Shown one piece after another: positions 1 to 64,000 of a stretch of DNA of 64,000 bases. Where the stretch lies: assembly GCF_964194025.1 (NCBI RefSeq), contig NC_134474.1:17670001-17734000 (forward strand), read 5' to 3'. Positions within the stretch are counted from its first letter, which is position 1. Every line of letters begins with the position of its first letter. Position numbers and translations under genes: made by a program. The stretch is from Convolutriloba macropyga. Taxonomy: Eukaryota. The notes beneath the pieces are model-generated. The model made no database searches. It saw only the letters and a program-made list of their open reading frames with translations, and was not told where the DNA came from.

Positions 1-334
1 ACAACTCACTTCAATTTTTTGTTATCTGGTTGATCATACACGTTGGAGTTTTTTCGTTGACAGTCATCAATCATGCGACAAAGCCCTCTCACTCGATAAA
101 ACGCTTTCGAATCTTTTTTTCGTTTTTGAACCCCAGAACGTTAGATACTTCCCAGCTATGGAACACGTGCCAATAGTTAAAGAACTTAGTTTAATATTTG
201 CCCACAATTGTGAGAAATACTTTGCACATACTAAACGAGGTGGGAGGGTGGGCGAGGGGGGGGGGCTACAAAGGAAAAAAAGCCAGCTTTCAAAAATGAC
301 TTGGGTGAATTATGTCATTATTGTGTTTCTTCAG

Positions 335-485
335 AATCAGGGATATTCTGGACAGTCTGGTGAGAAGGATGCCTGTGGATAGCAGCAAAGACTACACATT
401 TGCAGCTCCCAATCTGGAAGTGGTGGTGAAAGTGGTGGATAAGGATCCACAAATCCTCAGTCAATCATCCGTCGCGCTTTCCATG
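335..485 (+). CDS. Probable aGPCR exon (GAIN region: IRDILDSLVRRMP...NLEVVVKVVD)
   Basis: tttcttcag acceptor at 333-334 and a GAIN-like helix plus strand. The donor position is uncertain (gtctgt at 486). Confidence 0.6.
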
Positions 486-3400
486 GTCTGTATCTCTCAC
501 TTGTCTCTGCTGTTAAATATCTCTAATTATTGAAACCTTTCATGTCTTTGTTCCCACAAAATCTAATAATGGCTTGAATTATGTTATGTAATGAAAAATG
601 AATTGTATGTCTTTCTCACCTTTATGAAATAAAATTTTCATTAAGACATGAAATTCTAGATTGCTGTTTCATAAACTGAGCTATGCTTATTTATTGGCTG
701 CTGTTTCCAATTTTTGAAATGGTGCTCCATTTTTCAGAGCTTTTAAACTTTTTCTTATACTACATATCTGAGCCTTGGCGCTTCTTAGGAGATTGGGTTG
801 AATCGTATCAATTAACGTTTTCGTATCAATCGTATCAAATTAACTTTTTTCGATGACTTGAAACACAAACTTTAGGGGGAAATTTTTTTTGGCAGAATAA
901 ATTTATTGGCAGAATTTTTTTGGCAGAACTAATGCATATTGATCGCTTATGGTTATCAGTTGTAGAGTTGTGGTTATCCATCTCTATAGTTCTTTTACTT
1001 CAGGTATCAATTTTTTTGAGTATTTAATTTATAAACAATTTATTGTAGCTGATATCAAAACTGTTATATTTTGTTTCGATGCTATTCATTAACAATCTTT
1101 TGACTACATTTGCACTCTTGTAAACAAAATACTATTTGGTTAAAATTGTGTTTCAGTTTATATCATTATTTTGTCAGAGAGTCTAATTGTCTAAAGTTGG
1201 TTTTCCGATTATTCAGTACAAAGTTAGATTGAAACACTAGTTGCTCTCAGACAAAGTTGATAGCGATTGTAGTCGCTCCTTTTTTGGTTAGATTGGTTTT
1301 TTCTGCAAAAATTTTGGTTAGATGGGTTCGACAAACTTTTTCTGCAAAAAATTTGGTTAGATAGATTAATTTTGTTGTCCTTGACTTCTTTAATCTTGCT
1401 CATTTAAATAGCTCTCATTCGATTTTGAGCAGCTAAACGCAACTGACTGCAATCGATTTTCCTGAGAGTTGAACAAAAAGTGCACCGAAACCGATTTTAA
1501 GTTTTCTTTTTAGTTTCGTTTCAGTTCACGAGATCCCTTGTGACCCTCCCTAAGCTAACTACAATGGAAAGCCCCGACGGCTTGCCGTAAATTCAGTTTG
1601 TTTGACGTTACGTTGTTATGATTTTCGGAGACAAGAATGAAGGCTGACTTTTATGGCGGCAAAGCGACTGTTGAAGCCTTTTTTTAATCTTCGAGATAAT
1701 TTTAAGATTATGTTTCTAAATCGGAGCATCGAATTTTGTTAAGATTGGACCACCCGTTTGTGAAAATTTTAGTCTTAAAACTTAATCAGAAGTTACTTTC
1801 GTTTGATGATTTTAGTCAAAAAGGGGCAGTAAATGGTACAATAAGGAGAGTGCTTATATCATTATTTTCAATTCAAATTTCTTGTAAAGCATAGTGGATT
1901 TTTTTCTTTTGCATAGTTTGACTTCTGTTTTTGATTTTCTTTGTTGTTGTTAGTGGTTTTAGTGGTTTTCAAATTCCATTCTTAGAATGCTCAATTGAAC
2001 TATAATTTCCCATTTTCTCATCAGTTTATTTGAACTGATTCGAATGAAATTTGAAGGCCAACAGAGGACAACAAAATGGTCATACTTCAGGCACCATTTC
2101 TCGCAAGACATTGATATTCTCAAAATTTGATTTGAACTTAAGGTTGAAAGTTTAGGTCGATTCAAAATATTGAGTTTGAACTGGTCAGGCAGCCTGGTGG
2201 CTGTACATAAGAAAACTCTAATTTTAATAATAGAACAGAAGTTTGTAATTGCTACCAAGTAGTATGTTCTCTTCTGTCTTTTCATTGGGTTATCACAGTC
2301 TTTTCTTTGAAAGTTTTGTGTTTGGAAAGTGAAGAGAATTGTTTTCGCTAGTGAACATAATTTTGGATCATAAAAATGATCAACTGATTTAAAAACTGAT
2401 CAATGGATGAAAGTAATGTGGCATTGGTTCAATACTAATCTAATTATATAAAATTGCTTTCAAGTATAATTGCAAAAAGAAATTTCTGGCAATATATTTT
2501 CAAGCGTTTATTGCTTTTTAAACGAGTCTTTAGGTCGATTTATGTTCTATTATTTGTCAGATTCTTTTTTGTCCTTTTGAGGTTTCCATCGTCAGCTGTC
2601 TAGGTTACGATTTTTCTGATGCAGTTTTAAATTTTACATCAAACACGCGTTCATCTCCAATTTTTTGTGGGCCGAAAAAAAAGACAATCAGTAAAGTTCG
2701 ATTGAATAATCGGAATCTGTATATTGTGAACATGTTTATACTGCGGTATATTAACTTAGCGCGCCGTTACATTGTACCTTGTTGATGTAGCTTTTCCACT
2801 TTTAATGTTCCAAACTCAAGATTATCCAAATTATTTTGGTCAAGAAATTTTGCGATTGATTCTGAGCGACTTCCAATTTTGCAGTTGTTTCCTGAAATCA
2901 GGTTGCTTACAAATTTGATTTAAAACGGTATTTCCAACCTGGGAACATTCAAATTGTTTTGTGATTTAGATAACACTTCTCCTGAGTTTGTCGAAAACAA
3001 AACAAAGTGATGCCTATACCATATCTTTTTGGGTTTTTTATGACTGTCATTTATAGTTTTGTTATGAACTTGACCAATTGTTTTTATTGCTCCAATTGTG
3101 TTTTTATAGCGATTCTTTTTGCATGACTGATTTGTTGTCTGAACCTTTTAATTTTTTGCCCTCAAAAACGGGATAAACAGGTAAAGCCCAGAGGGCATTA
3201 AGTGACTGAGGTGTTCTCGTAGAGCCTTCCGGCTTACTATTATCTACTCGATTAAGCAAAACTGCTTTGAGGAGGCAATTTCATGGTGTGAAGGGTGGTT
3301 CTTAATCTGAAACGTTTGACCCCCCCCCCCCCCCCCCCCATCCAAACACTCCGTCCACTCTTCTCCACCTGGTGATTTGGACATTGGACTCTGCTCTCGT

Positions 3401-6400
3401 CCAGCTCTCCCATTGTTAGTCGGTTATGTTCATTATTTGTATTCTTTGCTTATTGAACGGGCTGGATATTCTTCTGAGTTTCAGTTTTGCTCAATTTTCG
3501 TGACGCTAAAATCTTCTTGAGATATTTTAAGCTTCGTTTTTTTTCTACCTGTTTTGTTCACATCTTTTTTCTTAGTAAAACCTGACAAATGAAAGTGGAC
3601 TTAGCATCTAAGAATACACTTAACAGTTCTTAGATTAATTAAATAATAATATAGTTACAATTTATTATCACTTTCTGCTATTGGGTACCAGTATTTGTTC
3701 CGACCCCTCTTGAGGGGGGAGGAATTATATACTCAACTGGGGTTTTTTGTTCAGACAATTTTGACTGATCGATATATTCATCGTACAGAGTTATGAGTCA
3801 TTAAAAAGCTTGTCCAGCGTAGAATTTGAAATTAAAAAGATTTTTCGTGGTTTAAATTTTTGTGAAAATTAGAGCTATTTGGTTTATTTTTATTCGAATT
3901 TTCAGGAATTTTTGCTTTATTTTAGTCAATTCTCCCAAAATATGTAAAAAATACCAGCAACATCACTGTTGGTTTTAGTTTTAAAGAGAAAAAAGGACTA
4001 TTGACAATTTTGATTTTATGTTTTTGGCTAAAAATTTGGCTGAAAATTTCAAAATTCAGCCTTTGTCATCCAAAATTGCCCGAAATAAGCTCCTTTAATC
4101 TACTTTGATTAAATTTGCCGGAAGTACACACCCAAAAACAACTAACATAATCTTTTTAAACTACGCTAGTCTTACATCCTTTTCCATTGAGACTATTCTG
4201 GAATTAAAGTTTTGCCGTTTTTTGCTAACTTTACTCTATGATTATCGAAAACGCAGTGTTTATTTATGAGCTTTTAACTAACAAGTTATCTAGATCTATA
4301 ATATTCACTACAATTGAGTGTTCATAATGGACGGACAGCATTAGCAGGGCTGGTTTTGGTCCAATCTTGGACAGTTACAATCCAAAAATAATTACGAGTG
4401 TAATTAGTTGGTCTTTTTTAAAAAAAATCGATAATTTTTATAATTAAAGACAGAACAATTCTTAAAGCTCAGTTTTGATAAGTCCTATTGGCTTCATCAG
4501 CAGTTGCAAATTAATGTATCTAGTTTCTTTACTCGAAAGATTTTGTTCGTTTGACTTTTAAAAATGGTTGATTTTTAAGCAAACAATGGCTTATTGAACT
4601 TTGCCACTCTTTTTCTCATAATTTGGCCAACTTGTAGCTTAGTGTCAGTAAAGAAGGACTGCTTTTTCTTCCCCTTCTTTCTAATTAAATAAAATTTGAT
4701 CTCGTCTGCTTGTTAAGTTATGGTTTTTGCCTTTGATACTACTAGATTTCACATTTTTCTTTATTTTTAGGCATTGGCCAATTTTCCACGTTTTTTCTCG
4801 TTTTGTCACATTATTGAATGATCACATATTACTTTAATGGCCTTCAATGTGCTGCTTCATTGAACATATAAAAGTCTTTAAAGGCTCGGATTATGGCTTT
4901 TACGGCTTCGACACCCCTTTCTTGAATAATTTAATTGAATTTTTTACAACTGCCTTTAATTTTCGTTTTTACTTTGTGTTTTCAGTCGTATAAAATCTTC
5001 TGAAACTTGACAGGTCGCATTGGTTTTTTATGGAACAATAAATGAGCCTATATTCTGATTTGAATAGATCGCTTTCATGACTTTGAAATCAATGGTTTTC
5101 AAAAATGAAAACAAAACATTTTTTACTTTTTCTTCTTTGTCTACTTGTTACCTAGCCCCGTTAATTACAGGTCACATATGACACTATTGTCGTCGAGGGA
5201 AGGTGCAAATTTATAAAATCTAATGTTTTTAAAGATGTTGTTATGAATTTACTGGCTTCGACACAGGTTTTTCGCAAAAAAAATAAACTAATTTTTGTCT
5301 AAATTTGACGTCATAATGGCTGATCTCATCAATCTAAGGTGGCATTTTTAATTCCACTGAGTTATCTGCGTTGGAGGCAATCTTTTTGTTCATGCACCTT
5401 TTTTGAAAAATACTTAATTTTTGGGGGTTTTCTATCTGATCTTTATTTGGTAGACATTCATGCCAAAAAGGCAGTTGAGCGGGGTCGGAAACGCACATTA
5501 CTGAGTCTCTTTGTACGCTATATTGTTCTTTCAAATTCTTGGCAACATATTCCAAGATTTTCAATAGTTGTATCTTTATCAAGGTGTATCAAGTATTGGT
5601 TCACTGGGATTTCTGTCTGTAAATGTGGGGATCTGTTCCGTGAGAGCAATTAATCAATTATACTTCATATTTTTAGCGCAATCTCTCAATGGTTCTGCCT
5701 GGCAAACTGTTCATCAGCAACAAAACACCCAACAAAGTCAGGCTGATGGTGATCAACTTCAGAACCAACTCTCTCTTCGTCTCTCCTTTCCAAACATCAC
5801 TTCTACCGTCATCCAACTCAAACTTCGATCACCAACTTTATTCCAACTACGGACCCAACCTCTACTCCTCATCCGGGAGGTTCTACGATGATCAGCGCGG
5901 ATCGGCCAATCAGAACACTGTGTTTGGCAACAGCCAACCAGAAGCGCCCGTTGTTAGTATCAGTGTAGAGAATGGTGCCAATGACTTTGGACGGCCTCGG
6001 TATGGAAATATGGACGAGATGCCGGTTCTGTTTTCGTTCCTGGCTGCTATCAACTCAGTTAGTATCGTTTTATTCATCTATGCCCAATTAATTCGGGAAT
6101 TTTTATCATGTAAGTCTGTACAATTTTCCTACGATGTTGTGTTATGAGATATCTGTCGGAGGATCTTATAAGACAGCATATCATGTCTTGTTATCAGGTC
6201 TGATAAGACAATAATTGAAAGTGATACGATAAAACTTCCCTTAGCTGATCTTACACGGTTAAAAAAAACTCATCTTGCAAATGCGATTACAGTTCCAGAA
6301 TCACTGGGGCAATATCATAAAAGAATTGGAACAATTTTTGAACATAAACGATTTTTAAATGTGTATAATTATATAACCCACCCACATCGAGATATTTCAA

Positions 6401-9400
6401 ATATGGTTTCGCTAAAAACAAAAAATTTTGGAATCTGAAAAAAAAACAGTATCGCAAAATAAGACCTTGCGGACATTTGCACTTCAAATTGTTCATTAAG
6501 ATGTTCATTTACTTTTTTGTTTCAGTCAATGACCCCAAGATGTGTGTACTGGAAAGATAACGGTAAGATATTGTTTATTGCTCTAATTTATTCAGGTTAA
6601 TTTATCCAAACAAATCCATTAAGCGACTACCCATATTTTACCCTCTAAATTGTTGATTTTCCTTATCTCTTATTGTTGTCTACCGAGCCTTCGTAGAGGC
6701 TAGATGCAATAAGTCATAAGATAAGGGATGCTCTTATTCTCCAATAGCTCTTGCAAAGAGATATCTGCAAAGGGGGATTTGTAATGATCAGAACTTGGAA
6801 CTAAAACCGAAAGTGCAGTCCAAATTGATGTTTTGTGTTTACGCAGTCGATTATGGAACCATATTTCTTTAGGACATTCGTTAGGACACAATCTTCAGGT
6901 CCGGCATTGCCATTTAGCTTTTTAGTAAGAGAAATGGGATAATTTATGAAAGCTTGAGGGAATTAAGTTTGTACAGTTCTCTAGAGCTCTTCTTCATGTT
7001 TTGAAGGGTAAATTTGTCCGACGCCTTTTTTAGTGTCCTCACCCAATGTGGTTATATAACTTTTTTTACGCTTAAGATAAGCACAACCAAAAAACACAAC
7101 TCAGAGAATTTCATTCGAAGTTAGTTTAATTCTGCGCAATGAATGGGTAATTCATCTTAATCTCCGACAGCAATTTAGTATTTGTTTTGAAGATAAAAAT
7201 AACAAGGAGGGTCGGTATTGTGCATTCGCACATAAAGTTCCGACCACGCTCGTCGAATTTTTGGCATAAATATTTATCAAATGAGGAACAGATAAAACAA
7301 CCCAAAAACTAAAGGATTTTTCAAAAAAAATGGTGTGTGGACAAGAAGATTGCCTCCAACGCAAATAATCCGGTGTAAAAAAAACGCCGCATTAGATTGA
7401 TGCGTTTTGCCACTATTAAGAAAGCAAGGCTAGACGAAATACAAAATAAAAAAAACAACTAACATTAATTGCATCAAAAACTTTAAGTCCATTTAAAAAA
7501 AACTTATTAACAAAGTCAAGATAGCGTCAGATAAAACTGAAACTAAATAAAATAACTTGTATTTATTTGAAAAGATATGGGTCCGGTCCATAATAAGGCT
7601 TGGTAACAATTGGACAAAACAAAATCAGCAAAATGAAAAAAATCAGTTATATTTTTTTTAAAAACAATTAAGTTCAAATGTTATGCAAACCATTATATAT
7701 CAACTGACAACATCTAAATGTTTTACAATAAACTACGCCTCTGAGGTTTTTATAGAAGGGCTTTAAGACCTGTCACTGTTCAATTTTTTATGGTGTTACA
7801 AAAAGAGCAACAAATAGAGACAACAAACAAAAATTCAAATAAAAGTTGCGAGAAAAAGTTGTTTAAGCCGTAAGGTTAAGCCTCTAAAAATGTCTGGTTG
7901 CGCCTTTTTTCATAGACACGAAAATGGGGTATGTGGCCAATCATTAATGAGACCAGGTAAAAAGTAGAAAAAAAAGGTAAAGAGGAAAAATTAAGAAATA
8001 CCTTTGTATTTTTTGAAAAAAATTATTTTCAAAGTCATGAATGCAAATGAAATAATTAAATAGGTACATTTATTCATCCAAAGGAATTGCTTTAGAACTG
8101 AATTTTTCAGAAAATGTTCTTCGTCTACAAACAGATCGTAAAATATAGACAAAAATGAAAAATTAGTTTACTTTTTTTGCGAAAAACACGTGTCAAAGCC
8201 AATAAATTCATAACGGATTATTATAAAAACCATTAGACTTTGTACACTTACACCTTGTGATAACTATATTGTCATATATGACCTGTAATTAACGAGACTA
8301 GGCAACAAATAAAACAAAAAAGAACAAAAATGCGAAGTTGAAGTGATTTTTTTGCAATTTTTGAAAACAATTTTCAAAAAAAAGAAAGCCATCAGCTATC
8401 ATTTAAACTCAGAACATAGGCTCATTCATTCCTCCAAATTAAACCAATGAGACTTGTCATTATCCAGGAAATCTCATGCGACTAAAAAGTCAAAGTGAAA
8501 ACATAAGTTAAAGACAAATGAAAAAAAAATTCCTCGAAAGGGGTGTCGATGCCGTTAAAACATTAATTTACGCCTCTAAAGATTTTAATAGGTTCTATTG
8601 TTCTTTATTTTCAACGCCAATAATGAAATATGTGAACTGTTTTTAATAAGATGATGGGATTAAACGAGAAAAAAGAGAAAAATGAGCTTACGGCTAAAAG
8701 TCAAAAATAAATTGTTAAATCTAGTAGCATCAAAGCAAGAAAACCACAACTTTACGTATTAAACCGCAGAAAAGATTACATTTTAATCAAATAGAAGAAA
8801 GAGCAAAAAGAAACATTCTTTCTTTGCTGACACTAAGCTACAAGTTGACCAATTTAATTAAAAACGGTGGCAAAGTTCAATAAACCATTGTTTATTTAAA
8901 AATCAAACATTTTTAAAATTGAAAACGACCTTAATTGTTCGGGTGAAGAAAATAGATACATTAATTTGGAACTGCTCAGGAAGCCACTTGAACCTATCAA
9001 CAGTGAGCTTTGATTTGAAAGTTCTGTTCTTTAATTAACAAAGAAAAGATCGAATGTTTTCTTTGAAATAAGACCGACTGACTACAATTCGAATTATTTT
9101 TGGATTGTAACAGTGCAAGATTGTACCTAACCATCCATTCTATTGCTGTTTGTTGATTAAAAACACTCAACTAATTCGAATGTTATAGATCTATATAATG
9201 TATTAGTTTGAATATCGAAAATAAATGCTGCGTTTTCGGTAATCATAGAGTAAAGTTAGCAAAAAACGGCAATTGACTTCCAGAAAACTCTCAACGGATG
9301 TGGAGGTATCCCTATCTCCCATTATAGTCTAAGAAGATTGAGTAAGTTGTTTTTGGGTTTTTGTATATCCTGTAAATTTAATCAAAGTGGACTACAGTAG

Positions 9401-12400
9401 CTTATTTCGGGAAATTTTTGATGAAAAAGGCTGAATTTTGAAATATTGAAAAAGGCTAGACAGGTTTTTTTAATGATACCTTTCACAACTCTACGATGAA
9501 CATATCGATCGGTCAAAATTGTCCATTTGCGTATATAGTTCCTCCCCCAGCAAGAGGGTTGGAACAATTAATAGATAAATTTGAAGATTTTAATCAGTCT
9601 TTTAATCGGTTCACTTAGATTAATTTTAGCATTTTTGAATGTGTTTGAATTCTGAATATAGGATTAGGTTTTTGTAGTAATGATGAGAATTGAAAAAGAA
9701 ACGGAAGAAAACAAATTTTACCTGATGAAATTGGTCATCTGTTGATAGGAGATTTTTTTCCTGATTAAATCAGCATAATTTTGAATTGACATGACAAAAC
9801 AAAGAATATCAGAGGTAACTTGTCATGTACTTGCGTTTGTCATGGACTTTAAAACATTGAAAATTTTTTATTATTTAAATCCACGTTAGTGTGGAGGAAG
9901 AATATACTCAAATGAGCTTTTTTGTTCAGTAAAGGTTCGCCTATCGATGTATTCATTGTAGGGAGTTGTTTGAGGCATCATTAAAAAGCGCGTTCATCGT
10001 ACAACAATTTATCTGAAAGTATTTACTTAATTTTCGTTTTTTTTTCACTGAGTTATCAAGGTTTAATTTTTTTTACATTTGACTTACTTTCGTTGTATTT
10101 GTATTTCCGTATTTGTACGCTTTTTTTGTCAATTTTGCTGAAAAATAAGTTACAATTGTAAAAACAATTTGTGAACGATAGCATTGTTGGCTTTACTCTA
10201 AAGATAGAAAACTGTTGTTGAACTTGTTGATCTAATTTTTTGGCTATTGTTTTTGCCATGTTTTTTGGAATTCAGCCTCTTTTCATCAAAAAAGCGCTAA
10301 TTAAGCTTCTTTGGTTAGTTAACTTTGTTCAAATTGCCTCTATAACATATCTGAAACCTGCTGACACAATCTTTGTTTACTCCAAAGAGGGCTATTTTTA
10401 CTTGCGCTTGCTTTGTGAAACAGAATTTTGCCGGTTTTTCGCTATCATAACTCAATAATTATCCAATTTTTTTAAAAAATTATTTTTCATATATTGACAT
10501 TTTGTGAAACTATCAATATCCATTTTATGCGAAACACTTTTGTTGGAGGAACATAAAAAACAGAAATGCTTTTTTAAGTCTAATTTCTGGTTTTTACAGC
10601 CTAAAAACAATTCAGATTGAAATCAGTCGCTGTCTTCTTTTAGAAATACTTGTTATTTTTGCTTTATTGCTTTTTATAAAAAATAAATACGTAACAAGAC
10701 AAATCCAGTACAATTAAGGTTTATGAATTGCAGGTGCATTAGTTTTTTTCGGGAAAGCCCGAGAAAACCTAATTTTTTTGTTCGGAAGCTTATGGTCGAA
10801 AGCTTAGTTGAATTTAAAAAAAACGTTTTTTTTTTCAAAAAAATGATTATTGAACTTTGCCATTTCTTTCTCTTGTCAAATTTGAGCTTAAGATTGGCAT
10901 AGGCATAATAATTGAGGTTTTGCGTTTCAAAAAAGGTTTCGGTTTCAATACTGAGAGTTTTCGCAGCAATTTTTTGTTGTTCAGGCTCTTCCTTTGGTCT
11001 TCTCAAAATATCGAACGGTCAGATGACCTTTTTGTGGCGTTTAAAAAAAGGGATTAATTGAACAAGGCGCAGAATTTAAGTTTTTTGTTTTTGAATTTAT
11101 TTGTCGTTGTTTTGTAGTGATATATAAAAATTCTGGCCAATAGCCAGAATTTTTATATCTGGTAATAACGGCGTCCTACGTTTGAATAAAAGAACCCATT
11201 AAGTGATTTCAATTGATAGCTAAAATTTTTCATATTTTTGAAGTTATATGTTTTGAAAAACATATAGACGTAGTGTTTAATTTTTGCACTTTGTTCTTTT
11301 TGTCGCTCTGAACCTAGTAACAGTAATAACCGTACGCAAGTCACACTAGTTGTGATGAAATAAAAGGTCCATTAAGCATATGTAATGTTTTTAGTGCATT
11401 GTTTATTGGTTTAGCGGCTTCGACACCGATTTTAATCGAAATTTCAATTTTTTGACTTCTTCCTGTATTTGTTCTTCGTATGACATATTCTGAATAATGA
11501 GAGATCTGAATGGCATTTTTTAGATAAAAATGCCGACTTTTCATTTGCTGGCTTTTTTAGTTGCACTTTTTTCTATGACTTGAGATCAATTGTTTTGGAA
11601 AGATGTAAATTTTAATTTTGCGCCCTCTATTCTTTTTTTCTACTTGCTACCTAGTCCTATTGTCAAGAGGTCAAATATCACATTATGGATGTTCAAAGAA
11701 GGCACAGTGGAATTCAACTTATTTTTTACGCAATAGATTATGATTTTTACGGCTTCGAAACCGTTTTCTCGCAAAAATTAATTGAATTTTTGTTTTTTGT
11801 TGATGTTTGTTGCTGTAGACGTTAGAAATATTATGGATAATGGCAGGCTGCAGTGTCTCCATATGGATTTATGAGTGAACAAGTAGTTGAAAATCTGAGT
11901 GGATATTTAATGGTTTTTGTTATTTGAAATGATTTGTTTTCTTTATTTGAATTATAAACGTATTTTTCAACTTTGCGTTTTGTTCGTTTTTGTCTACCTG
12001 TTACCAAATACCAGTCCCGTGTTTTTTCTAGTCTAGTGAAATACACATTATTTGGTTTAGTTTTGCTTTTATTTGACGCTATTTTAACTTTGTTTTTAAT
12101 TCTCTTTTAAAAAATGATTTTTGGATGTAATTAAAGTTTGTTGTTGTTAATGTTTGATTTTGCTGCTTGTCTTGTCCGCAATCATAAAAATGGAAGTTCT
12201 TATTGGTAATTTTATGTAGCATTTTTTCTTTGCTAAGTTGCTTGAGTTTGAAGCAATTTTTAATGCAATCATCATTAATTTTTGAACAATATTTGATTTT
12301 TTGAAAGTTTTCTACCTCTGTCCGATTTGATAGACAATTCAGCCAAAAATATGGACGAGCGGGATTGGAAAATTATGTGCAAACGCACTTTACCGAGCTT

Positions 12401-15400
12401 CCTCTTTTCTGTATATTTTTTTGTACTAAAAGATGAGGACCTTTTCCTTGTTGCAGAAAATAATTTCACCATTTATTTTTCATTTTGAGAAAATAGCCTC
12501 TGGCTTATGCTTCTTGCTTTACTTCAATTTGCAATTTTTTATAATAGGAGAGCGTTGAAGTTACTTGCATTCCATACTCCTTGAAAACTCTTTCAACTTT
12601 TAACGATCATGGCTATACTACAAAGTTAAGAATTCTTGTTTTAATTTCAGGAGGCATTTTGATTTTTTTGTGCTTGCTATCTGGCGAGTGGCCACCTGAA
12701 GTGCTTACTTTACATCTCTTTCTGCCGGAAATGCCAGCTATCATTCTTGATTTTCGAATACCATTTTTGCAGATCTAACCATAAGCTTTATTTGCAGTTT
12801 GAACTATTATTTCCAGATTAATTTTTGCTCAGATGACAGAATATCTATACCGAAAGCTTTGAATTTGTACATTACAAGCGTTTACGGGTATTGCATGATT
12901 TTTATGTCTCTCATCTTTCAAGCCGCTTTCTATTTTTGCGAGATTTTTTAAAAATGGAATATACGTACTTAAACTTTTATTTGCGGTTTGTAAGTCGCAG
13001 TCACTTTCTTTGAAAGTAGGTTTGTTCCGCTACCGGACGCTTGTAATGTAGCTTTAATTACACGTAATGGTCGTCAGAGAGTCGTGTCAAAACTTAGTGT
13101 TCCAAATCAAATAGCAAATACGTGCATGAAATAACTTCAAATAACCTTCAGTTTTTTTTTCAGTTCATTCCTTTTGACTACGTCAGAACATTGTCAGAAT
13201 AACCTTCCGAAAATAGCTTGTCATTTTTATTTCGCCATTTTATTGTCAAATTGTCGCCAAGGGGAACGTTGCATAAATTTTTACACTATAGCTAAACTAC
13301 ACACCAAGTTGTGCGCAGTTGTTCATGCTTCATCACTGTATAAAAACAGCTGCTATAAATCATTCATCAATCATTTCTATCAAATAATTGCGTCCTAAAA
13401 ACGCTTCGCCAGTTTTAACAAAATCGCCGTCTAAGAGCCTTGTTCTCAAAATCAATAAAATCGCGTCTGAAAAGACAAAAAAGCGCTCTCGTAATTGTCA
13501 GTTATCTACGCAAGCAACGTAAACCTTTCTTTATTGCATTTTACTGCTGCAATAATCGCAAATTTGTATCGTAATTGACAAATCTAAGTGTTCTTACGTT
13601 TTACGATCAGCCATTTTCGTATTTTCTTTTCTACTTGTCATTTGGTTTTTATTATATCCAGACCTTTTTTTAAAAAAATAACGAATAACAACTTTCGCAC
13701 CTGACAAAAAATTGGAACTGTTTCATTCTATTAGAAAACAGATGGTTAGTAATGGTTGTCAATTTTTTTTTCAATATTTTGCTAATATTTGTCCTCAAAC
13801 TATTAAGTAGCTATGAATTGAGATTGAGTTGTGGAATTCAATTAGGAGTTGTCCTTTTTGTCATCCTAATAGTTTTCATTGCTGCACGTTTTATTGCACA
13901 CCTGAAAATTAATTAACCGTATTTCTCGAAAACGTAGCCGTTTCTATTCTTCGCTACGACTGAAATGGGTCCAACCAAAATGCTGCGATTCGAATTTTGA
14001 AGTTTTTGAGGTCAGTTTTGTGCAACATTTCTCGAAAATCTACTACCAAAAAATTCGGGAATTTTTTTAACTACACAACTAGAAAACATTAACTAGTCTG
14101 TACTAACATCTTATAAAATCATTTATATTAAATCATCATTTCTTTCATATTGAAACGTATGTTACTCTGCAATGCTTGCTTTGCTTGACAATATGCAGTT
14201 GTTTGAGGTCAAGTTGGCAACCGATGATCGTTTAAAAATAAATAACAGTTGTTTCTGTGGCGCTTGAACGTCTCGGAAAACATTTGAGAAATCTATCAGA
14301 TCTTTTAACTGAAAACTTCAAAATTTTTCCATTTTAATATTGAATAATGTTGAACTGGCCTGAATGTTGTTGCTGAGAAGCGACCTAAAGTTCTTATTAC
14401 TGGCAGTTTATTGAGTAAAATAATCAGTATCCTGACCCTATCCCGGGCCGTCCAAGTACGATAGTAGTTACAGCAAAATTACAAAGATGAAAAATTTACT
14501 TTCTGTGTATCAATGGCAAGGGCTTTCATTGACGTCTACAGGTTTGTTGAATTGACCTAGTAATATTCGATTATGGATTTTTTATTTTGTTTTGTATCTG
14601 TATTTAATTGTGAAATAAGCGTAATGGTGTGTTTTTCATATTTTGTTTTACCTCAACTTGCTAACCCAATTGATTCGACGCGTGTAAGTATTTCACTGGG
14701 ATAAATATTTGAAACCAATGGAGAAACAAAATAAAAGTTAGAGGCTTCATCGAGAATGCAATGCTTCATTCATGACTCAAGTCAATCTAGGAAACTTACG
14801 AAGAATGGAGAGATGACGTTCTATATACCTATTATGTTGCTCTTTTGGCAATTTTGTGACCGTTAGAGTCTAAAGCAAGTACAATAAATTTGTTTTTTTA
14901 GCATTTTGCTCGAAATTCCCTTGAAATACTAATTCACGCGTTTTCAATCAAACTTAATACGATAAATTACTCTCGCCAAAAGTTAGTGCTGGATTTTGAC
15001 AGCATTTTGCCATATTTTAAATTGCTTTCAAGAGAAGTTTGGTCTTTTCCATTATAGCCTTACGCCACAATCATTTAGCGCCTAAAATGGTTTGTTCACA
15101 TTGATTGTGGGGTAGGGGCTATGCGTTATATGACCCTTAAGTTGTGTTACCTTAATGGGAAAACCAAATATCGTAGGAATTAGACAAGCCCTCATTAATT
15201 GCTCTCAAACAAAGTTTGTATCAATTATGTCACACCTTTGGTCTTTTTATACAAAATTTTGCTTGACCGGTTTCATGTCTGACCTTTTTGATTTTTTTTC
15301 CTCGAAATGGGATAAACAGGTAAAGCCCGGAGGGCATTAATTCTCTAGGACTTCTTCCGTTTGTTCCGCTCCAGTACGTCTTGCATCCCAGTTACATTTC

Positions 15401-18400
15401 ACGGGCCATTACATAGAAAATCATTGTAAAATATGACACATGCGTCTGGCAATGCACTCGCTAAGCGGAGGGAACAAATAGAAAAGATCCAGTTCCTCTT
15501 GATCATTTCGGATGACTAGACTCTAAGTATGCGATTCATTGAAACCGTTTGGAAGACATAAAGTCATGGTATGAAGGGCGGATCGTTTCTTTGAGACCCC
15601 CAAATTTAATGACCTCCGCTTACGTCAACAGCAACAACATTCCCACCAATTCAACCCCAGTCCCCACCTCTGCATATCGTTCAACCCGTAACCCAGCGCT
15701 CAAGCCCTCCCCTCCCCCCTCAATGTGTCGCTCACCCACGGGCCTTCAAAAAAAGTACAGCTAGCCTCCCTAATCCGCAGCTAGCTACTGATGAAGCAAG
15801 CTGCTTGACGTTTTTCCGTTATCTTTAGGTTTGCTTTTTTAATGCTATCTTTTATACAACTGAATTTTCATCTGACCATTTTCGGGTGACTTCTTCCTTC
15901 TGAAGCGGGATAAACTGGCAAAGCCCAGGGCATGAACTTGCTAAGCAGCTCTAGGAACTGTACTAGTTAGTCTCTGAGAAAGAAACTCCCAGAAATTAGA
16001 GAGGTTTAAATTCATGGTGTTAAAGGGGCAATTGTTGGATTTTTAGAACCCCATCTTCCACCCCTCGCCTTCAATCAACTGCCCCGCCCCTTCGCCGAAG
16101 GTGTAAATCTGCTGTTTAGAAGTGTATTCTCTTTTGAAGGGCAGTTTGAGGTGGTTTGAACACCTCCCCACTAACCCCCCTCGCTTTTTTCTCGCCCCCA
16201 CCTCTCAACGTTCCCCCACCAGATTAATTCTTTGAAAACATTTACATGTAAATTTTTAAAGACCATTATCATTATTTTTTGATACCATTGTTTTTTTGGC
16301 ATATTTTTTTCTGCAGGTTTTTACTACATGTTATTAAACATTTACAGTAACAGTTTGATATTTTTGAAGCATACTGAAATCATCCTAACTCAAATAAGTA
16401 TACAAATTTATTGCTTTATCTTCTGTTCTTTTTGATACCAATTTTTGTTCCTACAAGTCAATAAAGTCTACCTTGTTTTCAATGGTAGCATGCCGGCTTT
16501 ATTTGTTAATTTTTCATCGTTGAAGGTGAATATTTACATCGAATTCCTATATCAACACAAGCCTTACTTTCATCATTTTACTTTACATTCATCAAAATTC
16601 ATTTCGTAATATTTACAGTAAATACTCGAGCAATTTGATTTAGTATTTGTTCTTTTTTTTAGTATTTTTGAAGCTCTAGTTTTTTCAACTGATAGCTCTA
16701 AATGTATCGAGAAAATTAAAGCTTTGACTACGATGAATTTCTTTTCTTTAATGAACACGTATAATATTATCTGTGTATAGAACAACCAGTTTTTTTTCAA
16801 AATTTCCCATTATATAAGAGAGAATTTGAAAAACAAGCTAGGAGTGATTTTCGCATAAAGGTCCCATCTGTTTTTTCCATACAACTATGTGTTTATATAT
16901 TTGTTTATTTTTTTGTTTAAATAAAGCATTGAACAAATTCTGCCGGCCTATATCTGATGTATAATAAATTTTTGCTTAAGAGTTTATCGAAATTTCTCCA
17001 AATACTACTTAAGGGAAATATTGGGTTTTATTAATTCGCTTATAAACTAATTCGTAACTGTCAAGCGGGAGCAAAAATGTATTGAAATTTCATGTCTGTT
17101 AAAATATCAAGCACCTTGTGTACTTTATGACCCATTCAGGTCTTTTTTCCATAATTGCATAGCATAAACCTCCAATATTTATACCTATTGTGGCGAGTAT
17201 TGCTATTTATTTTATTGCCTCTCCAGTTAATTTTACGAGTTTTGAGGGAATTTTCAAGTAGCTCAAAAAGCAGCAACGGGAAATTGCCTTACCATTTGTA
17301 CGAAAGGGGAGGGTTCTTACCATAGGCTAATACACGGAGTGGTTTTGAGGTTTGCTTCCTGTGCGATTTTTGATTTCGCTTTTAAATTTCACCCTTTTTT
17401 CTAACTTCCTTTTTTGCTTTCCCAGTTTCTCCCTCTGTTTTATCTATTTCTGATTGCTCAATTTATTTGGGCTTAAACAGCCCATTGTAATAGGAAATCC
17501 CTCCGTGTTTGGTCTCCAAATATACATAACGTCTATTAAACATTTTTCGAATTATTTTAATAGTTTCTCAAAAATCCGCCCATCAAAATTACAATTCGCC
17601 TTGCTTAAATATCATCATTCATTTATGCAAACTAAAGCAATAATATAACGCTGAAAGACAGCGCAGCTTTAAGCAAAGAAAAAGTGCGTTTCTTTAACTT
17701 TATCATCAAAATTTCGTCTCTCAAAACTTTTTCTTCTTTTCTTTTTATTTGTCATTTGAGTTATTGATGCTTTCATTTCGAGAATTCCAGCGTTGAATGA
17801 AAGCTTGTTTTTTTTAAGTGGTGACAAAGTGTTATGATATAAAATAGTGGGTGTAAGTTTTACTTGTGGTCTTAAAAATGTGGATTTCGCGTTTTGAATT
17901 TTTGACTTGTGAGAAGAAAAGCGTAGGTCACTTTGTGCTACGATTAAGGCTTTTCAATGATTTTCAAACAATGGCTTTTGTCACGGCATGAAACAAATCC
18001 GCCCTTTGTTCAACACAAAATTATACCTCTTTTGTTCATATTAAATTTTCCTTGATAAAATAAATGGATTTTGCGCATGAGTTTTTCGATTGAGATGCCT
18101 TTTGCAAATGGGGATTTTGCGCTGAAATTTGCAACTGGGTTAAGGAGAGGAAGGGGGTTATTTTAATCACTTAATGGCATATTATTGTTAATGATGCGTT
18201 GCCGTGGGGTATGAAAAATACCCGTCACTTCAAAAAGTGCCTTAATTTAATATACAAACACACTTTTGTATACTTCTTACTATTTCTCCTTTTTAAAGTA
18301 AAAATTGCGTCCCATCCACAACTTCAGGGCAAGCTTTTCCCTGTTCATGTAAGGAAAAATTGGGAAAATTTTCCATCATTATTTACATATGGGCAAATTT

Positions 18401-21400
18401 TGTCTCCTTTTTCTCCGTGTTCCGGGTTTTTTTTTCAATTTTCATAAAATCATTGCTACATTCGCCCCTCCAAAAGTTACGACCCGGTAATAAAATTTTT
18501 TTACTGACGCAAAATTTTTTCATACAGTCGAGTCGCTTTAATTTTATTTCTTACTTCAAATTTATATCCTCCAGTTGCAGTTGAAATCTTCCCTGTTTTG
18601 GATGTAATTTGGTCAAATTTCGTTCATATTTCATCACAATTTAATGATCGCTTTTTAGATGTTTCCTCTTATTGGTTTATGCATGTTAATTTTTACTTGT
18701 TATTAAGCGGCTAAAGCGTGTGTGTATTGTATATTTGATTACTACTATACTAGCAATTTTAAGCGCCCATTTTCCCCCAATACACCAAATTTGTTCATTC
18801 CGTTTTCCATTTTTTCCATGCCTGTTTCACAAAATGGCTTCAAAAGGGCTCAAAATTGGTTTGAAAATTGTGTAGTAAGGCGAAAGCGTTAATCAGCTCG
18901 GCTTGTTTTGAAATGTCACTTTACATGTGCTCAAAGTGGTTTTCTTGATTACGATTTTATTTCCCCTTTCTACCCCCCTCCCCCCATTTTCTCACCTGGG
19001 CACAGTTAAGTTAGACGCGTTATAAATTATTAACCAAATTAACCCCCCTGGAGATATACGCGGTGTGATTTTGCGCCGTTTAAAGCGCGTCTCTATTTTG
19101 TGAGGTTGCACGTTGTGAATAAAAAGAAACAAAGAACTTTTGTCTGATTATTGATATCAATTATACATCAGCTACAATCATTACAAAAAGAACACAACCA
19201 GATAAGAGACAGGAAGCGGTCTTTTCTTATCAGCTTTTATAACCTCAACTCGTGGTAAGTTTTATTATTTGCATTTTCGATTAAATTGAAGAATAGAAGA
19301 ATTTAATTGATATGAAACGACGAAATTCGCCAAAAAACAGTATATGCGCATTCATGTATTTGTAAGCCATGTTTTATGTGATTTTTAATGTTGCATTATT
19401 TGTTTGCTCACAATCCCAAGATTACAAATAAGATGTTTAAAATTCTTTTTAAATTTGGCGAATATGCAGATAGAACGTAGTCTTTATCGTTGACCAAAGA
19501 TAAAGTTAAAGTTTATCATTCCTTTTTTGCTGACTTCACTTGTTGTATTGGACTTTGATAAGCATAAAAGCTATTTTCAGACTTCTTTTTCAATCCACCT
19601 CAATTCAGTTAATTATTTCTTACTATCCTATCCAAATGATTTCAATCATTATTTCATTAGCTTTATTACTTTTTATCTTATTATCGTCTGATTAAGTTTT
19701 CCTTTTGTTTTCTTAATTTTGCCACCAGATGCTTTGCAATTGGCCGATAATTGTGTACTGTGGCTTTCTTTATTTTGATTTTATGACATTTTATTCTTTT
19801 GAAGTTGTTCGGCCATTTTTGTTTCCTTCATTGAATAAAGAGGGAATCAACTTCTCTTAGTTGCTTACCTATTTTGCTAACCATTATAACAACTGACCTC
19901 AATGTCTCTATTGGTTCTCTTTTTCAACGGCTTCTCCAGTTTTTCTGAATTCTCAAAAAAATTTCTGCCGAATTTTATGTTAAATAGTCGGTGAGCTGCC
20001 CTCCAAAATATAGGTCAAGTTTGTCCAATGCACATGATACATTTTTTTTTTGCTCTCGAACGAAGTTGGACGCAATTATTATGAACGTGTCAGTCTTTTT
20101 TCATGCACAATTTTTGCTTGACCCTTATGACTTTTCGAGTCAGTTTTTGCGTGATCTAAATTTCTCTCTCATTCACAAGTGTCAGCAGCTGGACACAAGC
20201 AAGTGGCGGCAGCTCAGTATTAAAAGTCAAATTAAAAGTGCACCAAAAATGGTGTAATTTCTTTTACTTTAAGTTTTATTAGTGGTTATCATGGTATATA
20301 ATAATCTCTAATGACGTCGTTTGAAACCCCTATTGAGAAATTTAGCTGACTAATAAATTCCGGCTACCACTAGTCGTTTGAGAACAATTTTGCCAACGCT
20401 ATTCGCTTATGTTTTGTTTTTCAATTAAGAACGAACTTGTTTTGCAAAGCAATGGTTTCTAATCGAAGACCAAGTTTAAAAACTTCTTTGTTTTATTATC
20501 GCTTGTGTTATTTGTTTTAGATTTTCTTTCCTATGTAACCCTGCAAAATTTGTATGTAACCCGATGCAAATTAGTAAATTTGTATTGTACGCGTATGTTT
20601 ATGTGGATCAGTTTTTTATTGATTGTAACAAAACATGTGATATGGTGCTTTTAAGTGGGAATGTTCAAATAATTGTATTTTGATTGAAAAATGTCTACTG
20701 CCATTTTTTTCTTGATGTTTTTCCTTCCTTTGTTAGACCTCGTTTATTGTGCACATAATTGAGTTTACTGGTCTATTCTGCTAACCATTACATTAAATGG
20801 CTGTAATCTCTCAATTACGGGTCTCTTATAACGTCTTCTCGTCTTTTTTTCTGATCCTTGTGACTTCAATTTTCTGGTGAATTTTACTACTCAAACTGTT
20901 ATAGACTTATAATTAGTTTATTGTCCATGAAAACTATAAAACTATTGAAGCTGTTTTTGGGGGCTTTTTTAACAGAAGCAATGTTTTTGGTCCAAAACCG
21001 ATTTAAAAAACTCTTGTTTATTGTTTCTTGAATTACATAGTTTGGACAGCCTATCTTGTGTAAAACATGTGGAAACACGTTGCGCAGAAATAATTATATT
21101 TTGTACTAACAAATTTAGATGGATCCACATTTTGATAATCTGTAGCGAAGAAAAAAAATGAGATAGATATGAAGCTTTAAAGCGCAAATGTTCAATTAAT
21201 TGTTTTTTGAGTGAAAAATGTCTACTGCATTTTTGTGCTACATTTTTGTTTACTTCTCTCAACCGCGTGTATTCTGTACATTTATAAATATCGGAAAGTA
21301 GACATCATTTATCAATTATATCTTATAATTGACAGCTATTTTTACTACGGGTACAGCTATAAAAAAAACTACTATATGGTGGCCTGTCTTGATAATATAA

Positions 21401-24400
21401 TCGAAAATGTAGCCTTGTAGATGCATTTATTAGCCTTCATTTTACATTTTTTCATTATTTCTACTTTTATGTTTGCAACAAAAATAGATAGCAAAGCAAC
21501 CAACATTTTCGTGAAAACGTTTACTTTTATAGTTTTTAGCCGAATCATTTACATATATAATTTGTTTCGTTCGAGGCATTTGCATATAATAAACAAAATG
21601 TACGTTCCTCAATTTAGCTAATATGCGCTATAATCCTTTTTCCCAGATTTTTGGAAAATTTGGGAATGTTTCATTATATTGACCCAATTATAACGTGTGC
21701 TAGGATGTCAAGGCAGTTTTGTAATGCACGCTTGGTTGAGCGGACACAATTTGGATTTTAGACAGACGGTTTTATCAAGCTGTATCGGAGAGAAACGCAA
21801 TAAATCAATTTGTTTTGTGCCTCCAGTGGCTTTTATTGATTTGGGAGATTAATTTTTGGAAGTACTTGAACTTTTGGCTATCACCTTTATGAGATAAGCC
21901 CTTTTCTTTTACTAGGGCTTTTGCAACCCCTTGATCTAGTCCTTAGTGTACTTTGTAAGGGTATTGTGGTATATTTGATATATTCAAGCTAAATAAGGTT
22001 CATATACAGCTTAATTATCGCTTTGTTAGATTGTTAGTTTGTGATGTATTTAGTTCACTTCTCATTATGTTCTGTTCATTCTTTAGTCTATCTTGAATTT
22101 TTTGAATTTGCGCACGCCTAAATAGCTGACTACCTAAATTAAATTTTTTTACATCACATTGTAAATTTTTTTTGCATCCACACCCAGCCCCCACCCTCGC
22201 GTCCGTGTCAACATAAATGTCTGTTAATACCTACTTCAGTTGGATGTTTTTTGGCAAGATATGAATTTATATGTGGGTTATGGCGTCTATATTTCTAACA
22301 ACGTGAATATTTGCATATGATATTTACCCGGCTAGTGATGCCTATTTTTTCTTTGGTCTATTCTTCATTTGGGCTCGTGGTCTTTAGTGACCTTTATTTT
22401 CAAGTAGAGGTAAGTTCAACATTCGTCTGCCGAAACATGTAAATTCTTGTGAATATGGATTATATGTAAAGTTTTGAATTCTAATTTCCCCGTAACATTT
22501 CAGTGTAGAATATTTGACTGGATGTTAACGGAATTTGCACAAAATATTTGAAATCAAATTTTGCTTTCATAACTTGGAGTGAAAACTGATTGATATTTTT
22601 GGGAAGCCATGTTTAATTATGCCTCAGTAAACTTTTTTGCGAATGGCAATACTGTCGAAAAATAAAACTGGGGTGCAATTTGTATTTCTATTTGCGAGTG
22701 TATTGGTTAGAAATTGTGTTTTTTATTATCTAGTAGTCTATAATTTTGATTCTTCAAGACCGTCAAAAGCAGTCAAAAATTTCTCAATTTTTTATCTTAA
22801 GACTAATATATTGGTTCAATAATTGGAGATAAATTGCCATTTTTTTATCAATTTTCTTCAATTCTATTTGAATCTATTCAGTTTCGGCCCCCAGCTTAGT
22901 CCCGTGCTTTATTTTGTCATTGAGGGACATAAAAAACACGAGGTTGGGAGAAACCGAATAGGTTCTCTCTTCAATTGAAGAAAACTGTTCGAATTTTCAA
23001 TTGATCTGTTATAATTTACATATGTTTATTGTGATGTCAAAAGTATGAAGAAACTTGTAATTGCAGAACAATTGGCCATTTCTGGAAAACAGCGTTTAGA
23101 GAAGTGTGCATAACAGTATTTTTACGCTTACTTTTAACGTTACCGAAGTTTCGGTAATCATTTCTAGCTACGTTTTTGTTTTTGAAGGCAGCATATTTAA
23201 AACGTATATAGCCGTGGTTTTTTCAAATTGCTCTCAAACTGAGTTTGTAGCGATAATATTAGCCTTGCTGTCTTTTTTTAACGATTTGAACAAGAATGTT
23301 GGTGTTTTACAGGTGTGTTTTAGCTGAAGCAAGTTTGAACTTTGACTTTCATGAATTGAACTTTGACATCTGTTTTTGAGAAATGACTTCTGCTTTGGAA
23401 CTTCAACTTCGGTTTAGGAGCATTGGATTTTAACAATAGCTTATTTTATGTATAATTATTAGGGACTGTAGGTGAAAATCAAGGTCAAAAAGTAATTTTG
23501 AGAGGTTTTGAAATTTTTTCTCTATATGCAAACTAAAGAAACCCCCAAAGCTATTCAAACCCTCCCCACACCAAAACCCACTCGCCTCTCTTCTTCCGCA
23601 CTAAGTACCCCCCACCCACCACCACCTACCACTTGGTCCCCACATATCACGCTCTACCCGAACTGCCTACCTCCAAACCTACATAGCGGCAACCCCGCCC
23701 GCCCTACTACTCCAGCTCCCAACAACAGCTCCTCGCCTACACTCTCTCCCAAACTAATTAACTTTGTTTGCATCTTTTCAACACTTTCTATAGGAAATTA
23801 ACTTTTGATTTTTTGGATATTGTTTTTTTCTTGGATAGTTCGGATTAGATTTTCAACGTAGTTAATTGTTTGTATAGCCCAACTCTTCGAGTTTTTTCGC
23901 GTTTTTCTGTCTGTTTTTAATGCAATTTTCTATCGACCAGTTTTTTTTGTCTTACGCTTTTGACTTTCAGTCCTCAAAAAACGAAAAAAAAACAGGTAAA
24001 GCCCGAAGCGCATTAAGTTTTCTTACATTCTCATGGCTCACTGGTCTCTGAGTATCTAATTATGAGAATCACCGACGCAGTGAAACAGACATAAATTCAT
24101 ATGTTAACGGACGTTCTTCGAGTTTGACTGCTTTTTTCCACATGCAAACGTTGAATGATCCTTAGTCGTTTATGTCATCAGGTCACCATCACTCCTTAAC
24201 TTATGTTCTATTTTGAAAAACCTAAACTAAGTTCTAAGAGGTAGATATCAGTAGGTGTTGTGAACTCCAAATTATAAACTTAACGAAGTTTAAAGTTCTT
24301 AACAAAAACTCTTGCGAAAAAAGCTCTTTGTTGAAACTACTGAACGCCCAAAAACTGTTTTGATACTTTTTCTCTTGTGTTGGTGCAACAACTGTGAGGC

Positions 24401-27400
24401 CACTATATTTTTTAAGAACATTGGCATGATTATAAATTGAAAACAATTATCTTTAATTCTGTTTTTCGTTACGAAAAAAAATCAATTAAAACATCTAAAC
24501 GCTGAATTTTTAAGTTGAGTATTTCCTACAAAGTTCAGATAGTTTTGCGAGCGAATGTTCAGAGCTGCTGCATTATAATTTTGAGCTAATTCATTCTTTT
24601 AATTTTTTTTTTGAATTTCAGCAAATAGGTGTTGATGACTGTTTGACATGTTTTTCGAAGTTACCCGACAATTTTGTGTAGATTGAGTACATTCTCAGAG
24701 TTATATTCTTATATTGCCAAGGTTTTGCTTTTTATGGTGATCTTTCACATTTCTGATTGTGAATTTATCCCTTTTTTATACTTATAGGTGTAAGATATAA
24801 AAATGTAATTAAAATGGAGAACATAAAAAATCTCTACTTTTTTGTCTTGAAAAACGTATTTCTATTGGCAAGATTTGCTAAAATTTTCTAAAGTATTTGA
24901 ATTGTTAAAAAAGGTATATATTTTTTACTCTATTGAGACAAACATCGGAATATAAAAACAAAAATATTTTATAAAAACAAAATGTTTGTTAATGGAGAGG
25001 TTTTCTTACCTATAGACTTTGTTTGTTTTTATATGATATAGTTATGATTTATTTTGTTTCTAAAACCTTGTTAAGTTGCAGAGTTGTTAGACCAATATTA
25101 CGCTACAATTACATCCTGTTCAGAGTATAAACAGACAAAAAATAATCATTTTGCTCAGGTTGAGCTCAGAGTCTTAATCTGAATTTTTCCATGAAATGTC
25201 TTTTAGATGCGATGATCAGAACGGTAGCATAGTAAAAAAAAGACTAATGATTCAGTACTGAAATATTAAGAGATTCGGATTCGGGTATAACTGTGGTGCC
25301 GGGCATCAGAAATTGGTGGTGATAATATTGTCACATGTAACATTAGAACCTGAAATAGACATAGACACAGACTACTGTCATGCTATTAGACTAAAGGACA
25401 TTAATTACAATAAACATCAGTGGCGGTGTTCAAGGTTACAGGAGTTAAATGAGTAATTAAAAAGTTTTACGATCTCTTTTACCGAGAACTGACATTCATA
25501 ACAATAACTGATTTTTTTCAACTTTGTGTTACACGTTTAAAACATATTTAAACATTTACACATTTAACACATTTAATAATTAATATTACTATAATTAAAA
25601 ACATTTATTTATTATAAATATTATGTTTAGAAAAACTGTGGTCAAGTCAAGGTGTGCATCTGAACTCCTCCTCAGTTGTACAGTCTTCTTCTTACTCTTC
25701 TTCTTCTTCTTCTTCTGTCTATCGGAAAACTCCCTTTTATCGGTCAGATGAGACGACCTCCTCCACCACTGTCCTCACAAACATCACATGTTTATCAACT
25801 CATCTTACAGCTTTCTCTTTTATTATGGTACGAAGTCAATTCCATTCTTAATCGTCGCTCAATTAGCCGAATAAAAGTTAAAACGAAATGTTGCTGCCCT
25901 TGATGAACGGCAATAATATTTAGAATGTTTTCTGAGCCTTTTTTTAAACAAATTATTAGGGTTTATGTAGCCGGTATTGCATATGGGGTGGAAATGGCCA
26001 TTATAATTAATAGATAACTCCACAATAGCTTTAAATAAATATTAGTTACATGTGTTATATAGGACTATTGCACGGGGGGGGGGGGGGGAGGAGGAGGAGG
26101 AGGAGGGTTCGAGGGACAGCTTGCATTATTGCCGTGCCGCTTGTGAAATCTAAGCAACATTTCTGTCATTTTACTAGATCTGATAAACAACCGCGAGTTT
26201 TATTATCGCTGACTCTTTGAAAGTTATTAAATGCAACGAGAAAGCAACGAAATCATAGCAAGTCAAACTAAAATTTTTTTCAGTTGTGAATTTTGGACTG
26301 CTTCAGTAAAATGCTTCAGTTAACATTTCTGGTCATTTATTGATAGGTGTTTGTTTGTCTCTTTGAGAGTGTGTATTTTGTTTATTTGTTTGTTGCAGAG
26401 TGAGACGGGGCGTCTGTGGGACACGGAAGTGCCCTCTGTGTTGCCCTTTGTGGGTGTGGGATTTGCAATTGTGGGTTACACTCTCACAATCATCACTTAC
26501 TGCCTTTTCAGGTTAGTTACCCTCCTCACTCTAATCCACACCCCTTGTAATATGTCACCCAATGAGCGGGGTCAGCTGGGAAGCCAATAAGGATTAATAA
26601 CTTCCTCTTGCTAGCTCGGAGAGCATTTCAATTCGGAAACGGTGGAGGTCAATCAAGCCCATAGCCAAGCAAGCCGAATTTTGAAAAAAAAGAGAAACTA
26701 TAAAAGCAGAAAATTTTTGATATAGCGCTGTTATAGATTGTCCCTGGCGGTCTAGTGGTTTTGCTTCGCCCCGAAAAAAACGGGCCCGCGGTTTCCGGAT
26801 TACATCCCACAGAGAGTGAGAGTCGTAGCCATTTTTAACTCTGATGTGGTAGGTATTTTATTCGCTTGATCTTAATTACCACACTAGAGCTAAACCTATA
26901 TTATTGTAGCGACCTTAATTGCGTGCTAGAATAAGTCTCACAATATGCTCACAATGTTCTTTGCTAATTTCCAAATCTATGTGTTATTTGCTAGAAAATA
27001 AAATTGGTTAGATACAAAGGTTAATTAGTAAATAGATAAAAATGATAGAGCACAATTGGGGATTAATTCCTACTTGAAAATATGGTGGGGTATCTAATCT
27101 TAATCAAGAAATTGAATCCATCTTACTGCTGGATATGAATAATAATTTAACTCTATTTTTGTTAGAAAATTGGCAGACTTACAATTGCTGCAGATAGTCC
27201 CGCTTAGCGGAGAAAATAGTGGTTTCGCTCTTAGAGCAGAGAGAGGAAGAGAGAGAAGAGAATTTTTTGGTTAGATTTTTAGCGTCTTACTTTCGCGCTG
27301 GTTGAGTTTTGGTCTGATTTCCTTCAGCAGCAAAATCTAGTCTCGTGCGTGTTTATAATTGAGTCAACACGACTAAAAAATCACAAGACCTATGACTAGC

Positions 27401-30400
27401 TCCGAATCAATTCCTAGGTCATTCGTGGAGCCGACTACTACTCGTCTTTAGTCATATATTCGTTTCAGAATTGGTGCTGAAGAGCGGCCTGGATAGCTTC
27501 AGTATCCTTCACGTATTACGCGTATTAATAGCGGTGGTGAATCAGCCGGTATGGACCGCTGCATAGTGTATTAAATAATACACAGCAGTATTTGGCTATG
27601 AATAATGTATTCATTCACTCAACGCAATTCACGCAGCATAGCTCTCTCTTAATATTCCGTCAGTTTAGACTAAGTCTAAAGTGTTCACAAAGTCGACGGT
27701 TAAATAATTATACTCTCTGTAGTATCGGTAATTGCGGCGGCAATTATCCAATTAGCAATACTACAGCTCACCCCGGTTTAAAGAAGAGAAAAATTGTGCT
27801 CTATCGTACAAAGTTTACATTAAGAGTATTAAAGAAACGATAATAGTGTTTACAAAAAGTTGCAAAGTGAAAAGCAACATATTAAGGGAAATAATACTTT
27901 TAAAAGTTACGACTTTGCGATACTGATGAGGGTTACTAGGTATAGAATTTTAAACAAATTTGCAGTTTACATATTAGTTTACAAATAGAGACTGGATAGC
28001 AAATACACCAGTTATGAGACTAATAAGATTTAAGAACCGGTTGGTGATTAGGAGTAGAAATACTAGAATATATGCTCGTTGGAGAAGTTTACAAAAGTTA
28101 AGACTATTAAGATCAATGGACAGCAATGATACTGTGCGACAAAATTAGTAGCCTTTAAATGGAAAATTTCATGAGACACATAAACAAAGTGATAGTGAAA
28201 GAGTTGTTACAAGTACAGCAAAGACGAAAATGAGTCTTAGAATATTAATGTGAAAGGAAGTTTACAAAATCAGAAATCAATGTTAATTGTTCTTTATAAA
28301 TTTTAGCGCTTTCAATTCTTTTGCAAGGCTTTGATTGGCTTCAATGAGCTCATTTGACTTCCTGATTAGAGTTTTCAGCTGGGTATCTCTAATTTCTAAA
28401 GTTTTTGAACAAACGACCAGCTTTTTTCTCATTATCTCTTTCTCGTTGTTGGTTGTCTTTGCAGAGATTTGGAGAGCGCTCAGTTGGCTCTGAAGGTCTG
28501 CTAGAGCATTCTCTGACTCCCAGAGTTGTTTCCGGAATGTGGAGTTCTCAACCACTAGATCTGTGGTGGAAATTGTTTCGGCCATGTTTGTGTTTTCTGG
28601 GAAGGCTGTAAGGTTGGAAAAAGGGACGTGCATCCTACAGCCTAGCGTCTTGTGAGCCACTTCATATGACCTTTCGTTGGCATTTCGGGAGCGAAGTCTC
28701 CACAGGTTCATTGCCGGTACCAACGAAAAGTCAGGAATCACCGGTAGGGTGTCGGTGGGAACAGTGATCGTCTGGCCGGTAACTTTATTTTTGATCACTG
28801 TTTCCTCTGACAGACACCATTGGTTACAGTCCATTGTGAGGGAATAATCCAACGACTTAACGAATTTTGGATTGTTGTCTAACGGATGCATCTCTCTCAT
28901 CCGTTGGTGCTCCAGCCTCTCTTCCTTCAAAGGAAAATCTCTTCCCTTGGGCAATCCGTCGTCTATGGAACTGTGAATAGGCTGAAGAGGTGCTTGATGA
29001 GAGTTGCTTTTAACTGTGGTTTGTTGATGTTGATGGGGCTCATGCTGTTGTCGGTATTGTTGTTGATGTTGGTGTTGATGTTGTTGTTTATGTTGTTGTT
29101 TGTTGAGATGACCACGTTGACGCGGATGGATTGCTCTAGGCTTCTTTGCTAAAGGTGGAAGATCAGCCATCCAGTTGGTCAATGGGTCATACTGCTCCAC
29201 TGGCAATGTGGGGGTTGCGGTCTGGTGGGATCTTTTCGACATCTTGTCAAACATAAATATAAATACACTTACAAATAAAGATTAAAACGAAATCTAGTTG
29301 TGCTGAAAAGAAAACAATCGTACTTTTAAAGGTACCAACAAAATCATACTCTTAGAGTACAGAATTGCAATCACACATTATGTGCAGAATCAATTTGCGA
29401 AGCTCCCACCGGGGTGGAAAGAAAGAAAAGAAAAAATCGAAGGAATTGAAATTTTGAAAACAATCTCCGTTTTAAAAATCGGAATATCCTATTAACAAAA
29501 AATTTAATTGTTTAGAAGCTTTGAATCAGATTGTGTCAGATTTAACTGACTAAATCGGGTTTCGGACCTCGTGGCTCCCCTCCGTGCGACGACCCGCGCA
29601 GCTGGGTTTTTTGTGTTGCAGTATATAACTGCTAGTGGTGAAGGGTCGTTAGATGAGGAGAAGGATGAGGACTTCTAGGAGGAGGCCAACAGAGAGGGTG
29701 ACGATAAAGGAGAGAAGAAGAAGAATTGGGACGTAAATGGGGTGCATTTGCATTGTTTAACAGCTTTCCGACCAAACGTCGTGAGGGTTGATCTTCTTCA
29801 GACAAATGGGGCAATTATGTTTATCTTGGGCACAGGGTTTGCACACAAAATGTCCAAGGTCCTGGTGACATTTTATGTGCGGGTGAGTTGAGGAGGTGAC
29901 ACATTTCTTTAGTTGATTGCAGCAGAAGCATCGGTAGTAAAAACTAATGGATACGGTGTAAATATGGCGGAGGCAAAGGGGGCAATTTGGTTGGGAAGAA
30001 TGTTTGAAGAGGTTAGTTCTGCAATCAGTGCAAACTAGATGAGGGGGTTGGTCTCCGTCCGAAGGGTGCAGTTTTTTCCAGCATGATGTAATTCGTAAAC
30101 AAATGGGACATTCATCATGATACTCGACAACAGGGGGGCGTGATGAACTTTGGAGGGGAAAAACTATTCGAAAGGAAAAATAATTTCCCATTTTAAAAAT
30201 CTCGGGATGGATAGATAGTTTCGTTATTAAGGTTATTTGGGAGATTTGATTGACCTAATTTTAATACGAGCGACTTTTCTTTTTCAAAAAGAAATTCCAA
30301 TGGGGTGAGAGGGGAGTTAGGGTTTTCATTAAATTTTGTTGAGTGTCAATATTAACATAATAAATTTCTAAGGAAGGGGAGGTATAGTTGTCAGTCTCGG

Positions 30401-33400
30401 TAAAGGAACGTTTAATGTCAGTTATTCTGACTAAATGCTGGTTGAGGTGAAAAATCATAATTACAATAATTTATTGGATTCTGTTGAGATACTTCTAGCA
30501 CATTTAGACTCGTTATCGAGGAGGTAAAAGACATAATCCCAGTAAATTGAAGTGGGGTAGACTGAGAGGGTTGATGTTTTCTGGGTTTTCACGTTCTTCA
30601 AGTTTACTAAAATAAATGCTTGAAGGGAAGGTTCAGTTTCAAAGGTTTTCACGAAGCTGCAAATCTCAACTAGTTCTTGGTTCAAAAGGAAAAACATGAC
30701 TTAAAATAAAGGAATAGGATACTTAATTGTTAATTCTGCGTTAGAAAAGAAGGATAGGAATAGGGATATTTCGAGTATTTGGGGGTGACTAATTTTTAAG
30801 GTTAGATAGTGATTTAAAATGCTGTGGGGTTGTCGAATATAAATAATAAATGAGTTATGGGTTGTGGATAATCCAAGGATAATATATTTTATAATATTTA
30901 ATTTAAGGGTAAGGGATCTATTCTGTATATTAATCATTACCAGTTGGAGATGTCAATGGGAAGCTCGTCTAAATTTTGCTCTGAAAGCATTAAAAAAAGT
31001 TCCAATAAGGGGAAAAAGCTGGTATTTTTATTGAACCTTCGTCCCAAGAGTCTACAAAATCGAACAAAACTTCTAGAGTGGGAGTTACTTGATAGGGAAA
31101 ATGGATAGTAAAGGATCGATTAATTTGATAAGGTCTTACTAAACTGCCTTGGTAGTAAAAGTACATTCCAATACGTTATTCTCGTGCTGATGGAGCTTGA
31201 AGTGTTTGCAATGTACTGTAAATACGTTTGGTTCTCTAAAATGTTTAAGAAATAAAGCAAAATTAGTTAAAACGTATAAAATAGCAAATAAAATAATTAG
31301 TTCCCGAAGGGACTTTTGAAGATCGAGGTGCATCATTTTATAAAAGAAAGTGGATGTTGCTTCCTAAATCTAGTAGACCATATTCACAATCAAGTAAAAA
31401 TTCCTTAAGAGTATAAAATTTTTCGTGGTCTGAATAAATTAATATGTCTACTAAGTCTGAAAATTTGGGTGCGCTAACTTTTAAATGCACTAAGTTTTCA
31501 TAAGCGGGTGTAAAAGAGTAATATATATGTCCGTAAAATTCGTGAAACTTAATAAATAAACCTTTATGGTACTCGGATACAAAAAGATCATTAAAGTTTT
31601 GCATCTCAGATCATAATGCTGAAACAGTTAGGTTTAAACTAATAAGAGTTGGTGAAATGTGATTAATTAAGTATAAAAAGACAAATTGGATGACTGAATT
31701 ATGGGGGAGCAATTGCATTTACTTCTTGCTCAGTAGGAACTTTAGGATAAAGATGTGGTATTTCTTGAATAGGAGGTGATACTACTTCAGGTGCAGTGAG
31801 TGGTGACAATTCAATTTGACTGTTGTCGTGATAGATGTTATTATCTGGTGTGCGCTTGAGGTATCGACTTCTGTTTGGTTCGTTGTTTGTATTGTTATCA
31901 GAATTTTCATCATTTTTAGGAGTTTGATAAATTGATGTGACAATGGAAAGTAGAAACAAATTGTACGAGGCTCCTAGTAGTGTTTTCCAAAAACCAATAG
32001 TGTTTTTCGACAGTTTTTGTATCTCGAAAGCTCTTAAAATAAAAATTACGACATCGATCAAGAACTTGATCAACATGAAACATGCAAATAAAATTCCGGC
32101 TCTTTCTATGTAATAGCCAATTCTCCAAAAGTACTCTTAAAGTGATCAAGGAAAAATGATGGTGACAACATTGAATCTAAGTATAGTCGATTATTGAGAC
32201 CTGCGGCGCGATAGATATCGCGTTGACTACTGTCTACGTGTGCATTTTGAAGCACTGTTTGAGAAATCTTTTTCAAAACTGAATTAGAAGCTGATTTATG
32301 CAAAATTGTTCTCCAAAAATCTTTCAACTGGTTTACAGTGTAGATACCTGCACGACGAGAATCATAATCAGGGATTTTTTGAATATAACCAATTTGTTGT
32401 GGAGCAAAAACAGCGGGCGGTTTAAAAGGAACTGGCGCCGGCATCAACTGATACCAAGAATTATTATTATCTAAATCAAGTTGAAACAAATTTTTGAAAG
32501 TATCTGTACAGTCTATTTCATTTGCAAATGGAAATGTTTGGCGCGTAATAGGATTAACAAACATAGTTTTTCCGTCATAAAAGATCGGAATACGGTCGTA
32601 ACAGCGATCAAGTACTTTAAGCGGTGAAATTTTCTTTGGACACGGATATAGAAAACCTATAACACCTTCAATTTCTAAAAACATTGAACGATTTCCGGTT
32701 AACATGTATCCGGCCAATCTATTGTTTTCGTAAGACAATGCATTGATCATTTGGATTTGAGTGCGTCTGAGCTCGCACATATTTTGTAAAATAAGGAAGT
32801 CAGACTGTTCCAAATCACGATAAATCTTATACATCATGAAATTAATTTTCATACGCATATGAGCATCATAATCGATAGTGTCTTTTCCAACGTTTTCAAG
32901 AATTTTTTTATGATTTCCAAAATGTTGGCTACCAACTAGCTTGTTTTTAGGTGTCTCGTAAAAACCGTTCACCCTTATTTTGTTGTCGGTGCCGACTTGC
33001 ATTTTGTAATAATTAACACTATTTTTCGAAATTACGGTTTTTCCCGTATTCATATCAAATCCGCCTGTGAAGGAAACAAATAAATCATCAAAGTTTGTAA
33101 TAAACAAAGGAGTAGGCTTTCCACAAATATAAATTCTTTCATTATTTATCCTCAGTTTTATGTCTCGCGTGTGGTCTATTTTCATGTTGTTTTGCAAACG
33201 ATAAACATCATTTTGCATGTCGTGCGTACTTATGATGTAGTATTGTGGTGGATCTGGTTCGTTTGTGAACTTTATCATTTTTGCAACTTGAGTGAAAAGT
33301 TTTGTAACAATGCAATTTTCTGGCACATCCCATGAGTAAGCGAAGGGGTCTAGTGATGTTGTTTCACAACCTCCTTCCTTGAGTTCGCATGGAAGTTTTA

Positions 33401-36400
33401 ATCCTAATGGGGTAAAAACTGATTTTGTTTCCTGATCAACTTCGAGTTCAACTCTTTGCATTTGTGTTTCAAAGGAATAAAGTTTTACTTCTCCTGACGC
33501 AGAGCAATCTGTGTTATCTTCTAAGTGGTCGTCCTCATTCAGACCACCGTGTGTGTATTGGTGTTTTAAAACTTCATTTGAAATGTCTAGCTTATAAGTT
33601 CTATCGTACTCTGTTATTGCTATTTTTCCTGTTTTGTTTGCACGTCTGCATTCTTCTGGCGTTACTATGACGTCAGTTGTAAGATAAATTTGGTCATATG
33701 CTAAAGAAGAGTGCGATGAAAATCCACAGTGCCATCTTAAAGCTTGCGATTTTACTCGACACATCACTGCCTCTACTTTTGTTCTGTACGATCTTTGATA
33801 CAGTGTCACCGTTGCAGGTGCAACTTTAATATTTTCCGGTTTAATGTTGCATTGAGCTACTTGATTTAAAGCATACATTTTGCTTTCTTTCATTTTTGAA
33901 CAGTCATAATGAACAACTTTTAACGTAGGGGAGATGTCATCCAACTCATTTCTAACTGAGGGTCTACAAAAAGATACAACAGTAAAGACAAACAAAACAG
34001 TTAAATATTTATAAAGGAAGTTATTGTTTTTCATAATAACTTTATTTTATTAGTGATTGACTGAGTTTTTGGTTTTTTTAGTGTCAGAAAGCTAAGAATA
34101 AGGCTGGAAGAAGTAAGAGAAAAGGTCTCGGAAGTTAATTTTCCGATGATTTGAACCTTTAACGTAAATATATAAGGTAAGATTTAAGTAAATCCCGCTT
34201 GATAGCGAGTAGTAAGTTTTTTCAATCGTCCCGAAATTCGACGATCGATTCGAGATGAACGTTGATCATCCGAGGGAGTTGGGTTTGCTTCGGGTGATTG
34301 TACACGGGTTTGTGTTCTAACCGGGCTGACTCTAATGTCAGGTGGATCTGCAAAACGAATACGTGTTTCGGGATATGGGGTAGAACTTCTAGTTCTACTA
34401 CGACTACGGTTATCAGGTGTTTGTGTGTTATCTACAAACGTAGTTGAAAAACCTTCTTGAAATCCTGAATCAGGTTTTGTTATTGTGGTATTGTTATCTT
34501 CAAATATTTTTTCATGATTATTTTCATTTTGTATGTTATCCGAATTACTTGTAAAATTGTCTACTGGGAAAAATTCAGTTTCAGTATAGGGTTGTTGAAA
34601 GGAAAATTTATTCATTGGCTTATTAAGTTTTTCAACTTGTTTATTCATTAAATTTTTGTAGAATGGTTGGAAGTTTTCATTCCTTAAACCATAGTCAACA
34701 ACTAATTCTGAAATTGCGTTTTCGATTGGGAAGTACTCAATTAGATGGTTTCTATGGGCAACTTTTTTGACAGTTTTGTTTGAAACAAGTTCTATTTCGT
34801 AATTTACATTTGTCAATTTTTTGTTACTTCATACGGTCCTGTTCTTAGTTCATGTAACTTTTTGGATTTTCCGTCCTCGAATGAGTGGTTTTCCATTAAC
34901 ACTAGTTGTCCTACGTCTAAAGGCTTACCTAGTTTATGTTTGTTTCTGTTTTGATGTGCTTTGGAGTTAACTTCTAGGCTTCTGTTGTATGCAGTTTTGT
35001 AAATTTGTTTGAATTGATTTTCACGAGCAAGCAATGAACTACTTAGTTTTGGTTTTAGTAGTTTATCTATTTGATCGTTGTTGCTACTTTGTTCTGAATG
35101 CTTGTGGAGTGGTAAATCTTTGCAAAATTCTGAATTACAAGTTAAATCGGAAGACCTTAATAATCCTAATTTCAGAGAAAGGGGAATTTGGGGCTTTTGG
35201 CCAAAAACGATTTCGTAGGGTGTTAATCCTGTACTAGTGTTTGCTGTTGTGTTATGAGCAAACGCGAACTTTGGTGCTAAGTCACTCCAATTACGATTAG
35301 CTTGTTCAAAAAAGAATCGGAAATGTGTGCCAAGATGTTTGTTTTGGATCTCAACTTTTCCGTTGGTCCAGGGAGAATATGCTGTTCTAGGAGCATGCGT
35401 AATTCCAAGTTCATGAGTCCAACTTGTGAACTCCTCATTCATAAAGGCTGATCCTTTATCATACACAAGTTTTTGTGGGATGCCAAAAGTAAGAAAAAAT
35501 TTCTCAAGTGCTGATATTGTTTCGCTTGCTGATGTTGATGAAACTGGGTAGACTTGGATGTAACGAGAAAAGGAATCAATTACTACTAGGCAATGTTTGT
35601 TTCCGTTCGAAGGTGGATTTATTGGACCTTTGTGATCTATATGTACCGTGTGGAAAGGGAAGGGTACAGTTTCTGTCCATTTTTCAAGTGGTGCTTCATT
35701 TAAGTCTTTGCGTTTTTGTTTATTTTTTTGACAGTCTAAACAATTCGCTATTAAGTGAGAAACCCATTTATATAAACCTGGCCAATAGAAAAAGCGTTTT
35801 ATGCTTGACAATGTTTTATCTTTTCCAGAGTGTCCAGAAAGCGAATCTTGGTGAGCTAAATCAAAAATTTTTAAGAAGACGGATAATGGTGCGCATATTT
35901 TGATGTTTTGAATATTTGGATCTTCAGTTGGTTGTTTAATACATAAAATGTTTCCAATTAGGCAAAGATTTTCAAAATTATTCAAGTACGTTTTCATGGC
36001 TTTTGATTGTCGAAATTTTACATTTTTCTCATCTTTGTTTCCTGATTCAGAAAGTTGTCTTACAGTCTGAATGACTGGGTCTTTGAATTGTTCCTGGCTG
36101 ATTGCTGCTATGTTCAAGTCAATATCTTTAGCAAAACTAGATAATTTCTCGATTAGTTCTTTTCCATCTGAAATTTCGTTATTTTCACAAATTGGTTTTG
36201 CTAGTCGAACACTTGCTATTCTATCAAAGTTTGCTTTGCTTGCTTCAATCTCTTGCTCAAGACTCATGTCATCTATTTCTAAATCTGATAATTCAACAGA
36301 ATCTAACAGAGGATCGTCTTCTGTTGTAGAAAATTTTTCAAAGTGCTCCTTTTCCTTTTCCAAATTATCATCAAATTCTAAAGACAAATCAGAGTAGTAA

Positions 36401-39400
36401 TTTTCACTGTCGTCTTGTTCGCTTAGGATTGGCTCTTTGAGTGGGAATTTTCCGCGATAGTGATTTATTGCATTTCCTTTCAAGAAGGATTCTGATATGT
36501 CCGAAGTTGAACAAATTCGATCACTGGGTTTATAGTTTGTCTGAAAAAATTGTTCATTTTCAAAATTCAGTTTTTTAACTCCTTGAAAAGTTTGTTTTAG
36601 AATGGGGTAGCAATCATTTTTCTGTCCCTTTTCATTGTCATGCAACACGAAGTATTTTTCTTCGTTGCCTGACTCGTCGTAGAATTTAATGTCTTTCGGA
36701 ATTTTTTTGTGTTTCAGTTGATACTTGTCTAAGTCTTTTATCGAGACGTTTCTACTTAGAATGTCTGGAAAGGCTAGGTTTTTGCCTTCTGTCCAAATTA
36801 TTTTTAAGTTTTGGAATTGTGAAATGACAAGTTGATAGCGGAAAAATCGATGAGATAATTTTCCTCTACGTCCCCAAAGATACAGTAGGGGCTTGTGGTC
36901 TGTGTAGAGATAAACTGGATGTGGAGAACCTATTATGTAATGCTCATACGTTTGTAGAGCAGAAATTACGCCACAAAGTTCTCTAGCTGTTGTACTCATT
37001 TTTTGCTCATCTTTTGTGTAAACTCGAGAATTAAATGAAACTATCCGTTTTCCGGTAGGAAATTCTTGAACTAAAATTGAACCAACACCAATTGATGATG
37101 CATCTACATGAACATGGAAGGGGTATCTGGTGTCAGGAATTGCTAAGACTGTATCTTCACTTATACGATCCTTAATTTCTCTGAACAACTTCTCGTGTTC
37201 ATCTGTCCATTGAAAAGTGGTTTCAGTTTTTATAAGATCGTAAAATGGCTTACTGTCTACATGCAGATTCTTTATGTACATGCTGTAAAATCCTAAACAA
37301 CCTAGGACTCGCATTACATCTCGTTTATTCTCAGGTGTCTTTAAGGCTTTGAGATCTTCAACCCTTTTCTTTACTGGTTGAATTCCGTCTTTTCCTACTA
37401 CATGTCCTAAGAATTGTACTTTACGCAAAAAGAATTTTGTTTTCTCAGGTTGAGCTTTCAGTCCTGCTTTGCGTAGCAAAAGATGGTACTTTTTTATGAT
37501 TGCATACATCTCTTCAGCTGTCTGAGCTTGCATGATTGTGTCATCAATATAAGTCACGGCTTGTCTACATTTTATTAAGGGTGCAAAATGGATTGTCATT
37601 ATCCTACTGAAAAAGTTTGGTAGTCCGCAAAGTCCGTAAAAACCACGTTGAAACGTGTATTGTTTTGAACCTATTACGAAACTCGTCAATTGTTGTGTTT
37701 CCTCCGTTAGAGGGACTTGATTATATGCAGAACATAAATCACTTGTAGTGAAGTAGTTTCCGTTTAGTCTAGTCAGTAAAGAACCTATTGGCTCTAGAGG
37801 CCATGAATACTTACTTAGGTCTGTTATTGAGTTTAGATACCTAGCGTCTATTACTAGTTTCACTATGTTTCCCTTTGGAAGGATGATAACGGGATTAATA
37901 AATGACAATCCCATTTCGGTGTCGTCTCCCATTTCTCGAATTATTCCTGCTTTACAGAGCTGATCTAGCAAAATTTCAAGTTTTTCCTGATGGTGCAATG
38001 GCACTCGTGATGGTCTCTGCTTAGTCAAGGTTGAATTTGGTAGAAGTTTTACGTGAAATTTTTGCTTTATTTTGCCAACGTCATACTTGTGCTGAGAGTA
38101 GACGTCCTTGTCTCTGGCAAGAAGTTTCATGAGATCTAGTAATTGTGCATCATTAATGTCAGATTGACTGAAGTCAAATTTTTTGAGAAACTCACGGTCT
38201 GATTTACTAAATATTTCCAGTTTTTCTGGTGGTATTTGTTGTGGTCGAATTTCACCTTCTATTGTTGCTTTTGGTTTTAAGTCTTTTAGATCTTGACTAA
38301 AATCTGTTTCTAATTCATTGTGGTCTGCAAATTCTTTTTCTTGAACCTTTTTCTGAGCTTTTTTCAGCTTTTGTCTAATATCTGTTTTGTCTAATTTCGG
38401 ATTTTCTAAAGTCTGAATTGGGTTTTCGACTTTTTCAGTCACATGAAAGATGTGATTGAAATCTGTTTCAGTTTCTGTTAAGACATCTAAGAACGAGACG
38501 TTATCAATCAGTGTGTACTTTTGTGTTTTTTTGCAAATTTCTTCCAAAGTGTATCCTATTGAACCTTTATCTATTGTTACTTTACGATCACCAGGGTTAT
38601 TTAGCATTATTGGCAACTCTTTTTCTTTTCTTACACAATAGACGTTGTATGTGTAAATACTTTTGCCCTGGAGTCGATTGTCAATTATAAATGATGTTCC
38701 TTGTTTGAAAAATTGGTTTGATGGTGTAATTGTTAGTACTCTGCTAGATTTCGGTGCTAGTTCGAAAGGTCTGTTAAGTACAACTTTTTCAAATTTACTT
38801 ACAAAAGGATAACTTTTTGTTTGATATTTTGAGAGTGTGATTGAGACGTTTGGATAAATTTTTAAGTTCATTTTTGGAGTTGTGAACTCGATTGATTTTG
38901 TTGCAAAATTCAAAAAGTCCATTCCTAGGATGTTTAATTCGCAACCGTTTTTCTCTGAAACCCATGTTTTGAGATCTGTGTAATATTTGCCTTCAATGTC
39001 AAATGAGATTGGGACATGAATGTAGCCTAAGAATTTTAATCGTTCACCGTTGACTGCAATTGTTTTCTGTTTTGACTCAATTAGTTTAACATCAATCAGT
39101 GACTTAAGTTCTTGTAGGAAATCAAAGTTTATTAGGGAACACGTTGCTCCTGTGTCAACTAGAAACTGCGATTCGAAACCGTTATGTTTATTACTGTCTC
39201 CGACGGCGTGAATGTACAAGTTAATAAAAATGTTTGTCTTTTTATTTTTGTACGGAGACTCGTCTAGTTTAAATTAATTTCATCTTGTTGATTGTCCACA
39301 AAGAATCCATTAACTTTATTTTCTCTGAATTGAACTCTGTTTGAGTTACGGTCTCTACTGTTATCTCTAGAATTCTGATTAGAACTGTTACTTCTTCTAT

Positions 39401-42400
39401 AGTCCTGTCTTGGACTGCTTGACTCACGATACCTTGTTCGGGAATCGTTTCGATCATATTGTCGTTCCCTGGAATAGTTCCTATTATCCTGGGGTCTACG
39501 ATCGTTGGATCTGCTATTATAGCGTCGATCTCGATTCTCAAAGCTTTGTGAGCGATTTCTGAAGTTATTGTTCTCAGATCTAGGATGAGGAGAGTATTGT
39601 CTGCGGTTATCTTGGTTGTAGTAACTGTTATGTGGTCTAGTGTCTTGTCTGTATCGGTTCTGATTTCTATCATAACTATCTTCTCTTGGACGACGTTCTC
39701 TATAGCTTTGATAGTTATCTCTAAACTTATCTCTTTGCTGTGGTTGTTGTCTGTTTTGTTCTTTAAAGTCTCTGTTTGCATAGCAATATGCTATTGTGTG
39801 ACCCGACTTTCTGCAAAATTTACAAAATCGTGTGTAATTTTGTTTATTTCTAGGCTCGTTTGGGTTGTAGGCTGCGCTAATTCTGTTGTTTTTCATTAAA
39901 CTTGCTAATTCTTGGAGCTGGTCTTTTATACCATCTATCTCCATTTTATTGTCTATGCTGCTAGATGCTGTACCTGTGAAATCACTACTTACTGCAAAAC
40001 TTAAGTCTTTAGAGCTAACTTGATTTCTAAGTTGTTCCCATGTTGCGTTGGGTGTTTCTATCAAATATTGATGCGCTTTTTGTTTAAGTGCTGGAGGAGT
40101 TAGTCCTCTTACAAAAAATTCCATACACTTAGTTTGCCTTTGAGCATCTGTGAATGGGTCGGGCCATCCCTTTTCCACTGCTTTTGTTAGTCTGTGTACG
40201 TAACTTTTGATTAATTCATCTGGTTGTCTACGAATGTTTTCTACCTCAATTCGTTTTCTGTACTTGTCTTTCTCGTCTGTGAATCTATTTAGGAAACCTG
40301 TCCTAACATCATCCCATGGTTCCGCTGCGGGCAAGGAATCGAACCATTGGGCTGCTGGTCCTCTTAAGACTGAGCCAAATAATGCTTTTCTACGTGCGTC
40401 ATATGCATTTTGTGCATCTCCTGGTCCTGGTCTAACTCCTAATGAAAACTCTATTTTTCTCTCTATTAGACTTAGAAAATCTGCTACGTCCTCACTTGGG
40501 TCTAAGCCTGTAAATTTTTCAAGAGAAATGTCTGGGTATGCTACGATGTTAGCCATTTTTGTTTTAAGGTTTTTGTTGAATTATTACTAAGTTTTTATAT
40601 GAAAAAGATACTATAAACGAAAGAAGCAATATAAAAGTCTAATCAAAAGAATTTGAAGCTATGCAAAGGTCAAACAATTTTTTATAGAATTTAGAAAATA
40701 TTCAGACAATTTGCTTAAACAAATGGTCCTATCTCAAAAACACTATTTGGGGTACGAAGTGCGTCTAAAATTTGGTTAAACTTTGGGTTGTTTTCCGCAT
40801 GTGTTATGTAACAAGCTAGTCCTGGAATGTTATCAAAATTAATGAAAATGTACATATATTGCTTTTTCTTATCTAATTTATAACTAGTAACTTTGCCTGT
40901 ATTATGACCAAGTTTGATTATAATATTCAAGAAGTTAGCGTCAATATTCATCGAATTCAACTTTTGCTCTAAAAAAGGTGTAATTTTTGACAGTATAAGT
41001 TACAAAATTAGGTACTAGAGTGAACTAGAGTTCAATATAACTATTGGGCGTGTGCAAAGCTTTCAAAGTTTTGTAAAAATCAGGATTAGAACTTGCATAT
41101 GTTATAAAACTGTGTAGGCGCGGATCGTTAACAAACCTGTAATAAATAATCAGAGATTGTTTATCGTTATTTAAGGTGTACCTTTTAACTTTTGCAACTT
41201 TATCGTCGTACAAAATTGTTACATTTAGATGCTTTGTACTAATATCCATAAGCTTGAATATAAGACAATAAGAATAAAAATGAGTTTTTGTTTTATTTTT
41301 CACTTCGTTTTATACAAAAATTTTTGAGATTAAATAATTATGGGCATTTGTTCATTCGTTGATAGCAACCATCTTCGGTTAGTCGAAATTCTATCCAGAA
41401 AAATTTTCCTGACTGACAAAATTTTGGTTTTTGATTGCTTTCAGAGTAGGCGGTTGTTAGTATTGGCCTATATACTCTGACTCGATAGGAAATGATTTGA
41501 TTATCGCTATCAGATTTTCTTATTAGAACACAATAAACTATTTCTTTTTGGATTATTTCTTTAACAAAGTCAGGTAGTGTGGGTGATAACATGCAAACTT
41601 TTTCAAACTTATAGAGTTTATTATCTGGCAAGGGTACTAATTTCAGATTTTGGCTGCTTTCGCTCATTTATTGGAAGCGTGTGGTAGAGTGTACATACAT
41701 TGTAAATCGATGATTGAGCCACGTTTATTAAGTCTATTAAACAAATAATCTAGAGAGGTGTTTTCAGTTTTGAAAATGGTTACTTGACCAACAGTTTTTG
41801 TTATTTTGATACGGTAGACTATTGTCACGTATGATTGTTCAACGTCAGTGACGTATTTGAGCACTCGACAGTCTGCTGAGTTATCCTTAATACTTATTTG
41901 TTTGTCTCCTATTAGGTATTCCATAAACTTTTTTGCAAAAACTGGAAATTTAAATTTGTTGAAGTGAATTTGTAGCAGAATTATACGTAACCCAACAAGT
42001 GCAATCGAATATATGGCTCAGAAAAACGAAGGAGAAACTTAAATATTACAAAATACCAGTAAAGGGAACGTTTACTGAAAAAGGTTGCACGAAAAGATCG
42101 TGTTATTTCCTTTAAGTTTGCCGTTTTGGTGGTTAGTTTTGGACAAAACGCTATATTTCTATTAGTATATGAACTTAAAACAGGCGTTAATAGTCTTCAA
42201 TAGCTATTTTCTTGTTTCTGTGTTCGAATATTTAGTCATACTTCAGGATTATTGGCGAATTTCAGGAAATTATTCGGAATTTTGAGGCCAATTTTGAGAT
42301 TTGTGCCGCTAATTTGTATCCAAAATGAGATATTTTTCACTTGTTGTGGTTCAATTTGGGTAATTTTTTACAAGTTCTGGGCAATTTTTGGATTACCTGA

Positions 42401-45400
42401 GTGAATTTTGGGTCAATTTTGGGCAAAAAATGACAATTTTGGGTCAATTTTGATCAATTACCAGATCAATTTAGACAAAATATTGTAAGATCTTGGCAAA
42501 TTTTGACAATTCTTTACCAAAAGCGGGTGTTTTCTTAATGAAACAGGGTGAAATCGGGAAAATTTTGGCTAAACTTGACAATTTTTTGACAATTTTGGGC
42601 TAATATGTCAATAATTTGGGTCAAATCTAATAGTTTCGGGTTAAAATTATTTCAATTTTGTGTCTAAAAGCAAAAATTGTGGTCAAAATTTACTACATAT
42701 AGTTAGTTATTGGTTAATTTCAGGCAAATTCTGGATTAAAACCGATAAATTTGCATGAATTTCAGATAAAAACTGAAATATTTTGGTCAAAAATGGGCAA
42801 ATTTAGGACTAAAGGCTCTAAAATTGGGCACTTTTTAGGTAAAAATTGAAAAAATTTGGTCTAAATAAGTGAATTTTAGGAATATATGAGCTTAATTTGG
42901 CAATTTTAGAGAACAATCTGGGCTTATTTTGGTGAAATTTAGTGGATTTTGGCACCAAAACTCAATTATTTAGTCAAAACTGAGGTGAATTTAGGCAAAA
43001 AACACACAATTTCTACACCAAACAGGGCTAAATTCTTCAAAAATCTAATAAAATTTAAAAGTTTTCACTTTATTCCGGACAATTCTTGTGAAAAATTCTG
43101 TAAAATTGGCTGATTTTAGGAGGAATTCTCATAAATTCCTGTTAAATTAGGCAGAAAATAGGCAAAATCGGGCTAAAAATCTCATAAAACCAACTTTGCT
43201 TAACTCAAAACTATGAAATTTTGGAAATTGGGGGGCTAAATCGGGGCGTTATAGTGACTGCTGGGGTGTTTGGTTAACAATACAACGTTATTTGTAGCTA
43301 TCAGAGTGATTTATTAACTTCTAGATACATTAAAAGGTACACTATGCATGTATAATGAAGCAAAACAACGTTAAACTAGGCTTATTTGCATGTGGGTCAA
43401 TTTGTTTTTGCAATACTATGGGTTTGGAGGATGATAAGTTCGACAATTTAAATGATAAATCAAAAGTTAAGATGTATAGGACACGCTAAGGTTAAGTTAC
43501 GGACAATAAATGCGAGCTAGATTAATGAATATTGATGTATGATTTCGTATATAGGACTAGGGGGGATAGTACAGTTCGTTATGCTAACAGTATTAAAGAT
43601 TTGGTTAAGTTGAACACAATTATTTAGTCTAAAAGTAACATTAATGTGACCGGTCTTGTCGAATTTTGTGCGGGGGGGAGTACAAATACGTCTTTTTATG
43701 ATACACAATTATGTACTCACGTGTGCGCTTAAAAAACCAACCTACAGTGTCAAAATTTGGGTCTGAGAAGCAAAGAACCGGTGCTCAAAGTTATTAAATC
43801 AGTGGACTGTTCTTTTGTGGGGAGAACCCGTCTCTTTTAGTCGGTCGTAATTGAGACGTTCAGAATCTTAGAACATCTCACACAGGTACTGGGATAGCGC
43901 GGTATGTGGCCCTACCATAGAACCTGTGTGACCTCTGGGTTTTTGGTTTGGAAAACTAGCCACAAAAAGTCCACCAGGCTCCTAAATGTGTGAGCAACCG
44001 ACGTTCTTTATTCCTCGTCGCACCAGTTTTTAACTCTGATGTGGTAGGTATTTTATTCGCTTGATCTTAATTACCACACTAGAGCTAAACCTATATTATT
44101 GTAGCGACCTTAATTGCGTGCTAGAATAAGTCTCACAATATGCTCACAATGTTCTTTGCTAATTTCCAAATCTATGTGTTATTTGCTAGAAAATAAAATT
44201 GGTTAGATACAAAGGTTAATTAGTAAATAGATAAAAATGATAGAGCACAATTGGGGATTAATTCCTACTTGAAAATATGGTGGGGTATCTAATCTTAATC
44301 AAGAAATTGAATCCATCTTACTGCTGGATATGAATAATAATTTAACTCTATTTTTGTTAGAAAATTGGCAGACTTACAATTGCTGCAGATAGTCCCGCTT
44401 AGCGGAGAAAATAGTGGTTTCGCTCTTAGAGCAGAGAGAGGAAGAGAGAGAAGAGAATTTTTTGGTTAGATTTTTAGCGTCTTACTTTCGCGCTGGTTGA
44501 GTTTTGTTCTGATTTCCTTCAGCAGCAAAATCTAGTCTCGTGCGTGTTTATAATTGAGTCAACACGACTAAAAAATCACAAGACCTATGACTAGCTCCGA
44601 ATCAATTCCTAGGTTATTCGTGGAGCCGACTACTACTCGTCTTTAGTCATATATTCGTTTCAGAATTGGTGCTGAAGAGCGGCCTGGATAGCTTCAGTAT
44701 CCTTCACGTATTACGCGTATTAATAGCGGTGGTGAATCAGCCGGTATGGACCGCTGCATAGTGTATTAAATAATACACAGCAGTGTTTGGCTATGAATAA
44801 TGTATTCATTCACTCAACGCAATTCACGCAGCATAGCTCTCTCTTAATATTCCGTCAGTTTAGACTAAGTCTAAAGTGTTCACAAAGTCGACGGTTAAAT
44901 AATTATACTCTCTGTAGTATCGGTAATTGCGGCGGCAATTATCCAATTAGCAATACTACACCATGAGCAGCGGTCCGCTGGTGCTCGCAACTACTCGATG
45001 CCTGGAAAAATCATACTTTTGATAACATCCTGTTTTTGAGACCTTCGTTACTTAAATCAAAATTTAGGAAATCTCTAAATTACATACATTTTAGGAATTT
45101 TCTATTACTGGACAGGTAGGGCTTATATTCTGCACTCGCTATTTTATTTCCAATTTGACGTGCTCTTTTTATCCCAAACTATTATTGCTATTTACTCTAT
45201 TGTATCCAATAAATAGGCTTTTAGCGAGAAAATGAAAATTTTTGAATTTTTTTCCTTGTCTGTCAAACCCAACTATCTGTGTTTTGGTCAATATTGCAGC
45301 ACTTTTATCGCTAAGCACTCTATTGAGGAGCTTCGTATGTACGCAGTTATTAGTTTGCGTGCTAAAATTTTCAGACACAAACCCATTGTTTTTTCAATTG

Positions 45401-48400
45401 TGCCAAAACTAAGTAGGAAACAAAAAAGCCTGGCAAATAATTGAGAAAGGTAAATTGAAAAATATTTCGCACTCCCGTTACAAATAATTTGTTTTTTTTA
45501 TTTCCTCGAAAAAATTTTTCGTGTTATGTTTCAGGACAACTGCTACATTGCAGTAAAATTTTTCAGAGGAAATGACACAACGAAATATTGGTAACAGAAG
45601 TGCGTCAACTTTTCAGTTTATTTGCCAAGCTAGAAACTTCTATTCCTTTGAAAATTATCAACAGGAGCCCGACAAATTTAACCGCATACTTAGACAAGAG
45701 AATTGCCTCAGGACTGTCTAAACAATTTTTTAGTACAGAAAAAGTGATCTCGTATGTTTTTCTGATTATATTTAATGTTCTTGACAAATGATATCACTCG
45801 ACAGGTTCCGACCTAAATGATTGTCCCTCCATGCTCTATACGTATTCATGTATTGTGCAATTTATACAGCATTTGGTAATTCAAATCTAATCTAAAAAGC
45901 TCATGCAAAAGTTACAAGTTGCTTCATTTTGTCATATATCGCTATCGCTGAATGTTTTTAATCTTAAATAGCATATAAGAATCATATATGGAAATCTTGG
46001 CAACCATAGCAAGATCATATTAAAAAAAAATTTGTATGGCCTGTATGGGACCAGATATGGTTCCCAAGAATCGTCAACCCGGGTGCTGACCAAACCTTTT
46101 TCTTGAGGTAAATGGCGGAATTGCTGTTGTGTTCTATCAAGTCACCCTTGAATTCTTTGTGCTTAACTTATTTGACATTGGTTTCCTCAGGGGTGCTTTT
46201 TTGTTTTAGTTCTCTCCGCGGAAACGAACGCCAACTGCGTGGAACAGTAACAATCAACCTAGCCCTCTCTCTTCTGCTTCTCAACATATCCTTCATCGTA
46301 GCCGCCCTCCGAACCCGATTTGACCATTCCTCAATTTGCGATTGGGTCGCCCTCTCCATGCACTATTTCACCCTTACAACACTCCTGTGGTTCGTAGCCG
46401 ACGCTGTCTTTCTATTCCAACAATTGTCAACTCATTTTGAAGTGCGAGGAACCAACAAAACCGGTGCGAGTGTTGTGGTGTCCAACGGGACTCGAACCCA
46501 GAACGGCAATGGACCTGGAGTGTCCAGTACTCTGGGTTCGGTTGCGGTCGGGAGGGTTGGAGGGGCGTCCCCGAATAGTGGGGCGATGGTGCTAAACAGT
46601 CAAAATTGTCTCTCAATGCCTGCTTTGAAGTATTTCGTCATTGCCTGGGGTGAGTTGACGTAATGCTTGTCATGTTAGCCGACAGGGGGCTTAGACGACA
46701 AAATCATGAGAAATTTAGCTGGTGACCGCCGGAGAGTACTGGAGAGTGTAACTAGGTGGTTAGACCTTCGTTACGCTGGATGATAAAAAAACTACCATTC
46801 CATTCTCAGTTTAGGAAATATCCTCTCAAATTGACCAATCACAACTCCAGAATTGTTCTATTTGCTCCTTTTTGGCTAAATTTTGCAATCTTTGTTTTCG
46901 ACTAAGCCCCTAATGCGTCGTCCGCCAGCTAAACCGTATATCAGAAAGTAGCAGAATAAACAAATTTGTTTGTTTCAGTGACCCCACTGCTGATAATTGT
47001 CCCGATGTTGATGATAAACAATGGAGAGTTGTTCCATATCAACGATATATAGTAAGTTCAACATTAAGTTGGAAAGATATCGCATTTTTTGAAAAGTCTA
47101 GGATTAAAAAAAAATATCACTTGTCCTTTATTTTCTTTTGAATCGACCACTGAATTGAGATTTTCATGCTGCCTTAATAAAGAAAACAAACAGGTGTTAA
47201 AACAGGAGTTTGAACTAACTAATTGCAACTTATAGAACCTTTAAACAAATACTTATTTTTGAAATCATTAGGTATTCTTTCAACTTTGAAAAAACAACTG
47301 ATTTGTCTGATGATATGCTAACATTTAACTCAATTGATTGGATAATTTTTTGTTTCAGCTGTAGGATAACTGACCAATCAGAGCAGATAGCTTACTATCT
47401 CTCATTGGCTGTTCCCGCGGCCATCGTGGTCATTGTGGGCCTTTGTGTCTATCTATTTGTCATTCTGTGGATTTACTGCTGCAAAAACTGCTGTTCTCAC
47501 TCTAACCAGTTACCACACATGCCCTTAAACGACGGGTACCTAGAGACCCTTAGCAGCACATTAAGCAAAAACACAAATTGTCACCAACAACATCACCTCC
47601 TCAACCCGGGTTCGAACCCCAGCGGGACCCCCTCTCCAAACAATTTTCACAAAGGTCCAACAGTTTTGTACGATACTTCAGACGCAAGTTTGACAGCTTT
47701 TAAGAAACACGTTTTGTCAATGACAATTTTGCTTGCCTTGTTTTCTGCAACATGGCTTTTCGCTCAATCGCTGGACCTCCAAACTTTCGACTTTGTATTC
47801 TGCTTTGCAAACGTCACTCAAAGCTGGCTATTTTTCTCTGAAAAGTGCATCCTTCTTTCCGAAGCGAGGAATGCGTGGAAAAGGTTGTTCAACAATGCCG
47901 GGGCCGATTCTAGAAACGAAGACACGGCCAGGGGTAAACTTTTACCCAAAAACTCATCGCCTGCTAACTACGGAGGTGCAGTTTCACCAACTCATAGCTT
48001 AGTTTCCACCATGAAAGACACACTAGACAAACGGGAATTAATTAACAATCATTCTACAATGCCAACGATGGTTAACAGAAACCATTCAGCTTCGCAAAGT
48101 TCCATCCAAAATACGATTAAACTCGATAGAGCGTCGCCTGCCTCGGCTACAAACCCAATTTTAAACTCCTCAAGCAACATCGCGGGTTACGACACGAAGT
48201 CGCCTTCGTATAACCAGAACAAACCAAATCGTCAGAACCCCACTTCGGGCAACTCGACAATCCGAAAGGAAACCAGTAATGTATTGTCCAACGGAAATTT
48301 CCACGCCCCGAGAAAACCACCGCCCGATTTTATTAGCCCGACGTTACCCAAAAACAGTCTAATTAGCCCGAACAACACTGCTCTGGAATCTCTCTCGGTT

Positions 48401-48580
48401 TTCACTAGTTTTGCAGGCTCTGATCCTTCCTTTTATGGTCATAGTTACAGCCCGACTTCGAGAGAGTGTTTAGAGGGTGGAGATGCTTATGGCGCGACTT
48501 ACATGCAATCGGCAAATGCTTTTGAACGAGAAACGCCGAGTGCCTGTGATTCGGATCCGAATCGAGAGTCGTACGTGTAG
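335..48580 (+). CDS. Adhesion GPCR (GAIN/GPS + 7TM), 5'-partial, multi-exon: ~335-485, 5677-6057, 6526-6562, 25631-25827, 26399-26511, 46210-46649, 46979-47051, 47359-48580
   Basis: GT-AG junctions have matching phases from 5677 to the stop. The spliced product reads ...SMTPRCVYWKDN/EKLWSSQGV...TCLSTHL|TAFSFIM/SETG...TM1...INLALSLLLLNISF...CDWVALSMHYFTLTTLLWFVADAVFLF...YFVIAW/VTPLLII...Y/CRI...TM5-7...RESYV, which are typical adhesion-GPCR motifs. Confidence 0.92.
3690..5560 (+). repeat. Non-coding interspersed repeat, copy 1 (approximate ends)
   Basis: Many blocks are reverse-complementary to 7150-9570, e.g. GCCGTTTTTTGCTAACTTTACTCT ~4214 vs ~9247 and GCGTTGGAGGCAATCTT ~5368 vs ~7345. Confidence 0.8.
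5677..6057 (+). CDS. aGPCR GAIN-domain exon (phase 0-0)
   Basis: tttttag acceptor, gttagt donor, 381 nt. SMVLPGKLF...VRLMVINFRTNSLF...VVSISV...VLFSF matches the GAIN subdomain B strand pattern. Confidence 0.85.
6526..6562 (+). CDS. aGPCR micro-exon SMTPRCVYWKDN (first half of GPS)
   Basis: tttcag acceptor, gtaaga donor, CxxW motif. Its phase 1 end matches the next exon at 25631. Confidence 0.88.
7150..9570 (-). repeat. Same repeat family, copy 2 (inverted)
   Basis: Colinear reverse-complement similarity to copies 1 and 3. Confidence 0.8.
9880..12400 (+). repeat. Same repeat family, copy 3 (diverged); a head fragment also occurs at ~48875-48930
   Basis: Shared head GGAGGAA..ATATACTCAA and blocks GGCTTCGACACC and TCTACTTG.TACCTAG. 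Confidence 0.65.
25631..25827 (+). CDS. aGPCR GPS exon with HL|T cleavage site and Stachel TAFSFIM
   Basis: tttag acceptor, gtacga donor. Encodes WSSQGV...TCLSTHLTAFSFIM. Confidence 0.92.
26399..26511 (+). CDS. aGPCR TM1 exon
   Basis: ttgcag acceptor, gttagt donor. Encodes VLPFVGVGFAIVGYTLTIITYCLF. Confidence 0.9.
26741..26815 (+). pseudogene. tRNA-Glu-derived sequence (SINE head or tRNA pseudogene)
   Basis: TCCCTGGCGGTCTAGTGGTT matches the metazoan tRNA-Glu 5' end/A-box as I recall it. B-box region is degenerate (GGCCCGCGGTTTCCGGATT). Confidence 0.55.
26833..27765 (-). repeat. 3' LTR (933 bp)
   Basis: Direct repeat of 44028-44960. Confidence 0.96.
27766..27779 (-). promoter_or_regulatory. 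Weak polypurine-tract-like sequence AAACCGGGGTGAGC
   Basis: Lies immediately upstream of the 3' LTR but is only partly purine. Confidence 0.4.
28283..29254 (-). CDS. Accessory ORF L (323 aa): Q/H-rich N-terminus, central globular part, C-terminal coiled coil
   Basis: Long intact ORF with a KKPR basic patch, a QQHKQQHQHQH tract, and a heptad pattern over the last ~85 aa. Preceded by a gttttcttttcag acceptor. Confidence 0.8.
   Translation of the reverse strand: MFDKMSKRSHQTATPTLPVEQYDPLTNWMADLPPLAKKPRAIHPRQRGHLNKQQHKQQHQHQHQQQYRQQHEPHQHQQTTVKSNSHQAPLQPIHSSIDDGLPKGRDFPLKEERLEHQRMREMHPLDNNPKFVKSLDYSLTMDCNQWCLSEETVIKNKVTGQTITVPTDTLPVIPDFSLVPAMNLWRLRSRNANERSYEVAHKTLGCRMHVPFSNLTAFPENTNMAETISTTDLVVENSTFRKQLWESENALADLQSQLSALQISAKTTNNEKEIMRKKLVVCSKTLEIRDTQLKTLIRKSNELIEANQSLAKELKALKFIKNN
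29757..30191 (-). CDS. Accessory ORF K (144 aa): tandem RING-like zinc fingers with N-myristoylation motif
   Basis: MGNYFS (G2, S6); CPIC...H...HLVCTDC...CPLC and CFCC...C...HFVCKPC...CPIC. Confidence 0.82.
   Translation of the reverse strand: MGNYFSFRIVFPLQSSSRPPVVEYHDECPICLRITSCWKKLHPSDGDQPPHLVCTDCRTNLFKHSSQPNCPLCLRHIYTVSISFYYRCFCCNQLKKCVTSSTHPHIKCHQDLGHFVCKPCAQDKHNCPICLKKINPHDVWSESC
30261..30458 (-). CDS. Accessory ORF J (65 aa)
   Basis: Paralog of G and I. Starts 2 nt after ORF I. Confidence 0.78.
   Translation of the reverse strand: MIFHLNQHLVRITDIKRSFTETDNYTSPSLEIYYVNIDTQQNLMKTLTPLSPHWNFFLKKKSRSY
30461..30697 (-). CDS. Accessory ORF I (78 aa)
   Basis: Paralog of J and G (M.F.LNQ.LV.I......F; N..TQ; S..W). 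Starts 3 nt after ORF H. Confidence 0.78.
   Translation of the reverse strand: MFFLLNQELVEICSFVKTFETEPSLQAFILVNLKNVKTQKTSTLSVYPTSIYWDYVFYLLDNESKCARSISTESNKLL
30701..30937 (-). CDS. Accessory ORF H (78 aa), probable small-family member
   Basis: SFIIYIR vs ORF C SLIIYYR; LTLKISHPQI vs ORF E VHLKVSAPKF. Confidence 0.68.
   Translation of the reverse strand: MINIQNRSLTLKLNIIKYIILGLSTTHNSFIIYIRQPHSILNHYLTLKISHPQILEISLFLSFFSNAELTIKYPIPLF
30937..31166 (-). CDS. Accessory ORF G (58 aa to the stop at 30990; ~76 aa if the T7 run is T8); absent from the ORF track
   Basis: Hand translation: MYFYYQGSLVRPYQINRSFTIHFPYQVTPTLEVLFDFVDSWDEGSIKIPAFSPYWNFF(LMLSEQNLDELPIDISNW). About 21/58 identical to ORF J. 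The repaired stop forms a TAATG overlap with ORF H. Confidence 0.75.
31139..31336 (-). CDS. Accessory ORF F (65 aa), single-pass membrane protein
   Basis: Hydrophobic helix LIILFAILYVLTNFALFL. Starts 1 nt after the ORF E stop. Confidence 0.65.
   Translation of the reverse strand: MMHLDLQKSLRELIILFAILYVLTNFALFLKHFREPNVFTVHCKHFKLHQHENNVLECTFTTKAV
31338..31604 (-). CDS. Accessory ORF E (88 aa), probable small-family member
   Basis: HIYYSF...SAPKFSDLVDIL resembles ORF D YIFINF...NNPKFNQILDAL. Preceded by a ctaac...tttcag acceptor. Confidence 0.7.
   Translation of the reverse strand: MQNFNDLFVSEYHKGLFIKFHEFYGHIYYSFTPAYENLVHLKVSAPKFSDLVDILIYSDHEKFYTLKEFLLDCEYGLLDLGSNIHFLL
31699..34034 (-). CDS. 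env: Env-like class III fusion glycoprotein (gB/chuvirus-G-like), ~778 aa after repairing one frameshift at ~32120
   Basis: Signal peptide; YDC...C...LYQ...C......HCG..SHS...EEC; C-terminal CELRR...G...G.LYPC...CYDRIPI...FVNPITR...C. The TM helices and cytoplasmic tail are in the 31699-32076 frame. Confidence 0.85.
34184..39267 (-). CDS. pol: Pol polyprotein PR-RT-RNaseH-IN (one frameshift at ~34817-34822)
   Basis: FLVDTGA; LVIDARYLN; YIDD; VDAS/RELCG/TDHKPL; HHCC; D,D(35)E (HIDHKGP, VYDKGSAF, GKVEIQN). GPYEVTK continues as LTNVNYEIE...HRNHL in ORF 34184-34816. Confidence 0.95.
39196..39273 (-). promoter_or_regulatory. Programmed -1 ribosomal frameshift signal (U UUA AAC + stem-loop)
   Basis: Heptamer at 39273-39267 is in the gag frame just before TAG. 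The -1 frame is open into pol. After a 7-nt spacer comes a GTCTCCG/CGGAGAC stem with inner GTACAA/TTGTAC and AATAAAAA/TTTTTATT pairings. Confidence 0.85.
39264..40556 (-). CDS. gag: Gag (capsid + CCHC zinc knuckle + R/S/N/D-rich tail)
   Basis: EKFTG, LRGPAAQWFDSL, Q...E....Y..RL, FVRGL, and the knuckle CKFCRKSGHTIAYC. Confidence 0.93.
   Translation of the reverse strand: MANIVAYPDISLEKFTGLDPSEDVADFLSLIERKIEFSLGVRPGPGDAQNAYDARRKALFGSVLRGPAAQWFDSLPAAEPWDDVRTGFLNRFTDEKDKYRKRIEVENIRRQPDELIKSYVHRLTKAVEKGWPDPFTDAQRQTKCMEFFVRGLTPPALKQKAHQYLIETPNATWEQLRNQVSSKDLSFAVSSDFTGTASSSIDNKMEIDGIKDQLQELASLMKNNRISAAYNPNEPRNKQNYTRFCKFCRKSGHTIAYCYANRDFKEQNRQQPQQRDKFRDNYQSYRERRPREDSYDRNQNRYRQDTRPHNSYYNQDNRRQYSPHPRSENNNFRNRSQSFENRDRRYNSRSNDRRPQDNRNYSRERQYDRNDSRTRYRESSSPRQDYRRSNSSNQNSRDNSRDRNSNRVQFRENKVNGFFVDNQQDEINLN
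40715..40951 (-). CDS. Accessory ORF D (78 aa from MNIDAN)
   Basis: Clear paralog of ORF C (KV..Y.L...KQ, NP.F...L.AL.TPNS..E). Confidence 0.82.
   Translation of the reverse strand: MNIDANFLNIIIKLGHNTGKVTSYKLDKKKQYMYIFINFDNIPGLACYITHAENNPKFNQILDALRTPNSVFEIGPFV
41025..41249 (-). CDS. Accessory ORF C (74 aa from MDISTK)
   Basis: About 30/74 identities to ORF D with no gaps. Confidence 0.82.
   Translation of the reverse strand: MDISTKHLNVTILYDDKVAKVKRYTLNNDKQSLIIYYRFVNDPRLHSFITYASSNPDFYKTLKALHTPNSYIEL
41338..41667 (-). CDS. Accessory ORF B (109 aa), unknown function
   Basis: ATG start overlaps the ORF A stop; element sense strand; protein-like composition. Confidence 0.68.
   Translation of the reverse strand: MSESSQNLKLVPLPDNKLYKFEKVCMLSPTLPDFVKEIIQKEIVYCVLIRKSDSDNQIISYRVRVYRPILTTAYSESNQKPKFCQSGKFFWIEFRLTEDGCYQRMNKCP
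41664..41924 (-). CDS. Accessory ORF A (86 aa), distant member of the small-protein family
   Basis: ATG start after a tttccag acceptor. Aligns without gaps to ORFs C/D. Overlaps ORF B by ATGA. Confidence 0.72.
   Translation of the reverse strand: MEYLIGDKQISIKDNSADCRVLKYVTDVEQSYVTIVYRIKITKTVGQVTIFKTENTSLDYLFNRLNKRGSIIDLQCMYTLPHASNK
42250..43250. repeat. Helically phased A/T-tract array (~10.4-bp period) in the element leader
   Basis: AATT/AAAA cores at 42258, 268, 278, 290, 311, 322, 332, 353, 362, 383, 404, 415, 425, 435, 446, 456, 468, 477 and onward. No ORF in the track. Confidence 0.8.
44011..44025 (-). promoter_or_regulatory. Primer-binding site TGGTGCGACGAGGAA
   Basis: Starts with TGG (complement of tRNA CCA) 2 nt after the 5' LTR. 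The cognate tRNA is not identified; the implied ...CGCA-CCA end resembles tRNA-Gly ends. Confidence 0.75.
44028..44960 (-). repeat. 5' LTR (933 bp; TGTAG...GTTAAAA)
   Basis: Near-identical to 26833-27765 (3 mismatches seen). Minus-strand TATAAA at ~44547-44552 and AATAAA ~25 nt from the LTR end. Confidence 0.96.
46210..46649 (+). CDS. aGPCR TM2-TM4 exon
   Basis: ttttag acceptor, gtgagt donor. Contains INLALSL, the TM3 motif C...HYF.L...LW, and YFVIAW. Confidence 0.92.
46979..47051 (+). CDS. aGPCR TM4/ECL2 exon
   Basis: tttcag acceptor, gtaagt donor. Encodes VTPLLIIVPMLM; phases 1 and 2 fit both neighbours. Confidence 0.88.
47359..48580 (+). CDS. aGPCR terminal exon (TM5-TM7, long cytoplasmic tail, PDZ ligand ESYV)
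   Basis: tttcag acceptor, the ECL2 Cys, three hydrophobic helices, and a TAG stop ending at 48580. Confidence 0.92.
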
Positions 48581-51570
48581 CGAAGTTGACATCTATGAAC
48601 AGTTTAGAGGTTGATAATTGTGACGATTAATATGAAACTAATGAAAGCATAACTTTTGCATGTATAAATGGTGTGTTTGAGCTGCCGTGTAATGGTTTAT
48701 GATCTGTAAGCATAACGTTTGCAATTCGAATTTTAATTGTATAGTTCAAGCAATTTGTAGTTTGGCATTAACTAATTTTTAGTTGAACACTACCAATCGA
48801 TTGATGATATTAGGCCGCGAATTGTACACTTTCATCGAGCAAATTTACTCGAAAACGTTTTCACTGCTCACGCTAGTTCCGACCGCACTTTGTGGGGGGG
48901 GGGGGGGGGGGGACTATATACTCAACTTGTTTTATGTTCTGTCAAGATTGGAGACAATTTCAAGTTCTCATTAGACTGTGAGTTAGAGAAAAGATAGTTT
49001 TGGTATGATCGTGAGTTTTTACAATCAAAAGGAATCGAATTGTATGGGAGAGCAGTTTTTTTAAATTATTTTACATTTTTTTTGTTTTTTTTTTCATGTC
49101 AATTCTCGACCAAAAGTTTTGTTAGCGAAATTAAAGTAGCGACAGAGCTCATATACACTCAAATGCAGTCCAATGAGCGTCTGGTTCGATTTTAGGGAAT
49201 AGCCATGCTTTTTATGGCCTGTTTTTCTTTAACTTTAAAAAAAAATTTGAGTTATACCAGCATTTATTGCAATTTATGTGGTATTGTGAGTGACTATCAA
49301 TAGTTAAAAGAGGAGCAAGTGAACATATTTAGATTGTTAAATTGAGACCAAATGGCGGTTATAACCTTGAAAAATATTTTTCAAAAAATGCGACTATTGT
49401 TGAACTTCGCCCCCATTTTTATTATTGCTTGTCAACTTTCAGCTTGGTCAAGAGCTAGTGGGTTTGCAATTTTGATACTAAAGAGTTTTCAAAACAATCT
49501 AGAACTGTTTTATAATTGCTCGAAATTTTGGTTCTTTCTGTGGTCTTGTCAAATTATTACAATGCAACCTTTTCACAAGGCAATAGAAAAAGGTCCAAAT
49601 GAACATATATCTACAGTTTTTAGAGCGTAGTTAATGGATTTTAGTATCTTCGACTTTTCACTTCTCTGTTGAATTTGTAGTTTTTGCCTATATATTGTTA
49701 CTTTTGTAGTTCTGGGACTTGTTCTTATTAATGACAATTCTCGTTTTCTTTAAATTGACCTATTCGATGCCGTCAGTTGATAATTAATAGTTTTTTTTTT
49801 GTTTCGTCCTTAAAAATTTTCATTAATTTTAAGGTACTCCATTCCCCTATAATTGTTATTTTTTAATTCTGGTCGGATTATCGTAACAATGAGAGGTCCT
49901 ATAGGCAATATAAAATGGTTCATTTTAACATGTGCAAAATTGAAGTGAATAGCTTCATCTCTTTCTTCCCGCTCTCATCTATTGAATATCTTGGTATTGC
50001 CTCTTTTACATCCTCTTTTTGTACTCGTAAGAATTATTCTGATTAATGACAGGTCTCATTAGTTTTCTATTGTGATATAAATCAACCTATTTAATGTGGT
50101 CAGTTGGAAAGCATTGGTTTTAAAATTTTTTGGTTTTCGAATAATTCAGTGTTTTTGATCATTTTTGGTTCAACTCATTCTGATCATTGACAGATCCCCT
50201 ACACTTTAACACAAACTTTAACTTTTTTGTTGGTTTATTCAATGAATGTTTTGTTACATGGACAGTAACAGATCAAATAATTTTTGATTACTTGTGATCA
50301 TAACACTAATTCTTTTCATATAATCGTCTTGATAAGAGGTCCCATTTCAAATGAACATATATAGTCGTTCAGTTGTATAATAATTTAAGAAACATTGTCA
50401 TAACTGACTGATGATTATATGTACTTGTCAGCTAATAGCTTTTCACTTTAGTAGCTTGAACACTTTGTGTTTTCGTTAAACGGTTGTATATTTTAATAGC
50501 GTTTCTGTATTTGATTTTTTTGTATTGTTACAAATTATAGGGCACATTGTTTGTTTGAGGAGTTTTTTGGAGATCTATCCAGTATTTTCTTTAGTTCAAA
50601 GCTAAGGTTTGTTATGACTATTGAAATCATGTGGTTCCAAAAGTTCAATGGATTGCTGAAATTTGTCTTTTTTAGACTCAATGTGATTTATATTCACAAT
50701 TCCCATGTGCTGTCTAGTCGGCGAAAAGTAAAGTTGCGTAGTTTAGGTTTTATCTGTTTCTTAACTTTGTCACTTAGTGTTTTGACGGTGCTCTAATTCG
50801 GCACGGCATTATTTTTTACCAGCAGTATTTGGTGTTTTTTAACATTTTTTTATACAAACGAAAAAATGTTTTCGAACAGATGTGAATATTTGAAGTTTCC
50901 TATCTCTTCATTTGTTAGAAGATTAAGTCAGAATTGTTTATTAGCGGAATGGGGACATTATTTGCAAATGCGGATTTTCGAGCCTCCTTGTTTCAGATTA
51001 AAATGTAATTGGCAACGGGGACTTGATAGGAAGTTTTATAGTTTACAGTATGATAGCTATGCATTAATAAGTATAGATATTGAGCGGATTACCATATGGG
51101 TTGTCCTTGTTTTAGGATCTTCACAAGTTTTCAGCATCTAAGAAAAAATAGTTATTCTGCTTATGTCAATTTTCACAGCTCAAAAGTGATTTCAAAATAT
51201 TTGATTGCTGAATCGGTATATTTGACAGGATAATGTTTCTTTTTATGAGGAAAATAAGATCAAGTAAAACTAAGCAAAATTAACTTGAATAAAATTTTTT
51301 ACTGAACAGACAAAATTTTTGGTGATATTCGATCAGAATTTTTAATAGTTTCGGTTTTATCTGCGTTTGTGTTATTTTCCTTACCAAAATTTTAAGGCAC
51401 AAACAATAAACTTTAAAGTAAAACATGTGCTGCTTCATTTCAATGTGCTGCTTCTTTTTTCCTCAATTAGATAGCGGCACGGCTATTTATTACTAAAATT
51501 ATGAGGTGAAAATGCTGTTTCCGACTTTTGCGGTTCGAAGAAATTGGTGTGAGGATAATTTTTGTTTGAC

Positions 51571-54284
51571 AGTTATTGTTCTTGTATTAATTTGTGTTTA
51601 ATCTTGAGATAAGAACATTTAATCTAACCGTCCAGCGCTTAGGTGTTTTCGCGATCATTATTCTTGTTTTACGTAATATTTGATTTCAGTTGATTTTTAA
51701 ATGTTTTTATAAAGCATAGAAGTTGGGTTTCTGCAGATAAATTCATCTATGTTCAACTGTCAATGCGTGAAAAGGACAATTGTACTGAACATCAATGACA
51801 ATACAAGTTTCTTCAAGTTTAGATCAAAATCCAGCAGTTATGAATTAAACTAGGACAAGATGAAATGTAGAAGCGTAGTTGTGGTGGCTGAGCTTACTAA
51901 TTCAACAACCAAATTGTTTAGCGCTTCAAGACCATTTCAAGCAGTGAAGGTAGAATAGCATGACAAGCCAAAATCTATTGCTAAATTCTATCGAAGCCAT
52001 ATGGATTTGTTCATTTTCTTCAACATTTATATTTTGTAACATTTATTAGTATTTCAATTTCATAAATAATTTTATACTGAAACTGGAACCATCTCAACAC
52101 CAGCAAAACAATATTACGACTTAACAATATTGCATCAGATTCTTTGTGATTGGTTTGCGAATCAACCTGTTATTTATACAGAAAATTTGACGGAACTTTC
52201 ACATGTTTAACAAACATCCCATGACATCAAATTCACACTGGAAAATTGACGTTATGGAAAACTTTTCATTTTCTGTCAACAACTTTATCTACAACCAATC
52301 AGAGATGCATTTTTGACAAGTGCATATTGTCGTTGATAGGAGAGCAGCCGTTACATTTGGTCCACCGGCCCTGTAAATGGAAGGCAAATTGCTTTCCAAA
52401 CTGATGAGGAGACTGCCGAAGGCACTCAGCAAAGAAAATAAATTAAATCAACATTAAAATGCAAGTGAGGCGAATAGAAGCGTGAAGTTCAATTAAGAAA
52501 TTGAGGTGCGAACCCAGCTTAAAGGATATAAGAAAAGCAAAAGCGAATGGCAACCAGGCAATGGAAGAACAACCAGCAGAGAACAGCTTCATTCAACAGC
52601 TTACAGATACGACAAGAAATTCCAAAATTTAGTAGAAGAAGTTAACACTAAAACAAAGCTTGGCTACAAAATATTTGAAGATTCAGAATAGGTCCAACAA
52701 ACTGAAGGTCCTCTACCAACAGACAGTTCACCTTCTAGAAGAAAAAATACTCACTCGTTTAACTGCAGCGTCGAACCAAGCTTGTGCCCTGTCAAGCAAA
52801 CTTCGTTGAAGAATATCTGAAAGAAGCAAGGAAGTGCAAAGCAAGTTTGCACTATAATTAGCTTGTGTATATAAGCAAAGGCACGCATCCAGCAATGAAT
52901 GCAGAACAAAGCAACGCAACTTAATAGTTATTGTTCTTGAATTATTTTGTGTTTAATCTTGAGATAAGAACATTTAATCTAACCGTCAAGCGCTTAGGTT
53001 TTTTCGCGAGCATTATTCTTGTTTTACGTAATATTTGATTTCAGTTGATTTTTAAATGTTTTTATAAAGCATAGAAATTGGGTTTCTGCAGATAAATTCA
53101 TCTATGTTCAACTGTCAATGCGTGAAAAGGACAATTGTACTGAACATCAGTGACAATACAAGTTTCTTCAGGTTTAGATCAAAATCCAGCAGTTATGAAT
53201 TAATATTATTAATATTGGACAAGATGAAATCTAGAAGCGTAGTTGTGGTGGCTGAGCTTACTAATTCAGCAACCAAATTGTTTAGCGCTTCAAGACCATT
53301 TCAAGCAGTGAAGGTAGAGTAGCATGACAAGCGAAATCTATTGCTAAATTCTATCGAAGCCATATGGATTTGTTCACTTTGTTCAACATTTATTTTTAGT
53401 AACATTTATTAGTATGTCAATTTCATAAATAATTTTATACTGAAACTGGTACCTTCTCAACACCAGCAAAACAATATTACGACATAACAATATTGCATCA
53501 GATTCTTTGTGATTGGTTTGCGAATCAACCTGTTATTTATACAGAAATTTTGAAGGAACTTTCACATGTTTAACAAACTTCCCATGACATCAAATTCACA
53601 CTGGAAAAGTGACGTTATGGAAAACTTTTCATTTTCTGACAACAACTTTATCTACAACCAATCAGAGATGCATTTTTGACATGTGCATATTGTCGTTGAT
53701 AGGAGAGCAGCCGTTACATTTGGTCCACCGGCCCTGTAAAGGGAAGGCAAATTGCTGTCCAAACTGATGAGGATACTGCCGAAGGCACTCAGCAAAGAAA
53801 ATAAATTAAATCAACATTAAAATGCAAGTGAGGCGAATAGAAGCGTGAAGTTCAATTAAGAAATTGAGGTGCGAACCCAGCTTAAAGGATATAAGCAAAG
53901 CAAAAGCGAATGGCAACCAGGCAATGGAAGCACAACCAGAAGAGAACAGCTTCATTCAACAGTTTACAGATACGACAAGAAATTCCAAGATTTAGTAGAA
54001 GTTAACACTAAAACAAAGCTTGGCTACAAAATATTTGAAGATTCAGAATAGGTCCAACAAACTGAAGGTCCTCTACCAACAGACGGTTCACCTTCTAGAA
54101 GAAAAAATACTCACTCGTTTAACTGCAGCGTCGAACCAAGCTTGTGCCCTGTCAAGCAAACTTCGTTGAAGAATATCTGAAAGAAGCAAGGAAGTGCAAA
54201 GCAAGTTTGCACTATAATTGGCTTGGGTATATAAGCAAAGGCACGCATCCAGCAATGAATGCAGAACAAAGCAACGCAACTTAA
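51571..54284 (+). repeat. ~1.35-kb tandem duplication (51571-52925 / 52926-~54284) covering flank + BEL/Pao 5' LTR + gag start
   Basis: Highly similar direct copies. The extra LTR at 51880-52355 is preceded by the same GTAGT. Confidence 0.9.
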
Positions 54285-57200
54285 GCAGTGAACGACAGTG
54301 AGAGTAAAAACAACTGCCCAATGGAGAGCCCCGTTGCTCAAACAGTGCAAAATAGGGCAACATCAAGCCATCAAGATACGAAGAATGTTTCGGAAACATC
54401 TTAAGCAAAGCAAAGGCGTGAAGAACGGATGAAGAAATTCGATATCGAATTGAAAACCAAGATGCGACTAAAACAGACACGTTTAGAACGGAGAAAACGA
54501 TAGCTGGAAATGCAAATGAAGTACCTAGAAACCAAGCATCGGCCACTGGGGAGGAGCGTGAGCTAGAGCGCAAAGTAAAAAGAACTGCATTGGAGAATAA
54601 TGATGTTCATTCCCAATCAACTAGGGCTCGGAACAAGTCACACGTTAGGTGGACCCTAAAGAAGAGAGATGTCTCAGGCTGGGCCAATAGAATCGACAAC
54701 CTGCTAACACCAGATCGATCAACAGCGCGCTTCGAAGAAACCCCTGAAGTGAACAGGCATATTTAATTCTCATGATATCGCAGTTCACGAGACCGTTCCT
54801 CAAATGTTGATGACTGAGACGTTTCCCTTAGAGCTGGTCTACGATACAACAGTGGTTATACTGGTAGCAGTTACCTACCAAAACTGAAGTTGAAAAACTT
54901 CTGCGGAAACCCTCTCGAATGGCTGAGTGGTCTAGTATGTTCATTGCTACAGTAGATCAACGACCAACACCATACTCAGAGAAGATGAGCCATCTAAAGA
55001 CTCTACTAACAGGCAAAGCAAGTCAAAAATATCTGGAATGGGCTATTCTGGACAGTTCTATGGTGCTGCATGGAGCATTCTCGAAAAGAAATTTTGGAGA
55101 CCTGATGTGATCATTGATGCACAATTGGAGAGACATTGCAAGGCTATTCAGGTGAAACCTCACAACTCAACAGGTCTGATCAGTTTCTCAATTATTGTTT
55201 CAAAGTTTGTGAATGTGCTCAAAAAGTACAAGCAGGTTGGTGATCTGCAACCCAGCTCGAAACTTTATATGGCATTAGACAAACAACCTCATGGTCTCAA
55301 AGACAAGTGTTTTTTCTGTGTTGGTGATAAAGATGAAGACTGACCTGATCTGATTATGTTTTAAAAATGACTATCTAGGATGGCATTCGAACACGAAGGG
55401 TTTTCAGTTTTCAAGGAAGAGCAAAGATAAGAAGACCGAAGAAGCACAACTAGAGACAAACGGTTCTCGAAAACTTTGAATTTCAGAGCTAATTCGAACG
55501 TGAAAGAAACGAAGCAAATTCAAAGTGAACACTGTCCGCTAGCAGATGGCACAAACAAATATTGAAACTGACCTCTTTTCAGGAACATGAGTGTGAATGA
55601 TCGAGACGCAGCAGTGAGGAAGCAACGCTTATATTTCTGATATCTAGTCAAAGGACTTGAAAAAAAATTGTAAAGTCAATGCGTGCTTTATCAATGGATG
55701 CATCAAGAAGCACAACCGATTGCTACACACAGAAATCCAAATGGACAAAGGCAATCACGCAGTCAACGTGAGCAAAGCAGCAATCAATCAGAGTAACGAA
55801 TTTACGAGCTTTTTCAGATAGTTCCTGTTTCCATACAAAGCAATGGGAAAAGGTTGAACACATATGCTTTCTCCGATAATGGATGAACGGTTTCATTCTC
55901 TGACCAAAGCGTGCAAGAGAAGTTACAATCCGTTTCATACACGGAACGAAAGAAAAATTTCCTCTGAAAATAAATTGACTACATTCAATGGTGCATTCAG
56001 TCGAGGCGTTCGCGCACCCATCAATCTCCTCGGCAAACAAAATTTATAATTACAACAAGCTAAAGCAAAGCTTCAATCACTTGAGTGTTTTCCCAACAAA
56101 AGCTTCAACTTCATGAAGTTGGCATTATCATTAGTCAAGATGCTTACCATCTACAACGCCATTGGACTACAGGATAAGAGCACGAAGTGAACATTTCGGC
56201 GTTCCAACAGAACTAGGATGGATAGTCAATAGTCAGTGGTCCTCTGACGTTTAACAGAAGACAAAATTTTTATCATTTCGCCTTCATATAAGATGTGAAA
56301 GTTGTTGAGAGTGTCCAAACCTTGTGGGACATAGAAACCTTTGCTTCCAAAATCAACGTCGCCAATCAGCCAAAGAAGTAACTGCAGGCACAAAGGATGC
56401 TGGAGAGTACGACGAAGCTTACAGGTGAGTTGTACGAAGTGAAAATGCTGTGGAGCGAACCAGAGCCAAACCTACCTAACAACTATAGCTCAGCCTTGGG
56501 ACATTTTTAATCACTGGAGCGAAAATTCCAAAGGGACCCAAACCTGAAGAGTTTGTGTAATCAGTCTATAGATACACAAGTAGAAAAAAGATTTGTAAAG
56601 GTGTTGGACGAATCAGAAGTTAAAAGCACCTTCGGGAAGGAATGGTATTTGCCACGACACCCAATGCTAAACCCGAACTAGCCTGTCAAATTGAGACGTG
56701 TTTGCAATGCTGACTCAAAATGAAAAGAAGTATGCCTAAGTGACAAATTCTTAGCAGGACTTGATCTGCTACACGGGGAGATTGGAATAAAATTTAGATT
56801 CCGTGAAGGACAAATATCCCTAACAGCTGACATCGAATCGATATTTCTACAAGTGCAGTTTCACGAACAGAATACAACTTGCTTGAGGTTTCTATGACGT
56901 CCAAGAACTAACGAACCTGTTCAGATATACGAATATCAGCGTCCAGATATACGAATAACAGCGTCTTGTAATTGGAGCTAAGATTTCTCCTACTTGTGCC
57001 ATCTATGCTCTCAAGCGAGTGGGACTGGACAACGAAGAAGTGTATTCAATTGCAGCAAAACAAAACAGAACGACTTTTACATAGACGATTTCAAAAAAAA
57101 TCGGTAAAAGCCCATGAAGAAGCAATTAAAGTCGTCAATTAACTACAACCTCTTCTCTCGAAGCGTGGAATTGAACTGAAAAAGTAAATAAGCAACAAGA

Positions 57201-60200
57201 ATGCAGTTACCGAAGCAATCCCAGAAGACGTCCAGTCATTCAGCAACACGAAGCAAATTGAGGTGGAACGTAATATGGAGGGAACCTCGAACTACAATGG
57301 AATGTTACTGATGATAGTCTTCAAGTGTGCAGATGTACGAACAAAAAAAGTTGAAGCACCTATAACTCAGTGGAAGATTTTCTTTCTGCTATCTTCAGTA
57401 TTCGAGCCAACCTGATTGTTTGCTTCCTTCAGTGTTCACATGAGACGACTTCTGAAAGGCATCTGGGCTAAGTATGAACAACATTGGGACAACGAAAACG
57501 AAGTGGAGCCTGGTGAAGAAGATGAATTCTTGAGACTGAAAGAACAACTTCAAGTCGTAGCTGAAACAAGCGTCGATAGAAGACCAAACTTCATGTATTT
57601 GCTGACGCATCTGAAGACACGATGTGTGCAGTGGCCTATCTACGTTCACAACCAAAAAAATGTTTAGCTCACTAAGCATTTGTTATTGGAAATAGCAGAT
57701 TTGCCTCGAAGAGACGTGCTTCAGTACAACGATTGGAATTGAAAGCGGCGGTCATGGCAGTGAGTTTGGTGGAACAATTAGTCAAAGAGCATGAAATGAA
57801 TATAAATGGTTGCAGTTTTTGGTCAGACCCAAATTTTTTGCAATTTTTATAATATTGCATTTGATACACAGCTCCCCTCGTAAACCACAAGTGTTTTCGG
57901 CCAAGCGAGTATCTGAAATACTGGATACAACTGATGTTTTACAGTGAAAACATGTGAGCTGTATCAGCAACCCGGCGGACATTGGCACGAGAGCAATAAA
58001 CACTGACGAACTCAAGAAAAATTGGTGGCTCACTGGGCCTGCCTGGTTGAAGGGAACAGAAAGTGAGCGGCCATAGCAAGTGAATTTAATCTTTGCCTCA
58101 AATGCAGAGAATATACCCTATCAGTCTTCATGATACAGGCTGAAAAAAAGAAAGCAGATATTCACTGGAAATGATTCAATAACAGTCTAGTTTATACAAT
58201 GGCGTCCGTACAGTGAGCATTGAGCAAATACAAACCAGCAACACTCTTAGTCAGTATTGAAGAAAAGACAAAAGGATTCATCTTTAAGTTACTACAGCGA
58301 GAACAGTTTGGTGAAGAGATAAGTGCGTTACCTGCAGAGAAGGCTGAGCTCAAACGATAGCACTAGTAATGGCCGATCTACCCGAAGATCGTTTAGATGC
58401 TTCAATAGCCTTTACAAACGTTTGAGTTGACTATTTTGACTCTTTCCCTGTGAAGATTGGTCGAAGAAACAACAACCGATTGTGTGGTCTTTTCACATGT
58501 CTAACTATGAGAGCGGTTCATATAGAAGTTAGACCCAAGTTGGACACAGATAGTTTTTCTCAATGCAAATATGCGATTTATTGCGCGAAAAGGCAAACCG
58601 AACACAACTATCAGCAACAACGGGACACAATTTGTTGGAGCTGAAAGAGAGTTTGTAGAGTACGTTGCAGCATAAAACAAAAAACGGATCGAAGAAAACT
58701 AAATCAATGAGGAATCAGATGAAAATTCAACCCAATTGCAGCACCTCACTTCGGAGGAGTACGGGAACGGTTAGTCAGAAGTTTCACAAAAGCTGTGTTC
58801 AGACAACGACCTGTCGCCGAAGATGTTCTTTCAACAACCATGTGTTTTGTTGAGCAGAAATTGAGCAACCGTTGACTCCAGTCAGTTCAGACGCTAATGA
58901 CTTGGAAGCATTGACTTCCAATAACTTCCTGCTTGGCAACGAGAACGTTTGCTTACCCTATCTAACAGGCGCAGAAGAATTTGTTGATCATTGAAGACTC
59001 TTTCGACAAAATCAAGCCTATGCAAATCTCATATGGGACCGAATTCGTGAAGAGTATCTGCCAATGTTAAATGACCGACAAAAACGGCAATCTACGGCAA
59101 ACGAAACCCTTAACAAAGGCAATCTCGTTTGGTTGATTGAAGACAGTAATAAACGAGGATAAAATGATCTGGATCGAGTTACGGAGACCATCGATGGGTC
59201 TGATTGTTCGAATGAACGACGGAGTTCACAAGAGACCAGTTGTGAAGCTCGCCCTGTACTACCTGAAAGTGATGTTTTCGCGATAAAAAAAGCCGGCGAT
59301 GTGGTGGCTGAGCTTAATAAATCAACAACCAATGTGAATAGGGCTTCAAGGCCATTTCAAACAGTGAAGCTAGAATAGCATGACAAGCGAAACTTAATGC
59401 TACATTCTATCAAGCCATGTGGATTTGTTTACTTTGTTCAGCATTTGTATTTAGTAAACATTATAACTACAAAAATTTCACACATGAACTGAAACTGGAA
59501 CTATCTCAACGTCAGCAAAACGATTTTAGGATTTAAGAATATTGCATCAGATTCTTTGTGATTGGTTTGCGAATCAACCTGTTATTTATACAGAAGATTC
59601 GACAAAACTTTCGCATGTTTTAACAAATTTCCGTTGAAATCAAATTCACACTGGAAAACTGACGCTACGGAAAACTGTTCACGTTATGTTAACAATTTTA
59701 TCTACAACCAATCAGAGATGAAATTTTGACATGTAAAACCACGCGACTATCAGCATAAAACGAGCTTGAAAAACTACAAAAATCAGTTGAAACTCGTTAT
59801 ATTTGTCTTATCAAACTGACGCACAGTGCGTATTAAAGCACACTTTTTTAAGCGGTAAACAATTTGTTATTGTGTCTTTTTTCTATAGATCATATTGGTG
59901 ATTTTATATTCTAAATTAACTTTGAGTTGTTGAAAATAAAATTAACTTTTATATTCTCAATGTTTCCTTATGAGGAACCAAGTTCCCAAGTAATAGAACT
60001 TCTGTGAAAAGCACATAGTCAGCTGCTCTTACTGGCTTTAACAAAGCCTAATCCAGTTCAAGATGGGTGTTATTGAAGCCAATAGAGAGACTTGCTAACA
60101 ATAAAGTTAGAAAACTAATGTTGTTATTCAGTTTTGGTTCCATTAAATGTGCCTCTTTCTCTATTCTTTGCAATAGAATACTGAAACTTGGCATGACTGT

Positions 60201-60535
60201 AGCCAGGGTATAGGGCTACAACTTTTTGCAATTGGATTTCCTAGATTCGTTTTAACATCTGAGTTATTACCGAAAACTCAACAAAAAATTTGATTGTTTC
60301 AATTTGAATTGTTTTGCATTCTGAGCGAAACAAGTTTATTATTCAGCAAAGCTGGACAACTAGTTGTTGAGACTAACTGAGCAAAAAGTAATGCAACGGT
60401 AATATACATCATAGCGGATAACAAAATTTCACAAAAGTAAACTGCAAAGACGTAACATCCTTACAGATTTCACACCACTGAAACGAAGTGGGCCGTAAAA
60501 CTTTCCTTGTCTTTGATAGGAGAGCAGCCATGACA
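53244..60535 (+). mobile_element. Decayed BEL/Pao LTR retrotransposon
   Basis: TG...CA LTRs at 53244-53718 and 59300-60535 (interrupted). GTAGT TSD at 53239-53243 and 60536-60540. TGGTCC PBS. Remnant motifs GNPLEW, WYLP.H, ADIE..FLQV, FYIDD, HVFADAS, RLELKAA, FTCLTMRAVHIEV, with many stops and frameshifts. Confidence 0.92.
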
Positions 60536-62549
60536 GTAGTGAATGACCTAAAATTATTGAAATCTATCTTACTGACAATAATTGATCTTCTGCATCATTG
60601 TTTTTTATTAAAATATCAAATGATATAATTTTTACACGGTGCAAAACAAAAGGCTAACACGTGACTGTTAAGTATTTACATGTGATCGTTCTTCAATAAT
60701 TTTTGACCGCTCGGGTAAAAATAGTTTTCAAAAAATTTCAAAGCTCGCAGAAACAAAAACAGTGTTTCAAAATTGCTTAATAAAATAAATTCAATATATC
60801 TTCGATTTTGTGTGTACTTTTTTTCTACTAAAGAATATCTGACCTCTGCTTTTTAGCGTTTGATCAAAGAATAGCTCTTAATGGGCACAGTGTCGATCTT
60901 TATTTTGCAAATAAGACCCCTGAATTATGAAAATGCTGTGAACAATTAAAAACAGATTTTACTAAATCTAGAATAAATTTCTTTGTATCATCAATAAAGT
61001 TATTGTGGCCTTTTTGTTATTTAAAATTTAGCGGTTATGACAAAACTTTATCAAAATCATTCCTTTTGAGGCTTCCGCAATTTGGTTTGTTTGATCATGT
61101 GATAATATTTGAGATTGAAATTTCTCCTAGTTGATGATAAAATTTATAACCGTTAATGAATCATCTCGCTTTATATGTTATTTGTGAAACTATTTGTCTG
61201 TCGTTCAAACTTTTGTCTCCTAGTTTTTCTGAAAGCTTTTTCCATAAATAATTACGAAGATTGAGCTTGTGGTGCATATTGACAACAGTTCAATGCCAAA
61301 TTTTTGATCAAAAGTTTGCAAAAATCAAATTTAAGAATTTTTTGAAAAAGTTAAGTGGCTTCATTGGGAGACTCCTGTTTGTAGCAGAAAATAAGCCTGC
61401 GCATCTTTTGCAATAAGCTTAAAATGTGTAGTATTTTTGCTGAAGAAGTTTAATTCATTTTTCCTTCAAATGTTAGTTTGCATACTAGAATATTTATTCC
61501 GTCTATGCATTTCCTTGCCTCCTTGTACTCCTTCCCACAGTTTAGTTCACACATTTGGTCAAGTACATATAATTGATCAAATTATGTACCAAAATTTGGT
61601 GAAAGAATGTTTGACAAATTAAGAAAGAATTCGTGTTCAAAAAGTGTTTTTGCTGAAAAAGAGTCTTTGATGAAACTGATTGTTCTATCTCAACCATCCC
61701 ATTGTATTGACCCGGAAATAGTGTGGATCATTACTTCATCATTATGTACACTGGTTTTGCTAATCAGCAGTGATCACGTCTTATTTCTAGTCTTAAGACT
61801 GGATTCAAGACGTTCCAAGTCTAAAAAGTGACATGATCAGAGCTCTTATGCAGTAATGATCCAGGACTTGCGGTAACAATTTTTCAGTGCTGATTAAGAT
61901 TTGACGTTCGTTCCGGGGAAATATTTTCTTCACCTCGGGCGTACCCTGACAACTTTCCACATCGTGACGTTGAGAAAAAAAATGTAAAACTGAATATTGC
62001 ATCTCAAGGTATTAAAACACGTCTTTCGCCTCAGGCGTACTTGTGACATATTTTCCATGACAACTTCTTACATGAGCTGCATTTTTGTTTCTAAGAAACA
62101 ATTTCGATGAATCTCCGCAATGGACAAAAAAGCCACCTTTTTCAATCATTTAATAACACTTTAGCATATACCATTATAGTCTTAGCATTATCTTTGAACA
62201 TAAATTATACATCAGATACATGCATAATTTTTTTCTTGAATGTGTTTATCAGAAGGTATTAAAAATGAGAACAAAATTGAAATGAAAAATGTTCAACTTT
62301 AGATTTTTCATATTATTAAATGAAGTTTTGCTCTTCTGTTAATTGAGATTTTTAAAATAAATTAAAAGTATCCCAGAGTTCTACTGAAGAGATAGGTTGT
62401 TAACAACACCTCTCTCGAATTCGGAACAAATATTATATATGTCGGAGGATAAGCATGAGCTAAGTAGGGTTTTATGATCAGCTCTATCAGCTTATATAGC
62501 CTGGCTTTAATGGACCAACCATTTTTTCTGAAACGCAGCCGCTTATTAA

Positions 62550-62685
62550 ATTTCATGGTAAAAAGTGACATACGAGAGTCTGGGCATGTTAAAAGAAGGT
62601 GACCCGCTTTTTCACCCCTTTATTTTCGTCCCTATAGGATCTCATATGTCACTCGTACCTCATATGTCACATTTTACCATGAAAT
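62550..62685. mobile_element. MITE-like element
   Basis: Terminal inverted repeats ATTTCATGGTAAAAAGTGACATA / TATGTCACATTTTACCATGAAAT. Confidence 0.65.
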
Positions 62686-62711
62686 GTTATATTTATAGAT
62701 GGAAATTGTTA

Positions 62712-62817
62712 TAGAAGGATTTAAATTTGGGTGAAATGGTAGAGGAGAGAAATAATTTGGGGTATGCTTCCAATTACTTCTCCCCTCTGCCATTTCACCC
62801 AAATTTAAATCCTTCTA
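62712..62817. repeat. Near-perfect 106-bp hairpin / MITE bounded by TA
   Basis: 28-bp perfect arms extending to ~48 bp with few mismatches. Confidence 0.8.
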
Positions 62818-62898
62818 AAATGTCAAAATAGGTGTGGTTAGTTGAATCTTGGTGCAATTAATTAAACCATTTAAAATAAACGTTGAATGCCATGATGT

Positions 62899-63124
62899 CC
62901 CGGTCATCGATCATACAACTTTCTTGGATTTCGTACTCGGTCATATATGATTCTTCGTAATTGTACTAGGTCATATATGATTTTTATGATTTCTTGGTAG
63001 TCATACAAGGATCATACAAAAAATAAAACCTACTCTCAAAAGGCTTCAATCGCTATGCTCTAGGTTGCTGATACGGAAATCATATATGGTCCTTGTATGA
63101 AATCAAAGAAATTTCAAACCGGGG
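62899..63124. mobile_element. MITE-like element with CCCGGT ends
   Basis: Imperfect TIRs CCCGGT...TTTCTTGGATTTCGTAC..GGTCATATATGATT and AATCATATATGG...GTATGAAATCAAAGAAA...ACCGGG. A related fragment is at ~45980-46084. Confidence 0.55.
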
Positions 63125-63330
63125 TAAAGCTATAAATATAAAATACCAAGATGCTGTGTTCTCTATGAGATGATGACCTCTGCGTTTTATATCAGATCTC
63201 AGACAATAACAATACAAATATGCTATTAATTTCAATTTAAGTTAACAATGGGGCATGTATTGGAGAAAAACTGACAGAAAATTTCGAAAGAATTTTTTCA
63301 CAAAATATATTTTGAGTTGTGTGTTATTTC

Positions 63331-63582
63331 TCAGCTTTGTCGGTTGATTTGATTTTCACAAATCCATGGCTGTTCTCTGCATATGAAGAAGTTCTTGAAC
63401 CAATCGAATGTTAATTGTTCCTTGAGCATGTCAAGTGTGTAGAATCTGTACAATACAGGGCCTTGAACTAGGAAGTAAGTTGTGAAGATTGTCGGTTGAG
63501 CATCATCTTCAACTATCCGAAGAGGTCCTTGGCCATAACCAACTTCAGAGATGAAGAAACCACAGCCGTTATTGTTTGTCAC
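63331..63582 (-). CDS. Probable terminal coding exon of a convergent host gene (unknown product)
   Basis: tatttcag acceptor directly upstream, higher GC and gene-like codon usage, TGA stop. Confidence 0.5.
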   Translation of the reverse strand: MTNNNGCGFFISEVGYGQGPLRIVEDDAQPTIFTTYFLVQGPVLYRFYTLDMLKEQLTFDWFKNFFICREQPWICENQINRQS

Positions 63583-64000
63583 CTGAAATAGCCGTAACAG
63601 AGGGACTAAGTTAGAAGCTCCCCTTATGCTATATCATCCCCATGATAAGTCTGATTATGTTGGAGAGCAGTCCATATCATAGTACTATTTTATGTCAAAA
63701 CTTATCAACAAATATTATGACAGCTGATAAATTGCAGAACATCAAAGCATTGTATCAACTCAAATTGCGGTAACAACAAACAACCGTTGCATAACTTAAC
63801 GATGAAATAATTTGTTAGCGCTCAATCAATACTACAAAAATTTGAAAGACCGGTAAAGCTTTGCTTTGGGATCAGACTATCGCCTTTTTTTCTAGCCAAG
63901 GTTTCTATAAAGTGAATGGCGAGAAAAGAGTGAAGTGGGGGGGGGGGGGGGTTAAGTGAGTGAAGTGGGGGGGGGGGGTTTAATGGGAAGAGTCAAACTG

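Follow-up and report, generated by a model that had tools for sequence, protein, structure and literature searches.

The small ORFs described here lie on the minus strand of an animal genome, in an 18.1-kb LTR retroelement of the Ty3/gypsy type (Metaviridae), within the window, i.e. the whole stretch of 64,000 nucleotides analysed. The element is young, multi-copy, env-carrying and virus-like. It occurs in at least 40 copies, which form three subfamilies (98-100%, ~91% and ~85% identity); 40 matches were scored out of 130 first-look candidates, and 32 of these 40 were taken into the copy analysis. The LTRs are direct repeats of 944 nucleotides with 99.4% identity (945 columns, 4 mismatches, 2 gaps). 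The true end of the 5' LTR is probably near 44031, followed by the PBS-like TGGTGCGAC, and a probable 4-bp target duplication, ATGG, flanks the element; this motif is present on both flanks provided that the LTR ends in ...GTTAAAA, an exact boundary that we infer. According to profile searches the gene order is gag, pol, env, accompanied by about ten small ORFs, a RING gene and a 323-aa gene. In transcriptional order, the features outside the array of ORF E to RING are:

44017..44960, minus strand: 5' LTR (alignable repeat, from LTR alignment)
41925..44016, minus strand: leader of 2.1 kb, ATG-depleted
41664..41924, minus strand: ORF A, 86 aa, open in 27/30 copies, dN/dS 0.16
41338..41667, minus strand: ORF B, 109 aa, open in 24/30 copies, own-frame dN/dS 0.31
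41025..41249, minus strand: ORF C, 74 aa, open in 27/30 copies, dN/dS 0.26
40715..40951, minus strand: ORF D, 78 aa, open in 28/30 copies, dN/dS 0.34
39264..40556, minus strand: gag (PF03732, 1.2e-07), dN/dS 0.25
34184..39273, minus strand: pol, with protease, RT, RNase H and integrase (Pfam profiles)
31699..34034, minus strand: env, Monjiviricetes-type fusion glycoprotein (PF24664 Monjiviricetes_fusion, 1.1e-39, 136 bits)
28283..29254, minus strand: ORF323, Q/H-rich N-terminus, no known family
26822..27765, minus strand: 3' LTR (from LTR alignment)

The element carries about 14 genes in total, with two arrays of small accessory proteins, one of them located 5' of gag. The leader contains 11 ATGs (29.8 +/- 5.3 expected), and no conserved ORF of at least 40 aa was found in its 2.1 kb. 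ORFs A and B share the four nucleotides ATGA (41667-41664) between stop and start, an overlap already recorded in the first-pass annotation and confirmed by reading the sequence, and ORFs C and D are paralogues (E = 1e-15). The pol profiles follow each other in the order PF00078, PF17917/17919, PF17921 and PF00665; the protease match (PF13975, 1.1e-05) lies just under its cut-off, and an Integrase_p58_C match (4.3e-04) is also sub-threshold. In the window, a 1-nt indel near 34816 separates the last ~210 codons of pol ('154-aa ORF'), and a frameshift near 32120 causes the TM and tail of env to be read as a separate 125-aa ORF; in other copies env is a single ORF with a continuous TM tail. The C-terminal half of ORF323 looks coiled-coil-like by eye.

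The E-to-RING array

Downstream of env, the element possesses a tight run of ORFs, listed here with their in-frame dN/dS over all A-versus-B subfamily pairs:

31338..31604, minus strand: ORF E, 88 aa, open in 23/32 copies, dN/dS 0.10
31139..31336, minus strand: ORF F, 65 aa, hydrophobic stretch at residues ~12-30, dN/dS 0.26
30937..31166, minus strand: ORF G, 76 aa in 17/32 copies, dN/dS 0.09
30701..30937, minus strand: ORF H, 78 aa, open in 26/32 copies, dN/dS 0.08
30461..30697, minus strand: ORF I, 78 aa, open in 27/32 copies, dN/dS 0.20
30193..30458, minus strand: ORF J, 88 aa in 25/32 copies, dN/dS 0.17, AlphaFold2 model
29757..30191, minus strand: RING-finger-like ORF, 144 aa, 15/32 copies, dN/dS 0.11

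The spacings given in the first-pass annotation are correct: a 1-nt gap between E and F (E stop 31340-31338, F ATG 31336, TAAAATG as read from the sequence), a 28-nt overlap of F and G (F end 31139, G start 31166), a 3-nt gap between H and I (H stop 30703-30701, I ATG 30697) and a 2-nt gap between I and J (I stop 30463-30461, J ATG 30458). The TAATG proposed for G-H 'after repair' exists in 17/32 copies, where the stop of the 76-aa G overlaps the ATG of H at 30937. In the window and eight other copies, a T run near 30991 differs in length by 1 nt, and G stops after 58 aa; the window G (31166-30990) is connected by TAATG to a 17-codon ORF (30990-30937), which is in turn connected to H by a second TAATG. 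The window J is likewise shortened: a 1-nt indel near 30280 leaves it with 65 aa (30458-30261). The 88-aa J of 25/32 copies stops 1 nt before the RING ATG at 30191, with the same junction sequence (TAAAATG) as E-F, and the run therefore comprises seven ORFs with RING added; the tight packing noted earlier stands, and its count of six does not.

Junction spacings in the element fall into two classes, seven of -28 to +3 nt and six of 73-502 nt. The ATG start of each array ORF is kept in 30-32 of 32 copies, and the terminal stop in 27-32 of 32 for E-J and in 26/32 for RING. Between subfamilies the stop/start adjacency is kept with compensating changes (UAAUG to UGAUG, TAA to TGA or TAG); the ~85% subfamily has altered stop codons and spacers of 1-3 nt with the adjacency retained, and even a copy whose J protein is ~76% identical retains the 1-nt gap between J and RING. 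Neighbouring array ORFs are in different frames. Given the conserved ATGs, the own-frame purifying selection seen in every ORF and the two-class spacing, the packing of the array exceeds chance.

Selection and encoded proteins

E-J and RING are real protein-coding genes under purifying selection, as presumed earlier for the small ORFs of this animal retroelement, and the selection acts in their own frame only. Off-frame dN/dS in the same A-versus-B pairs is mostly 0.7-3.2 (range 0.52-3.23). Pooled over E-J, pN/pS in five single pairs is 0.12-0.22 (binomial P from 1e-20 to 1e-29), with ~1 in the other frames.

ORF F is inactivated in one sub-lineage by a shared stop at codon 8, present in 9-10 of 18 subfamily-B copies. 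Within this F-stopped sub-lineage pN/pS is 1.13 for F, 0.51 for G, 0.27 for H, 0.15 for I, 0.19 for J and 0.14 for RING. The constraint that H, I, J and RING retain there indirectly suggests that termination at F's own stop is not required, which would fit scanning restart or separate mRNAs and would not fit strict coupling.

G, I and J are paralogues from an undescribed protein family that comprises 35 or more sequence clusters; the product of F is small and hydrophobic. The RING ORF begins with MGNxxS, by which its N-terminus looks myristoylated, and contains two Cys-rich clusters. Its Cys pattern is RING-like by eye, with RING models scoring under the curated cut-off (zf-C3HC4_3 17.9 bits and Prok-RING_4 19.5 bits, both vs 27). 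A Pfam scan of 17 ORFs (E <= 0.01) returned no family for ORF323, A-D or E-J.

Expression of the array

A candidate entry point precedes E:

31606..31626, minus strand: TGTTTCAG, acceptor-like, AG at 31620-31619, invariant in the 18 of 32 copies displayed

It is followed by a mini-uORF, ATG ATC TGA, that ends 1 nt before the ATG of E and has its ATG in 17/18 of the copies displayed. The RNA of the array is G-poor (228 G in 1850 nt). Folding in 80-nt windows gives a mean z of +0.23, and no window within reach of the junctions has z < -2 in single-sequence prediction. UAAUG is present at the G-H junction only, and F contains no ATG between its second codon and the ATG of G.

Motif 1 of TURBS, with UGGGA as its core, is complementary to 18S rRNA and lies 40-90 nt ahead of the junction. 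A search for such TURBS-like complementarity, recommended in the first-pass annotation, was negative: UGGGA occurs within 100 nt upstream of 1/7 junctions (-83 from J), and matches to 18S of at least 8 nt upstream of the seven junctions are at chance level (25, vs 19.7 +/- 4.2 after shuffling) and converge on no common 18S site. The host 18S has TCCCA at position 268 only.

Our preferred reading, held tentatively, is that the E-to-RING genes may be co-transcribed on one 3'-coterminal RNA, the downstream ones being reached by termination and restart. A subgenomic RNA would enter the array at the TGTTTCAG acceptor-like site, 15 nt before E, and E lies behind the mini-uORF AUG-AUC-UGA that stops 1 nt before its AUG. 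Ribosomes would translate E, restart at F and move onward ORF by ORF, helped by a G-poor RNA that lacks stable predicted folds, and would use no calicivirus-type 18S-binding element. Six serial restarts of calicivirus-like efficiency would leave the last ORFs almost unexpressed, so a high-efficiency CaMV-like form or several spliced RNAs would be needed: restart would require a CaMV-like trans-acting helper, or would be mixed with at least one extra spliced entry point. The same logic may apply to A-B, and to access to gag behind ORFs A-D. Against restart, neither TURBS (18S comparison) nor a TAV homologue (Pfam scan of 17 ORFs) was found. In animals, ribosomes seldom restart after an ORF of 58-88 codons. 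That an element protein, ORF323 or RING, drives serial reinitiation of at least seven cistrons on one RNA independently of cis elements is doubtful.

Splicing in the style of complex retroviruses ranks nearly as likely as restart and may quite possibly account for the array. A leader donor would be joined to a separate acceptor for each ORF, located either within it or ahead of it, giving nested 3'-coterminal mRNAs translated from the first AUG, and the packing would reflect genome economy and a legacy of tandem duplication. Splicing is the usual route in animal retroviruses, their accessory genes included. Acceptor-like motifs (Y-tract and AG) precede A, C, D, gag, env, E and ORF323, and at each tight-junction ORF a YAG lies 3-45 nt ahead of the start and is not separated from it by an ATG; however, of 30 strong acceptor-like motifs in 16.25 kb, 5 fall within 100 nt of one of 15 starts where 2.8 are expected, which does not amount to an enrichment, and the AG adjoining I's ATG is lost in subfamily B. 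The constraint on downstream ORFs after truncation of F agrees with separate mRNAs. As G, I and J arose by duplication, they could have inherited their spacing, but the equal tightness of E-F, F-G and J-RING, which join unrelated proteins, is left unexplained, as is the two-class spacing. None of the 15 DNA joints listed has the GT..AG ends of a spliced retrocopy.

It is decidedly unlikely that the ORFs are started independently of one another, whether by cap-independent ribosome entry within a long, unstructured and A/U-rich RNA or through the use of internal promoters. The low G content and lack of structure of the array RNA would suit internal entry, and a tunicate env-bearing Ty3/gypsy element reportedly has an internal promoter for env, which counts in favour; yet neither a promoter nor any known type of IRES would fit into spacers of 0-3 nt, and no conserved non-coding element was seen in the copy comparisons. 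Very improbable is also the resolution of a polycistronic precursor by spliced-leader trans-splicing of the host, as in nematode or tunicate operons. The packing is operon-like, and the host 18S has termini that are unusual for a eukaryote at both ends, pointing to a lineage that evolves rapidly; with gaps of 0-3 nt, however, trans-splicing would have to use an acceptor within the preceding ORF, whose mRNA would be cut off ahead of its stop codon. Fusion of the ORFs by frameshifting or read-through, to which in-frame J-RING fusions (P0018, P0031, L074) and two-unit proteins (P0035, P0045) in relatives point, is scarcely to be expected with an own ATG in 30-32 of 32 copies, own stops in most and differing frames of neighbours, and the equally improbable reading of the ORFs as non-functional relics is ruled out by purifying selection.

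Comparison with known systems

Caulimoviridae resemble the element in being reverse-transcribing and in possessing consecutive ORFs with 1-nt spacers or short overlaps behind a long leader (PMC5902531). The CaMV ORFs I-III meet at TAATATG and TAAAATG junctions, and III-V overlap by 19 and 38 nt; long spacers occur only where another signal sits (they contain a promoter), and no cis element is needed, according to the same review (PMC5902531), in which no TAV-like activator is known outside Caulimoviridae. The two-class spacing of the element matches that of CaMV. CaMV, which translates a polycistronic pregenomic RNA through TAV-dependent reinitiation, differs from the element in being a plant pararetrovirus without LTRs or integrase, and no TAV/P6 homologue was found in the element (Pfam, E <= 0.01). 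An unrelated element protein with a TAV-like role is possible. If an element protein did drive restart, plant pararetroviruses would no longer be the only known carriers of a TAV-like system, and the element would offer a natural polycistronic cassette for animal cells. Six restarts in a row, if true, would constitute the longest reinitiation relay known in an animal and would imply that some new factor or RNA property preserves the competence of ribosomes after termination, which would be of use in multi-gene expression.

Stops and starts that share or adjoin nucleotides (UAAUG, AUGA) are also found in calicivirus VP1/VP2 and influenza B M1/BM2, as described in PMC10275272. Each of these systems couples just two cistrons and depends on an 18S-complementary signal upstream, whereas in the element UGGGA is present at 1/7 junctions and complementarity to 18S is at chance level. 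The non-LTR retrotransposon SART1, likewise an animal retroelement with a UAAUG stop-start overlap, reportedly couples its ORF1 and ORF2 in this way (cited in PMC10275272) and requires a downstream RNA structure; it differs in its two long ORFs and in this structure 3' of the stop, whereas none stable is predicted at the element junctions. Complex retroviruses (HIV, HTLV, foamy viruses) have small accessory genes downstream of pol/env, dense and overlapping as in the element, expressed from alternatively spliced mRNAs. We know of no tandem paralogue arrays among them, and of none with accessory ORFs upstream of gag.

Metazoan env-carrying Ty3/gypsy elements (errantivirus-like) and chuvirus-type glycoprotein captures share with the element the order gag-pol-env and a class III-like glycoprotein of negative-strand-virus type (PMC13524379, PMC7642597). 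In a term search of PMC13524379, which showed no mention of arrays of accessory or small ORFs, 'accessory' and 'small ORF' have 0 hits each and 'additional ORF' has 2 (general discussion, reference title). The element differs in its small-ORF arrays, RING gene and 323-aa gene. Even if expressed by splicing, it is an unusually complex member of Metaviridae, with ~14 genes, two accessory arrays, an undescribed protein family and a RING-like protein. Thanks to its many young copies, it can serve as a tractable model of what accessory genes do in invertebrate endogenous retroviruses.

Anatomy of the element and its surroundings

The array of small ORFs is enclosed by an LTR retroelement of 18.1 kb on the minus strand, the two LTRs of which align over 945 columns with 4 mismatches and 2 gaps. 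The LTR starts with TGTAG and the PBS-like motif TGGTGCGAC follows directly after the 5' LTR. The exact ends of the element are those we infer, and the ATGG present on either side probably represents a 4-bp target duplication. Once the indels are corrected, the genes run in the order LTR, 2.1-kb leader, A, B, C, D, gag, pol, env, E, F, G, H, I, J, RING, ORF323 and LTR, with the pol domains arranged in Ty3/gypsy order. The features are:

26822-27765 and 44017-44960, minus strand: LTRs, 944-nt direct repeats, 99.4% identical
41925-44016, minus strand: leader (2.1 kb), from the 5' LTR to ORF A
40715-41924, minus strand: A-D, four conserved small ORFs 5' of gag
Minus strand: gag, Pfam PF03732 (1.2e-07)
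Minus strand: protease, open frame overlapping the gag end, PF13975 (1.1e-05, slightly below the cut-off)
Minus strand: pol, Pfam RVT_1 (2.3e-15), RT_RNaseH_2 (2.3e-25), Integrase_H2C2 (5.9e-16) and rve (3e-15)
Minus strand: env, 642-aa ORF, PF24664 Monjiviricetes_fusion (1.1e-39)
31139-31336, minus strand: F, one of the small ORFs E-J downstream of env
29757-30191, minus strand: RING-like ORF, 144 aa
28283-29254, minus strand: ORF323, 323 aa, before the 3' LTR

Though its LTRs are nearly identical, the window's copy differs from most other genomic copies by four frame-shifting 1-nt indels:

~34816: last ~210 pol codons split off as a "154-aa ORF"
~32120: transmembrane part and tail of env split off as a "125-aa ORF"
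~30991, within a T run: G truncated
~30280: J truncated

We infer the pol identity of the "154-aa ORF", since its match to Integrase_p58_C (4.3e-04) lies below the cut-off. The leader contains 11 ATG, where its dinucleotide composition predicts 29.8 +/- 5.3; such depletion would fit scanning by ribosomes on their way to ORF A. With A-D upstream, gag is no longer the first ORF of the full-length RNA, an unusual arrangement in a retroelement.

Outside the element, at a distance of 1.2 kb, an open frame of a secretin-family 7TM receptor (46112-46663, plus strand; 7tm_2, 4.5e-07) is probably a host exon. A pair of 82-nt direct repeats with 80% identity (20639-20720 and 21166-21247, 527 nt apart) also lies outside it, and no tRNA gene was found in the window. 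The host 18S rRNA gene (L033:1501-3324, 1824 nt, 1473 bits to RF01960) is present in at least 13 near-identical copies on small contigs; its first and last ~30 nt differ from what we take to be the usual eukaryotic termini, which suggests a fast-evolving host lineage. The receptor exon and the eukaryotic 18S, taken together, put the host among the animals. The arthropod cuticle domain PF00379 had no match, a weak negative, as this search had no hits anywhere.

Conservation of the ORFs and of their spacing

Searching the host genome (1.18 Gb) for the DNA of the E-J stretch yielded 130 first-look candidates. Among them, 40 matches were scored: 16 with 98-100% identity, 22 with 90-92% and 2 with 85-86%. 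The analysis comprised 32 of these 40 copies, namely all but four of the group at or above 98%, all but four of the ~91% group and both of the third group. Each ORF keeps its ATG start in 30-32 of the 32 copies. Intact reading frames are found for E in 23, F in 18, G in 17 (plus 9 in a short form), H in 26, I in 27-28, J in 25 and RING in 15 copies, and all seven ORFs of the array are intact together in four.

Nei-Gojobori dN/dS, calculated in the annotated frame for every pair between the 99% and 91% groups, is 0.10 for E, 0.26 for F, 0.09 for G, 0.08 for H, 0.20 for I, 0.17 for J, 0.11 for RING and 0.19 for the env tail, against off-frame values of mostly 0.7-3.2 (range 0.52-3.23); comparison with the 85% group gives a picture that agrees. 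As the all-pairs test is non-independent, it was repeated with natural copies compared one pair at a time (five pairs), in which the pooled pN/pS of E-J is 0.12-0.22 (binomial P 1e-20 to 1e-29 against neutrality). Upstream of gag, A, B, C and D are open in 27, 24, 27 and 28 of 30 copies, with dN/dS of 0.16, 0.31, 0.26 and 0.34, respectively (gag 0.25). All these small ORFs must therefore have been translated and of use to the element.

The close packing described in the first-pass annotation was recovered at every junction: E-F with a gap of 1 nt (TAAAATG), F-G with a 28-nt overlap, H-I with 3 nt, I-J with 2 nt and A-B with ATGA. The TAATG at G-H, which had been obtained only by repair of the frame, occurs naturally in 17 of the 32 copies, where G has 76 aa and its stop overlaps the ATG of H. 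The short form of G (9 of 32 copies, including the window's) has an early stop in a TAATG that opens an ORF of 17 codons, itself ending in TAATG with H. J has 88 aa in 25 of the 32 copies and stops 1 base before the ATG of the RING-like ORF, which extends the tight run to seven ORFs. Junction spacing in the element thus falls into two classes, seven at -28 to +3 nt and six at 73-502 nt:

Tight junctions: A-B, E-F, F-G, G-H, H-I, I-J and J-RING
Wide junctions: B-C (88 nt), C-D (73 nt), D-gag (158 nt), pol-env (149 nt), env-E (94 nt) and RING-ORF323 (502 nt)

In the ~85% subfamily, G-H is UGAUG, H-I 2 nt and I-J 1 nt. Stop codons vary, TGA or TAG replacing TAA in some copies, and an AG beside the ATG of I is absent in the ~91% subfamily. 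The J-RING gap is still 1 nt in an older copy with a J protein of ~76% identity. Gene order is unchanged in the older, decayed copies L071-L076, with one J-RING gap of 1 nt. Three of these loci, L071 (G000:C8:50166500-50176400), L075 and L076, contain several decayed J/RING/ORF323 segments in tandem within 6-10 kb, perhaps older copies that became rearranged or nested. J and RING are fused in frame in the relatives P0018, P0031 and L074 (4309-4824), and two G/I/J-type units are fused in frame in P0035 and P0045, so that adjacent units are sometimes read as a single protein; fusion and fission of neighbouring cistrons seem to recur.

Expression of the array

The best explanation of the array, held tentatively, is a shared subgenomic RNA entered before E, with restart along the array that would be independent of a TURBS (an 18S-complementary restart motif). 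This RNA would join the array at an acceptor-like site before E, and ribosomes would reach the downstream ORFs by restarting. The candidate site, TGTTTCAG, lies just 5' of E and is invariant in the 18 copies displayed; it is followed by a mini-uORF, ATG ATC TGA, which ends 1 base before the ATG of E and the ATG of which is kept in 17 of the 18. All widely spaced ORFs are preceded by acceptor-like motifs. Strong motifs of this kind before ORF starts number 5 (2.8 expected), which is no significant enrichment and does not discriminate.

HIV-style alternative splicing, with acceptors within upstream ORFs, is almost as likely. Splicing is the norm in animal retroviruses, a usable YAG lies upstream of every ORF, and six serial restarts would, without splicing, need very high efficiency. 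Four sequencing runs contain the stretch, all as DNA-like unitigs that add up to roughly the genome size, and none of the 15 joints listed from them has GT..AG ends on the sense strand. A mixture, in which a few spliced entry points each serve two or three cistrons, is plausible as well.

A sub-lineage with a truncated F bears on these readings. Of the 18 copies in the ~91% group, 9-10 (loci L015-L029) share a stop at codon 8 of F. Within this sub-lineage F is neutral (pN/pS 1.13), while E (0.20), G (0.51), H (0.27), I (0.15), J (0.19) and RING (0.14) remain constrained, so expression of the downstream ORFs needs no termination at the stop of F itself. Strict coupling to stop position does not fit these copies, whereas scanning restart through the ATG-free remnant and separate mRNAs both do. 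As this sub-lineage kept spreading, F is dispensable or supplied in trans.

A check for TURBS-like motifs upstream of each junction, suggested in the first-pass annotation, came out negative. UGGGA occurs within 100 nt upstream at only one of seven junctions, where it encodes Trp-Asp of I, and position 268 is the only place in the host 18S rRNA (1824 nt) where the complement of this motif occurs. Complementarity to the 18S rRNA is at chance level (25 perfect matches of at least 8 nt, 19.7 +/- 4.2 in shuffled sequence), with no common site. RNA folding across the array in 80-nt windows gave a mean z of +0.23, and no window near a junction fell below z = -2. The sense strand of the array is G-poor (228 G in 1850 nt) and shows no depletion of ATG (21, with 21.8 expected); F has no ATG from its second codon to the ATG of G, and H has no internal ATG. 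Synonymous sites near the ORF ends may be constrained: divergence at third positions is lower over the final 30 nt (0.083 and 0.115, against ~0.14 and 0.23; n = 54), although first and second positions rise over that stretch and sites of the F/G overlap are included.

In form, the packing most closely matches that of the cauliflower mosaic virus (CaMV) pregenomic RNA. According to a review (PMC5902531), CaMV ORFs I-III are joined by TAATATG and TAAAATG, ORFs III-V are linked by overlaps of 19 and 38 nt, long spacers carry other signals, and reinitiation requires a viral transactivator and no cis element; the same review knows of no such activator outside Caulimoviridae. Restart at UAAUG or AUGA has precedents in animals, namely calicivirus, influenza B and the SART1 retrotransposon (PMC10275272); these need RNA elements, none of which was found at the present junctions. 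Judged by titles and the starts of abstracts, an animal LTR element with tandem arrays of small accessory ORFs, or with proposed restart, is described in none of the papers listed by the literature searches. The main text of a survey of env-carrying Ty3/gypsy elements (PMC13524379) contains neither "accessory" nor "small ORF"; "additional ORF" appears twice, once in general discussion and once in a reference title. The element is thus complex and retrovirus-like, and its genes are packed in a CaMV-like manner.

The small proteins

G, I and J are paralogues (G-J 1e-9, I-J 4e-7). A profile search of 1.84 billion representatives gave 35 clusters (50% identity) at E <= 1e-3, 11 of them at E <= 1e-10. 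The relatives are mostly 65-95 aa long, with an N-terminus M-x-F...L-V and a conserved S-P-x-W-x-F-F, and none of the 17 family members scanned matches Pfam, nor do E-J or A-D. An AlphaFold2 model of J (pLDDT > 90 for residues 1-60) has four beta strands and then a helix (54-71), which we call a predicted small SH3/KOW-like barrel plus helix. Foldseek against the PDB gave no match to it at E <= 1e-3, the best being eIF5A/EF-P domain I and COMM domains (TM ~0.4), and a wide VIA-align search reached at best Z 5.4 (EF-P domain I), under the usual noise level.

C and D are likewise paralogues (1e-15), and A (0.004) and E (0.02-0.04) are weakly similar to D in pairwise comparison within a ten-sequence database. 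Profile comparison does not connect the G/I/J family to the A/C/D/E group (hhalign probability ~0.1%). The AlphaFold2 model of E is poor (pLDDT 42), and an ESM Atlas search with E gave no lead. F contains, as read from its sequence, a hydrophobic segment of the kind that crosses a membrane once. A PDB sequence search with the RING protein and ORF323 returned nothing below E = 0.3. The RING-like ORF has two Cys-rich clusters, with Pfam matches below the cut-off, and begins with MGNCFS, which resembles an N-myristoylation signal. By analogy only, it is reminiscent of Z, the small RING matrix protein of arenaviruses, which has such a signal.

Follow-up and report, generated by a model that had tools for sequence, protein, structure and literature searches.

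Why should short A/T tracts stay on the same side of the helix through about a kilobase of non-coding DNA in the leader of a retroelement? The question is raised by a segment of the window, by which we mean the whole 64,000-nt stretch of the acoel Convolutriloba macropyga that was analysed (NC_134474.1, positions 17,670,001 to 17,734,000, forward strand); all coordinates below are those of the window. In keeping with an acoel host, a host gene has a 97% match to a protein labelled as acoel.

The periodic array

An earlier note, made from the letters alone, had claimed that A/T tracts recur here every 10-11 bp, and so they do: tract centres between 42260 and 42479 cover 219 bp in 21 turns, or 10.43 bp per turn (19 tracts, with two empty turns). 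The proposed Fourier check on AA/TT dinucleotides gave for 42251-43250 a peak at 10.40 bp with a power of 116.3. Across all periods, 300 dinucleotide shuffles of the segment never exceeded 18.5, and the best value among 703 1-kb windows of genome background is 15.7; none of 1862 background windows of 300 bp reached a power of 20 (19 arbitrary 10-kb stretches in each case). By spectrum and phase analysis, the core of the array is at 42240..43260 (minus strand), with an AA/TT period of 10.41 bp held in phase across 97 turns, and an in-phase fringe, weaker than the core, reaches to about 42050. The phase SD over these 97 turns is 0.39 bp per 52-bp block, the 5% quantile for random ordering of 10- and 11-mers being 0.62, and 83 AnTm tracts of at least 4 bp fall within 98 turns with a resultant of 0.82 (a shuffled-increment phase test was inflated by tract jitter and is left out of the evidence). 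The array thus has the An/Tn clusters, spaced at about 10 bp over hundreds of bp, of PATC-like DNA. On the sense strand of the element, each turn passes from a C-rich stretch to an A-run and then to a T-run.

A coding role is ruled out, the longest stop-free run being 56 aa, and a search of 40500-45000 against Rfam gave no match at E 0.1. A plain 10- or 11-bp minisatellite is likewise ruled out, because lags 10 and 11 show no excess identity and the phase is too tight. There is a faint 73-bp (7-turn) unit in the window's array (comb at K = 7, z 3.4, equalled in 0 of 2000 shuffles, with 14 K values tried; 3.2 copies at 66% in a lax TRF run); this unit is weak, and it was not seen in L045. Depth over the array does not exceed that of its flanks, and a large free-standing satellite (of at least 90% likeness) is accordingly not seen. 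A weaker periodic repeat is also present at 3800-4720. The earlier note's premise that phased tracts bend DNA agrees with a wedge model, which predicts curvatures of 18.4 and 14.1 degrees per turn, the highest value in 190 background windows being 9.2; the DNA of the array is thus predicted to be strongly bent.

The host element

As the earlier note had it, the array belongs to an element leader: its neighbours are the primer-binding site on one side and the first accessory ORF on the other. The element is of the Ty3/gypsy type, is 18 kb long and has an envelope-like gene; its genes, LTRs and motifs all lie on the minus strand. The 5' LTR (44028..44960; 933 bp, ending TG...AA) pairs with the 3' LTR (26833..27765), from which it differs at three positions (99.7% alike), and a 4-bp target duplication is found at 44961-44964 and 26829-26832. 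A primer-binding-site-like motif (44008..44025) starts 2 nt past the LTR and is identical in 27 of 30 copies. Pfam matches confirm the order gag (39264..40556; Retrotrans_gag, E 1e-7), pol (34184..39273; protease, RT, RNase H and integrase, split over two frames near the 3' end here) and env-like gene (31699..34034; Monjiviricetes_fusion PF24664, E 1e-39, in two frames in this copy). The element thus has the paired LTRs, target duplication and primer site of an env-bearing Ty3/gypsy element, with termini TG...AA and not TG...CA.

Four accessory ORFs precede gag: ORF1 (41664..41924; 86 aa), which belongs, distantly, to a small beta-rich family; ORF2 (41338..41667; 109 aa), with a weak relative (E 0.003) in family B only; ORF3 (41025..41249; 74 aa), from a small family, whose model has a pLDDT of 93 and no fold match; and ORF4 (40715..40951; 78 aa), a paralogue of ORF3 at 41% identity. 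Between env and the 3' LTR, the stretch 28283..31604 holds further ORFs: five are small (65-88 aa), one is RING-like (144 aa) and one is 323 aa long. Families B, C and D contain homologues of most of them. No accessory protein scored over the Pfam cut-off, and models of two matched no known fold at E 0.001; a lead from the Atlas to fragments of IS110 transposase is weak (158-160 of 256 features).

The splice motifs proposed in the earlier note were found on the minus strand, the GTGAGT at 43720 and the TTCCAG at 41942. The putative donor (43715..43720) is kept in 29 of 30 copies and is the sole GTRAGT in the leader, where 1.1 would be expected by chance; the putative acceptor (41942..41948), 17 nt upstream of the first accessory ATG, retains CAG in 21 and AG in 28 of 30 copies. 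From these motifs it is plausible that the array is intronic. The joint 43720-41942 was not among 15 listed joints out of 41 (four runs of contigs from one study), which speaks neither way on splicing, and a retro-copied spliced form was not seen among the block-less family-A loci L046, L130 and L135, which break elsewhere. In family B, the periodic signal fills the stretch from a GT motif in common with family C to the YAG ahead of ORF1 (power 101, 1255 nt) and falls inside the ORFs (4.4, 0.4 and 0.1).

Related families

Family B is the sister of family A, that of the window's element (gag 67% identical), and has its own array at the same place, with the same strand polarity and a period of 10.424 bp as compared to 10.408 bp in A. 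The B array has a unit of 104 bp (10 turns; 7.7 copies at 71%, comb z 16.5), and its non-repeat portion is also periodic (10.44 bp, power 32.8). Beyond phase, no colinear similarity between the two arrays was detected (best z 2.6, null 95% 3.5), and the best 10-turn run between A and B was equalled by 60 of 200 shuffles. The earlier contention that the period is conserved, and not a repeat unit, is accordingly supported across families; the window's own array, with its faint 73-bp unit, is not free of repeat units. The earlier note had also named a decayed tandem repeat with lost phase as the finding that would overturn its reading, and one half of this is what we see: the arrays are tandem-derived, clearly in B and faintly in A, and the phase was not lost.

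No array is present in the examined stretches of families C, D, E and F. The LTR pairs of C, E and F copies are 99.6-100% alike; with three of the four array-less families recently mobile, the array is evidently dispensable for recent mobility. Leaders measure 3.5 kb in A and 2.8 kb in B versus 0.3-1.2 kb in the others, and the intron-like gap of family C is about 150 nt. On FastTree trees that hold this genome's families plus unnamed gags, one origin with loss in C is as parsimonious as two origins. Five gag clusters of other species had no close match in this genome at strict cut-offs, eight metagenome loci of relatives extend at most 635 bp upstream, and a search of viral contigs found no relatives.

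Variation among copies and competing explanations

All 46 aligned family-A copies retain the array (power 60-121), as do 20 family-B copies (power 72-107). In family A, amplitude declines as private changes increase (rho -0.58, p 3e-5); the age trend in family B is not significant (rho -0.18 and -0.43). We give roughly even credence to the reading that the element itself keeps the array, in its 5' non-coding region, as a chromatin module of intrinsically curved DNA. Immediately past the LTR promoter, the curved DNA would likely change how nucleosomes pack, and this would help the provirus to stay transcribable. In favour of this reading are the common period of the differently built arrays, their retention in the aligned copies and the pattern of indels: those of at least 4 bp fall within 1 bp of whole turns in 15 of 23 cases in the blocks versus 4 of 29 in the flanks (p 1.8e-4). 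Block haplotypes 11-14% apart all show full amplitude. Variants common to at least three family-A copies, moreover, fall in tract cores less often than private ones do (MH odds 0.61, z -2.9); in family B this difference is not significant (z -1.4; p 0.34). The array may have grown by tandem amplification of whole-turn units (104 bp, and probably 73 bp) in a small intron-like gap, with whole-turn slippage keeping the phase and with lineages whose arrays matched the helical pitch being favoured; it would stay in the genomic RNA and be spliced out, in cis or in trans, of accessory-gene messages.

Alternatively, one could envision a decayed minisatellite that maintains itself neutrally, an AT-rich short unit having been amplified in higher-order steps within an intron-like gap that tolerated it. 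The register would then be kept, with no benefit to the element, by slippage between turns that resemble one another, and the match to helical pitch would be inherited from one ancestral repeat or reflect a bias of replication or reverse transcription. We judge this main rival to be somewhat unlikely. It would account for the clear 104-bp tandem in B, with its losses of whole units, and for the absence of the array from four families. Because most of the whole-turn indels are private to single copies, slippage by itself can hold phase. Divergence in the blocks (0.11-0.16) also equals or exceeds that at fourfold sites (0.017-0.13). With direction fixed, the substitution signal weakens and is not significant, another point for neutrality (W>S changes in the core, private 130/232 vs low-frequency shared 42/86, p 0.26). 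A signed substitution test, biased by unpolarised variants, carries little weight. What a neutral minisatellite leaves unexplained, however, is that two arrays with different units and without common sequence arrived at 10.41-10.42 bp and the same polarity, that the non-repeat part of B is phased, and that A, in which repeat identity is almost gone, has a tighter phase than randomly ordered 10- and 11-mers would give; the array, moreover, costs 1-1.3 kb of genome length.

A protein landing strip appears improbable. Here a host factor or an accessory protein of the element would bind one helix face cooperatively, with the phasing serving that binding and the fast sequence turnover reflecting an arms race, as modelled on the 5'-UTR repeats of Drosophila gypsy and ZAM and on the VANC targets of Arabidopsis. 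On the host side, the binder would be of the AT-hook, HMG or H1 type. In support, no fewer than four of the divergent block haplotypes co-occur and have been swapped between young subfamilies (L022, L132), and the 109/124-aa ORF type is found only in the two array-bearing families. The position of the array also matches that of the Drosophila 5'-UTR repeat insulators (PMC8872304), and VANC offers a precedent (PMC5735166). However, A and B have no common colinear sequence, the similarity of the 109/124-aa ORF between them is weak (E 0.003) and its co-occurrence with the array amounts to two families, and neither accessory model matches a DNA-binding fold at E 0.001 or better.

A role outside chromatin, in which curved double-stranded cDNA helps an 18-kb genome to be compacted or integrated, or an unstructured G-poor spacer tunes splicing versus packaging, would fit the long leaders of A and B, their G-poor sense strands (12% and 9% G) and the location between primer site and first acceptor, but is very improbable, since a 10.4-base period is meaningless in single-stranded RNA and an array of about 6% of the element would be too local for bulk compaction.

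The curved-module reading can be taken further: two families may each have built, from different whole-turn units inside an intron, a PATC-like curved module with which it protects its own promoter against silencing by the host, with haplotypes swapped between active lineages. This extended form is a tentative suggestion, and we lean against it. The interpretation of the earlier note is thereby supported in part: phasing, leader position and predicted curvature hold. The anti-silencing role would be a proposal only; four related families lack the array, and its origin differs from that of C. elegans PATCs.

Comparison with known systems

C. elegans DNA comparable to the array is bent by AFM (PMC1474062), PATC DNA protects transgenes (PMC4947018), and PATCs were gained after Helitron insertion from 35-bp minisatellites, the consensus elements lacking them (bioRxiv 10.64898/2026.08.08.743475). 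Like PATCs, the acoel array extends over a kilobase of non-coding DNA whose short A/T tracts share a helix face, and it has minisatellite ancestry and predicted curvature; an intronic position, plausible from the splice motifs, may be a further likeness. Whereas PATCs are host-owned and genome-wide, it is carried by a mobile element and is rare in our genome sample, the background windows mentioned above; whereas PATCs arise after insertion, it is present in the youngest copies, where it is strongest, and falls with age in A; and its units are 104 bp and probably 73 bp, both whole turns. In the same preprint, human L1 ORF2 has a 10-bp periodicity that is strongest in young families, with anti-silencing proposed as speculation. 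Both are helical periodicities within an active retroelement, strongest when young, but that of L1 is dispersed over coding sequence, whereas the acoel array is a discrete non-coding module of an LTR element, present or absent between sister families.

Tandem organisation is described for 19 of 49 Drosophila 5'-UTRs in PMC8872304, where the words "bending" and "curv" do not occur. Gypsy, ZAM, Idefix and Tirant are similar: these env-bearing Ty3/gypsy elements, too, have an array of repeat origin in their 5' non-coding DNA, which acts as an insulator or enhancer. In contrast to their protein-bound sequence motifs, the acoel sequence turns over and the helical phase is kept. The VANDAL/VANC system (PMC5735166) likewise joins fast-changing non-coding tandem repeats with accessory genes, but in a plant DNA transposon with a demonstrated protein-motif pair. 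The errantiviruses of Metazoa (PMC13524379) have the LTR-gag-pol-env layout and a class III fusion-like protein; our element differs in an env that matches Monjiviricetes_fusion and in about eleven accessory ORFs, and the main text of that paper contains none of the words "acoel", "UTR" and "Monjiviricetes".

Significance

PATC-type DNA has been known as a host feature, and its use by active elements has hitherto been speculation only. Here a strong and discrete version travels with young LTR elements, in two builds without common sequence. Because some sister families have the array and others lack it, and deletion copies exist in the same genome, natural matched controls are at hand to ask if the shape of DNA is by itself enough to resist silencing, and the array is a non-nematode cassette that could be used directly in existing germline-silencing reporters. 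If it is neutral, whole-turn slippage can write helical phasing on a kilobase scale without selection. If the extended reading is true, a selfish element would encode a mechanical insulator, a mimicry that has been argued to be too costly for invaders.

Results

The block of A/T tracts lies within an 18.1-kb minus-strand LTR element, the LTRs of which (44028-44960 and 26833-27765, minus strand) show 3 differences in 933 bp; the element is flanked by a 4-bp target duplication, carries a primer-site-like motif 2 nt beyond the 5' LTR, and has Pfam matches to gag, protease, RT, RNase H, integrase and a Monjiviricetes-type fusion protein. In the window copy, pol is split over two frames, as is env. 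The LTR termini are TG...AA, not TG...CA, and a GTAAGT within the LTR at 44378 is present in 27/30 copies. The earlier note placed the block in the element leader, and it does occupy the 5' non-coding part, but the apparent leader includes four conserved small ORFs between block and gag (86, 109, 74 and 78 aa; 40715-41924, minus strand), so that the true non-coding stretch between the primer site and the first of their start codons, the ATG at 41924, is ~2.1 kb.

AA/TT dinucleotides in 42251-43250 peak at 10.40 bp with a normalised power of 116.3, as compared to a maximum of 18.5 at any period in dinucleotide-preserving shuffles (n = 300) and 15.7 in the best of 703 1-kb windows from 19 arbitrary 10-kb stretches of the genome; none of 1862 300-bp windows from this background reached 20. 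The AA/TT peak at 10-11 bp far above background that the earlier note anticipated, and the tract recurrence of ~10.4 bp over 21 intervals that it observed, were thus borne out (219 bp in 21 turns, or 10.43 bp). S-S dinucleotides share the period (power 68.8) and in TA it is absent (1.9). Phase is kept across 97 turns with an SD of 0.39 bp per 52-bp block, against a median of 1.05 (5% quantile 0.62) for randomly ordered 10/11-mers. No frame of the block stays free of stops for more than 56 aa, which marks it as non-coding, and it gave no Rfam match. We conclude that the array is a real, unusually clean feature, and that such helix-phased patterns are rare in this genome.

With 40/111 candidates scored, we found at least 38 near-full-length matches to the element's own family (A), window included, at 84-100% identity. 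The array is retained in 46/46 aligned copies (power 60-121), most of them selected by block match; among nine further loci chosen by RT alone, seven have the block and two lack it owing to other breaks. Local amplitude drops with more private flank substitutions (rho -0.58). Young subfamilies diverge by 11-14% in the block versus 1-5% in the primer-side flank, with fourfold-site divergence of 1.7-6% in 8/10 comparisons, the two oldest reaching 13%. Four or more block haplotypes are in circulation among these subfamilies, and two loci (L022 and L132) are mosaic, being 1% from the window copy in the primer-side flank and 11-12% different in the block.

A sister family, B (RT 84-87% and gag 59-68% identical to A), has an array at the corresponding leader position, with a period of 10.42 and, on the sense strand, C, A-run and T-run following one another as they do in A; it is present in all 20 aligned loci of 21 (one truncated; power 72-107). 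The B leader gave no blastn match to the non-coding part of the A leader, nor did we find colinear similarity beyond phase between A and B turns. The B array has a 104-bp unit of 10 turns (7.7 copies at 71%), while A shows a faint 73-bp unit of 7 turns (z 3.4-4.2) that was not seen in one element locus, L045. Related families C, D and E lack the array (9 leaders, power at most 5.1), as does F (14 loci), and no block appeared in 8 elements of array-less families read from LTR to LTR minus ~2 kb of pol. Because C, E and F, with LTR pairs 99.6-100% alike, are recently mobile, the array is at most advantageous and not required. The pol tree (FastTree, F as root) is (E,(D,(A,(B,C)))) with supports of 0.90-1.00; the gag tree does not resolve the order of A, B and C. 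The sequences would fit either two origins, or one origin with loss in C and a period kept through complete sequence turnover, and the pol tree favours neither.

Variation in the first two leader ORFs is third-position biased (18/28 and 37/70 shared variants, respectively). Three of the four form one small family, with members in B and C, a confident structure model (pLDDT 93), no Pfam or fold match, and 28 representative relatives at E 0.001 or better, all unnamed. Downstream of env (28283-31604, minus strand) lie five small ORFs, a RING-like ORF and a 323-aa ORF, most with homologues in B, C and D in varying copy number. Accessory ORFs total about eleven, many preceded by YAG motifs, and expression may resemble that of complex retroviruses or, since trans-splicing is reported in an acoel (PMC2481426, Table 4), be operon-like. 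In L033, a B copy, the spacer between the first two accessory ORFs, 1008-746 nt upstream of gag, is weakly phased (power 13.3); the ORFs themselves are not.

Elsewhere in the window, a weaker 10.35-bp signal (power 22) at 3800-4720 falls in one of two inverted arms that share 74% identity (4043-5296/8158-9447), the other being weakly periodic (6.4); this is probably another repeat family. At 46112-48580 (plus strand), 1.2 kb from the 5' LTR, a host gene for a 7tm_2 (adhesion-type) receptor has exons separated by an intron with apparent GTGAGT and TTTCAG splice sites; the gene is a 97% match to a protein labelled Convolutriloba macropyga (NCBI), which makes an acoel host likely. The stretches 51566-54284 and 59264-59734 hold a ~1.36-kb tandem duplication (96-99% identity) together with a third partial copy at 73-86%, and two neighbouring hairpin-like inverted repeats at 62544-62820 (33-bp and 49-bp arms) are possibly small transposons.

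Discussion

The putative donor GTGAGT (43720) is kept in 29/30 A copies and the putative acceptor (41942) keeps AG in 28/30 and CAG in 21/30, but the flanks of both are conserved as well, and one GTRAGT is expected in the leader by chance. More telling for a putative intron are a YAG that in A, B and C alike precedes the first accessory ATG by 16-18 nt, and a GT-bearing motif past the primer site common to B (20/20 copies) and C (4/4); A lacks this motif and has its own GTGAGT instead. The GT-to-YAG distance is ~150 nt in C versus 1255 nt in B, where the stretch is periodic throughout (power 101) and the ORFs are aperiodic. Trans-splicing, for which the same acoel table offers precedent, would be an alternative to cis-splicing. 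Because copies carry the array, it must remain in the RNA that is copied.

An AA-wedge model predicts bends of 18.4 (A) and 14.1 (B) degrees per turn, where 190 kb of background has a median of 6.7 and never exceeds 9.2; in the model, whole-turn shuffling keeps the bend (18.1) and base shuffling abolishes it (6.1). In the most likely reading, to which we give roughly an even chance, the array, which begins 0.8 kb and ends 1.8 kb downstream of the LTR, acts as a module of curved DNA; it would make nucleosome packing irregular and hinder stable silencing, as shown for C. elegans PATCs.

A neutral, self-maintaining repeat is the main rival reading, and a less likely one. Indels of at least 4 bp are whole turns in 15/23 cases within blocks versus 4/29 in flanks (p 1.8e-4), and because they are mostly private to single copies, slippage by itself preserves register, which supports neutrality as much as selection. 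Shared substitutions are depleted in the tract cores of A (odds 0.61, z -2.9), not significantly in those of B (z -1.4), and a directional test on low-frequency variants was not significant (p 0.26). What speaks for selection is thus chiefly that both builds sit at the helical pitch, that the non-repeat part of B is phased (10.44, power 32.8) and that divergent block haplotypes have undiminished amplitude. An array of protein-binding sites seems improbable, and a role in cDNA or as an RNA spacer more so.

The array is like PATCs in structure but stands apart in origin and host distribution: PATCs belong to a nematode and arise, according to bioRxiv 10.64898/2026.08.08.743475, following Helitron insertion, whereas the host here is likely an acoel. 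That preprint offers an active L1 retaining such mechanics as speculation, and section 19 of PMC4947018 argues that mimicry is costly for invaders. Other papers describe measured bending of PATC-type DNA (PMC1474062), 5'-UTR repeat insulators (PMC8872304) and, as context, env-bearing Ty3/gypsy elements (PMC13524379) and VANDAL/VANC anti-silencing (PMC5735166). In a literature search covering few subscription papers we found no account of LTR elements whose leader holds a helix-phased array, and none of these acoel elements. The surprise is that an active element carries such a candidate module, in two builds and with natural controls with and without it.
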